The translations under genes were made by a program, and so were the position numbers. A DNA stretch of 64,000 nucleotides from Octopus vulgaris (taxonomy: Eukaryota): contig OX597826.1 in assembly GCA_951406725.2 (NCBI GenBank), forward strand, positions 57,970,001-58,034,000, written 5' to 3'. Below the pieces are notes generated by a model. That model made no database searches and had not been told where the DNA came from. It was given only the letters and a program-made list of their open reading frames with translations. Below, piece by piece: positions 1 through 64,000 of this stretch (its first letter is position 1; every line of letters begins with the position of its first letter).

Positions 1-2316
1 ACTTATACAATGTTATTTTAGTCATTGCAGCTCCTGTTTACAAATAAAGCTGAAATATCTTTGAAATTCACCGCACAGAAAATGTATTCAAATCAGTTTC
101 CTTGAGAAAGCTTTTAAAGTAAATTTCATTAAATGACAAAACATCGTAACTATTGTATAAATAAGTAATTTCAAATCTGTAATCTTAGTTTATTATAACT
201 AGCAAGCTTAGCTTGAAGTAGTATAAAATAGCTTCGATAGCCAATTATAAATTTATAAAAATTAATTTCCAAGATTCATAAGAACGGTTTAAGGTCTTTG
301 AAAAGAATGAAAATTTAATTCATTCATAAGATTTATCATTAGTAATGGAAAATGTATTTGATATTTCGTTTATCTTATCTGATTTGAAAAAAAAGAGAAA
401 AGAAAAACTATTTTAGTTTTATATGAAATGTTAAAAATCAATAATTTATACTAGATAAATTTTAATTATTGTGCAAGTCTAGATGTAAATGTAAATCAAA
501 ACTCCATGCTTCAATTTTTACCTGCTAACTCTTACATAATTATCTTATGCAATTTCAATGCATACAATTATAATGATTTTTAAAACTTTTATTGAAAAGC
601 ATAAGCTATGATACTCTGTGTGTGTGGGTGGGTGAGTGGGTGAGTGTATGGCTCGATTTTGTTTTCCATATGTCCAGTGATTGTATAGTTACTTTAGCTT
701 CAAAATCATTGAGTTATAAATTTTCATGATCCTACTAAAATAATTATTCCTTATTTCAAATGAATAATTTGAAATAATGACTTTATTTAAAAATTTAGAA
801 AACTTGAAAATGATTTTTTTTTTTTTTTTTTGCGAAGCAATAATATAATGGGGGGAAATGTAACAGAAACGACATCTTTGAGAAATCTTAAAACAGTCAA
901 CATTTATATATTTTTGTGTGTGTAAAGAGATTTTCATATTGAGTTACGAGTTTAACAAAATTATTTTAGTAATTCCTCTTTTGTACATATGACACACACT
1001 GCCAAGGGCGAAATATAGATAAGTGCGTTGTTTATTGCAATATAAGTTTAGTGGTTTCGATTAAGACAAAAAGCGAAACTAAACTACTATAATCGGCTGG
1101 CAAATCCACTTCAAAATAAAGACGTATGGCACGTCATTACGGAAACCTTGTATAATCGACCGGACACCAAATGTTTTAAAATAACGTCTATTTAAAGCTT
1201 CGACATAACAGCTCTTTAAGTCATTAGTAAGTAATCCTTAGCAAACTAGAACTATTAGTCGGATGACAGCAATTTGCAACGATAAATACCGCTTACATCC
1301 AAATAAATATATACGAAAACAACTAACGAAGTGAACGAAAGAGCAAAATACAATCGAAATAACTAATTATTTATTTACCTGATAGACGTGAGCAAGAAAT
1401 GATTGTCTCATTAAAAATTAACTTCGATTAGGACTACTAGATTAGCGTTCGACCATATATTAAGACTAATGATTAGCATTCATGTATACACACACACACA
1501 CACACACACACACGCATACACATATGTATACAATAAGTAATCATACGTATGTGTACATAGGTGTGTATATGTGTGTATAGATAGATAGATAGATAGATAT
1601 GTAAGAGCGCGCAGATTGGCAATCATACATATTCTCTTTTTCTCTCGTGAACACGCGCACAAATGCACATATCTACATTTATCGATGTATCTAGCCGAGT
1701 GTATGTGTTGTAATGAAAATGCAATTGTGTTCCAGTTTGCTCTTCAATTTATCAAAGATTTGACATATTTCCTTATTGGTTTCTTATGCTTAGTTTGGAA
1801 CAAAAGTGTTCCGAAATCCATTAACGTTTCAAAACTATCTCGTTCTCCTCAGTTGAATAAAATGATTGTAGTATTAGCGTATTGTTCTTGCGCTTTGCAG
1901 TAATCGGCAAAATGATCATGGGAATACTATTATAACTAATAAAATTGTCAATGGTATACTTAAACTATTCAACAGATAAATCCTTGCAGATTTCATAGAT
2001 TATTTTTACTTGTGCTGCTGTCTACCTAAATTTTGTTCCGTATTTTTTTATTAATAAAGCTTCCATGATACACTTCTCATTCTTTGTGGAATTCTTTATA
2101 AAACGCTAGTGCTGCGAATAAACATTAGTCTGATTTCATTTCGTATGAGTTACAATGCATAGTTTACCGACGAAAAAGTGTTGTACTAGTGTACTTGATA
2201 TAACAGTGTGAATCATGAAGTTTACAATTCTCAGGTTGTGCGAAGTACGTTGATTGGCTCGCAAGGGAGTTATTTCCTGTTAATGAGAATGTCTTCATCC
2301 AAATAGTTTTGTAATG

Positions 2317-2510
2317 TATCGTTAGCCACTACACACATTTTTTCTCTCCTTGTTTCTCTCCTTGTTTTTCTGTGTCCCTTTCTGTAGAAGAGCGTAGGCT
2401 CGAAACGTAAAAGACTTTTTCTATTCCTGAGCGTTATACTAATACATCTGTTTGTTTTGTACACCACCTGTTTTTGTCTTTTGTTTTTTTTCGTAAACTC
2501 TCCCTACATA
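2317..2510 (+). mobile_element. Short hammerhead-bearing element, subfamily H2
   Basis: CTGTAGA-A-GAGC-gtag-GCTC-GAAAC-GTA at 2382-2409; homologous to the inverted copy at 12632-12818; ends in a short TA-rich run. Confidence 0.7.
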
Positions 2511-2518
2511 TATACATT

Positions 2519-2717
2519 GTAACCTCGTGTGTACTGTTGGCGATTTTTTTCCTCTGTCTTCCCTTCTCTGGATCTTTCCTTCTCCTATGTTTCCGACGAA
2601 GAGCTCCGCTCGAAACGTTAACCCTCCTCCTTTCCTTCTTTCCTGAGCGTCCAATAATACCATATTTGTTCCACGTCCTCGTGTTGTTGTGTTTTTTTTG
2701 TGCTTTCTTGTTTGGAT

Positions 2718-2722
<5 letters not shown>
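2519..2722 (+). mobile_element. Short hammerhead-bearing element, subfamily H1
   Basis: CCGACGA-A-GAGC-tcc-GCTC-GAAAC-GTT at 2593-2619; 3' end GGATTAAC runs into (TA)n. Confidence 0.75.
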
Positions 2723-2774
<52 letters not shown>

Positions 2775-3186
2775 CGAGCAGGCAGAATCGTGAGCACACC
2801 AGGCAGCATTTCATCCTGAAATGCTGGCCTTGTGCCAAAATCTGAAACCAATATTTTCGTAATATATTCTACGAGTTTCTGGTTAGGTGTAATATGTTTT
2901 TGTTCAATATGCTTTTATGACGTTAGAGTGCATTTCATTTGCGTAATATACTAATCATTCTACAATTCAACAATTTCTTGCACCTGGACTTAGCCTCTAT
3001 ATACTCCACCCCCACTTGAGCCAAGTCACAATTAGTTTTAAACATACAACTGTTACCTACTAGTAAAGAACTAAGATAAAGTTTGGCCTGCAGCAAAACT
3101 TTGAAATAACTGTCAGATTTATTTTAGTAAAATAATAATTTCTAAATATTAAGTACTTTCTCAGTTAATATTTTTACTGTTTCTCA

Positions 3187-3229
<43 letters not shown>

Positions 3230-4172
3230 ACACACATACTTGGATGTAGGCATGTAAACAAACAAGCACTCTCAGACACTTGGTAATAGCATTGAACAAA
3301 AACAAATTTACATCCAAGTTGAAAGTCAACACCAATTATACTTGTTTAACATCAAACTATTAGCTATTTACTAAAGTATACATTGAATTCTAAGCATTAA
3401 ATTAGTATTTTGCAACGAATTGGAAATTATTTACTTATTATATTTGATATTTGTAATTTCAGGTTGTTTATGTATGCGCTGCTTACCTTGCTTACTAATA
3501 TATATATATATATATATATATCGTTCATGATATATATAAGCGATCTCAGTATATACAATTCGTTCATTTTAAAATCACGTCCTAGTTTATAAATTATATA
3601 TCTAATTTGTTACATAATAAGCGTATATAGACATGGGTTAGTACAACTTCAAATAAATAGCAGCACGACATATTGCATAAAACAAACAATCTTAGGAATA
3701 ATAAAGTTATTTTAATTGAATTTCATTTCATAATGTAAATTAAATATTCAGATAAATTATGGGACCAAACTACGCACGAAACGAAGGCAATACAATGACT
3801 GAGGAGTAGAGACATAGTGAAGTAAATATATTAAACAAACAAACAAAAATATAATAAAATTAATGAAAGAAGGGATGGAAGAATTTTAGAAATAAAAATA
3901 AAAAATGTCTGGAAAATCGATATCTATCGCGGTAATGAATTTCACGTTCTTTCTTCTGAAATTTGAAGAATTATTCGGAAGTACTTTTTCTTTTATTCCT
4001 TTATGTTGCATCTGTATAATGTGTTACTGATCAGGATTCTGCGTCTCCAGACAACGACACAAATAGATTACAACAGGAAGAACTTTTAAAAGACATAAGA
4101 TAAACAAAATTATACAATAGAATTAGAGACAGGGCGAAGAAAGAACAAGAAAGAAAGGAATATATATATATA

Positions 4173-4385
4173 CAAAATGTGACCGCGTGTGTACCGTTGG
4201 CGATTTTTTTCCCTCCGTCTTCCCTTCTCTGGATCTTTCCCTTTCCTATGTTTCTGACGAAGAGCTCCGCCCGAAACGTAAAAGCCCTCCTTTTTCCCTT
4301 CCTTCCTGAGCGTCCAATAATACTATATTTGTTCCATGTCCTCGCGTTGTTGTGTTTTCTCTTTGTGTTTTCATGTTTGGATTAA

Positions 4386-4387
<2 letters not shown>
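4173..4387 (+). mobile_element. Short hammerhead-bearing element, subfamily H1
   Basis: CTGACGA 4254-4260, GAAAC-GTA 4273-4280; (TA)n on both sides. Confidence 0.75.
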
Positions 4388-4440
<53 letters not shown>

Positions 4441-5057
4441 ATATGTACGGGGAAATATATTTCCCGGTATTAACTGACAAATAGGGCGAGGATCATCAAG
4501 TTGAGATGAGGACAAAAAGGTATAGCAATTAATTCATCGCCGTAAGGAGCGACTATTTCACTGGATTGCTGTGCCGGATGTAATACCACCCACGAGAAAA
4601 GTTACCTGCACTAGACTAGCGTACTGTCCAGAGTGAAATGTTTCTCGTCAGCGAAACCAGAAAATAGGAAACGACTCTGAACCACCAAGATCTGTGGAAA
4701 ACCTAATTTAGAGAAAACAGTCTCGTAACGGAAGTCGATGTAAGTTGTAGAGTGGTTAATAAAATTAAGCTGTCCCATTAGGACCTGATTTCAAACACTG
4801 TTTCAGTGAGCGTTACAGCATGTTTAATGTCTACAGATAAGTACCGTGATGAATTATTGACGTTACTCCTCTTTAAAATTATATTAAATAGTATTATCAT
4901 AAGGACATTCTCCAAAATTGGATATTAATATAAGGGCATTTTAGCGGGAAAAAATTATAGTATTAGACAAACTATCATGAGAAATTAACACGTATCCTGT
5001 ATGTTTCAGAATAGGCGAATTTGTGTTTCGTTCCATATATACACCCACAGCGGATCT

Positions 5058-5470
5058 TTTCGGTTTGAACGGCAGTTTTTTCTAGCGGTGTCATATGAAA
5101 TTGTCACCCATAATTATGACCCTAGTATCGATCTATTGCATTTCAATCTATTTTAGGGTTAGGGTTAGGGTTAGGGTGGGGGAAGGGTATCTTTTTTTCT
5201 TCAGAAATGTAAATAAACCCAATCTGCTTCTTAAACGAGGGACGTTTTCATACGGCACAGAATGTTTTCACCTCAATAGACGTCATTGATTGGGTGAAAT
5301 TGCAGAAATTGAAGAAAAAAAAAACAAAAAAATATCTTACAAACTATAGAATTTTCTCAATAAAGCCAAGAGGAAAAAGATGTTTTATAAACACATTCTA
5401 CCAGTATACGAAGTTTAAAAGTGTTTAGTTACGTGGAAATTATTTTTAAAAACTGCCGTTCAAACCGAAA
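5058..5470. mobile_element. MITE-like element with 23-bp TIRs and internal (TTAGGG)4
   Basis: TTTCGGTTTGAACGGCAGTTTTT (5058-5080) is the perfect inverse of 5448-5470; TTAGGG repeats at ~5153-5176. Confidence 0.75.
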
Positions 5471-6153
5471 TGAACAAATATACCCTTGTATCAAAGTTAT
5501 TATCATGATAAACTATAATGTAGAGCGCCGAAGAAAGAATAGTTTTGAAGTATTTAGCTACGTCGCTATAAAAATGTCCGAGTTGAAATCCAGCCGAAAA
5601 GAATTTTTATGGCCTATTTCTTCTTGTGCATCAATAAATATTTACTAAACGTGTGCTAGGATCGATTCAATTGACTATATTTGTGTCAACGTAACAAATT
5701 CTAACAAACAAAAAAATTTCGGGAGTGTTTTACAATGTAAGTGTAGAAGAGTAGCGCAGTGTTATCAACATTTCGTGGATGTGTGTGATTTGATAAGACG
5801 AACAAGGTGTTTGACGGTTGTAACATAACTCGCTAAATCTTCTTCTTCTCTACGTATGGCATCGATCACATTCAAGAGAGATATCGACAATCTTGGGAAG
5901 AGATAGAAAACTCGAAGAATGCAAGAAGAACTGAACACGCCGCAAACGAAATGCAATGAAAAGATTGAGAGAAGAATTAAATTTCACAAACTGCAAGCGA
6001 CTGGCATATTATCACAGAAGTAGAAAGAAATGAGACAAGTTATAATTCGTAGAACGTTGTCTTTGGAAGTTTGTAAGATAAACGGTAAAATACTTAAAGG
6101 TCAGGGATTGAATTAGGTAAGTTGTAACTGTGATGCTTCCGCTGGAAAAATGG

Positions 6154-6190
<37 letters not shown>

Positions 6191-6515
6191 TAATAGATAA
6201 AATATATGCATACGTACAAACATATATGTACGTACCGACATCTACATGTATATATACATGCATATATAAATATATATACGTACAGGACACCACATACACA
6301 CGATGTTTTCACATATATGATTATATGTATATGTACTTATGTAATTGGTTACGCCGAGATGTGCAAAGAAATGTAGTTACGGTTGTGTTTTGCTAACTGT
6401 TGATGATGTGTGTGTTCGTATAGCAAAGGTTATGTGAGCACTTGCAGCTAGTTGGAAACCATACATGCGCGTGTACGTGTTTGTAGCCGGTTGCTGTTCA
6501 AGTATACCTCTTTTT

Positions 6516-6902
6516 TGTGGAGGCGCAATGGCCCAGTGGTTAGGGCAGCGGACTCGCGGTCATAGGATCGCGGTTTCGATTCCCAGACCGGGCGTTGTGA
6601 GTGTTTATTGAGCAAAAACACCTAAAAGCTCCACGAGGCTCCGGCAGGGGATGGTGGTGATCCCTGCTGTACTCTTTAACCACAACTTTCTCTCACTCTT
6701 ACTTCCTGTTTCTGTTGTACCTGTATTTCAAGGGGGCCGGCCTTGTCACTCTCTGTGTCACGCTGAATATCCCCGAGAACTACGTTAAGGGTACACGTGT
6801 CTGTGGAGTGCTCAGCCACTTACACGTTAATTTCACGAGCAGGCTGTTCCGTTGATTCGGATCAACCGGAACCCTCATCGTCGTTACCGACGGAGTGCTT
6901 CC
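6516..6902 (+). mobile_element. tRNA-derived SINE, family 1 with tail A (OR-type-like)
   Basis: tRNA-like head GGAGGCGCAATGGCCCAGTGG...GGTTTCGATTCC (A and B boxes); 12-bp TSD ATACCTCTTTTT at 6504-6515 and 6903-6914. Confidence 0.9.
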
Positions 6903-7960
6903 ATACCTCTTTTTCCATACACACACTCTGCGTGTGTGTATACACGCATAGACATACAAAAGAGAGGCAATATATCAACATGTACCAATGACAATCATTT
7001 TGCTCTTCATTCTTTTAATATTTTACTGATGCCATCACTGGTCCGCAGTCATACTGGAGCAGTACCAGGACTCACAGTCAACAGTAATTATTTCAGTCTT
7101 ATTTCATCGAACTCATCTAATGAAAGACCAAATCTCTTTTCGACCTTCAGTACCTTCTGTTTACACACTCAAGGTATGGGCCAACCCAAATCTAAAGGCC
7201 AACCCAAATCTCTTTTCGACCTACAGTACCTTCTCTTTACACACTCAAGGTATGGGCCAACCCAAATCTAAAGTGTAAGACATTTGTAGAAGGTGCCCAC
7301 GCAGCGAAATCGAACCCGGATCTGCAAAGTTGCCAACACATTTCTTAAAACCACGTAGCTATGCTTGCGTTCAATAACCGAAACGTTAAAGAAAAATATA
7401 GAATATATGTTATTTCTATGGAGGAGAATGTATGTTATGTGTGTATACGTGGAGTGTGTGTGACGAGTATGTAAGATAGACAAGAAAGCGGTGTCAACTC
7501 AGATCTAAAAAATTATAAAATTTTAAAATGAAAACAAGCAAATAGAAACAAATAAACAAGCTAAGTAAACAAGAGGAAGATAAAAAAAATTAAGCAAACA
7601 GAAACTGGATAGGCTGATATGATTTGATATCTAGATAGCACGGTCGGAAAACCATTTGTCAATCTCTGTAAATATTTAGTGACACTAGGACCGTCAATTA
7701 TAATTTAAACAACTAAAACAGAACAACAAAGAGAATAAAATATAATCTAGCTAGACTGTGACATTTTCTTTTATTTTTCTTTGGGGATTTAGCATTGATT
7801 TGATTTCTAATGTAGATGCTTAGATGCAAAGCTATACATTTTAGAAGAGAAGGATCGATTATCCATGGACCCTCAGTACTTGGCTGCTACTATTTTTTTT
7901 TAATCAATTTCAGACTGATGAAAGGCAAAGTAGACTTTAGTGGGGTATATATACCTATAG

Positions 7961-8265
7961 GTGGAGGCGCAATGGCCTAGTGGTTAGGGCAGCGGACTTG
8001 CGTTCGTAGGATCGCGGTTTCGATCCCCAGACCGGGCGTTGTGTGTGTTTATTGAGCGAAAACACTTAAAAGCTCCACGAGACTCCGGCAGGGGGTAGTG
8101 ATCCCTGCTGTACTCTTTCACCACTCTTTCTCCCACTCTTTCTTCTGTTGGCCTGCTCGCTTAGCCAGCGGGGTGGTGTCATTCGAAGGCTAAAACAATG
8201 CGAACGCATTGTGACCAGCGATGTTTAACAACATCTGATGGTCTGGTCGGTCACGTGATCACGTG
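7961..8265 (+). mobile_element. tRNA-derived SINE, family 1 with tail B
   Basis: Same head as 6516, different 3' half ending (TCACGTGA)2; 12-bp TSD ATATACCTATAG at 7949-7960 and 8266-8277. Confidence 0.9.
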
Positions 8266-8891
8266 ATATACCTATAGAGTGTTATCTAAGCTTTAATAAA
8301 GCTTCTAACTCAGAGAAGAAATAAGTGAAGTAAGACCCCCTGGATATTACTGTTTGTATCCTGGTACTCATAGTACCGCGCACCCGGTTTCCATAGCATA
8401 TATCTGACCAAGATAACAGCATTTCCCTGAACAGGTTGCCAGTCCACCGTAAAGTTATTCATTTACAGCTGAGGAACTGAAGCAACGTGAAATGAAGTGT
8501 TTTACTAAAGAACGCAACGCACCGCCCGGTCCGAGTATCGAAACGTCGATCTTGCAACACCCTAACCGCCCGGTGACGCGCCAACATTCCTAACTTAGAC
8601 ACACAACCTAGAAATGTAAGGAGGTGGCGGGTAGCTGGCGGAACCTAGCTGAATCACCCAAGTACTTAATTTACGATGTAAGGGAAAATATTAACATCTG
8701 GGATTTGAATGCAAAACATAAAGTAATATTACTAAATACTACAAGATATTTGTCTGAAACTCATCTCATTCGTCCATCTACCAGTCAATCCTAGATTTTA
8801 ATTGTAATTTCTGACTTTCACACTAAGCCACAGATTAGAGGCGTGGTAAAAGTTAGTCAGTTGAATAGATGAGCTATATTACTGGTATTTA

Positions 8892-9123
8892 AGGCGGCGA
8901 GCTGGTAGAAACGTTAGCACGCCGGGCGAAATTCGTAGCCGTATTTCGTCTGTCGTTACGTTCCGAGTTCAAATTCCGCCGAGGTCGACTTTGCCTTTCA
9001 TCCTTTCGGGGTCGATAAATTAAGTACCAGTTACGCACTGGGGTCAATGTAGTCGACTTAATCCCTTTGTCTGTCCTTGTTTGTCCCCTCTGTGTTTAGC
9101 CCCTTGTGGGTAGTAAAGAAATA
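8892..9123 (+). mobile_element. SINE family 2 (MetaSINE-like)
   Basis: GGCGGCGAGCTGG head, GAGTTCAAATTCC B box, Meta-like domain GCCTTTCATCCTTTCGGGGTCGATAAATTAAGTACCAG; 17-bp TSD TATATTACTGGTATTTA at 8875-8891 and 9124-9140. Confidence 0.9.
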
Positions 9124-9736
9124 TATATTACTGGTATTTATTTTATCGAGCTCGGAGGATATGAACACAGAACATAAAAAGAAACGTAAATAAACACAGT
9201 AAAACACCTAGGCAGCTGATTGTTATTAGTCTTTAGACTAAGTTCTCATGTTGGTTATAATAACGTATAAATGAGTTTGCGATAAATTACTTTGAAAAGA
9301 CAATTAGTTAAATTTTTTTTAGTTTATTAAAACAAACCAAAATGAAAATAATAATGATAACCATTTAATTTTATACTCAACGTAGACTGTCATTAGTTGA
9401 TCGAAATAATTAACACATAATTTGCAATGTTATTTATTTATTCATTTACTGTATTCTGGCAGAAATTACATATTTAGAATAAATGCATTCGCTACGATTT
9501 AATGTAACCGCTCTTGCTGTAGGTGCAATATAAGTGGACGAAACATTAACATACAAATTCTCATGGTTAAAACTGTTTCGTGATCTAGTAACTGTTTTTT
9601 TTTACTGTCTCTGGGCAACCTGAGTACACACGTACAATTAAGAAACTGACCTGGTCCTGATGTATATCGAAACTATATGAAGTATCTATGAACTCACGAT
9701 TGTTTAGGGGCAATACACCACCTTACTCCACATAGC

Positions 9737-9773
<37 letters not shown>

Positions 9774-9777
<4 letters not shown>

Positions 9778-9982
9778 ATCAAACAAGAAAGCACAAAAAA
9801 AACACAACACCGCGAGGACGTGGAACAAATATAGTATTATTGGACGCTCAGGAAAGAAGGAAAGGAGGAGGGCTTAACGTTTCGAGCGGAGCTCTTCGTC
9901 GGAAACATAGGAGAAGGAAAGATCCAGAGAGGGAAGACAGAGGAAAAAAATCGCCAACGGTACACACGAGGTCACATTTTGA
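9774..9982 (-). mobile_element. Short hammerhead-bearing element, subfamily H1
   Basis: Reverse complement of 2519-2722; core CCGACGA 9902-9896, GAAAC 9883-9879; (TA)n on both sides. Confidence 0.75.
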
Positions 9983-10032
<50 letters not shown>

Positions 10033-11203
10033 AGAGGGAGAGAGAGAGAGAGATACGATTACATATACATAGGTAATGTAAAGCTTGAGATATATATATA
10101 TATCAGAAGGCAGAATCATTAGCACGTCAGATAAATTATTTGGACGGCATTTCGTCTGGCTCTTTTACGTTTTCAGTTCCAATTTCGTCACGGTTAACTT
10201 TGCATATCATATCTCCCGGTTGGATAAAACAAATTACGAGTCAAGTACTGGGATGTTTGTGATTTACTGGTCTCCTACACTTGGACCCTACAATGGACCG
10301 GCGTCCCGATTAAGGGGAATGTTGTGATCTCAGTCACTTATATACGTCCTAGAAACCAGGTAACCGGCCTTGTGCGTCCCACGACTCGAGAAAATTAATG
10401 TGTGTGTATGTATATATATATATATGAGAGAGAGGTTTATTAACGAAGCTGAGAAAATTAATCTGTTTTGACTGAGAAACCTCAGGAAGACTTGTTCACG
10501 TTCTTGCTGATGAGGTCAACTCTGATCAAGCCGGCTTAAGGTCAAGGAAAGGTGTGTAAACCACGATTAACTTATTTTTTCCCATCATCCAATGTGCCTT
10601 TCGCCTTTTAAAAGAGTAGAGGACGATTTAAAGAAAAGCTGATACTTCTGGCAAGTAGAACAACTGACTGTGCTCCGCTGTTGACTCCTTCAGTTTTAAG
10701 TACTGAATATAAAAGGAAGATGTGAATGTTATTCGATTGATTACCCTTTTAACATTCTAATTTGCTTGATAAAAAGGCATTTTGTAATTAACAGCAGAAT
10801 TGCTGGTGCGTCTGAAAGCATGATTTGCTGTATATATTCCGGGTCTTTACGTTCTGAATTCAAATCCCTATGTAATCAATTTCGCTTTTCATTCTCTCGC
10901 GTTCAATAAAATAAAGTACCAGTTAAGTACTGGTATCGCTGATGTCAACTAAACTTAATCTCTCAAAAAAAAAAAAAAAAAAGCAAATTCAACATTTTTA
11001 GTAATTTCAAATAAGCTTACATGTAGTCTAAACAAGGCTGCTTCTCTCTTTCTCTCGCACACACATACAAAACTTCGTTGTATCGCGTATGTAAAAAATT
11101 GCTTTTATACGTTTTTTTTTCTTTCATGTTCTTCTGAACAACGCATATAACGTCGGCCACTTAACGAAATTACATATTTTGGAGACGCACCAGACACAGA
11201 AGT

Positions 11204-11585
11204 GGAAGCACTCCGTCGGTTACGACGATGAGGGTTCCGGTTGATCCGACCAACGGAACAGCCTGCTCGTGAAATTAACGTGTAATTGGCTGAGCACTCC
11301 ACAGACACGTGTACCCTCAACGTAGTTCTCGGGGATATTCAGCATGACACAGAGAGTGGCAAGGCCGGCCCTTTGAAATACAGGTACAACAGAAACAGGA
11401 AGAAAGAGTGAGAGAAAGTTGTGGTGAAAGAGTACAGCAGGGATCACCACCATTCCCTGCCGGAGCCTCGCGGAGCTTTAGGTGTTTTCGCTCAATAAAC
11501 ACTCACAACGCCCGGTCTGGGAATCGAAACCGCGATCCTACGACCGCGAGTCCACTGCCCTAACCACTGGGTCATTGCGCCTCCA
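11204..11585 (-). mobile_element. tRNA-derived SINE, family 1 with tail A
   Basis: Inverse of 6516-6902; 13-bp TSD CAGACACAGAAGT at 11191-11203 and 11586-11598. Confidence 0.9.
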
Positions 11586-12549
11586 CAGACACAGAAGTAC
11601 GGTTTAATGAAACTGAGATGCAGAAACTGTTTCTACTCGGGAAGAATTTTCAACAGTTACTAATAATCATTTGAAATTTAGGAGTAATTGAGAATGATAA
11701 GGAAGTTATCAACACCAATACTACTTGACTTGCAACTTATTCTATTGGCCCCGAAAGGATAAAAGGCAAAACTAAATTCGGCGGGATTTGAAACTAGAAC
11801 AGAAAGAACAAGAATACTGCAAATCATTTCTCCGATGCACCAACGACTTTTACGAGCACGCCGCCTCCTGACAGTGACTAAAATAACAATGATTCGTAAC
11901 AGACAACGCCGCAAATGTGTGGCGAAAGGAAATCGTTGATTAAAAATATCGAAATTAAAATTCCGAAATTGAGATAAATTTCCTAAGCTGGATTGAGCAC
12001 AGAATCACATACTGGCTTTGTTAATGATTGAGTGGAATTTAATAGATTTTTTTTATGTATTCATCATGTGTGTGTGTGTGTGTGCACGCGCGCAACATTG
12101 AACATTTGATGAATTTAAAAATATACACAATAAAATGGTAGCTATTTCCGTAAGCAGACGAAATCGTGAATAAGTCGAAGATCAATGTGACCATAAACCG
12201 TTTGCATATCGTATAGAATATTGCGTAATTCGTGTATCCAATTGAAAGTCGATCTGAAATCAGCAGCGTTTGATGCGGGATAGACAAACTGTTATATAAC
12301 TATACGGATATATACGTATATACATACTACCAATAAAACTGGTGTATACATAGACACTAAAAGACATATACGTATATACTCACACATGTATACATACACA
12401 TATATAAACATTAACATTATATCAACAAAAGTTATATAATATACATATTACACATTAAAGTTTTACACACATTCACACATAGATATATACATACATACAC
12501 AAAGTTTTATATGTATGTATATATATATATATATATACATACATATAAA

Positions 12550-12631
<82 letters not shown>

Positions 12632-12632
<1 letters not shown>

Positions 12633-12818
12633 CGGGAAAATTTACGAAAATAAACAAAAGACGAAGGCGGGTGGAGTACAAACAAACAAATGTATTAGTA
12701 TAGCGCTCAGGAATAGAAAAAGTCTTTTACGTTTCGAACCTAGGCTCTTCGACAGAAAGATACACAGAAAAAAACAAGGAGAGAAAAAAATGCGTGTAGG
12801 AGCTAACAATCTATCATG
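12632..12818 (-). mobile_element. Short hammerhead-bearing element, subfamily H2
   Basis: CTGTCGA-A-GAGC-ctag-GTTC-GAAAC-GTA on the minus strand at 12755-12728; (TA)n on both sides. Confidence 0.7.
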
Positions 12819-13246
12819 ATATATATATATATGATTTATACCAACGTTTACTAAGGAATATTTGCATAGATTTTAGCTCTCTTAATTATTACCAACATCA
12901 TGCGTAAAGCGACGACTACATGTGTGTGCGCGTGTGTACATGTCAATATAGCTCGCTAGCAGAATCGCTGGTGCGTCTGAAAGCGTGATTTGCTGTATAT
13001 ATTCCTGGTCTTTACGTTCTGAATTCAAATCCCTATGTAATCAATTTCGCTTTTCATTCTCTCGTGTTCAATAAAATAAAGTACCAATTAAGTACTGGTA
13101 TCGCTGATGTCAACTAAACTTCATCTCTCTCTCAAAAAAAACAAAACAAAATAAACTTGTCAGCGAGAGTAAATTATTAGAGGCTGAAATTTCCTTGAAC
13201 CGTTACCCAGAATTTTGCCTTTAAACGATTGACGGTTAATAGGGTA

Positions 13247-13479
13247 AGGCGGCGAGCTGGCAGAAACGTTAGCACGCCGGGCGAATGCGTAGCCGTATTT
13301 CGTCTGCCGTTACGTTCTGAGTTCAAATTCCGCCGGGGTTGACTTTGCCTTTCATCCTTTCGGGGTCGATAAATTAAGTACCAGTTATGCACTGGAGTCG
13401 ATGTAATCGACTTAATCCGTTCGTCTGTCCTTGTTCGTCTGTCCTCTATGTTTAGCCCCTTGTGGGCAATAAAGAAATA
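13247..13479 (+). mobile_element. SINE family 2 (MetaSINE-like)
   Basis: Full-length match to 8892-9123. Confidence 0.88.
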
Positions 13480-14063
13480 GATATACTGCTTGTTAACGAG
13501 TCAGTATAATGAGAAATATGGTTAAAGGATTTCGTGTTGAAAGGCAAGTGTGGCATCCTCTAACTAATATCATTAACTAAGTTTTTAAGAACGATTTAGA
13601 GGATAGTTAGAATTTATATAAATATACAGCAATATCCTCCTTAGGTTTACTATATAGGCTTGGGCTGTTTTTGTTAGTTTGTTAGTTTATTTGTTTTTTA
13701 CTAATCCTTAGATACAGAGTTATATCTAAGAAATTAACTATACTTAGATTGAGATCGTCTTTGATCTTTAAGTCTAACTCTGGTTATGTTGACAAGCTCC
13801 TTCCGAAGAGCATCCGTTGGGTGGCTATTTATGCTTCGGAAAATGATTGGTCTATGATCAGGAATGGAGACAGAAATCTGCGAAGTGGATTTTCTTCCGA
13901 TGTAAGCCTAAAGTGTGCAATCATATCAATTCACAAACCTTAGTCCTATCGTGATAGTTTGAAAGAGAAAATACAACATTATGTACAAAACACCAACAAA
14001 TATTTAAAACGTGCGAGTGCGTGTATATGTATGTATGTATATATATATATATATATATATAAT

Positions 14064-14388
<325 letters not shown>

Positions 14389-14451
14389 GTGTGTGTGAAG
14401 AGAGAGAGAGAGAGAGAGAGAGAGCCAGACCGATAGATAGATATACATATA

Positions 14452-14668
14452 CGACGGGGTGCGGAAAAGTTCCTGACTTTGGGTAAAAAGAAATACAGGA
14501 GTATCAGTTAATTAAGATTTTACTCAACATATTCCCGTTTCAAATTCACACACTTATTGCAGTGCTCCTTCAGTTTTTCTAAGCCATGAAAAAGAACCAA
14601 GAACGTTGTGACTCCAGCCAAGCTTTACGCGACATCCTTGCAGTCAGGAGAGTTTCAGCAGCCCTTCG
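14452..14668. mobile_element. Tc1/mariner-type MITE
   Basis: Imperfect 27-bp TIRs (CGACGGGGTGCGGAAAAGTTCCTGACT vs reverse complement CGAAGGGCTGCTGAAACTCTCCTGACT) flanked by TA on both sides. Confidence 0.8.
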
Positions 14669-15004
14669 TATATATTTACGTTTTTAACTATTTATATATA
14701 TTTATTCATATTTATAGATATATATGCATGTACGTATGTATGCTTCTAAACACGTGATGAATTATTCATATGGTTGGGCTAACAAAGGTTACGTAATAGT
14801 ATTTACTAGAAACAGTGACGTTATGAAATAACTTTTTTCACTATCAAACTATTACAAAAATATTTTGGCTTCTTTACTAGAAAATATATAAGTAGATACA
14901 ATACTTTAAACTAAATGTACTTATGTCTAGTTTAAAACTGATGTCCAACTCTTAGTTACCCGAAATTTCAGAGGTATAGCATCTTATATATATATATATA
15001 TATG

Positions 15005-15042
<38 letters not shown>

Positions 15043-15047
15043 CATAT

Positions 15048-15237
15048 ATCACGTGACCGACCAGACCATCAGAAGAAAGAGTGAGAGAAAGAGTGGTGAA
15101 AGAGTGCAGCAGGGATCACCACCCCCTGCTGGAGCCTCGTGGAGCTTTTAGGTGTTTTTGCTCAATAAACACTCACAATCGAAACCGCGATCCTACGACC
15201 GCGAGTCCGCTGCCCTAACCACTGGGCCATTGCGCCT

Positions 15238-15241
<4 letters not shown>
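15048..15241 (-). mobile_element. Family 1 SINE, tail B, internally deleted
   Basis: Head and extreme tail present, two internal deletions relative to 7961-8265. Confidence 0.8.
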
Positions 15242-15278
<37 letters not shown>

Positions 15279-17121
15279 ATTTAATATTACACACACACTC
15301 ATATATATATATATATATTTATATTTTTATAGGAATGCGTATGCGTAGTTATGTACAAAGAATTTTTCTCGTCATTTTGATTCTTTTGTCAAAATTCGAG
15401 TTGATTTTATCATATTTTAATATTTTTCTTAAATAAGGAGGTAGGCTGCAGGCTAAAAGTAGTTGGACAACAATAATATAAAATGAACTTTGTATAAGAA
15501 AACTTACACTAACCAAAATAGAGTATTATTAATACTTTAAAAAGATACTACTCAAAAGATTTCCTCTAATTACCTACCATTCAATCATCGAACAAAACGG
15601 CGAGTAGGGTTTCACTTTGGCTCTTTAAGAGTTCAAACCCACTCAGTTCGGCTTTGTAGAGTTCATAAAATTATGTACCAGTCAAACACTGGATCTATTT
15701 AATCGAGTAACCCTCTTCCCTAAAAATTTCTAGACTTGTGCCAATATTGAAAATTATTAGGGCCATGGATTATCAGAATCATCAGAGCATGCCTCGAGGT
15801 ATTTGCTCTGGTTCTTTACGTTCTGAGTTCAAATCCCGCAGGGAACAATTTGACCATCTATCCTTATAGTATTTACAAAATAAAGTACTAGTAAAGTATT
15901 GGAGTTGATTTAATAGACTAATCCCTGTCCCTCAAAATTTCTGGCCTTGTGCCTAACTTAGAAAAAAGGATTATTATTTTATTGTTGTTGTTGTTTGTGG
16001 TGATGGTGGTATTGTCAATCTTCATTCGTTCTTAGTAGTTTTGAATTACAATTTAAGAAATACCCTGTATCATGCTTCAGTTTTCATTCAGTTCACTCGT
16101 CACCGGAAATGGATTTTGATGGGACTAGATGTTCTGGGAATGTTATGACAGTCACTAGCGTCCCGTCCAGGTGCGAATGGATATTGTTTCTCGTGTCAAG
16201 TTAATGCTACATAAATCGAAGTCATGGTATAAAGATTCCAGATGTCGTGGAGAATATTAACTTATACCTGAATTCGTTTTATACTTACTTCTAACTGAAA
16301 CCAAATAATCGAAACTTATATGACAATATAATTTCGTTTAAGTTACGGGATCATGAACAAACCAACAACGGTTTACAAGTGGCAAGAGTTAAACACAGAG
16401 TCACACTCATACATATACACAGCACGCTGGTCGATCCGGGGCTATAATAGAAGAAATTTGCTCAAAATACATCACACTGGGATTGAACGCGAAACCAAGT
16501 GACTGTGAAGTAAATTCTTCTTAAGAGATGTTCAGAATTATTTAGTTATGTAACAATCGATTATTGCCTCAAAATCTCTTCCATGGTACAGAACTGAATA
16601 GTTTGACGCTATAGAAGAAAACCAAATTGCTTGTACTATGGTGGAAGCTTTGCTGACACTGGTTCAGTAGATCCTTGTTCTGGGTTCCAATCCCACTGAA
16701 GTCAAAATCGACTTTTGTATAATTGGAGTCAATAAATAAGTAATATTTTATACTGAGATTAAACTAAGCCGTTTACTTACAAGTGAGAGGCCTTGTGTTT
16801 AAGTTAGGCTTCAAGACAGTGTTTAACGTATAAGCTAGCTATTACACACCTACACACATCATCTAAGCTTACATAATATACGAGTGTTTATCTATCAAAT
16901 ATTCCAATAATCCAAATAAGAATGTGCCATTTGCCAATAATATATTTATGACAATGTCTATCGTGAAAACCAATAATGATATATTTATGAATGTTTATAG
17001 CATTGGCAAATAATATATACAGTAGAAGTCGCTTATTATAACCATGGATAATGTTATCAACTAGTTGTTGATGCTATAGAAAAGTAATTTGTCACCACAA
17101 TGAGAGATTCTCCTCCTCTCC

Positions 17122-17310
17122 GACCGCGTGTGTACCGTTGGCGATTTTTTTTCCTCCGTCTTCCCTTCTTTGGATCTTTCCTTTTCCTGTTTCTGACGAA
17201 GAGCTCCGCTCGAAACGTTAAGCCATCCTTCTTTCCTTCTTTCCTGAGCGTCCAATAACACTATACTTGTTCCACGTCCTCGCGTTGTTGTGTTTTCATG
17301 TTTGGATTAA

Positions 17311-17312
<2 letters not shown>
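17122..17312 (+). mobile_element. Short hammerhead-bearing element, subfamily H1 (canonical core)
   Basis: GTTT-CTGACGA-A-GAGC-tcc-GCTC-GAAAC-GTT-AAGC at 17189-17223; followed by (TA)n. Confidence 0.8.
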
Positions 17313-17353
<41 letters not shown>

Positions 17354-17699
17354 GATAGATAGATAGATATTGGTTAACTTGTTTCAGTCATGTCAGGGAA
17401 CTTTCTTGAAAGATATTCCACTGGCCAAATTGAACCCAGTGCTTATTTAAAACCTAGTGCTTATTTTAGCGATCTTCTTCGTCGAACTGCTACGTTACGG
17501 AAAGGTAAACAAACCAGTACCTCGATAGACCGGTTGGAAAGCGATGAGATACAGACAGAACGTCACACTCACACATACACACAAGCTGCTACTCGATAAG
17601 AAGTTATAATAGAATAAACTTGCCCAAGGTGCCACGCAGTAGGACTGAAACGATGTGATTGTGCAACAAACTTTTCCTAACACAGCCAAACCAGCGCCC

Positions 17700-17738
<39 letters not shown>

Positions 17739-18442
17739 CACACATATTAGACAATGCAAAACTCTTACAATGCAAAAAAAAATTCTAGCAGAAAACTCTA
17801 GAGTTAAGAACATAAAAAAGATCTTTATATAATATGTAGCGGGTGAGCATATCACATGCTTAGTTATCAGTGGATAGTAATTAATCATAATCTTCGGATA
17901 CAAGTAAAAGAAATAAATTTTGAAAAAAAGGAAAACGAAATCACACCAATCTTATAGCTTATCTCAGGATATCACCTCATCTTTTGGATAAATTCACGTC
18001 TCGATAGACACGTTGCTGCTAGTAACTACTACTGTTAGAACTTTGTTTCAGATTTATCTTGCATCTTATTTTATTTTATTTTTTTTCTTTCTTTCCTATC
18101 TACTATGCACTTGTGTGCACAAGTATCTGTGTATGCCTATGCCTATGCATGTGTGTGCATGCGCATAGGTACGTACTTGTAGAGCCAGTAATTATCTCTT
18201 CGGAATATTTCTATCATCGTTACATTATTACACATTTTTCATCGAAGCAAGCTAGCCAACGTATGCGCACGCAACCACAGCAGGCACACACATAAGTAGA
18301 CTCACGCGCACACACACACACACACACACACAGACACACGTACAGATTGCACACATCTGCTATCGACTCTATGAAATCGAATCTAGCATCTTTAAGACGT
18401 GATCAGTCAGAATAGCGGAGAGAATACATCTACCTATCTATC

Positions 18443-18851
<409 letters not shown>

Positions 18852-19133
18852 AGGTGATGAAAACAAGAGCACATGAAATAGCATTGACAATAATAACAAA
18901 ATATAACAATGAAGGAATAAGACAATAAAACTGATTGACACGAAAGGTTTACACAGTTGCCAAAGAACCATATAAACACACACACGAAAATTGGATAATT
19001 ACTGTACAAATGCATCGATAGAAGAACCTTACTAGAGAACCAACAAAGAAATATATATATATATGTGTGTATGTAGGTATATGTATGTATATATATATAT
19101 ATTGATAGACTACTTATATCCTCATATACAAAA

Positions 19134-19184
<51 letters not shown>

Positions 19185-19224
19185 CGTATATATGTATGTA
19201 TTTTTGTATATGAGGATATATATA

Positions 19225-19309
<85 letters not shown>

Positions 19310-19668
19310 GTACGTATATATGTATGTATTTTTGTATATGAGGATATAAGTAGTCTATCAATATTTAACGAATGAGCACGTCAAAGAAAAAGAAAAACAA
19401 CAAAAAACTGAAAATAAAGAAAAAAAAACATACTCATATACAACAACAGCAACCAAAAACAAAAAAGAAGACGGAAAACAAAAAAAAAATGAAATAAATG
19501 TTGCGAAGTGGAATCATAATCCAAATAAACAACAGACTTTATCGATCACCAATTGTACAATAGCAGAAGAATAATTTAATATTTATCGACGTAATTGTGT
19601 GTGCGGCGCCACTCCATAATTTTCCTCCACGCATACGTTTGTCTTTGACTATTACAAATCACCATTTG

Positions 19669-19719
<51 letters not shown>

Positions 19720-21355
19720 GACACGTATACATATATATATATATATATATACATACCTACGTACGTATATATGTATGAATGTACATACGCAAACACTACT
19801 CTGTTCTTATAAACAAATAAATATCACTTCAGCCAGTCCATCAACCAAATGTAAACGGTACTGTAATAGCTGTGGGAATATCGATTTGTATATGCGTGTA
19901 TATGAATAAAAACATGTATATGTTCGTGCACACATACACATGTACATCTTTATATTCATATTCCACTATACATACATACGTACGTACGTACGTATGTGTG
20001 CATGTATGCATACGCTCAAAAGTATTTATATAAAAGTGTGTATACCGCCTAGCCTCTAATGAACGAAATAAATTAACGCTGTACACATATTGTAAGAGAT
20101 ATAAATACACCTGTGCAGAATTAACACACGAAATGATGACATATACAAGAAAAACTGCTCCTTTCATACACGCATTTTCTTTATTAGGCACTCGGGCCAC
20201 AAATACAGAGGGGACACTACAAGGATAGACACAACACCACAGTGGGGGACAAAAAACACAAAACGAATGAGTATGAATATTATATAATAATGAAAGGTGA
20301 ATGGCTGCATGGGCCCCACTCCTCATGCAGTACCATTTGAACCTTTGTACACACAGTCACTATCTATTGTTTTTTCTTTCCTTAATTATCATTTTTTACC
20401 CCAAAAACTTTTTCCTTCTTAATTTTTTAAACAATTAATTTTACTTTTTTTCCTCTTTAACGACTCATGTAAGGCTCCAGGTCGATTACTGGTGGCAGCT
20501 CATTGAACTCCACCAGTCCTCCAGTTGGGTCAATTCTATCCCCGCACATGTCCCTAAGTTTCTTATAGGTTTCCCTATTGACCACAATGGCCTTCAACAC
20601 TCTCTGGGTACACGTCTTTTGGTAACTTTAACCTTATAATGTACTCGAACTTTACGATTTTTTTCTTCACCTCCTTGTTCTTTCATACACACACCTTACA
20701 AAAATACTCATACTATGTTATATAGAGACACAATGGTTACTTATTTTATTAATTCTTCATTTTATATTTCGTTCAGGAATATCCCAAATTCCCAAACTAG
20801 GGGGGAAATGCTTTTTAAAAACATTCGATACAGACCTGTTGAATAGATTTTAATTATTCACGATATTGAATTTTCACAAAGAGCCCTAAATTTCACACCT
20901 TAGTTAAAAAGAAAAGTCTTTCCGCATCTCGAGTTTAAAACTCACCATAAAGAGTTTTTGTTTTTTTTACGTAACTTTACTTTTGTAAATCTGTAATGAT
21001 CTGATTTCGACTTAGATTTGGTAAGCTTGTGAAGATCGATACATTAGGTATCAGCAATCTAAGGACCCATTTTAAACAAGAGAAAAAGAAAAAAAACATC
21101 TTTTTAAATTCGACTTTTTTCCTATCCCAGAAAATTATAGATAATAATGAAAAAAGCGTGAGAGAAATTTCAAGGCTGTTTTCCCGCGTTGTTTAACTTA
21201 ATGTTAAAATACTTAACGCAGGAAACATTAAAATTAAAAAGTTAATTATATATAAATCATACAGCAAGAAAAAAAAATGGTTATTAATCACTTACTAATA
21301 TTTTCATTTTTCTGTTAGATAGTTTAGCATTTCTTACTAATGTTAATTATATAAA

Positions 21356-21387
<32 letters not shown>

Positions 21388-23223
21388 GACATATTTTATG
21401 GGATTGGTGTAATGAATTAACGAACGATGCAGCCATTACACGGTTGTTTAACTGTAGGAAATAGCAACCAAATTTCCTTCGAACATAACCTACTATCTTA
21501 CACAAGAGAAAATATTCCGTAGTTCTAAATATATTATTTCTGGCCAGATGGTCTCAAAAAGGTTTTTCTTTAATCATAGGTCACCTTCATAAAAACTGCT
21601 GACCGGGTCCCAAACAACTTTAGGTTGGCATTTTTGAAATATTTTAGTCTTCAACTTTTTATTTATTTATTTAATTTTCTTTTTAGTCCGGATAAAAGGC
21701 ATGACTCGTTATAGGGCATCCAAGTCTAGTGGACAGGAGGGGTCATATCCTCTAACTGGAAGTCTGGCCCGAATGCTTACAACAGACGGAACTCCGCTAA
21801 AGGCACTCAATGTGTCAGGTGGTGGTAATAAACAGGGAAATGGATTAAATCTACTATCCAAGTAAGCCACAACAGGATTTGAACTCAAAACGCAAGCACC
21901 CAGAATAAATACCGCAAGACATCCTATCCGACGTTCTTAACAATTCTGCCAATCTGCCTTCATCGACATTGAAAGGATAGAAGTCTAAGTTGACTTCGAT
22001 GGGATTTGAACTCAGAGTGCAGCGAGTCAGAACAAATACTGCAAAATTTCTGTTCGACCCTTTAACGATTCTGCCAATTCGCCGATTGAGCAAGGGAGGC
22101 TTACTTATATAGGATTTGATATAGAGAAATCCTGAAAGTCATCCGATAATATGCAGGACAGCTTGACCATAACAGGCACGGAGCAAATAAATGTCTAAAA
22201 TTCCTCACAGAAAATAAATAAATAAATAAATAGAAAAGGAAAGAAAAGAAAAACTGCCTTAGCCAAAGCTTCTTCTGAAAGGGATTTCTAGTGTCTGTGA
22301 GTGACTTCGTCTCACGATAATCTGTATACAAGGTTAAAACCAATGATTATTTCTAAGAAAAACAAGGAAACGATACAGCAAATTCTAACATGTATTCGTA
22401 CGCTACACCATCGTCTCCACTTCCTCTGCCATGTCTGTTAAACATCTTCACTTTCAGCACTCCCACTCTGATTCTATCGTTACATTATCTCAGGGTGTAC
22501 ATGGGTGTATATATGCATTGTCAGATAACGAAATTCCAGTCGTTTGGAATGGCTGTAAATATACGAACATAGCTCACGTGCAATTGTAACAAGGATACAC
22601 AGATACGCATACACACACATTGTATATACAAATATGTACAAACACACACACACACATACACACACACACACATACACACACATAGAATTATGTGCGCACA
22701 TTTGTAAACACATCATGCACACACGTACTTTAATATAGGCTAAACCGAATGAAAGTAGGAGAGTTATGAAATTTATACAGAAGGAATTTTAGTTTGGAAA
22801 TAATTGATAGAAGAAAATGTCATTCACATGACAGCCATTTTAAACAAAAAAATAAATGAAAAAAACTAAATTCTAAAATTCTGAGCTTTATTTATTCTAA
22901 GCGCAAAAGCAAAAACAAAAATGTTATGAATATTATTATTTTTATACTTCGTAACTGTAAAATACAATTCAGGACTATGTTCAGAAAGTTTATGAACGCA
23001 AAAGAGATATATACACATTAACAACGAACATGTGGCAATGACCGCCACATGTCAATCAAAGCGACCCCAGCATATATATATATATATGTGTCTAATATTT
23101 ATTATATTGATTTCATTTCTCTTCCGAACTGTTAAAGTTACGGGGACATAAACAAACGAACATCCGATGTTAAGCGATGAGAGACAAATACAAACACACA
23201 CACATACATGCACGCCACACACA

Positions 23224-23314
<91 letters not shown>

Positions 23315-23625
23315 GAGGCGGGTTTCCGCACAGTTTATGCCTACCGAATTTTTTCACAAGGCATTCATCGATCCGAACCTATAGTTGAAAACATTCATCC
23401 AAAGTGTCTCACAGTGGGTTTGAACCCGAACTACAAGATTGCGAAGCGAACTACATAACAATACAACACCGCCAGCGTTGACGGTTGTGTAATCTTTCTA
23501 CGAATGCTTCTCTATAATCTTTAAAGAACTAAAACTTCAGTATAATAACGACCGTATGCTTGTGGATGTATATGTATTTACGGGTCTATTCTTTCAACAG
23601 TTTTAATCACAGACTGCACCCATAG

Positions 23626-23858
23626 TATTTCTTTATTGCCCACAAGGGGCTAAACATAGAGGGGGACAAACAAGGACAGACATAGGGATTAAGTCGATTG
23701 CATCGACCCCAGTGCGTAGCTGGAACATTATTTATCGACCCCGAAAGGATGAAAGGCAAAGTCGACCTCGGCGGAATTTGAACTCAGAACGTATCGACAG
23801 ACGAAATACCGCTTAGCACTTTGCCCGACGTGCTAACGTTTCTGCCAGCTCGCCGCCT
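23626..23858 (-). mobile_element. SINE family 2 (MetaSINE-like)
   Basis: Full-length inverse copy; near-perfect TSD GACTGC(A/T)CCCATA at 23612-23624 and 23859-23871. Confidence 0.88.
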
Positions 23859-24242
23859 GACTGCTCCCATATTAGGGCACCGTCTACAAGGGTTTAGTCG
23901 ATGATTTAGATCCCAGAAGTACTTTATCCAGGTCTGGTACTTTTTTTTTTTAATATCGCTTTCTTGAATTGCTAAGTTAGAGGATACAACATGAGTACAA
24001 CTCAAACGGACACAGGGACAAATACACACATATAAACATGGAAATGACACCCGTACAATATGTCGCACAGGGTATCGAACACGGAACCACGTGATTTCAT
24101 ATTCTCTACATGTATTTGAAGTATCGTTATTTTTATTTATTTATTAATTTATTTATGTCAGTTTTATTTTTTTCCAACAATAAACAGTTTGCTTTTATCC
24201 GGTGATAAACGTGTGAGAGTAATCTTATTTTGAAGGAGAACA

Positions 24243-24283
<41 letters not shown>

Positions 24284-24850
24284 TGGGGAAGGAGAGAGAG
24301 AGAGTAACCAAGTCGTGCAACGATGAAATAGCAAACGACAAGTTAAGTAACTCATGCTGAAGAAATTGTCAAAATCCCAAGAGAAAGAAACTCAAAAGTA
24401 ACAAGCCTAGATCGCACGCACACACACACACAGGTCTGTATAACAAACAAGGAATTTGGTATTGAAATGCTGCCAGAGTGAAACCATTTCGATTTTGCAA
24501 GAGACATTCATTAGGTAACAGTGACATTATTTTTATATTCCTGATGGTTGATGGTGTGGAAGGAAGCCGTGAAATAAAATCTCTGGAATCTGGAAAAGTT
24601 CTAGAAAGTAAAATAGCACCGACGGGGTGAAAATAGAATGTGTTTTGAGGAGTTTTTTTTTTCCCCCAAGAAAATTCCAGTTACAGAAATGGAAGTGTAA
24701 ATGTTTAGTTGACTAAACATTTTCAATAATTTATAGTTATAATTATCAGGTTAAACCAAACTGACGAGAATGTGATTATGGTATGGTGGTGGTGGTGGTA
24801 GCAATGGTTTACAAAGAATAATAATTCCTGTTAACAAGAATGTATGTATG

Positions 24851-24882
<32 letters not shown>

Positions 24883-24886
24883 CAAC

Positions 24887-25170
24887 CGTGACCGACCAGA
24901 CTATCAGATGTTGTTACACATCGCTCGCTGGTCACAATGCACTTCGCATTGTTTTAGCCTTCAAATGACGCAACCCCGCTGGTTAAGCGAGCAGGCCAAC
25001 AGAAGAAAGAGTGAGAGAAAGTTGTGGCGAAAGAGTACAGCAGGGATCGCCACCACCTCCTGCCGGAGCCTCGTGGAGAATTAGGCGTTTTCGCTCAATA
25101 AACACTCACAACGCCCGGTCTGGGAATCGAAACCGCGATCGTACGTCCGCGAATCCGCTGCCCTAACCAC
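24887..25170 (-). mobile_element. Family 1 SINE, tail B
   Basis: Inverse match to 7961-8265, lacking the first ~16 nt. Confidence 0.85.
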
Positions 25171-25384
25171 ATACATACATACATACATACATTCCTGTTA
25201 ACAGAAATATATATATATAATCGATGAAGGAAATGGAAGATGGATTTGGAATTAGTCTTTATTCAGCGGAAATACACCCCGACCGTCGATGACACCAGGT
25301 AGCCTAAACTGTGAATGTGCTTTACTCAACACACTAATTGACATATATCCATTAGTCCAAAATATTACACACACATATATATAT

Positions 25385-25584
25385 ACAGTCAATTCAAATA
25401 GACAATTCAAATGAACGAATAATAAAATCAACAGACAACAAGAGGACGTGCACAAGGAATGTATTAGCTTGACACTCGGTAAAAAGAGCTAGTTTGACGT
25501 TTCGAGCATAGCTCTTCGTCGAAAAGGAAAAAAAAAAGGAAAAGTCCAAAGAAGGACAAGAAATTGCAAACACACGTGTGTAGT

Positions 25585-25587
<3 letters not shown>
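25385..25587 (-). mobile_element. Short hammerhead-bearing element, diverged subfamily H3
   Basis: TCGACGA-A-GAGC-tat-GCTC-GAAAC-GTC on the minus strand at ~25522-25496; same layout as H1; 3' end at a TA run. Confidence 0.65.
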
Positions 25588-25616
<29 letters not shown>

Positions 25617-25624
25617 AACATTGT

Positions 25625-25945
25625 AATAAGCGCAGATATTTCTGTATAGTGAAGAAGCTCGCTTTGCAACCATGTGGTTTCAGGTTCAGTCCCACTATAC
25701 ACCATTTTGGATATAGCCCGGGGCTGTCTTCTACTATAGCCCCGAGCTGTCTTATACCTTGTGAGTGAATTTGGCTAACGGAAACTGTGTGGCAGCCCGT
25801 CGTGTATGTGTGTTTATTTCTCACAGTCCCACCGCTTGACAACCGGTGGTTTGTTTACGCTTCTCTAACTTAGCGGTTCGGCAAAAACAATCGATGGAAT
25901 AAGTACTAGACTTTAAAAATAAGTATTGAGCGATTTGTTCGACCA
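25625..25945 (+). mobile_element. Old family 3 SINE (similar decayed copies near 16290-16520, 17385-17697, 23315-23475, 39900-40270)
   Basis: Degenerate matches to head and tail motifs. Confidence 0.65.
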
Positions 25946-26014
25946 ATAATAATAACAACAACAACATAAAAAAACTACCTTACGAATGAAAACCCAGGTT
26001 CAAAATTTCCCCAA

Positions 26015-26060
26015 GACACCTGATGAATGCTGGAGGGAATATTAGCCGAAACGTTGTGTT
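26015..26060 (+). ncRNA. Minimal type I hammerhead ribozyme motif (separate family)
   Basis: GACAC-CTGATGA-at-GCTG...TAGC-c-GAAAC-GTT-GTGTT: intact core, stem I GACAC/GTGTT, stem II GCTG/TAGC. Confidence 0.65.
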
Positions 26061-28899
26061 AACAACAAATAAAATGAGGGCACATATCCGTCAAATGTAA
26101 ATAATATAATTGTTTTTCTCTTCACGAGATCAGGACTGTGTGTCGCTTTAAAAGTATAAATTGTAAACAAGAATGAGTGGCTGCTATATTTAGCCGGCGT
26201 TTGTCCTGTACCAACAAAGAGAAATTACCCAGAAATCATTGGTCTACAAGTATCGCTAAAGATAGAAAGGAGGCAATAGACTCCTTTGCTCACTGTATAC
26301 AGACACAGATCATGTGTCGGTAGCCAGCTGGAAAAGAAGCTTTCCTGGGGCTAAAAAGCAGCAACATCGTCCTATGCAGGACTGTCACTTTGCGTTGGCA
26401 AATAGACTTTACTACACACACACGCACAGTGGAAGCAATAATTAATTATTCATTTATATATTTCTTAAGATTAACCATTATAATATTTCGGTCATTAGTC
26501 CTCTATCACAGAAAAAAGAAAGAAGGGAAGGCATAGAGAGAATACGAAAAAGAAATAATTAGTGTATAAAAAGAAAATACAAAAAAAGCGGGGAAAGGAC
26601 ACACTCACACCGTAGTTCAGAAAACGTTTTGGCGTTGAAACCTCTGAACAATTGTGAGGTATATAACATTCTGTCACTACTCAGTGTTTCTCGTCCCGTG
26701 CGATGATCGTTCAGGTGACTGATTGCCGCTTTAAAGTATCCCACACGGGAAGAAGCTGAGTTTTGACAGAGTGAATCATCAGCTGTTTCCAAATAAATAA
26801 ACTATAATGTGTATTGAGTACTCTTTCCCTCGATTATAACCCCCAAACACACATCACACACACACACACATCATCAATTATTGCTCACGAGCATTTTTGA
26901 CTGAAAACGTCGTCAAGTGTCTGGATTTTCTACAAGACTTTTCTTTTAATTTTTTTTTTCTGCTTGTATCATCCATCATACGTGATTAGCCTCAATGATC
27001 CCAAAAGGAGAAAAGGAGGAAGTGAAAAATGTGGGGCGTCTGAAGTCTTCACGCCTTTCTACAGAGTGTTAGCAATGTGAAGTCAAAAGAAATTTCTTCC
27101 AACCAAAAATCAAAACAGTGTCGCCAACACATATTGCCCTCTAACTAACTTTCCTTAACATTCCTAATCTGTTGTTGATGTCTTACTTAAGGATATCATC
27201 AGTAGGGTTAAATGAACTGAAAAGTTTCCATTCTGGAATCAAAACCGTTATTAAAAAAGTAACAACCTAATAAGCGAAATTAAATAGTTTCAACTAGGAA
27301 TCGAAACACACATCATTAGCTCCATCCACAAAGCTGTATTTGTCCATAAAATTGACAAAGTAATGCAGTATCACAGAATATCGAAACCGAAGCAAGAACG
27401 TTGACTAACTTTGCTGAAAGCTTGACAAACTGCACTACGACATCCAAAACAATTTATTAGTTAATAATCAGTTTCTTTACTTTTCGTTAAGCGAGAAGGT
27501 GAGATTGATATATTGTTATTTGAATTGTATATTAGGTTATGCATTTAATCGACTTGAAATAGTGAGAAGTAACGTCTGTGAAAAATAAGGCTTTTAACTC
27601 TTAATGCTGAACGAAATAAGACTAGATTCAGTGTAAAAACGAAGTGGATTTAGTATATCTGACTATCAGTACTTCGATATTAAAATTAGATCCATTTAAA
27701 GCATTCAGGTGCAGTATATAGAGGAATTTACTTTATTCACTGGTCGCGTTTCAATTTATTTATCGGACGAAAAATAGAAGGTTACACGATATGGACATCC
27801 AGCATCTTATTTTGCACGAAGTACTTTTGTTCTACTCAACACCTTAGCAAGGGAGCTGAACTCAGGTTCTTAAAATGCTTCTCTGGTCTTAAGAATTATA
27901 TTTATAATCCATGCAAGAGAAACGAGGTAGTTGGAAACTGTGGAAGCACGTCGTATGCACTCTACTGGTGATTCCGTCACCCAATTTGTCATAACCAGCG
28001 TGACACTGCGACGAAGCTAGACCATCGAATCCCAGATACGATCCATTCGACGGACTGCAGCGTAGTTTCCAACTGCTTAAATTTTTTCGAGCGGAATGTA
28101 TCATATAACCTGGCCTTGTCCGTTACACAATGCCATACTGATTCTGTCCGAAGATTACGTTAAGAGTACAACTGTATGTGGAATGCTCGGTCACTTACAC
28201 ACACGTAATTCAATCAGTCGATAGTTCTGTTTTATCGAACGACTAAATGGAACGCTTACAACATCAAAATCGACGCGCGAGTCTATCAGTTTACAAGCGA
28301 AGAAATGTAACCCAGCTATCTGTTTCAATCGATTTCTGACATAGAAATAGTGCCGACAGAGGTAATGTCAAGTTCACGTATTAACAATCGGTACTTCCAA
28401 ACTGGGTATGTTGGAACTGGGTCGGTGCCGTTGCGTACTAGATAACTCTATTCTACTAGCGTACAAGACAAGCCTCTATTATTTTCTCTCTTTTTTTTTT
28501 TTTTCTCTTTTAACTGGAGGCGAGAAATATAGTCTTTTGTTGATAATGATGAGATATGAAAGAAGGACAAGTTAAGGGAGAGAGAGAGAGGTAGGAAGAG
28601 TCTGAAATACGGAACATTAGACAATGTGAAACGTCCGAATCAATACCTTAGCGATGTCGCTCATCATTGCAGAACAGTTATGGCTTATACCACCACCACC
28701 ACCACCACCACTACTACTACTACTATTACTACTACTACTACTACTACTACTAATAATAATAATAATAATAATTAATTCTTTTTATTGGCCACAAGGGCTG
28801 ACAAATATGATTGGAAAACATAAAGGGACAAAACAGGACGAAAGGTTACAAAAGGTTTTGTCCGTTTGTGAAAAAAACCCGAGTAAAAAGCAGTTTAAC

Positions 28900-28929
<30 letters not shown>

Positions 28930-28932
<3 letters not shown>

Positions 28933-29600
28933 CCTTTCTACTATAGGCACAAGGCCTGACATTTTGGGGGGAGGGAACCAGTCGATTACATCGACCCCAG
29001 TGCGTAACTGTTACTTAATTTATCGACCCCGAAAGGATGAAAGGTAAAAATCGACCAGGGTGGAATTTGAGCTAAGAACATAAAAAAAACAGACGAAATA
29101 CCGCCAAGCATTTTTTCCGGTGTGCTAACGTTTCTGCCTAGTACCTATTTTATCGATCTTGAAAGCTAAAAATAATAGTGATTTCAAATTCTGTTACGAG
29201 ACCAGAAATTTTGAGGGGAAGGGCACGAATATATCTACCCTAATACTTTACTAGTGCTTATCTTATCCACCCCGAAAGGACGAAAGGTAAAGTTGTCCTC
29301 GGCGGAATTTGAACACAGAGCATAATGTGTCGGAAGAAATACAGTTAAGCATTTTGTCACATGCGCTAACGATACTGCCAACTCGCAACTTTAACAAACA
29401 ATAGGCACAAGGGCTGAGATTTTTTGGAGGGAAGGGCAAGTGGATTATATCGACCCCAGTGCTCTACTGGTACTTTATTCTATCGACCACGAAAGAATGA
29501 AAGCAAAGTCGACCTCGGCGGAATTTGAACTCAGAACTGACGAATTATCGCTAAGAATTTTGTCCGGTGTGCTTAACGATTCTGCTAGCTCGTCATCACT
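28930..29600 (-). mobile_element. Cluster of three older family 2 SINEs in tandem
   Basis: Three successive inverse Meta-like domains near 29020, 29270 and 29480. Confidence 0.75.
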
Positions 29601-29639
29601 TCAAATAACAACAACGACAACAACAACAGCAACAATTTA

Positions 29640-30236
29640 TTTTTGCCCCAGGGAAGATGGATAATGAGACATTACAAGGACAAATTACAAAACGATAAGG
29701 GTTTTTACAGAGAAAATTATGCGGAAAACAACATTGTTGACACAAAATGGTCATCGACAGTTACCTGGGGCTAATCAGGGAACTTCATAGATATCAAATA
29801 ACTGTTACTGCTAAGGGTGAGTGCCCTCTACCCGCTGTGTCCTCCCATCTACAAGGAGATATTCAGAGCAAGTTCATTTGCTTGGGCCGTATAAGCCAAT
29901 TTTAATTTACCTTTCTGTACATATACTTAAAGAATAGCACCTTTCCCTCCGTTCTAAACTTTTTCCCTTCAAGTGATTATTTCAAGAAATTGATCATCAG
30001 GGACTATGCCGAAGAGGCAAGGGTGTATATGTCATCAGTCTTTCAATCACGACCATCACATTTCGCTTTCTCCATTACCATAGTTTTTTTTTCTGAGGGA
30101 TTTTTTTCCCGCCCCACCTCACTCTGTTTGGGACAGAAAAAAAAAAAACACCGCCAGCCCTTAGTGGCTAGGACTCGGTCGATAACTGTATCCATTTTAC
30201 ATGCAACAACAGCTGTTCAACGTAAACTCTACAGGT
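29640..30236 (-). mobile_element. Degraded non-LTR retrotransposon 3' fragment (Tx1/L1-like)
   Basis: Broken minus-strand frames (YVEQLLLHVKWIQLSTES; LMINFLK*SLEGKKFRTEGKVL) resemble Tx1-type ORF2 C-termini as I recall them; 3' end ...TTTGTCCTTGT...CCCTGGGGCAAAA resembles the Meta-SINE tail. Confidence 0.45.
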
Positions 30237-30298
30237 AATAATAACGCTTTTTAGTTACGGTAGAGTTTATATTTCCCCCACCTACACCATCACTGTCC

Positions 30299-30339
<41 letters not shown>

Positions 30340-30785
30340 AACCAATGCTAATTAATTTTCGCCAGAATCACAACTATGACAAAAGCTAATTCTTTCACTT
30401 ACCCCATTTTTATCTATTTATTTACACACCCATCCATCCATCCATCCATTCACTCGTGCTGCCATTTATACATATATCGATTTACCCCCATTTTAATCAA
30501 GAATCTATTACACCCATATTTCAACCTGTCAATCTGTATCACTTTATACACATACACACAAAGACACATCTCTCTATATAAATGTATGTGTTTATATATG
30601 TGTGTATATATATATAAATACTAGCCCACGTATTTCCACCCACAAGATGTATGTAGGTTTGTACGTATGTACTTACCTCATTTATATATCTCGTATATAT
30701 TTCCATCTTTATACATCTACCTGTATATTTCTCTCTCTGTTCCCTGCTATATATTCACCAAATCTTTCGTGATTATCAGCTGTCT

Positions 30786-31190
<405 letters not shown>

Positions 31191-31344
31191 GGTACGTACG
31201 TAGCATATCTTATATATCCCGCAAGTCATTCCATCCAGCCGTCCAGCCGTATCTATCTCTCCATCCATTCCACAAATCACATCTTTCTATCCATCCATCC
31301 ATCCATCGCTTCTAACCTCCCACACATAGCAATCTATCCATTGC

Positions 31345-31392
<48 letters not shown>

Positions 31393-31778
31393 CCCACGCT
31401 CCCCCCTACCCATCTAGCAGTTTTATGCATCCACCCAACCGCCTTTCCTCCCATATCCCCGAGGGACCCACCGAACGAACGAACGAACGAACATCTCACC
31501 TAAAACAACATTCGAAATGGCTGGGTTTTTTTAAGGAAAAACATTATTTACAATATATCAGTAGCTAATATCAGATAAGGGACTTGACGGAAAGAAAGAC
31601 ATACATACATAAAGAAAACTATCTTTAAAAAAATAGCAAAGGTTGGTAAGGAACGACATTAATGTGTATAAAAAGTGAAACAATGTGTATTCATGCAGCA
31701 ACTAAAATAAACAAACACACAGCTAAATAAAACGCCCCTCACACGCACATTCTTCCCAGACTTGCTATGTCTTGATAT

Positions 31779-32197
31779 TACTCTCTTTACTCTCTTTACT
31801 CTTTTACTTGTTTCAGTCATTTGACTGCAGCCATGCTGGAGCACCACCTTTTAGTCGAGCAAATCGACCCCGGGGCTTATTCTTTGTAAGCCCAGTACTT
31901 ATTCTATCGGTCTCTTTTGCCGAACCGCTAAGTGACAGGGACGTAAACACACCAGCATCGGTTGTCAAGCAATGCTAGGGGGGACAAACACAGACACACA
32001 AACACACACATACATATATATATATACATATATACGACAGGCTTCTTTCAGTTTCCGTCTACCAAATCCACTCACAAGGCATTGGTCGGCCCGGGGCTAT
32101 AGCAGAAGACACTTGCCCAAGATGCCACGCAGTGGGACTGAACCCGGAACCATGTGGTTGGTTAGCAAGCTACTTACCACACAGCCACTCCTGCGCC
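31779..32197 (-). mobile_element. SINE family 3 (tRNA head, CORE-like box, internal TA/TG microsatellite)
   Basis: GGAGTGGCTGTGTGG...GGGTTCAGTCCC head, CTTGGGCAAGT box, tail CCAGCATGGC...CAGTCAAATGACTGAAAC followed by short GTAAA(A)GA-type repeats. Confidence 0.9.
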
Positions 32198-32740
32198 TAT
32201 GGTTCATATTATTATATATAGTTGCCTTTGTAGTTGTAAGTTGCCTTTAGAGTAAGACTAACTTTGGTTTGTTTGGTAGCAGCAGTGCGTGTCTATTCAC
32301 TAGTTTCAAAATGGTTGGCCCAAACTTAACAGAATCAACGCTAGGCAAACCAAACCACACTAAGGAATACTTAAAGATGGGGATGTTAGTATCGTTGTAC
32401 GGTTTGGTTGGTTGTATAATATATTAAAAATCGATCGCTCTCTAAGAATGTGTGCATGTGTATGCGTGCATGTGTGTGTGTGTGTGAGTGAGAGAGAAAA
32501 AGAGGAAGAGAAAAAGATAAAGAAAGAGAGAGAGAAATGGATAAATAAACGCAGTAAGATTCATATATACATATGCAAGTTTATAAATATACACGCATAC
32601 ATACAAACATATATATATGGACATATGTAAATATACTCACGCATAGACATATCTATATATATCTATCCATTTATCTATCTCTAAATTTGTGTGTGTGTAC
32701 ATATATACATCTATATAAATATATACACACACAGCAATCA

Positions 32741-32813
<73 letters not shown>

Positions 32814-33120
32814 TGTATATTATGTATGTATATGTACACACACATACACACACCATGATTATCAACACATAGGTGTCGTCAGATGTGAGAGTGTCTAGGT
32901 GAAGGTAGGTAGTTTAGTGCATACAGTGTTGATCCTTTCGTGATGGTTTCGATTCCTGGCCGAGGTCTTACAACCCTGTATACAACAAGTAATTCAAAAC
33001 CTGAATATTATGGGACTTCAGTGTACGTAATATATACAATATATAAGCTTGTGCCCCAGCATAGCCGCAGCTCACGAGGTGAAACCAGTTAAAGAGATAT
33101 AAAATATTCATACAACGTAC

Positions 33121-33303
33121 ATGCATCATTGGCTGTGTGGTAAGAAGCTTGCTTTCCAATCACATGGTTTACGTTTCAGTCCTACTGCGGGGCACCTTGA
33201 GCAAGTGACTTCTACTATAAACTCTACTATAAAGATTTGTGAGTGTATTTAGTAGACGGAAACTGAAAGAAGCCCGTCGTGTATATAAATGCATACATAC
33301 ATT

Positions 33304-33375
<72 letters not shown>

Positions 33376-33560
33376 GTGTGTCTGTATTTCTCCCAATACC
33401 TTCCTTTGACAACCATAACTTAGCGGTTCGGCAAAAGTGACCGATAGAATAAGTACTAGGCTTACAAAGAATAAGTCCTGAGGTCGATTTGCTCGACTAA
33501 AGGCAGTACTCCAGCATGGTCACAGTCAAATGACTGAAATACGTAAAAGAATAAAAGAAT
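33121..33560 (+). mobile_element. SINE family 3
   Basis: Diverged full-length copy, inverted relative to 31779-32197. Confidence 0.8.
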
Positions 33561-33579
33561 ATGTGTAATCACTTTATAT

Positions 33580-34161
33580 AAGTATACACAATAAGATATA
33601 CATTTACATATATATAGGAACGTGTATATAATGTATGTATAAATATATCATATACAGATTATGTATATATATATATAATATTATATAGATACATACATAG
33701 AGATAGGTAGATATATACACACACACATACAAGTATATATATATATATATATATGCATAAATAAATGCATAGAAATGTAGGTATATATATCAAAATACTC
33801 CTAACCACATAAATGTAAGTGAAAATGTATGTAAATTACATATATACAGAGATAGATACAGATGTACATGCATGTATATATACGTATGTGTATATATATT
33901 TATAGATATGAATATCTATGCATCTATGTATATTTACGTGTATTTATGTATATATATATATATATTTACGTATATATGTGCTTGCAAAAATATATAGTAA
34001 TTTATATGGATATTTAAGTGTATGGTTCTATACACAAAACTATATGTAATATCTATCAATGTGTATATAGGTATGAGTATATATAAGAATCATATATATA
34101 TTTTTATATCCATATGTTTACTATATTGTAACATGTCAGATGTGTATACATATATGTAATA

Positions 34162-34194
<33 letters not shown>

Positions 34195-34433
34195 GTATGT
34201 GTGTGTGTGTGTGTGTGTATATGATACATATATGAAAAACATATGTAGTAATACGTAAACTATGGATTCAAACATACATATATGTAAAATACGTATACAC
34301 ATTCTTTGTATTTATATTACGTACTTAATATAATTATAAATAAATAAATATGTCTGTATATTCATTATATGTACGCGTTTATATTATAAATGCATTCATA
34401 TATTCATATATATATGAATATATATATACAGAT

Positions 34434-34467
<34 letters not shown>

Positions 34468-34502
34468 ATACAAATATATATATATACATATATACGTATA
34501 TG

Positions 34503-34536
<34 letters not shown>

Positions 34537-34712
34537 TACATAAAAATATATATATATATATATATATACATATATACATAAATATATATATATACATATA
34601 TACATAATATATATATATACATATATACATAAATATATATATATATACATATATACATAAATATATATATATACATATATACATAAATATATATATATAT
34701 ATACATATATAC

Positions 34713-34761
<49 letters not shown>

Positions 34762-35545
34762 AATACATATTTACACATATACATACATATATACATACAA
34801 ATATATATACATATATACATAAATATATATATATAGATATATACATAAATACATATACATATGTTCATAAATATATATATATGTACATATATATATAATT
34901 ATATACATATATATATATACATATATATATATACACATACATATATACAATATATATACACACATACATATATATAATATATATATGTATATACGCACAT
35001 ACATGTATGCTATGTATATACATTTATAAATATATATACACACACATATATACGTATATATATATGTATATCAAAGACGTATATATACATGTAAATAGTG
35101 TATATACATGTATATACAAAGTATACGTATATAAAACGTGTCTGGATTATACATACATCTAAATAGTATTAAGAATGTTCATGTATATATGCCACATGTG
35201 ATGTTTTTGACATGGTATACATGGTATACATGTAAACATATATGCTTTTGCACACACATAGACACACACTCACACACATACACAAATAAATGGGATATGC
35301 ATTTACACGATATGCCCGTAATATGAGTGTACATGTATGCATACTAACATATATATATATATATACATATATTTTATATGTGTATATATAGGTATACGTG
35401 TATATGTATGTATATATATGTATATACATATATTTTATGTGTATATATAGGTATTCGTGTATATGTATGTATATATACATATATATGTGTATGTATATAT
35501 ATACAAATATATATATGTATATATATATACAAATAGATATGTATG

Positions 35546-35583
<38 letters not shown>

Positions 35584-36187
35584 TGTATGTATATATGTAT
35601 ATATATATGTATATATATATATACAAATAGATATGTATGTATATACAAATAGATATGTATGTATATATATATATATATATGCATATATATATATATAATA
35701 TATGTATATATATATTATATATGCATATATATATAATATATGTATATATATAATATATGTATACACAAGCATATGTATATATGCACACACACACACACAC
35801 ATAATATCATTATGCTATGTTAAGCCTACGTGTATGTGTGTGTGTGTACGTGTGTTTACATGTGCGCGTGAGAGTGTATTCACCCTGCACGCTCATCTAT
35901 GTGAGTATTCCCGCGTGTGTGTGTGCGCGCGCACTGGTGTGGTACCGGTGCTGTTATAAAAGTCAACATTTAAATACTGTTTAATAGTTTCGGAACACAT
36001 GGTGCATGGAAGCGTGCGGTTTTCAGCAAACTAAGCACTCAGTATTACGTATGTTCCCATGTATGTATGCAACCGTATTTGTTCGCATTTACGTCTATGC
36101 GAACTGAAGACTTTATAATGCTGGATGTTATCAATGAGCATCCTAATGCATAACTATATACACAAATATATACACACATGTACTTTT

Positions 36188-36220
<33 letters not shown>

Positions 36221-36272
36221 CATTCACACATACATACCCATATTTAAATGTGTGCATATGTGTGTATAAAAC

Positions 36273-36312
<40 letters not shown>

Positions 36313-36452
36313 TGAGTATATATACTTATATAAATATACATATATTAATATATATACATATATAAATATGTATATATGAATATGTATACGTATATGGATA
36401 TACATATGTATATGTATATATATATATATATACGTATATGGATATACATATG

Positions 36453-36490
<38 letters not shown>

Positions 36491-37031
36491 AATACATGTA
36501 TATATGAATTTATGTATGTATACATACACATATGAATATATATATATATATATATATATGAATATATGTATATATATAGATATGTGTATATATATATGGG
36601 TATATGTATATATAGATATGTGTGCATATATATCTATAAGTATATGTATATATATGTATACATATATATATATGTGTATATCTATACATGTATATATGCA
36701 TATATATATATATATATATATACATATATAGTGTATATATATATATGTATATATATGTGCATATACATATATATATATGTTATATATATATGTGTATATA
36801 TATATATATATATTTGTATATGTATATATATACATATATATTCATAGATATTTATATGCATACATATATATGTATATACATACAAATACATACATATATA
36901 TATATATATATCCATACATATATATAAATACATACATACATACACATACATACACACATACACACATACATATATATATATATATATACATACATATACT
37001 TACATACATACATATACATACGTACATATAC

Positions 37032-37062
<31 letters not shown>

Positions 37063-37390
37063 TGTATGTATGTATGTATGGACAGCTGCTCCCATGATAG
37101 AAATGCACATTGCTCAAAAGCGCCCTAGTCGTGGACCTCGTGGTACTGTATTGTTCAGAACTACAGTGACCAATGTTTACTTCGCTCCTAAGACATAATT
37201 TAAAGGAATTTGTTTGCTATTTCTAGCAATTCGTAAGACAATTTTGAGGCTTTCATTCTAGCTCGTGCGACTGTTGACTGTATATGTACGTTTATACACA
37301 CACACATACATACACATATATATGTACATAAATACACACACACACATACACATGTACATATATATATATACATAGACACACGCATATACC

Positions 37391-37485
<95 letters not shown>
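33580..37485. repeat. Multi-kb degenerate TA/CA/TATG microsatellite field ending in (GATA)n
   Basis: Directly visible; source of many spurious IY-rich ORFs. Confidence 0.9.
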
Positions 37486-38414
37486 GCGTATATAATATTG
37501 TATATATTTTACTCTCTCATTCACTGAGATATGTACACGGTCAGCAAATATATATGAAATGATATCGTCTGTTAGTGATAATACATCGTTTCTTGTTTAT
37601 CACTAATGGCGTATGTATGTGTGCATATGCGTATTCTTGTTAAGCGCTAGGAAAGATCTGATTGGACAGGTGTATAATTTATCATCGTCAGGTCTTTTAT
37701 CTCTTTATGGCACCAATGACCTGTAAGTGTCTTTCCATTTTTCGTAAGGTAGGGTGCGATGTGAGAGGCATCTGACTGCTATTTCCAGCAAGGCTAGCTA
37801 CAGCGCACAATTTTTTTTTTGTTCGTTAGAAAAATCTGTGCTTGATATAATACAGTTAAGCATGCAAGTTTTTGATGCTACAAGGCATGAAAGTATATTT
37901 GTGACCACCACCAAAGAAAATTGTTAGATCATAAATACTGACATACGCACAAGTTATAGGTATGTGTGAAAGCGTGCATGTGTGTGTTGGGGTATTTTAA
38001 AGACGGTAAGGACGATTTGAGGGTGATATGGCACCTATTTCCTGTAGGTTGAACGGCGATTTGCAGGATCTCCTGTTCGACCGTATACGTTGTTTTGTTA
38101 ATAGATAGAAGTCAGATCATTAGTTCAATGGATTCGATATGACCCAGAGGTCACTAATGAATGGTCACTCAGGGCGACACGACCAGACAGTCTGAAGATG
38201 GTGAAAAGTGTGTGAGGTGACACAGAGATGCAAGTTTTTCTACATCTTTCTCTCTCTCTCACTGTCATACACTCATACACACGGGCACACCACTCGTGTG
38301 TATAGGTGTGTACGTGTATGTACGTGTTCGTAAGTGTACATATACGCATGTACACATAAGATCATTACAGACGTAAAAATCTCTCTCTCTCTCTCTGTAC
38401 GTTCATGTTTGAAG

Positions 38415-38467
<53 letters not shown>

Positions 38468-38666
38468 GAAGGTTTGAAAATGCAATTTTAAAAGATGTTT
38501 ACCTTTTAAAATTGCATTTTCAAACCTTCTTTCATTCATATATAATTCCACTCGTGCAGTACCTTACAACTTCACTTTGTTATTTTTATATATAAAATCC
38601 TTAACATCCTTAAAAATGTTTCAGCCCGAAGGCCGCGGCCATGCTGGGGCACCACACACACATATA

Positions 38667-38709
<43 letters not shown>

Positions 38710-38723
38710 AACAAAGTTATTTT

Positions 38724-38783
<60 letters not shown>

Positions 38784-39623
38784 GTATAATAATATATATA
38801 CATAGTTGCATATGTGTGTGTATATAGATACATGCATACATAAATACATAAATGATATGATCGTGTGAATACTTGCATATATACGTTATCACATCATGAA
38901 ATTATACGATATATATAAAGTATGACTCTATCTCTCTCTATATATATACATAATATATATAGACATTATATACATGCATACGTACATATAAGTGTGTGTG
39001 TGTACATGTGTTCACACGTATATATTTACAGCTAGGTTTACTCACATGTACATACACACTTATGTGTAAGATGTGTAATATGTACACAATTCTGTACAAT
39101 AAGATAAATATATACACATAACTTGACCATTTATGCGTATATGTACATTGAGATATTTATATATCTATATTTATTGACGACCATAGACACATTTACGAAC
39201 AGCTATTCGAATACAATTATATATACCCTTTTATACACGCACACATAAAGTCCATGTGTACCCACGTACACTATATTATATATGTGCGTATGTATATTCA
39301 CTAAAATTTTCCCGCATATATATCTACTAAGTTGCGTAGAAACACAAACATACACACACACACACACACTTTGTTTACAGATAATACAAACATACATGTG
39401 TATGTGTGCGTGTATATATATATATATAAAACATAACACACATGCACGTATTTATGATGGCTATTACGTACATACATACGTGGGTGCGTGTATACATATA
39501 TACATGTGTGTGCGTGCGTACTATATATGTATAACACATGTACACACACACACAAACACATATATTCACGTATTCTTACAGAGGCATATAGAGAAGTATA
39601 TATAAATGCATAGACATTTATTT

Positions 39624-39674
<51 letters not shown>

Positions 39675-39711
39675 TGTATACATGTATGTATAAATTATAT
39701 GTATGTATACG

Positions 39712-39750
<39 letters not shown>

Positions 39751-39847
39751 ATATATACATATGTATATATGTATACTTAGATATATAAATATCTATGTAT
39801 ACATATATACATATTTAGGTGTATATATAGGTATTTATATGTATGTG

Positions 39848-39900
<53 letters not shown>

Positions 39901-40594
39901 GCAGGGGTAGCTGTGCAGTGAAGAAGCTTGCTTCTGAGCCATTTGGTCAAGTGTTCGGTCCCCTTTGTGTGACATTTTGTGCAAGTGTCTTTTAGTGTAG
40001 TCTCAGTTCGACAAAAACCTTCAAATGTAAAACCGAAAGAAGCACATTGTGTGTGTATGTATGTGTGTCTCTGTGTGTGTGTGTGCGAATGTATGTGTAT
40101 GTGTTGTATATGTTCCTCATCACCGTTCTAATTAATATACACCCTTGTAATATAGAAGTTCGACACAGAAAGTGATAGAATAAGTACCAAACTTTTATGG
40201 GGGTCGATTTGTTCGACTATACTCTTCAAGGCGGTTCCCCAGGATGGCCGCAATGAAAATTGGCTGATACAAACATGTAGAACATATAAGATGTATACGT
40301 GCATGCGTTTTTTTTTTTTTGTGTATATTTCATAAGTTTTTTTTATTTATATTTTTTCTTCCTTTTCTCTGGCAGGAACACGTAATTCTGTCAAATCGAT
40401 AATGAAAATAAGAAGAAGGAGAATTTTGAGACATGATTTACAATTAAATTTACTCTAAAGAGGGATTTCTCTGTATCTTCCGCTGAAGACAACACAACAC
40501 GGTTTTAATCTGCGTGTGATACTGCTAGGAACACGAATTCATGTCTAGGGAACATATGTGCCATAAAATATGTCTTTACTACGTAACGTAAAAG

Positions 40595-40916
40595 ACTCGT
40601 GGCTTAGCGGTGAGACTCTTGATCTTAACGTCGTGAGTTCGGTTCACGGCGGCGCGTTGTAGTTTTCAGTAAGACACTTTTTTTTCACGTGTGTCCAGTC
40701 CACTCCACTCAGCTGGCAAACATAAGTAGTACCTATATTTCGAAGGGTCAGTCTTATAATAATATTCTGCGTCACGCTGAATCTCTCTCAGAAACTACGT
40801 CACGGTTACGTGTATCTGGAGTGCTCAGCTACTTACACGTTGAATTTCCCGAACAGGCTGTTCCGTTGATCGGATCAACTGAATGAAACACTCGTCGTCA
40901 TAACCGACGGAGTGCC
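40595..40916 (+). mobile_element. Older SINE with tail A
   Basis: Degenerate tRNA head plus GGAGTGCTCAGCTACTTACACGTT...CCGACGGAGTGC tail. Confidence 0.7.
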
Positions 40917-41135
40917 AATATACATACAAAGCCTGCATCTATTTGCACGTGGTTTTTCGTGTTAGCTATCTTTGTATCTAAGCATATTATCGCTCTAAAC
41001 CTGAATTTAATTTCTTATAGTTGTGAAATATGTGAGAGTTAACATATATATTTGTATCTGAACATAAAAATCACGATACGCTAGTATACACACACACACA
41101 TATATATATATATATATGTATCTATTTGTATATAT

Positions 41136-41187
<52 letters not shown>

Positions 41188-41203
41188 CTATTTGTAACTA
41201 TTT

Positions 41204-41247
<44 letters not shown>

Positions 41248-41399
41248 TTGTAATTATTTCTCTCTCTATCTATATATATATTTGTAACTATTTGTATATA
41301 TATATATATATATACATCTATTTGTATATGCATATATATATATTATATATATATGTATGTATTTGTGTGTGTGTATGTATTTATATATTCATATATATG

Positions 41400-41439
<40 letters not shown>

Positions 41440-41937
41440 TGAATAGATATACATACATTCATAAATACATAAATACGCACACATACATACATAGATCTAT
41501 AAGTATCTCTACGTACACGTACACACACACACACACACACACTAACACACAACGAAGAAAGTCGCTTGCTTCAAGAAGCATTTACAAATTCATTGGGCTC
41601 GCGATTATGATGTATACATAATTTTGTGAAGCTCTTTACAAAAATGTATATACTTGTACATGGTGAGTCTTTCAACTAACGTGCTGTTTAAGCTATGTTC
41701 CTTACAAGTCTTGCATATTTATCCTATTTTAAAATACTTCGCAACTGGTTTCACAAACAAAGAAGTTAGTACATATATGTAGAAAAATATTTATATACAC
41801 ATAATAGCCAAATAACTCTACTGGACCAAAACGTCGAAGGTAAGTTGTCAAGGCCCAGTACGTTTGTGTTTGTGTGGTGTAGACGTGTACATCTGCATAC
41901 ATACATGCATACATACATACATACATACATACATACA

Positions 41938-41969
<32 letters not shown>

Positions 41970-42033
41970 CAGGCATAAATACATATAACAAATACACGCA
42001 CACACGCATATATATGTATATATATATATATAT

Positions 42034-42125
42034 CCTGCTCGCTTAGCCAGCGGGGTGGCGTCATTCGAAGGCTAAAACAATGCGAACGCATTGTGACCAG
42101 CGATGTGTAACAACATCTGGTCGGT

Positions 42126-42133
<8 letters not shown>
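42034..42133 (+). mobile_element. Family 1 SINE tail B fragment
   Basis: Matches 8152-8265; lies between TA runs. Confidence 0.8.
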
Positions 42134-42180
<47 letters not shown>

Positions 42181-42182
<2 letters not shown>

Positions 42183-42347
42183 TGCAGGCATCATGGCTGT
42201 ATGGTAAGAAGCTCGCTTCCCACCCACATGGTTCTGGGTTCAGTCCCACTGCGTGGCACCATGGGCAAGCGTCTTCTACTATAGCTTCGGGTCGATCAAA
42301 CCCTTGTGAGTGGATTTGGTAGGCGGAAACTGGAAGAAGCCTGTCGT
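42181..42347 (+). mobile_element. SINE family 3, 5' half
   Basis: Head and CORE-like box, ending at the internal microsatellite. Confidence 0.8.
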
Positions 42348-43097
42348 ATGTATATATTTGTGTGTGTATGTATGTATGCATGTGTGTGTTTATAGGTATG
42401 TTTGTATGTATGTATGTATGTAAGGGTACGTTGCTTTAGAAATAGGGATTTTTTTTCATTCGAATCCCAGAGGATATCTCCGTTGCTAATCTGTTTCCAC
42501 TCTTCACAAAACCACTTATAAACAAGCAGGTGACTCGGAGTACCGTCAGAATGGGGCTTCAGTTTCAAATAATTGACTAGCTACGTATATATATCAGGCT
42601 AGATTATACATTAGTATTTCAAGATGCAATACCATTTTGATGATATTTTGAAAATGGTCTTGTGGCGTTCATACGTTCTCCTTCATCGAACAATCCGTCA
42701 CACATGAACGTTTTTCAAAAAGCTCATACTAAGAATCGAAACTAGCACGTGGATTCGCTTTCAATAAACAATATCGATTTTTATAGATAGAGGCACAAGG
42801 CCATCTAAACTGTAAATGGAAGCGAAAAATTGGATAGCGTATGGAAATCATCGGTTTTCCCCCACCAAATTTCCACTTTGCGACGTGAAATCCTGCTGTA
42901 AATCTACTGCGATGGATTTTCAGAGTGGTTAGTGCGTCGAACAAAACGACTCGTGGTATTTGTTTTACGGTCTTTTAAGTTTCCAGTTCAAATTCTTCAG
43001 AAATGAAGTTTGCTTTTCATCGTTCCGGTGTCGGTAAAATAAAGTATTCGTCAAGCATTTGTGTAGGTTCAATACTACCTTAATCCATCAATTACCC

Positions 43098-43328
43098 ATT
43101 TCTTTATTACCCACAAGGGGCTAAACATAGAGGGGACAAAAAAAGACAGGCATAGGTATTAAGTCGATTACATCGACCCACCCCAGTGTGTAACTGGTAC
43201 TTAATTTATCAACTCCGAAAGGATGAAAGGCAAAGTCGACCTCGGCGGAATTTGAACTCAGAACGTAACGGCAGACGAAATACGGCTACGCATTTCGCCC
43301 AGCGTGCTAACGTTTCGGCCAGCTCGCC
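43098..43328 (-). mobile_element. SINE family 2 (MetaSINE-like)
   Basis: Full-length inverse copy; CAATTACC flanks both sides. Confidence 0.85.
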
Positions 43329-43476
43329 AATTACCGCTAGGTTCGACTTTGCCTTTCATCTTTCATCGATAAAATAAGTACCAGTTGAGCACTGGAGTCG
43401 ATGTCATTCTATTAACCCCACTCCCACAGAACTTGCTGACCTTGTGCCAAAATTTGAAACCAATATTACTCTAAAG

Positions 43477-43677
43477 CAGTGCTTTTCAAACTTTTTGCGG
43501 GAGCGGAACCCCAAGAAAACATTCCACTGGCTCGAGGAACCCCTGTGCAATAATTTAATAGTCTTATGCACACATATCTGCACAGGAGACTTAAAAATTA
43601 CTGCCGATTTTAGCAGTTTTGTAACTTCTTGCGGAACCCCTGGACTGTACTGGCAGAACCCTGGTTGAAAACTACTG
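43477..43677. mobile_element. hAT (Charlie-like) MITE, 201 bp
   Basis: CAGTGCTTTTCAA...TTGAAAACTACTG termini; perfect 8-bp TSD CTCTAAAG at 43469-43476 and 43678-43685. Confidence 0.9.
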
Positions 43678-46494
43678 CTCTAAAGCATCCTAGATGCGAG
43701 TCGGAATTATATTAGAAAGACTTAAGACAAAAAAAAAAAAGAAGAAAAACCACAGGTGAAATTCGAACCTAAGTGTAAGTAGACTCATGATCACAATGAC
43801 CACGTTGCGGAGAGAGATAGCAAATTTCTTTGCGATACATAGTAGCCTATAGTGTAACAACCGTGTCTCATCAACTATTACTTATTGTCACAGCATGCAC
43901 TAAAAAGTTTTTAAAAATGAAAGTACGAAATGAAGCATAAGACATCTTAAATAATGCTTGTTGAAATGGTAGTGGTGGTGACAGGTAGGGTGAAGATGGT
44001 TCATTTTCTTTTTCATTTTGTGAGGGTCAATGAATAAGGGAAACTGTCTCAGCATTTTTACCAAATATAAGGTCTTTTTATTTTCTATTATTAATGTCAG
44101 GATTCATTTACGTAATTTTCTTACGCAACCAAAGATTATATGGAAAATTGATGTTTAGTACTAAGTGATTGCTGAGTAGATGTGTGAAGAAGACAGGATG
44201 GTCGCGACATTCCATTCTAGTTGTGGCCATCCCGTATTCTATTCAGACAACGAATCTAGGACAACATCACCCAATGGGGGAAGAAGGAATCCGGAGATGG
44301 AGGAGGTTGCAAAAAAATTTTTATTTATATTTTTTTATTTCCGTTTTATGAAACACGAGAATGCTATCAGAAAATGAAGGTGGCGAGGTGGGGGGGTGAC
44401 TACCACCTTCCTTTCTCATGAGGAATAGGAATCCGAGGGATAACTATACCAAAACTGCTCCATCCAATGCAACCTTTTCTAAGTTGATAAGGTGACGTGT
44501 AAGAGAAATTTAGCTGCTATTTCTAGCAGATCGATCGGTCGCGTAGAGGCTAACTCGATGGTTCAGGACGAGATATTATTAGTGTGTAGGGTGGGATATA
44601 ATCAACTGCATCGAACTCAGTAAATAATTGCTAATTATTTTATCGATAGAATACTGGAAGACTGTGGAGATATCTGGCCTACTAGTTAGTTTTGATCGTA
44701 AGATTGTGGTTTCGATTCCTGGACGGGGCAACGCGTTGTGTTCTTGAGCAAAACACTTCATTTCACGTTGCTCCCATCCTCTCAGCTGGCAAAAATGAGT
44801 AATACTGCAACTGACCAGCTATAGAAACTGAGAGACTAGCCCTTAATGAGTCCATAGGGCTCGAGAAGGATTTTTTTTCTTTCTTTTTTTTTTTTACCTA
44901 GGAAGAATGAAAATCAGAGTTGGCCTTAGAGGACAAAAATTAAGCACTTGAAAGACATCAATATTAGTATAATAATTATAATAATTAATTTCTTATTTGT
45001 AACAAATTTTAGCGAGAGGAAACACTCGTTCGTATCGATCCCAGTATTTGACAGGAAGCTATTTTATCGACAATCGAAAGTATGAGATAAAAAAAAAAAA
45101 ATTGACCCCGGCGGGATTTGAACTCAGAATAAAAGAGGATGTAATTATACATTCTTTTTCTATGCTGCGACGCTCTGTCTGTTTTCCCATCGACCAACCA
45201 TAATGGTAATAAAAATGTTCTGACCAAATAATTTAGATTTTCATTATAGTTTTTAATTATCATTCTTTTTTAAAAACTTCGCCGATAGATCGACTAATAA
45301 TGCACGTATTCTTCCGAGATTGAAAAATTGAGTACCAGTAATAAACGGTGGTCAGTTTACTAGACCATACTCCGCTCTTACAAATCCCGGTCTTGTGGCT
45401 AGTCAAAAGAAATCGATAGTTTCTAGCGTGGGTCATAAAAGAAGCCTCGGATTTACTAATAAAAAGGCAAAGGAAAGGTGGAGAGGAATGGCTATAAAAT
45501 CGATAAGTCCACGGTCCTCAGTTAGAATAAGGTAAACATGAGGTGAAGAGACGTCACCTGGGAATCGAAACTACTGTCTCAAAACTTACCACTGCATCAC
45601 AATTTCAAACCCACGAGAGATCCTCGTCGTGATTGCTCGAAACAGTAGCCAATTCTTCCTCAAATCATATCTTACAGTCTTAAAGTACATATTGGGATAA
45701 TGTAGTCAAGGAAGACCCGACATAAATCAATATTGAAGTCTCATATATCCCTAAAAAAGACGGCATGGTCATAGTTGGGAGGCCTTTCATTAACCACCCC
45801 AAATTTAGATTCTTCCATGACGCATGTGAAGAAATGTTTTTGCATTGACCTTTTACAGAAAAGTTTTGTGCAAAATATTGTGCCTGTCATGACTTTACTT
45901 CAAAATATTATCAATAGTAAAGAAGGGGAGATATTCAGGGACACTTGCGTGTTTATTTTATCATCTGAGCCCAAAAATGAAAAAAAAAAATTAAAAAAAG
46001 AAATCGTTCTGAACTTGAAGCGATTCGAACCTTCAACAGTAAAGTTTCGTACGCGGGATACTCTAAGACATCCCGTTTAACGTTTTGGCTATCACGGCTA
46101 TTCCTATTGATCGGTTTAGCTATGTAAATTGACATTCATAAATTCTTCGATAAATACACAGAAATGGTCGGATTGAATTGGTATTTATATTTCATACGGG
46201 TATATATTAATGTCACAAATATGAAGTGACTCCAAATAAGATTCGAAACCTGGTTGCAAATGCACTTTACTAATAATGCTTACACCTACATCCACAGAGC
46301 CACGACACCATCCCCAATAATAATGGTTTCTTAAACAAACACGAACTCGTGGACTCGTATTTGCGAAGTACGAAAAACGAGATAGTATGACGCTGATGTC
46401 CTCCTCAATGACACTCACCAGCACATTGTGTGAAGAATTTAATTTGTAAATTATGGTCTAGGAATTTACTCAACCGGAAGTTACATACATACAT

Positions 46495-46659
46495 GGAGTG
46501 GATGTGTGGTAAGTAGCTTGCTAACCAACCACATGGTCCCGGGTTCAGTCCCACTGCGTGGCATCTTGGGCAAGTCTTCTACTATATAGCCTCGGGCCGA
46601 CCAAAGCCTTGTGAGTGGATTTGGTAGACGGAAACTGAAAAGAAGCCCGTCGTATATAT

Positions 46660-46695
<36 letters not shown>

Positions 46696-46910
46696 TTGTG
46701 TGTCTGCTGTGTTTGTCCCCCTAGCATTGCTTGACAACCGATGCTGGTGTGTTTACGTCCCCGTCACTTAGCGGTTCGGCAAAAAGAGACCGATAGAATA
46801 AGTACTGAGCTTACAAAGAGTAAGTACCGGGGTCGATTTGCTCGACTAAAGGCGGTGCTCCAGCATGGCCGCAGTCAAAATGACTGAAACAAGTAAAAGA
46901 GTAAAAGAGT
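46495..46910 (+). mobile_element. SINE family 3
   Basis: Full-length copy. Confidence 0.9.
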
Positions 46911-49169
46911 ATGTGTGTGTTTGTGTGTGTGTGTGTTCTCAGTACATAAAGTTTAAGTCATCGAGCCCCAAGACCCGGCAATGGGCAAGCCTTTTTTTCG
47001 TAAAGCGGTCTGCATGAGCCATGGCTCATCATCAGGCGGCCCACACTACTTGAAAAGTTCAAGATAAATTTTCGTTGGCTTGCCATTCAGAAAAATCCTG
47101 CGGGTCACAGTTTGGCCACGATCACCTTAGACGGAAGGATGAAACACGAATGTTGAAAAATAAAATCTGGGACAGGGATAAAGCCAAAAATTTGTAGGTG
47201 GGGAGACCGGGATAGGGACTCGATGGATGATTCGAGAAAATGTTACTGTGACATTCGGAAGAAACCTTAAGAACCAACGAGAAATGTCATTGCACGATCG
47301 CGTGACCTGCTAGACATAACAGACAAACCTTCCTTAAATCACACACTATCTTCTTAAAGAAGAAGGACACAATTGAAATGAACAATCTAATGTCTGATAT
47401 ACAAAACGATATACAAAAGATGGTCGTGACTGGAACGCCTTTGCTCACATGTCTGTCTACCAATCAGATATGAATTGAGGTTAAACAGTAATTATACATA
47501 TATGCCATCGACCTCAGAGGCGAAAGGACTATAAAATCTAGAAAGGCAAGAACGCCACAATTTCGTAGAGGAATGATAGATTTTGTCCGATGATTCTTCC
47601 CTGAAATATTACTGGTACTTAATTTATCGTCCACCCTAACTTGCTTTCAGCATCAGAGGAAGGGAGAGATGGAGGCAAAAATCGACCCTGGCGGGATTTG
47701 ACCCGGAAAGTCGATATAATTAAACACTATAAAGAAGATGGTTCGGTGCCCTACTTCACCCAACTTCTACTTCACCGCCTTTTCAACAATACATATACCT
47801 ATACCGTTGACTACAAGTCCACAAACTGTGTCTCGTAAAGGGAGTACATACGCCAATTGAACCGGTTCATCCTTCAATATATAGCTGGTACTTATCGATC
47901 CCAAAGAAACGAAAGGCAAAACTGACTTAGTAGTATATAACAATAATGTCCGAACCACAGTTTCAGTAACAATCTAAAACTAATTCTTTCTATATGAGAT
48001 ACAAGGAGGCTTAAGTTTTTAGGGAGCAAGTTAGACAATACCATTGGCACCCATTAATTAACCGGTACTTTATTTTATCGACAATAGGGAGATGAAAAGC
48101 AAAGTTGGTTTCGACTGGATTTGCTCGGTACAAGGTCAAATTTAGGTGAAAGTGAAGATGGACAAATTGCCATGTTTGATAAAATAAAGATTTCCAACTT
48201 TTAAAACTTATCAAGCAGCATGGTGAAGAACGAGGTTATAGTAGAAGACACTTGCCCAAGGTGCCACGCAGTGGGACTTGAACCCGGAACCATGTGGTTG
48301 GTAAGCAAGCTACTTACCACACAGCCACTCCTGCGAATTTTATTTTTCCCTCTTTTTTTGTGTGTGTGTGTGTAAAAACTTATAAGTTTCTCGGAAAAAA
48401 CAATAAAGAAATCAGAAACAGCATAAAACAACTTCACAAAAGTATGTAATTGCAATGTCTGTTTTGACTTCTAGAAAATTTTGAGGTATTTTGTCAGCTT
48501 GAGAGCAACCAGGATGGCCGATTATATCGAACTCCCAAAAGTTTCACTGTTACTTCATTTCATTGACCTCCGGAAGGATAAAAGGCAAAGTCGATCCCGG
48601 TAGGATTTGAACTCAGAGAATAAAGACCCTTGACAAATACCAAAGATCCTTGACAAAAACCAAAAGACTTTTTGCCTAACGATCTAGAAATCGTTTGACA
48701 AAAATATCCTTAGTAATAATACTTGTTTCCAATACAAACACAAGATTTGGAATTTGGGAGAGGGTTGCCGGCCGATTACATCGACCCTCGTGCACAATGC
48801 TATTCATTTTATCGTCTCCGAAGAATGAAAGGCGAAGTAAACCTCGGTGGTATTTGAACTCGGAACCTAAGGCCGCTTTAGCAATAATAATATCTAATAA
48901 TTACACTCTGGTATATACATAAATACATACATTACATACAAACACACATTCACACATACATGCATATACACATATGCCTACACAACATACACGCATACAC
49001 ACACTAATACGTCGACACATACACACGTATACATACACAAATACGTACATATATACATATACACGTGCATACATACAAACATACACACACATACATACAT
49101 ATGCACATACATACATACATACACACGCATATACACACATATATACAGACATATACATATGTTTTGGCA

Positions 49170-49599
49170 TACTCTCTCTCTCTTTTACTTTTTACTTGTT
49201 TCAGTCATTTGACTGCGGCCATGCTGGAGCACCACCTTTAATCGAGCAACTCGACCCCGGGTCCTTATTCTTTATAAGCCCAGTACTTATTCTATCGGTC
49301 TCTTTTGCCGAACCGCTAAGTGACGGGGACATAAACACACCAGCATCGGTTGTCAAGCAATGCTAGGGACACAAACACAGACACAGAAACACACACGCAC
49401 ATATATATATATTTATATATATACATATATACGACGGGCTTCTTTTCAGTTTCCGTCTACCAAATCCATCCACTCACAAGGCTTTGGTCGGCCCGGGGTT
49501 ATAGCAGAAGACACTTTGCTCAAGGTGCCACGCAGTGGGACTTGAACCCGAAACCATGTGGTTGGTAAGCAAGCTACTTACCACACAGCCACTCCTGCG
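49170..49599 (-). mobile_element. SINE family 3
   Basis: Full-length inverse copy about 250 bp inside the ephrin intron. Confidence 0.9.
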
Positions 49600-49852
49600 A
49601 ATTTTATTTTTCCCCTCTTTTTTTTTTGTGTGTGTGTAAAAACTTATAAGTTTCTCGGAAAAAAACAAATAAAGAGAAGACAGAAACAGCATAAACAACT
49701 TCACAACATATATACATCATTATATACATATATTATATACATCATTATATATACATCCCGCAAGATGTGAAAAAAAGCAAAATAAAACATTCGTAATTCA
49801 TATTTATAGATACATAAAATATATATATGTACAATATATACACACTACTTAC

Positions 49853-50073
49853 ATTGTGTTTGTCTTGTTCCAATAAAGTGTATGCTTAATCCAGTTAGGT
49901 TTGGCATCCGTGAAAATGTTTCCTATCCATGTATTGTAGAAAATGAGAAGAATCCAAGGGAGACCGAGTGACCACATTCGGTTACAATTTGAACGATAAT
50001 GATAGTAATGATTATTATTATTATTATTATTATTGTGATTATTATTATTACTATCAGACACCGGCATTTTCAT
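49853..50073 (-). CDS. Efn: Ephrin-family ligand, first coding exon (leader, signal peptide, start of receptor-binding domain)
   Basis: Translates MKMPVSDS-N4HN8-HYYHYRSNCNR-MWSLGLPWILLIFYNTWIGNIFTDA-KPNWIKHTLYWNKTNT(I/M). HTLYWNKTN matches the ephrin N-terminal motif (ephrin-A1 DRHTVFWNSSNPK) including the N-x-S/T sequon. The frame ends at AT|GTAAGT (GT at 49852-49851), a phase-2 donor six codons after the Trp, as in vertebrate EFNA1/EFNB1 intron 1. A or B class cannot be determined from this exon. Confidence 0.85.
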
Positions 50074-52314
50074 AATGCTTCTTTATTTTTTTGGTGTATA
50101 TATATATATATGTATATATATGTATTCCTTCTGTAATTTCTTTTACTGAGTAGTAATAATAATTAATAATAATAATTTTGATCCTGGTTAAAAAGAATTT
50201 TGTTGTGCTTGTATGTATATAAAGATGTATGTATATATATATATATATATTATATATATACTCCTTTTATGTAGTTTGATGCTGTTTGTATATCTTTCTC
50301 TCTCTCTCCCCTCTCACATAAACACTTTCTCTCTTTTACCCTTCGTTTTCAAGCGTACGTGTGTATATAATATATACACATATATACTCATACGTAGCCT
50401 ACATGAGTGTATATATATGTATATATAGGTGCGTATATATATATGTATGTATATATATAAGTTGAATAGGGGTGATGATAATGTTGTTGCTTTTTTTTTT
50501 ACTTCACTAAAGTTGGTATGTTCGTGTGTGTATGTATATTATTATATAAAGCTATATATATATATTTATAAATATATATATATATGAATATTTGTATATA
50601 AATGTAATGCGTGTGTGTAAAATTATTTGTATATATATATATTTGTATATATATATATATATATGTGTGTGTGTATAGGTATATCCTTCAAAGTCGTTAT
50701 CAGCTCCTTGTTAATAAGAACTTGTGGTAATTGTTTTCCAGAAATTGTTTTAAGTGAAATTATTACAACTTGTTTTCTTGGTTACGTTTAGATTCCTGGG
50801 AGGAGATGGAGACCGGAGATTGTGGTGGTGATTGTTGCTATATATTTTTCCTTTTTCGACAACGGTGTCGTCGTCTCTCCTTCTCTCTCTCTCGTCGTCG
50901 TCGTTGTTGTTTCTACTTTTCTTTTTCTCTCACACACACACACCACAAACTGCAAGAAAAGAAAAAAGAAGAAAAAAGAATACACAGAGAGAAAAAAAAT
51001 TTGTTTGATATGTGTCTAATATTAGTTTTTCCTTGTTTCTTCTCGAAAAAATTTTTCTCTTCTTTTAAAACTTAACAGTTAAAAAAAAACACAGACAACA
51101 TTGAAAAAAAACTGTCGTCTGCGTTAGGTTAAAAATTTTCAGAGAACGACGACTTTTAGTTAAAAGCAAGACTGATAGAGAGAGAGGGGGGAGGAGAGAG
51201 TGAGAGAGAGAGAACTGCGTGGTTATGTACTCCAGCGACACACATACATAGATTAACATACACACACACACACACACACACATCGCAATATATCTATGTA
51301 TACGTATACGACTGACACGCGTGCGCATACACACTCACACACCCACATAAATATATACACACACACATATACATATATATATATATATATATTTATATAA
51401 AGATAGACGTATACATAGGACACACTTACAGATATACAAACCCTCACCGCCTTCTGTCTCGCTCTCGCTTTTTATTCTCTCTTACTTTCCCTCCTTCCTT
51501 TTCTTACTTTCTTTTTCTCCTCTTCTCTCGTCCATTGAACTATTTAGCAACTCTCTCTCTCTCTCTCTTTCTATCTCCTTTTCTCTCTCTTTCCACTTAA
51601 CTATTTATATACTTTCTTTCTCTCTTACCTCTACTTAACCGTTTACTCACTTTCTTTCTCTCTTCCGCCTTTTACCCTCTATTTGTCTCCTTTCCCCTCT
51701 TTTTCTCTTTGTCACCTTTATTATACTTGTGTACGTGCGCACTCCTATACATATACATCCTTTTCTTTTTCTCCCTCTCTATTACTTAATGTTAGTCTTC
51801 CTTTTTCTTTCTGACTGACCCTTTTCAATCACTCTCTTTATCATTCATACTTATTTCATATAATTACACCGTTATCCTTTCTTTCTCACTCCTCTCTCTC
51901 TCACCCACTTTCTATTTATCTGGCCTTCTCTCTCTCTTTCACACTCTCTCTCTCTCACTCTGTCTTGCGCAGTCTGTTCTCCCTCTCTTCTTCCTTTCCT
52001 ATTCTTTTTATGCTTCTTCCTGCCCCCCTTTCCCCAGTCTATACCTATCGCTCTTTCTCTTTTCCTCTCTTTCAGTCTATCAATCTGCTGCAACAGTCCT
52101 TTCCACTCCCCCTCTCTCAGATTCATTTACTCTCTCTCTGTCTCTTCTTTTATCTATACTCTCTCTTTCACTTTTCCGTTGTCTGACTATTTTTCACTTT
52201 CTATCTCGTTCTCACTATCTCTAGATACATTTGTTTATCTCTTATTACTTTCGCTCTTCTCTATATATATTTCCTTCTCTTCTCTTATCTTCACCACACT
52301 GTCTCCTCCCACAC

Positions 52315-52393
<79 letters not shown>

Positions 52394-52539
52394 GTTTATC
52401 TGTCTGTCTGTCTGTCTATCTTTACTTTTTGAAACGACTACACGTGAAGCAGTTTACTCGAAAGGAATGCAACAATAGTTTTGTGAGATGCACGGAGTTT
52501 TGGAAGTTAAAATAAGGATCTGTAGTCGACACCACCACC

Positions 52540-52575
<36 letters not shown>

Positions 52576-53395
52576 GCTACTACTACTACTACTACTACTA
52601 GTTACAACATTAGCTGCGGTCGTTTTATCATTATCTTACAGTGAGTAAAAAGTAATGTGACTTAATTGTGTAACAATTAGCAAAATAATGAGGCTTTCGA
52701 CGTTTCTTACACAAGTGACGGTATGCGAGATGCTGTTGTGATGTTAATGGCTTTTCGTTTTTCCCCTCCCCTTCTAATTGATGCTTAAAATCATCCACAG
52801 CAACTTGGTCGCGACCAAGTGGTGATGAATGAATTGGTTAGCGGTGGTTCCAAAGTGAGAATCGAAACCGGGTTCGCTAAAAATTCGGTTCACACAACAA
52901 GAGTAGAAAGAAAGAGGAGAATGAAAGAAAACAACGAAGATATTATAGAACTTTTTTTTTTTTACTGTTAACAAGTCCAGACGGAAGAGAGAAAAGGAGA
53001 GAGAGAGAGAAAGGAGAAGGGAATAAGAGAAGAATAAAAGGAGAGAGAGAGAGAGAATGTAAGCAGAAATAGCGGGAGGAAGAATCAGCAATCGAAGTTA
53101 TGTGGTTTGTTCTTTTGTTATTATTATGATAGCGATGATGATGATGATGGTGGTGGTAGTAGTGGTGGTGGTGGTGGTGGTGGTGGTGATGATGATGATG
53201 ATGATGACGATGACGACGATGATGACGATGATGATGATGACTAACTATATTATTAATATTACTGAGCGTGTGTTTCTGATTGAGTGAAAAAGCACATATC
53301 TATGTAGTTATACGTATTGTCCGTGTGTGTGTGTGTGTGTGTATGCATAAGTGTTATATTTATATATATGCGTGTGCGAGTGTGTTTGCGTGTGC

Positions 53396-53438
<43 letters not shown>

Positions 53439-54111
53439 CGTGTTAGTTTTCGCCGCGCTGGTTTGGGATTTTCGTTCAAGATAGAAAGAAAAACAGAAAA
53501 CAGACCCATAAAGAGAAGGGCGGGAAAGAAGGAAATGCTGATGGATATATATTTGCGTGTGTCCTGTATGTGTGTGTCTATATATTTCCACCCGTTTCTT
53601 GAGTTTGTTTGTAATATCGGGTAGAAAACAAAAAGAAAACCAACAACAAACACCACACCAGAATAAAATAATAAAATAGAAAATATAAACGGAAACTCCT
53701 CTCATCCAAAAGTATGTTTACGCACGCAACGGTCACATTGATTTTAGCTATCAATCTATTTAGACAGATGGAGATTTATAACTAGAATATTTCCTCTTTT
53801 CCTTTACTTTCCCGTTGTTTTCCTTTCGTTTTCTTTTCATTTCTTTCTTTTCCTTTGCTTTTTTTTTTTTGTGTGTTTTTGCTTTACTTTTAAACATGTA
53901 ACTTTTGATAAAAGGTCTATGAGATGTGGTGATGTTCAATCAAGCCTTTGTCAAGAAGTTTTAATAAATGTTTTCAAAATCCCGCTCGCTCGATCTAAAA
54001 AAAAAATCTCATACCGGCATTCGAATGAAACTACAACCGATCGCTGAATCGTCTCACACGACACGGCACCCGCTGCAAATAGATAGACAGACAGATAAGA
54101 TAGGTGGGTAG

Positions 54112-54164
<53 letters not shown>

Positions 54165-54994
54165 AATATAAGAGAGTGTTCACTATATTGATCACTCTAG
54201 CACCAGTTAATCCAAGAGGTTTCAACCACGAAAAATACATGTTTCCCATGAAAGCCGGTACGACTGTTAGCTCACACGGACAGGGCAAATAAAAAATAAC
54301 AAAAATACAGATTATCTTGGGACAATTGTTTCGCTATTAATGAATTAAATGTAATTAAATGTATTAAATGTATTAAATGAATAATTATATATATATATAT
54401 ATATATATATAAAGATAGGTAGGTAAGTAGGTAGATAGGTAGGTAGGTAGGTAGGCAGGTAGGTAGGTAGGTAGGCAGGTAGGTAGGTAGGTAGGTAGGT
54501 AGGCAGGCAGGTTAGGTAAGGTAAGGGAATTAGGTAAAATGTTTAAATAAGAATAAGAATGGAACAAGGGACGGTTGGTAAAAAGAAAAAAAAAGTACTC
54601 GAATGAAAGAAATAGTGGGGTTGAAAAGTAGAGAGGTAAGCAAAGGCTGGACCACCTACTGTTCCTTGGGCCCGGTTGGATGGCAAGCTAACTGGCTGGA
54701 GTGATGGATAGATGAATGGAAAGACTGATTGTCGGATGGCAAACTGGCAAGCTGGTTGGCTGGCTGGCTGGCTGGTTGGCTGGCTGGCTGGCTGGTTGGT
54801 TGGTTGGTTGGTTGGCTGGTCGGTTAGTTGGCTCGCTGGCTGGCTGGCTGGATGTTTGGATGGATTGTCGGTTTGATAGGGGGTAGATTTGTATTAGGTG
54901 GTCAGTCGGATAGTTGGATAAGGTTTGTTAGGCTGGATTTTTTGTTGTTTTTTTTTTGTTTTCTTTTGGTTTAGGTAGGTACGGATGGGTTGAT

Positions 54995-55045
<51 letters not shown>

Positions 55046-56478
55046 AAAAAGTTGGATGGATGTAATCAGTTGGATAAATGGATGGATGGATGGATCGATG
55101 GGTGGATGGATGGATGGATGGATGGATGGATGATGGGTATATAAAGACGGATGGATCGATGGAGTCCAGACTGCCGAAGAAACAGCAACAAAAAAAAAAA
55201 CCAACAAAAAAAATGTAATTGTGACGGAAATGATAGCCAAACAAACCGGAGACGTCTACGAAAATTTTGGCAGTGGTTGTTGATAGCGTCTTTGCGTTGA
55301 TGGTGATGATGATGATGATGACGATAATGATGCTGGTGCAGCTTCTAATACTACTACTACTACTGTTGCTGTTGCTCTTGTAGTTGTTGTTGTTGTTGTT
55401 ATTGTTGTTGGTAGTGATGATCCTACTGCCGGTTTCGCTCACTGTGGTCGCGGAACTGGTAAAAAGAAAAAAAAAACACCCAGCCGCGACAATATTTTAT
55501 TTATTTATTATTATCATTATCATCATTATTTTCATTATTGTTATCATTATCATTATTATTTATATTATTATTATTGTTGTTTTTGTTGTTGTTGTTGGTG
55601 TAACACTGGTAGTTGTAGTAGTAGGTATTGTTGTAACGGCCGTGGCATAAGTGGTGAGGTATGGTGTTGGTGGTGGTTGTGGTGGTTGTGGTGGTGGTGG
55701 TGGTGGTTAACGGTAAGAGGTGACTGACTGACTGCGAAGTTGTGGCTTTCTCTCTCAGTTGTTCTGTTAATTGTTGCTGTTGTTATTTTACTATAACGTG
55801 TTGTTTGTGGTGATGATGACGATGACGATGATGATGGTGATGATGGTGCTGGTTGGGGTGGTGGCGGCGGAGGCGGTACTGTTGGAGGTGGAGGAAGGAG
55901 GGGATGTCTGGAGAGAAAGATGGACGATGTTTTCTTTTTTTTTCTTCTTCTTTTCTGTCTTTTTTTCTTTTATTCCTTCTCTTTGTTTATTTTTAAAGTA
56001 TCAGCGAACCAACCCCGCTGCAGTAACGAGTTAGTGTGATAGTGGTGGTCGCAATGTTTATAGTGTTGTTATTATTGTTGATGTTGTTGGTAGTGATGAT
56101 GATAATGGTGATGATGGTGGTGGTGATGGTGGTGGTGGTGGTGGTGGTGGTGGTGGTGGTGGTGGTGATGGTGATGGTGGTGGTGGTGGTGGTGGTGGTG
56201 GTGGTGGTAGCAAGCGGCGCTGGTTTACTGTCCGTAAATTGGTGGCAGCGAAGGTGATGATTTGTGGACAAAGATGACGACGGTGAATGAGGATGATGAT
56301 GATGATGATGATGGTGGTGGTGATGGTGGTGGTGGTGGTGGTGGTGGTCGTAGTGATATTGTTATTGTTGTTGGTGTTGGTGTTGGTGATGGTGGTGGAG
56401 TCCCGGCTAAGTCCTTAATTTGGCAGCGACAGTGGCGGCGGTAGTTGGGTGGTGGCGAAGGTAGTGGCGGTGGTAGTG

Positions 56479-56514
<36 letters not shown>

Positions 56515-57365
56515 AAGATGGCGGCGGTGGCGGCGGCTGGCGATGGAGTTTTGTTAAAAGAACGTTGGTTTGAGCCGTTCGTTAGTGTTTTAGTAAAAAA
56601 GGTTTAAAATACTGTGGTTACTGGTGACAGACAACAACAACAACTACAACAGCAACAGCAACAACAACGAAGACGATAACGATGTTAAAACTGTGACGAC
56701 GACGATGATAATAATGATGATGATGATGCTAATGATGATGATGATGCTAATGCTGATGATGATGATGATGATGATCACAACGACGACTACGACGACGATA
56801 AACAAACGTAGTAAAAATGATAGTTATTATATATCAGTTTTTTGGCAAGAAAGGGCGGCTACAGACTTGTGTTTTTGTTTTTGTTTTTTGGTCTCTTCTT
56901 AATATTATATACACACCACGCGCATTTCATTTACGATCCCGACGACGACTAAAGTAACTTGCGTTGCGTACGATACGCACCTTGCTGCTCGCTCGCTCGC
57001 TCTATCGCTCGCTCGCTCTATCGCTCTCACTCCACTTCTTAAACTCACACTCTTTTCTCAGTTTCATTCAAATTCACTCCAGCTTTTACTCTCTCTCTCT
57101 CACCTTCTCGCAGTCGTTCACTCATTTTCCTTCTCTTCCTCCTCATCTTATCTCATCTTATTCTTATTCTTCTCTTCTCTCTCTATTATCATTATGTTAT
57201 ATTTTTTTTCCTTTCCTGTAACAACCGGCGCTACGAGTCACCTAATGCTTTGCTTATTTGTTTTTCGGTTTATCTGTGTGTGCGTGTCTTCTAGTATTGC
57301 TTTACGCACCGTCTCCATGTATGAGTGTATCTATGTGTATATGTGTGTGTATATGTATATGCGAG

Positions 57366-57399
<34 letters not shown>

Positions 57400-57743
57400 A
57401 ATGTATGTATGTATGTATGTATGTATGTGTATACTATATATATATAATGTGTATATGTGTATACTATATAGATGTATGTATATATATATATATGTATATA
57501 TATTTAAAGGTATATATATGTATATGTATATATATGTATATATTTAAATGTATATATATATATGTATATATATATGTATATATTTAAGTGTATATATATA
57601 TATGTATATAAATATATATGTATTTATATGTATATATATGTATTTGTATATATTTATATGTATTTATATGTATATATTTATATGTATATATATATATATG
57701 TATTTATATACACATGTGCATATATAAACATATATGCACATGT

Positions 57744-57783
<40 letters not shown>

Positions 57784-58130
57784 CTGTGTGTGCGCGCGCG
57801 CGTTATTGCAAGTGCCACTTTATTTCTCAGTTTCCAAGTTGCGTGTGTGTATGTGTATGTGAGCTTCTGTGTGTGTGTGTATGTGAGCTTCTGTGTGTGT
57901 GTGTGTGCGATACAAACAAATACAGAGTGGACCCCGTCATTCCACTCGCCGCTCCTTTGCCAACGCTTACACTCACACTCGGCCGAGTGAGGTGACGCGT
58001 CTGCTGTCTCAGACAAGCAAAATCCTCACCAACACCGTGTCATCGTCTCGTTTCTCTTTTACTCCGCACCTTCTTCTTTCCCGCCTCGCCTACTTCTTGG
58101 CTGTCGATGAACATCCTAAGAGCATCCGAC
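50074..58130 (-). promoter_or_regulatory. Probable 5'UTR/promoter zone of the ephrin gene
   Basis: No recognisable SINEs; CpG-containing patches; long CT/GA tract at 51470-52420; trinucleotide-rich block at 55300-56800; candidate minus-strand acceptors (exon starts 50949 and 50183) and a candidate donor GTAAGT near 51429. TSS not determinable. Confidence 0.4.
55300..56800. repeat. Dense trinucleotide block (GGT, GAT, GTT, TAG, ATT, AAC)
   Basis: Directly visible; the minus-strand frames I translated are interrupted by stops or lack ATG. Confidence 0.9.
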
Positions 58131-58143
58131 CACACACACACAA

Positions 58144-58194
<51 letters not shown>

Positions 58195-58308
58195 CACACA
58201 TACACACACGTGCGAACACGTACTCTTTCATACATACGTATGTTGTTCTTCACAGATACATATGTGCGTATACAGACTACTTTTGTTGCTGGATCTTCAT
58301 TATATATC

Positions 58309-58401
<93 letters not shown>

Positions 58402-58619
58402 TTATCTATCTATCCATCTATCTATCCATCCATCCATCCATCCATCCATCCATCCATCCATCCATCTATCTATCTTTCTCTCTATCTATCTATCATATAT
58501 ATTATATATATTTATATATACACACACATGCATGTACACATATGCATGCATATGCCTGTCTTCACAGACATTTATGTGTATATAAATTCTATTTTGTGGT
58601 TGGATCTTCATTACACACA

Positions 58620-58658
<39 letters not shown>

Positions 58659-59186
58659 ATCTACACAAACACAAATATAGATAGATACATACATACATAC
58701 ATACATCCATCCATACATACATACATACATACATACATACATACATACATACATACATACACACATACATAGATATACATGCACACATATGTATCTACAT
58801 ACATATTTCATATGCGCACACATATTTCTACCTGTATGTATGTATAGCTACACTCTATATAATATTCGATATCTATTCCTCGATCTATCTCTGAATCTCT
58901 TTCCTCTTGTCTTCTTTCTTCTCTCTTCTTTGTTTCTCTTTCTTTCTTTCTTTCTTTCTTTCCCTGGCTCTTTCTCTCTATCTCATGCGTGTGTGTGTAT
59001 GCGCGTGTACTTATGCGAGTGTGTGTGTGTGTGTGTGTGTGCGCGCACGCGTATGAGTGCTTGTAGGTGGAAGCATAAAAAAATCCAGTCATGTGAATAT
59101 TCATGTTTATGTTTGCCATTGTTATAAGTCATATATTTAGATAATGCAAGTATGATTATATATGCGTGTATGCATGTACGTATATA

Positions 59187-59239
<53 letters not shown>

Positions 59240-59580
59240 ATGTATGTATATATATATATATACATGTTTGTATGTATGCATGTATATATGTGTGTGTATG
59301 TATATATGTTTGTGTGTATGTATATACCTATGTGCGAGTTTGTATGTATGTATGTATGTTTGCATGTATGTATGTGTGTGTGTGTATGTTATGTATGCAT
59401 GCATGTATGTATGCATGTATGTATGTATGTATGTATATATATACATGTTTGTATGTATGCATGTATATATGTGTGTGTATGTATATATGTTTGTGTGTGT
59501 GTGTATGTATATACCTATGTGCGAGTATGTATGTATGTATGTATGTATGTATACATCTATATACGAGTGTGTATATTCGC
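57320..59580. repeat. Compound TA/TG/TATG/TATC microsatellite field
   Basis: Directly visible. Confidence 0.9.
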
Positions 59581-59940
59581 GCGCGCGAAATGCAGACGAA
59601 ATGAGAAACTGTAATAGTGCGATGTACCATTATTCCTGTTAAATGCCAGTCTGAAGAATTCTCAACCCAGATTTCCCACAGACGGTCAGTCAGAATTTCT
59701 TGTAAAAATAGGTTTACAGCTCTTTTCCTATTCGTTCTGAGTTCTAATCCCGCCGATGTCGTCTTCTTGGAAGTGGTGGCCGGTTGGTAAAATAGGCGCT
59801 AGCCAAATATAGGGGTAAGTTTAAGGGCTGATTTATATTCCTTTATTGGTAAACAGCAGAAATCATACATAGGGCACAAATTTGTTGGTGAAGACTTACA
59901 CTCGTCATAATCGTATCTAGTTTACTTGCTGGACATTTAT

Positions 59941-59995
<55 letters not shown>

Positions 59996-60508
59996 CACAC
60001 TTATACACACACATACACAAACGCACACGCACACATACACACAAATACACGACGCGCGTGGCCAAGTGGTAAGAAGGTTGGACTCGACTCAGCATCATAA
60101 GATCCTGGGTTCGATTCCTGTACCGGATGGTTCTGTCCTTTAGCGAAGCACTATATTTTACATTGCTCCAGTTTACTCAGCTGAATTTAAGCGTCAATTT
60201 AGCGCGGGTACTGCCGTTTACTTCTAGCTGTCACACATACTCGTTGTTCCGTAGGGAGGGTCATGGTTGTGGGAAAGGAGAGAGGATGTCATGTACCTCC
60301 TCTCGACGACATAAACACCTAAAACAACAAGTGAAGGAATGGTACATGCTATCAGGTCATATTCGCTTGCGACTGACGCTGTATCTGCAACCGAGGAGGC
60401 AAAAACACACTGAAACACTGTGTCTGGTACATATAAAGTGTGTAGAGAATATAATATGAGTGCTTGTAAGTGGAAGCATAAAAAAATCCAGTCATGTGAA
60501 CATATATA

Positions 60509-60948
60509 CAGGAGTGGCTGTGTGGTAAGTAGCTTGCTTACCAACCACACAGTTCCGGGTTCAGTCCCACGCAGTGGGACCTTGGGCAAGTGTCTTCTAC
60601 TATAGCCTCGGGCCGACCAAAGCCTTGTGAGTGGATTTGGTAGACGGAAACTGAAAGAAGCCCATCGTATATATATATATGTATATATATGTGTGTGTGT
60701 TTATGTGTCTGTGTTTGTCTCCCCAACATCGCTTGACAACCGATGCTGGTGTGTTTATGTCCCCGTCACTTAGCGGTTCGGCAAAAGAGACCGATAGAAT
60801 AAGTACTAGGCTTACAAAGAATAAGTCCTGGGGTCGATTTGCTCGACTAAAAGGCGGTGCTCCAGCATGGCCGCAGTCAAATGACTGAAACAAGTAAAAG
60901 AGAGAAAGAGAAAAGATATATATATATATAAACTGAAAGAAACCCGTC

Positions 60949-61027
<79 letters not shown>

Positions 61028-61102
61028 CGTGTATGTTTGTGTGTCTGTGTTTGTCCCCCAACATCGCTTGACAACCGATGCTGGTGTGTTTACGTCTCCG
61101 TT
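60509..61102 (+). mobile_element. SINE family 3 plus tandem partial duplicate of its interior (60931-61102)
   Basis: Full copy 60509-60900, then AAACTGAAAGAA...GTGTTTACGTC repeated. Confidence 0.85.
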
Positions 61103-61624
61103 ATATATATATATATATATGTATATACTAGACATAAGCTTCAGAAATTACATAAAATAAATATTCACTCTACCACACTTGAAAGGTACCTTTTAAAACT
61201 CTTTATCTCGATTTGAATATACCTGAAGGTATTTAGAATGCCCAAACTTATTTCTACAAATTTGGTAAGCACTCATGCTGATCATAGTTTAATCAATAAG
61301 CGTAGGAGCGAGGTAAATGCTCTAAAAAATAGGGGTGGGGTTCCGTAGGACCCCATTGAAATGGCCCTTCAGAAACTGAACCTCCTTACGATACTCCCTA
61401 AGAGTTCATGGTATGAAATTCAGTGCCATTGCTCCGATTCGGTCACCAATGCTATGTATTTTGTTTAAAATGCAGTAAAAGTGGGGTCCCAATTAGGTGG
61501 CCCTTAAAAATAAACCCCTTTATGACATTCCCTAGGATTAGGGGAGTTGTTGGTTTGAGTTACGTTTCTATGTTCGTTAATTCCTCTTATGTACAGAGGA
61601 ACATAACTCAGATTTATAATACGA

Positions 61625-61660
<36 letters not shown>

Positions 61661-61687
61661 TGTTAGTATGTATATGTAGAAATATAT

Positions 61688-62055
61688 ACTCTTTTACTTG
61701 TTTCAGTCATTTGACTGCGGCCATGCTGGAGCACCGCCTTTATTCTTTTTGTAAGCCCAGTACTTATTCTATCGGTCTCTTTTTGCCGAACCGCTAAGTG
61801 ACGTGGACGTAAACACACCAGCATCGGTTGTCAACCAATGCTAGGGGGACAATCACACAAACACATACACACACATATATATACATATATACGACAGGCT
61901 TCTTTCAATTTCCGTCTACCAAATCCACTCACAAGGCATTGGTCGGCCCGGGGCTATAGTAGAAGACACTTGCCCAAGATGCCACGCAGTGGGACTGAAC
62001 CCGGAACTATGTGGTTGGTTAGCAAGCTACTTACCACACAGCCACTCCTGCGCCT
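61688..62055 (-). mobile_element. SINE family 3
   Basis: Inverse copy with a small deletion in the tail. Confidence 0.88.
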
Positions 62056-62076
62056 ATATATATATGTTTATATATA

Positions 62077-62171
<95 letters not shown>

Positions 62172-62499
62172 CACACACACTCACACACACATGCACACAC
62201 ATAAAAAGAGAAGAGAGAGAGAGAGAAGTCGTTGCTGTTTAGCCCCAGGTTAGCCCATATGAAGTAAATCTACAGACAAAGTTGTTCCAGCTGTGATCAT
62301 TACAGCTTTTCCTCATCGTACCTAAGTTTTAACGCAAACTTGGCTCTTTGTTCAAGTTGCGAAGTAAACGCAGCGATGTCACTCCTCGTCACACTGTTTC
62401 ATGAAGGTCACTGTTAGTTCTGGTTACGCACGCATCCGTGTACTGTCATTTGTTGACGCGCTACAGGACTAGACCGGGAACTTTTTGATACGACTTCGT

Positions 62500-62918
62500 A
62501 CATTTTGTCTTATGAAGAAAGGCTGAAGACGCTCGACCTTTATTCTCTAGAAAAACGACGACGCCGTGGTGATCCCATTCTTGCTCACAACATCATAAGC
62601 GGAAAGTGTAACCTCTCGAAAGAGCTGTTCTTCACTCCTGCTCCAGAGCGTCGGCTGCGGGGTCATTCCGAAAAGCTCTATCTGCGACGATTTCATCTCA
62701 ATCGAAGGAGAGGGGTTTTCTCCGTCCGGGTTGCGGATCCGTGGAATAAGCTGCCGGACGAGATGGTGAAGATGCCGACGACCGCTCGGTTCAAAGTCTC
62801 CCTTGACCACAAGTGGCCTGAACTCTTTACATGAACACCACCCTGTACATTACTCCATGTCCCCCTACACGGCCTTGGTTTTTGCTTTTTGAGCCAAAAA
62901 ATTAACTAACTAACTAAC
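62500..62918 (+). mobile_element. 5'-truncated CR1-like LINE: ORF2 C-terminus and 3'UTR
   Basis: LSYEERLKTLDLYSLEKRRRRGD...RGHSEKL...FSVRVADPWNKLP is the typical CR1-clade ORF2 tail; stop at 62834; (AACT)n tail at ~62903-62918. Confidence 0.9.
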
Positions 62919-63247
62919 ATCTCTCGTGACTTTATTCAATGCTTCCTTCTTTCTTTCCTTTTTTAAAATTTGGTTCTATAAAACAAGCAGGTGTAGTTTG
63001 AAAGGTGTGTGGTTACTATTTCTGACAAGACGACGGGCCGCGAATAGCAGAGATGAGGAAACATTTTTTATAGCAGGTTCTAATTGTGAATATATCTCTC
63101 CTAGCGAAAGCACACTTGTAGCATAGCCAGGGACACATCCCGAAGACAAACCCTTCTGTCTCAGGTCAGAAGTTAATTGTGTCCTTCGGCCCAAGTTGCT
63201 GACTCTCCACAACGATCAAATAAAACTCACCATAGAGTACTGCTTCT

Positions 63248-63375
<128 letters not shown>

Positions 63376-63857
63376 AGAGAGAGTGAGAGAGAGAGAGAGA
63401 TGACGTGTAAAATTCTCGCAAATTTTAAATACTAATATTTTTTTAATTATAGATTTCTAGAAAAAATGAAGTTCATTTTCATAATTAGTATAATCAGTAT
63501 ACAAAACTTTAATCTATATACCAAATTTGAAAACAATTGGAACAAAATTGTAAAGTGATGCAAACCGCAAAGATCTCATTCTTATTCCACCAAGGGAAGT
63601 CTACATCAAGCATCTGACATTTTGGTAGAAGGTGACAAGTCGATAACATTGACCCCATTACTTGACTGGTACATATTTTTATCAAACCCGAGAAGATGAA
63701 AAGCAAAGTAGTCCTCGGTGGCATTTGGATTCAGAGCGTAAGGGCTGACAAAATCCCACTAAGCAAGCATTCTGCTTCACGCCCCGACGTTTCTGCCAGT
63801 TTTCTGCCTTGCTGCGCTGAGAAATATATTGAAAATGTGTAGTTATATATGTAAATA

Positions 63858-64000
63858 TGGAGGCGCAATGGCCCAGTGAATTAGGGCAGCGGACTCGCAG
63901 TCGTAGGATCGCGGTTTCGATTCCCGGACCGGGCGTTGTGTGTGTTTATAGAGCGAAAACACCTAAAAGCTCCACGAAGCTCCAGCAGGGGGTGCTGATT
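63858..64000 (+). mobile_element. Family 1 SINE, cut by window end
   Basis: Head matches 6517-6660. Confidence 0.85.

Follow-up and report, generated by a model that had tools for sequence, protein, structure and literature searches.

Clustered protocadherins set variable first exons in front of constant exons. In these genes, and in the IgLON genes with their 1a/1b promoters, promoter choice sets the N-terminus of a surface protein, as it would in the octopus ephrin gene reported here, which differs in having only two first exons, each contributing fewer than 15 residues to the mature domain. Ratchet points accompanied by cryptic RS-exons have been described in introns of the Drosophila genes kuz, Bx and Ubx (PMC8605326, PMC6110457; partial texts), and junctions from an upstream 5' splice site into AG|GT are treated as direct evidence of recursive splicing (PMC6110457, partial text). 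Ratchet sites are enriched in insects and sea urchin, and no mollusc is among the organisms sampled in Table 2 of that survey (PMC2773006, partial text). Gene size in cephalopods has expanded much as in vertebrates (PMC10081198), and the term "recursive" is absent from the portion of that article at hand; given this expansion, the splicing of giant introns in cephalopods is a question worth asking. The literature searched, a body of text outside which most subscription journals and supplements lie, yielded no account of molluscan recursive splicing and none of an ephrin gene with two first exons. Neither ephrins nor alternative first exons nor ratchet points are new in themselves; new here is the RNA junction into an octopus ratchet-type site.

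The window is a stretch of 64,000 nucleotides (G000:C13:57970001-58034000) in the 2.8-Gb genome of Octopus vulgaris. Its exon 1B is very probably the distal first coding exon of an ephrin gene, spliced over a 1.40-Mb intron that is likely removed stepwise at nine AG|GTAAGTA ratchet points. As in Drosophila, a tandem acceptor|donor lies in a long intron and a junction leads from the upstream donor into AG|GT; the second donor found behind six of the octopus sites also resembles the cryptic RS-exon layout of the fly (PMC8605326, partial text). Unlike the fly examples, the gene is a mollusc's, and one 1.40-Mb intron holds nine sites, 60-263 kb apart, all reading GTAAGTA. Such sites number 0.64 per 100 kb in the octopus intron; the published densities are 2.2 for fly, 0.54 for sea urchin and 0.12 for human, a rough comparison because these values come from another scoring scheme (PMC2773006, partial text).

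The coding part of exon 1B (49853..50073, minus strand, 221 nt, phase 2) starts with the ATG at 50073 and runs through 73 codons plus AT down to 49853, followed by GTAAGTAG, with the 5' splice donor GTAAGTA at 49846..49852 (-). Two in-frame ATGs, at 50073 and 50067, lie within 50065..50073 (-), and the second coincides with the start of the cuttlefish-type protein P0014; a third in-frame ATG is found at 49977, where P0014 has Leu. The leader contains an AAT microsatellite (50011..50049, -) encoding poly-Asn, which is far shorter in P0014, and a hydrophobic core at residues 35-45 (49939..49971, -), likely part of a signal peptide that would be cleaved. Residues 63-67 (49873..49887, -) correspond to the strand with which the receptor-binding domain begins in a model of P0014. 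They are followed by the motif W68-x3-N72-x-split codon, within which N69-K70-T71 (49861..49869, -) forms a sequon that may be glycosylated and that corresponds to the sequon N-A-S in exon 1A, the other first coding exon described below.

The preliminary description had drawn on a 74-aa open reading frame, which is indeed in the list of frames (49849..50073, -), and had proposed that its final ATG-TAA is a splice donor, AT|GTAAGT; the last Met-stop does overlap the donor, and contigs splice at 49853. Motif spacing, sequon and phase 2 are also as described there. The donor is real, yet read-through occurs in RNA-type contigs as well (an unspliced contig of run X2 and a 37-nt contig of run X1), and therefore the 74-aa frame is more than an artefact of reading the DNA. 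The exon had further been called the first exon; it is an alternative first coding exon and not the sole one, since exon 1A exists too.

A tight pattern combining motif and donor had five matches in the 2.8-Gb genome, compared with three when the pattern was reversed as a control. Exon 1B and the first exon annotated for ephrin were both among the five, and they share contig and strand. A profile built from 81 ephrin segments was run over both strands of 1.86 Mb, where the 1,213 candidates of the minus strand included exon 1B with a score of 21.3 and exon 1A with 26.4; the next-best scores were 5.2 on the minus strand and 9.1 among 1,180 candidates on the plus strand. The idea that many first exons form an array, as in protocadherins, was rejected, as only two exons score in the 1.86 Mb. 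The exon 1B peptide by itself had no ephrin match in Pfam or the PDB, and as a protein query against longer targets it gave no candidate in a search so weak that the cluster member P0014 was missed too.

Searching the genome with PF00812 gave at least 37 matches at E values up to 10, two of them over the cut-off. Both lie on the minus strand of C13, about 1.4 Mb downstream of the window exon, and represent ephrin exons 2 and 3. Exon 2 opens with T followed by TTT, so that the split codon becomes Ile, followed by Phe; this fits the expectation of a downstream exon beginning with one base and a Phe codon. Contigs from four sequencing runs (X1, X2, X7 and X17), none of them registered as RNA and all assumed to be so, were placed on 49600-50380, where they give no coverage above 49994 and are uninformative there. 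Contigs of X1, X7 and X17 (three studies, two species labels) part from the window sequence precisely at 49853, and their 30 overhanging letters equal the first 30 bases of exon 2, a match unique to that place; the splice predicted at 49853 was thus found in three of the four runs. X2 yielded an unspliced contig only, reading through to 49666, and the 37-nt X1 contig that enters GTAAGTA has a depth of 55.7 compared with 55.3 for the spliced contig. We regard it as practically certain that exon 1B is real and spliced to ephrin exon 2.

The intron between exon 1B and exon 2 measures 1,402,923 nt (G000:C13:58019852..56616930) with no N in the span, and its first 49.9 kb occupy window positions 1..49852 (-). 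Outside the window, exon 1A lies at C13 56937319..56937165 (-) and exons 2-6 at C13 56616929..56584299 (-). Exon 1A is thereby placed inside the 1B intron, 320 kb above exon 2 and 1,082,688 nt below exon 1B. Joined to exons 2-6 it encodes 310 aa, identical letter for letter to the public protein P0008; the computed join of exon 1B to exons 2-6 is an open frame of 332 aa. Both exons end in AT in phase 2, use the same acceptor and have their own start codon. They are a pair of alternative first coding exons of the octopus ephrin, presumably served by a distal promoter for 1B and an internal promoter for 1A. Acceptor-like sites lie above both ATGs; that of exon 1B is 877 nt above its ATG, and exon 1B may therefore not be the first transcribed exon. 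A candidate 5'UTR intron of 480 nt (50950..51429, -) is suggested by sequence features, with GTAAGT at 51429 and a pyrimidine tract plus AG at 50950; four upstream ATGs lie between it and the exon 1B ATG.

One short interspersed repeat has copies at window positions 49360-49600, 31970-32250, 46545-46730, 60540-61135 and 61840-62130, which account for many spurious open reading frames of the window, and dense trinucleotide repeats with a strong GC skew occupy 55300-56750, 5-7 kb upstream of exon 1B. A LINE copy inside the intron (L087:5681-8796, -) is co-oriented with the ephrin gene and has frames for an endonuclease (490 aa) and a reverse transcriptase (575 aa). Nested genes were sought among long open reading frames and rejected: of 42 long complex frames, seven were LINE reverse transcriptase or endonuclease, two that overlap each other gave weak matches only, none with a stretch above threshold, and 33 gave nothing. 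The 400 kb upstream (G000:C13:58034001-58434000) held LINE pieces only and no long open reading frame with a cellular-gene Pfam match; by this search of long frames, exon 1B may border a gene desert.

At the protein level, exons 2 and 3 exceed the PF00812 cut-off in the genome, and P0014, which includes the 1B exon, covers profile positions 5-140 with 124 bits, in agreement with the ephrin domain predicted for the joined protein. Against a profile of 146 other ephrins, the octopus join scores 218.6 bits versus 198.5 without exon 1. A structure model was computed for P0014 (not for the octopus join) from 117 sequences, a nine-sequence version being poor (pLDDT 43.6). Its pLDDT is 90-98 across the ephrin domain (residues 41-180); the exon-encoded residues 45-49 form the first strand (pLDDT 90) and align to the start of crystallised ephrin-B2, and Foldseek matched the model to 1iko (E 1e-15, rmsd 2.1). 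The four conserved ephrin cysteines are present in the alignment columns. The model has a helix at residues 22-35, in the likely signal-peptide region; the 1B leader is long and rich in Trp and Asn, with a Kyte-Doolittle 11-mer maximum of 2.12 compared with 2.01 for 1A. Behind the domain come a stalk rich in Thr and a hydrophobic C-terminus that is followed at once by the stop, a GPI-type layout; the transmembrane helix and cytoplasmic tail with PDZ motif of class-B ephrins were not found in the octopus protein. By alignment with ephrin-B2, what we take to be the main Eph-binding loop would sit in the shared exon 3, and for that reason both forms probably have similar receptor preferences. The octopus protein is like other non-vertebrate ephrins that combine a class-B-type binding domain with a GPI anchor, the anchor being described for molluscs and nematodes (PMC6993872, partial text), in its PF00812 domain closest to ephrin-B2, its four cysteines and its hydrophobic tail; its difference lies in the two alternative N-terminal exons, each of which provides the first strand together with a probable signal peptide. 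The main text of that report nowhere uses the word "exon".

A search with exon 3 brought up ephrins of Octopus and Argonauta with an N-terminus other than 1B. The five Octopus proteins of the cluster comprise three that begin with 1A and two with unrelated N-termini; 1B is missing from all five and from the Argonauta record. P0010, P0011 and P0012 have unrelated N-termini glued to exon 2 and lack the W-N motif; these are likely mis-predictions owing to the giant intron. In the EFNB cluster of Sepia pharaonis, P0014 carries 1B and P0013 carries 1A, and the last 253 residues of the two proteins are identical. P0014 shares 35 of 54 aligned residues with octopus exon 1B and P0013 shares 37 of 53 with 1A, compared with a mutual match of 1A and 1B over six residues only. 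There is little doubt that 1B is a conserved alternative start in coleoids.

Ten further clusters comprise five with two N-termini that switch at this junction (oyster, abalone, chiton, scallop and scaly-foot snail, as RefSeq X1/X2 isoforms), one of a single type and four singletons; these non-cephalopod isoforms are database gene models compared as proteins. As in cephalopods, they combine two N-termini with one body and switch before Phe. Their 1A type is clearly homologous to cephalopod 1A, signal peptide included. With cephalopod 1B, by contrast, their second N-termini can be aligned over the W-N motif only, and a tree does not unite the two in a supported clade; neither alignment nor tree shows homology here, and it is from the layout alone that we infer a common origin of the second N-termini across molluscs. 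The signal-peptide region of 1A is strongly conserved from chiton to octopus (P0008, P0013, P0164, P0178, P0180, P0182 and P0183), which is unusual for a signal peptide and suggests, at the sequence level, a role beyond secretion. Three members of the oyster cluster (P0165, P0167 and P0170) are named myotrophin, have neighbouring accession numbers and include one of 320 aa; they possibly represent an adjacent gene or a fused model.

The intron contains nine sites with a pyrimidine tract and YAG|GTAAGTA on the strand of the gene (starts at C13 57801928, 57659017, 57565429, 57416523, 57257075, 57147975, 57028642, 56765946 and 56677065, sites 1-9, minus strand) and none on the antisense strand. 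All nine read GTAAGTA after AG, the same seven bases as the exon 1B donor. GTAAGT follows nine of 1,805 acceptor-like sense sites, where 0.3-0.45 would be expected (P about 1e-9), and none of 1,170 antisense ones, acceptor-like sites being in themselves commoner on the sense strand; the same scan of 412 kb upstream gave 0 of 347 and 0 of 341 on the two strands. The pyrimidine filter was chosen after site 1 had been seen; the strand excess holds at cut-offs of 12-19 pyrimidines out of 20, from 10:1 down to 5:0, and disappears without the filter (14 versus 10 for YAG|GTAAGT, 56 versus 72 for YAG|GTRAG). A pattern for ratchet sites run genome-wide was uninformative, because it had two matches versus two in the control and caught none of the nine sites.

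The nine sites divide the intron into ten segments, 60-263 kb in length, the longest of which holds exon 1A, and two sites fall within the 1A intron. Their spacing is more even than random (CV 0.42, P 0.004, post hoc). Copies of one repeat were rejected as their source, the flanks being single-copy within the 1.86 Mb. A second GT[AG]AG follows within about 100 nt at six sites, compared with a background of 13% (P 3e-4), and is missing at the other three; branch-point motifs occur at five of the nine under a loose pattern run without a control. A weaker tenth acceptor|GTAAGT with 14 of 20 pyrimidines lies at G000:C13:57028946 (-), 304 nt before site 7.

Site 1 is joined to exon 1B in one contig. 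This 391-nt contig of X1 (depth 4.3) follows exon 1B, continues for seven bases into GTAAGTA and then diverges; 30 of its about 360 unplaced letters are visible, and this overhang has a single genome match, 218 kb into the intron, directly behind the long pyrimidine tract and TAG|GTAAGTA of site 1, with another GTAAGT 35 nt further on. The simplest reading is that exon 1B was spliced to the AG of site 1, with the donor regenerated. Were the donor at 49846 instead, the divergent letters would have to be preceded by an AG, which is not the case. The junction was found at one of the nine sites, in one contig of one of the four runs, the RNA nature of which is assumed, and the contigs listed include none that leads to sites 2-9. 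Nor was a join of a site to exon 2, a lariat or sawtooth coverage seen among these contigs, which give a flat depth.

Three other explanations were weighed. Because exon 1B and site 1 share GTAAGTA, a template switch by reverse transcriptase is conceivable; the contig would then be an artefact at the shared bases, and the nine sites might function without RNA evidence. The 7-nt microhomology, the single contig and its low depth speak for such an artefact. From the way de Bruijn assembly works, however, words across a junction must come from reads, so that seven overlapping bases would not by themselves link the parts. Moreover, the intron holds 147 other sense GTAAGTA, nine of them acceptor-like, and the match is the first acceptor-like one and the 29th from the donor; within this intron, a random switch would reach an acceptor-like site in about 6% of cases and this particular site in less than 1%. 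We therefore consider a template switch quite improbable. Slightly less remote, though still improbable, is that the site-1 join belongs to a mature isoform, poison or terminal, which leads to a dead end and damps ephrin output, the productive mRNA arising from a single 1.4-Mb splice. The site-1 join and the read-through into GTAAGTA both read Met-stop (ATG-TAA), and as all such RNA does so, a truncated product is conceivable; the second donor 35 nt behind site 1 and the deep read-through contigs in X1 and X2 also fit a dead end, which nevertheless leaves nine near-identical, evenly spread, strand-specific, donor-regenerating sites unexplained.

The distance itself comes from one assembly and no read spans it, which would allow for trans-splicing of 1B to exon 2 or for a true distance shorter than assembled. 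Yet the span contains no N, the nine sites and exon 1A follow one another in order on one strand, and the RNA join to the site 218 kb downstream is colinear, all of which makes trans-splicing or misassembly very improbable. Recursive removal of the intron is the reading that we hold to be highly probable.

In our overall reading of the locus, a distal promoter would drive 1B and an internal promoter 1A. Each splice to a site would recreate the donor AT|GTAAGTA, so that ten segments of 60-263 kb could be excised in turn, and the last two sites would serve 1A transcripts as well. Short cryptic exons behind the sites would be skipped, and a stalled product would read ATG-TAA and stop. Differences between the two proteins would be confined to the signal peptide, the first beta-strand and the context of the glycan site, and they would have the main Eph-binding loop, the Thr-rich stalk and the GPI-type tail in common; for this reason, exon choice likely affects the place, time and amount of ephrin production more than the choice of receptor. 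Transcription proceeds at 1-3 kb per minute, at which speed the 1.44-Mb form would take an estimated 8-24 hours and the 0.35-Mb form 2-6. A role of the two starts in timing or patterning is our hypothesis.

As the Octopus gene models seen lack 1B, the true length of the gene is four times the annotated one, and the distal promoter would lie 1.08 Mb from the annotated start. The locus offers nine exact sites and a primer-testable intermediate for the study of giant-intron splicing. In the octopus optic lobe, an ephrin gradient opposes Eph (PMC9815951, partial text), and the two starts might divide this ephrin pattern. More tentatively, and at somewhat less than an even chance, cephalopods may independently process megabase neuronal introns by a fly-like, regular ratchet ladder with an extended AG|GTAAGTA code, seen here for the first time at the RNA level in a mollusc, and the ephrin gene may depend on this ladder to retain an ancient molluscan two-promoter switch that has two timed or patterned outputs. 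If this is true, transcription of the distal form would last many hours longer, and one ephrin gene would provide two outputs where vertebrates use paralogues.
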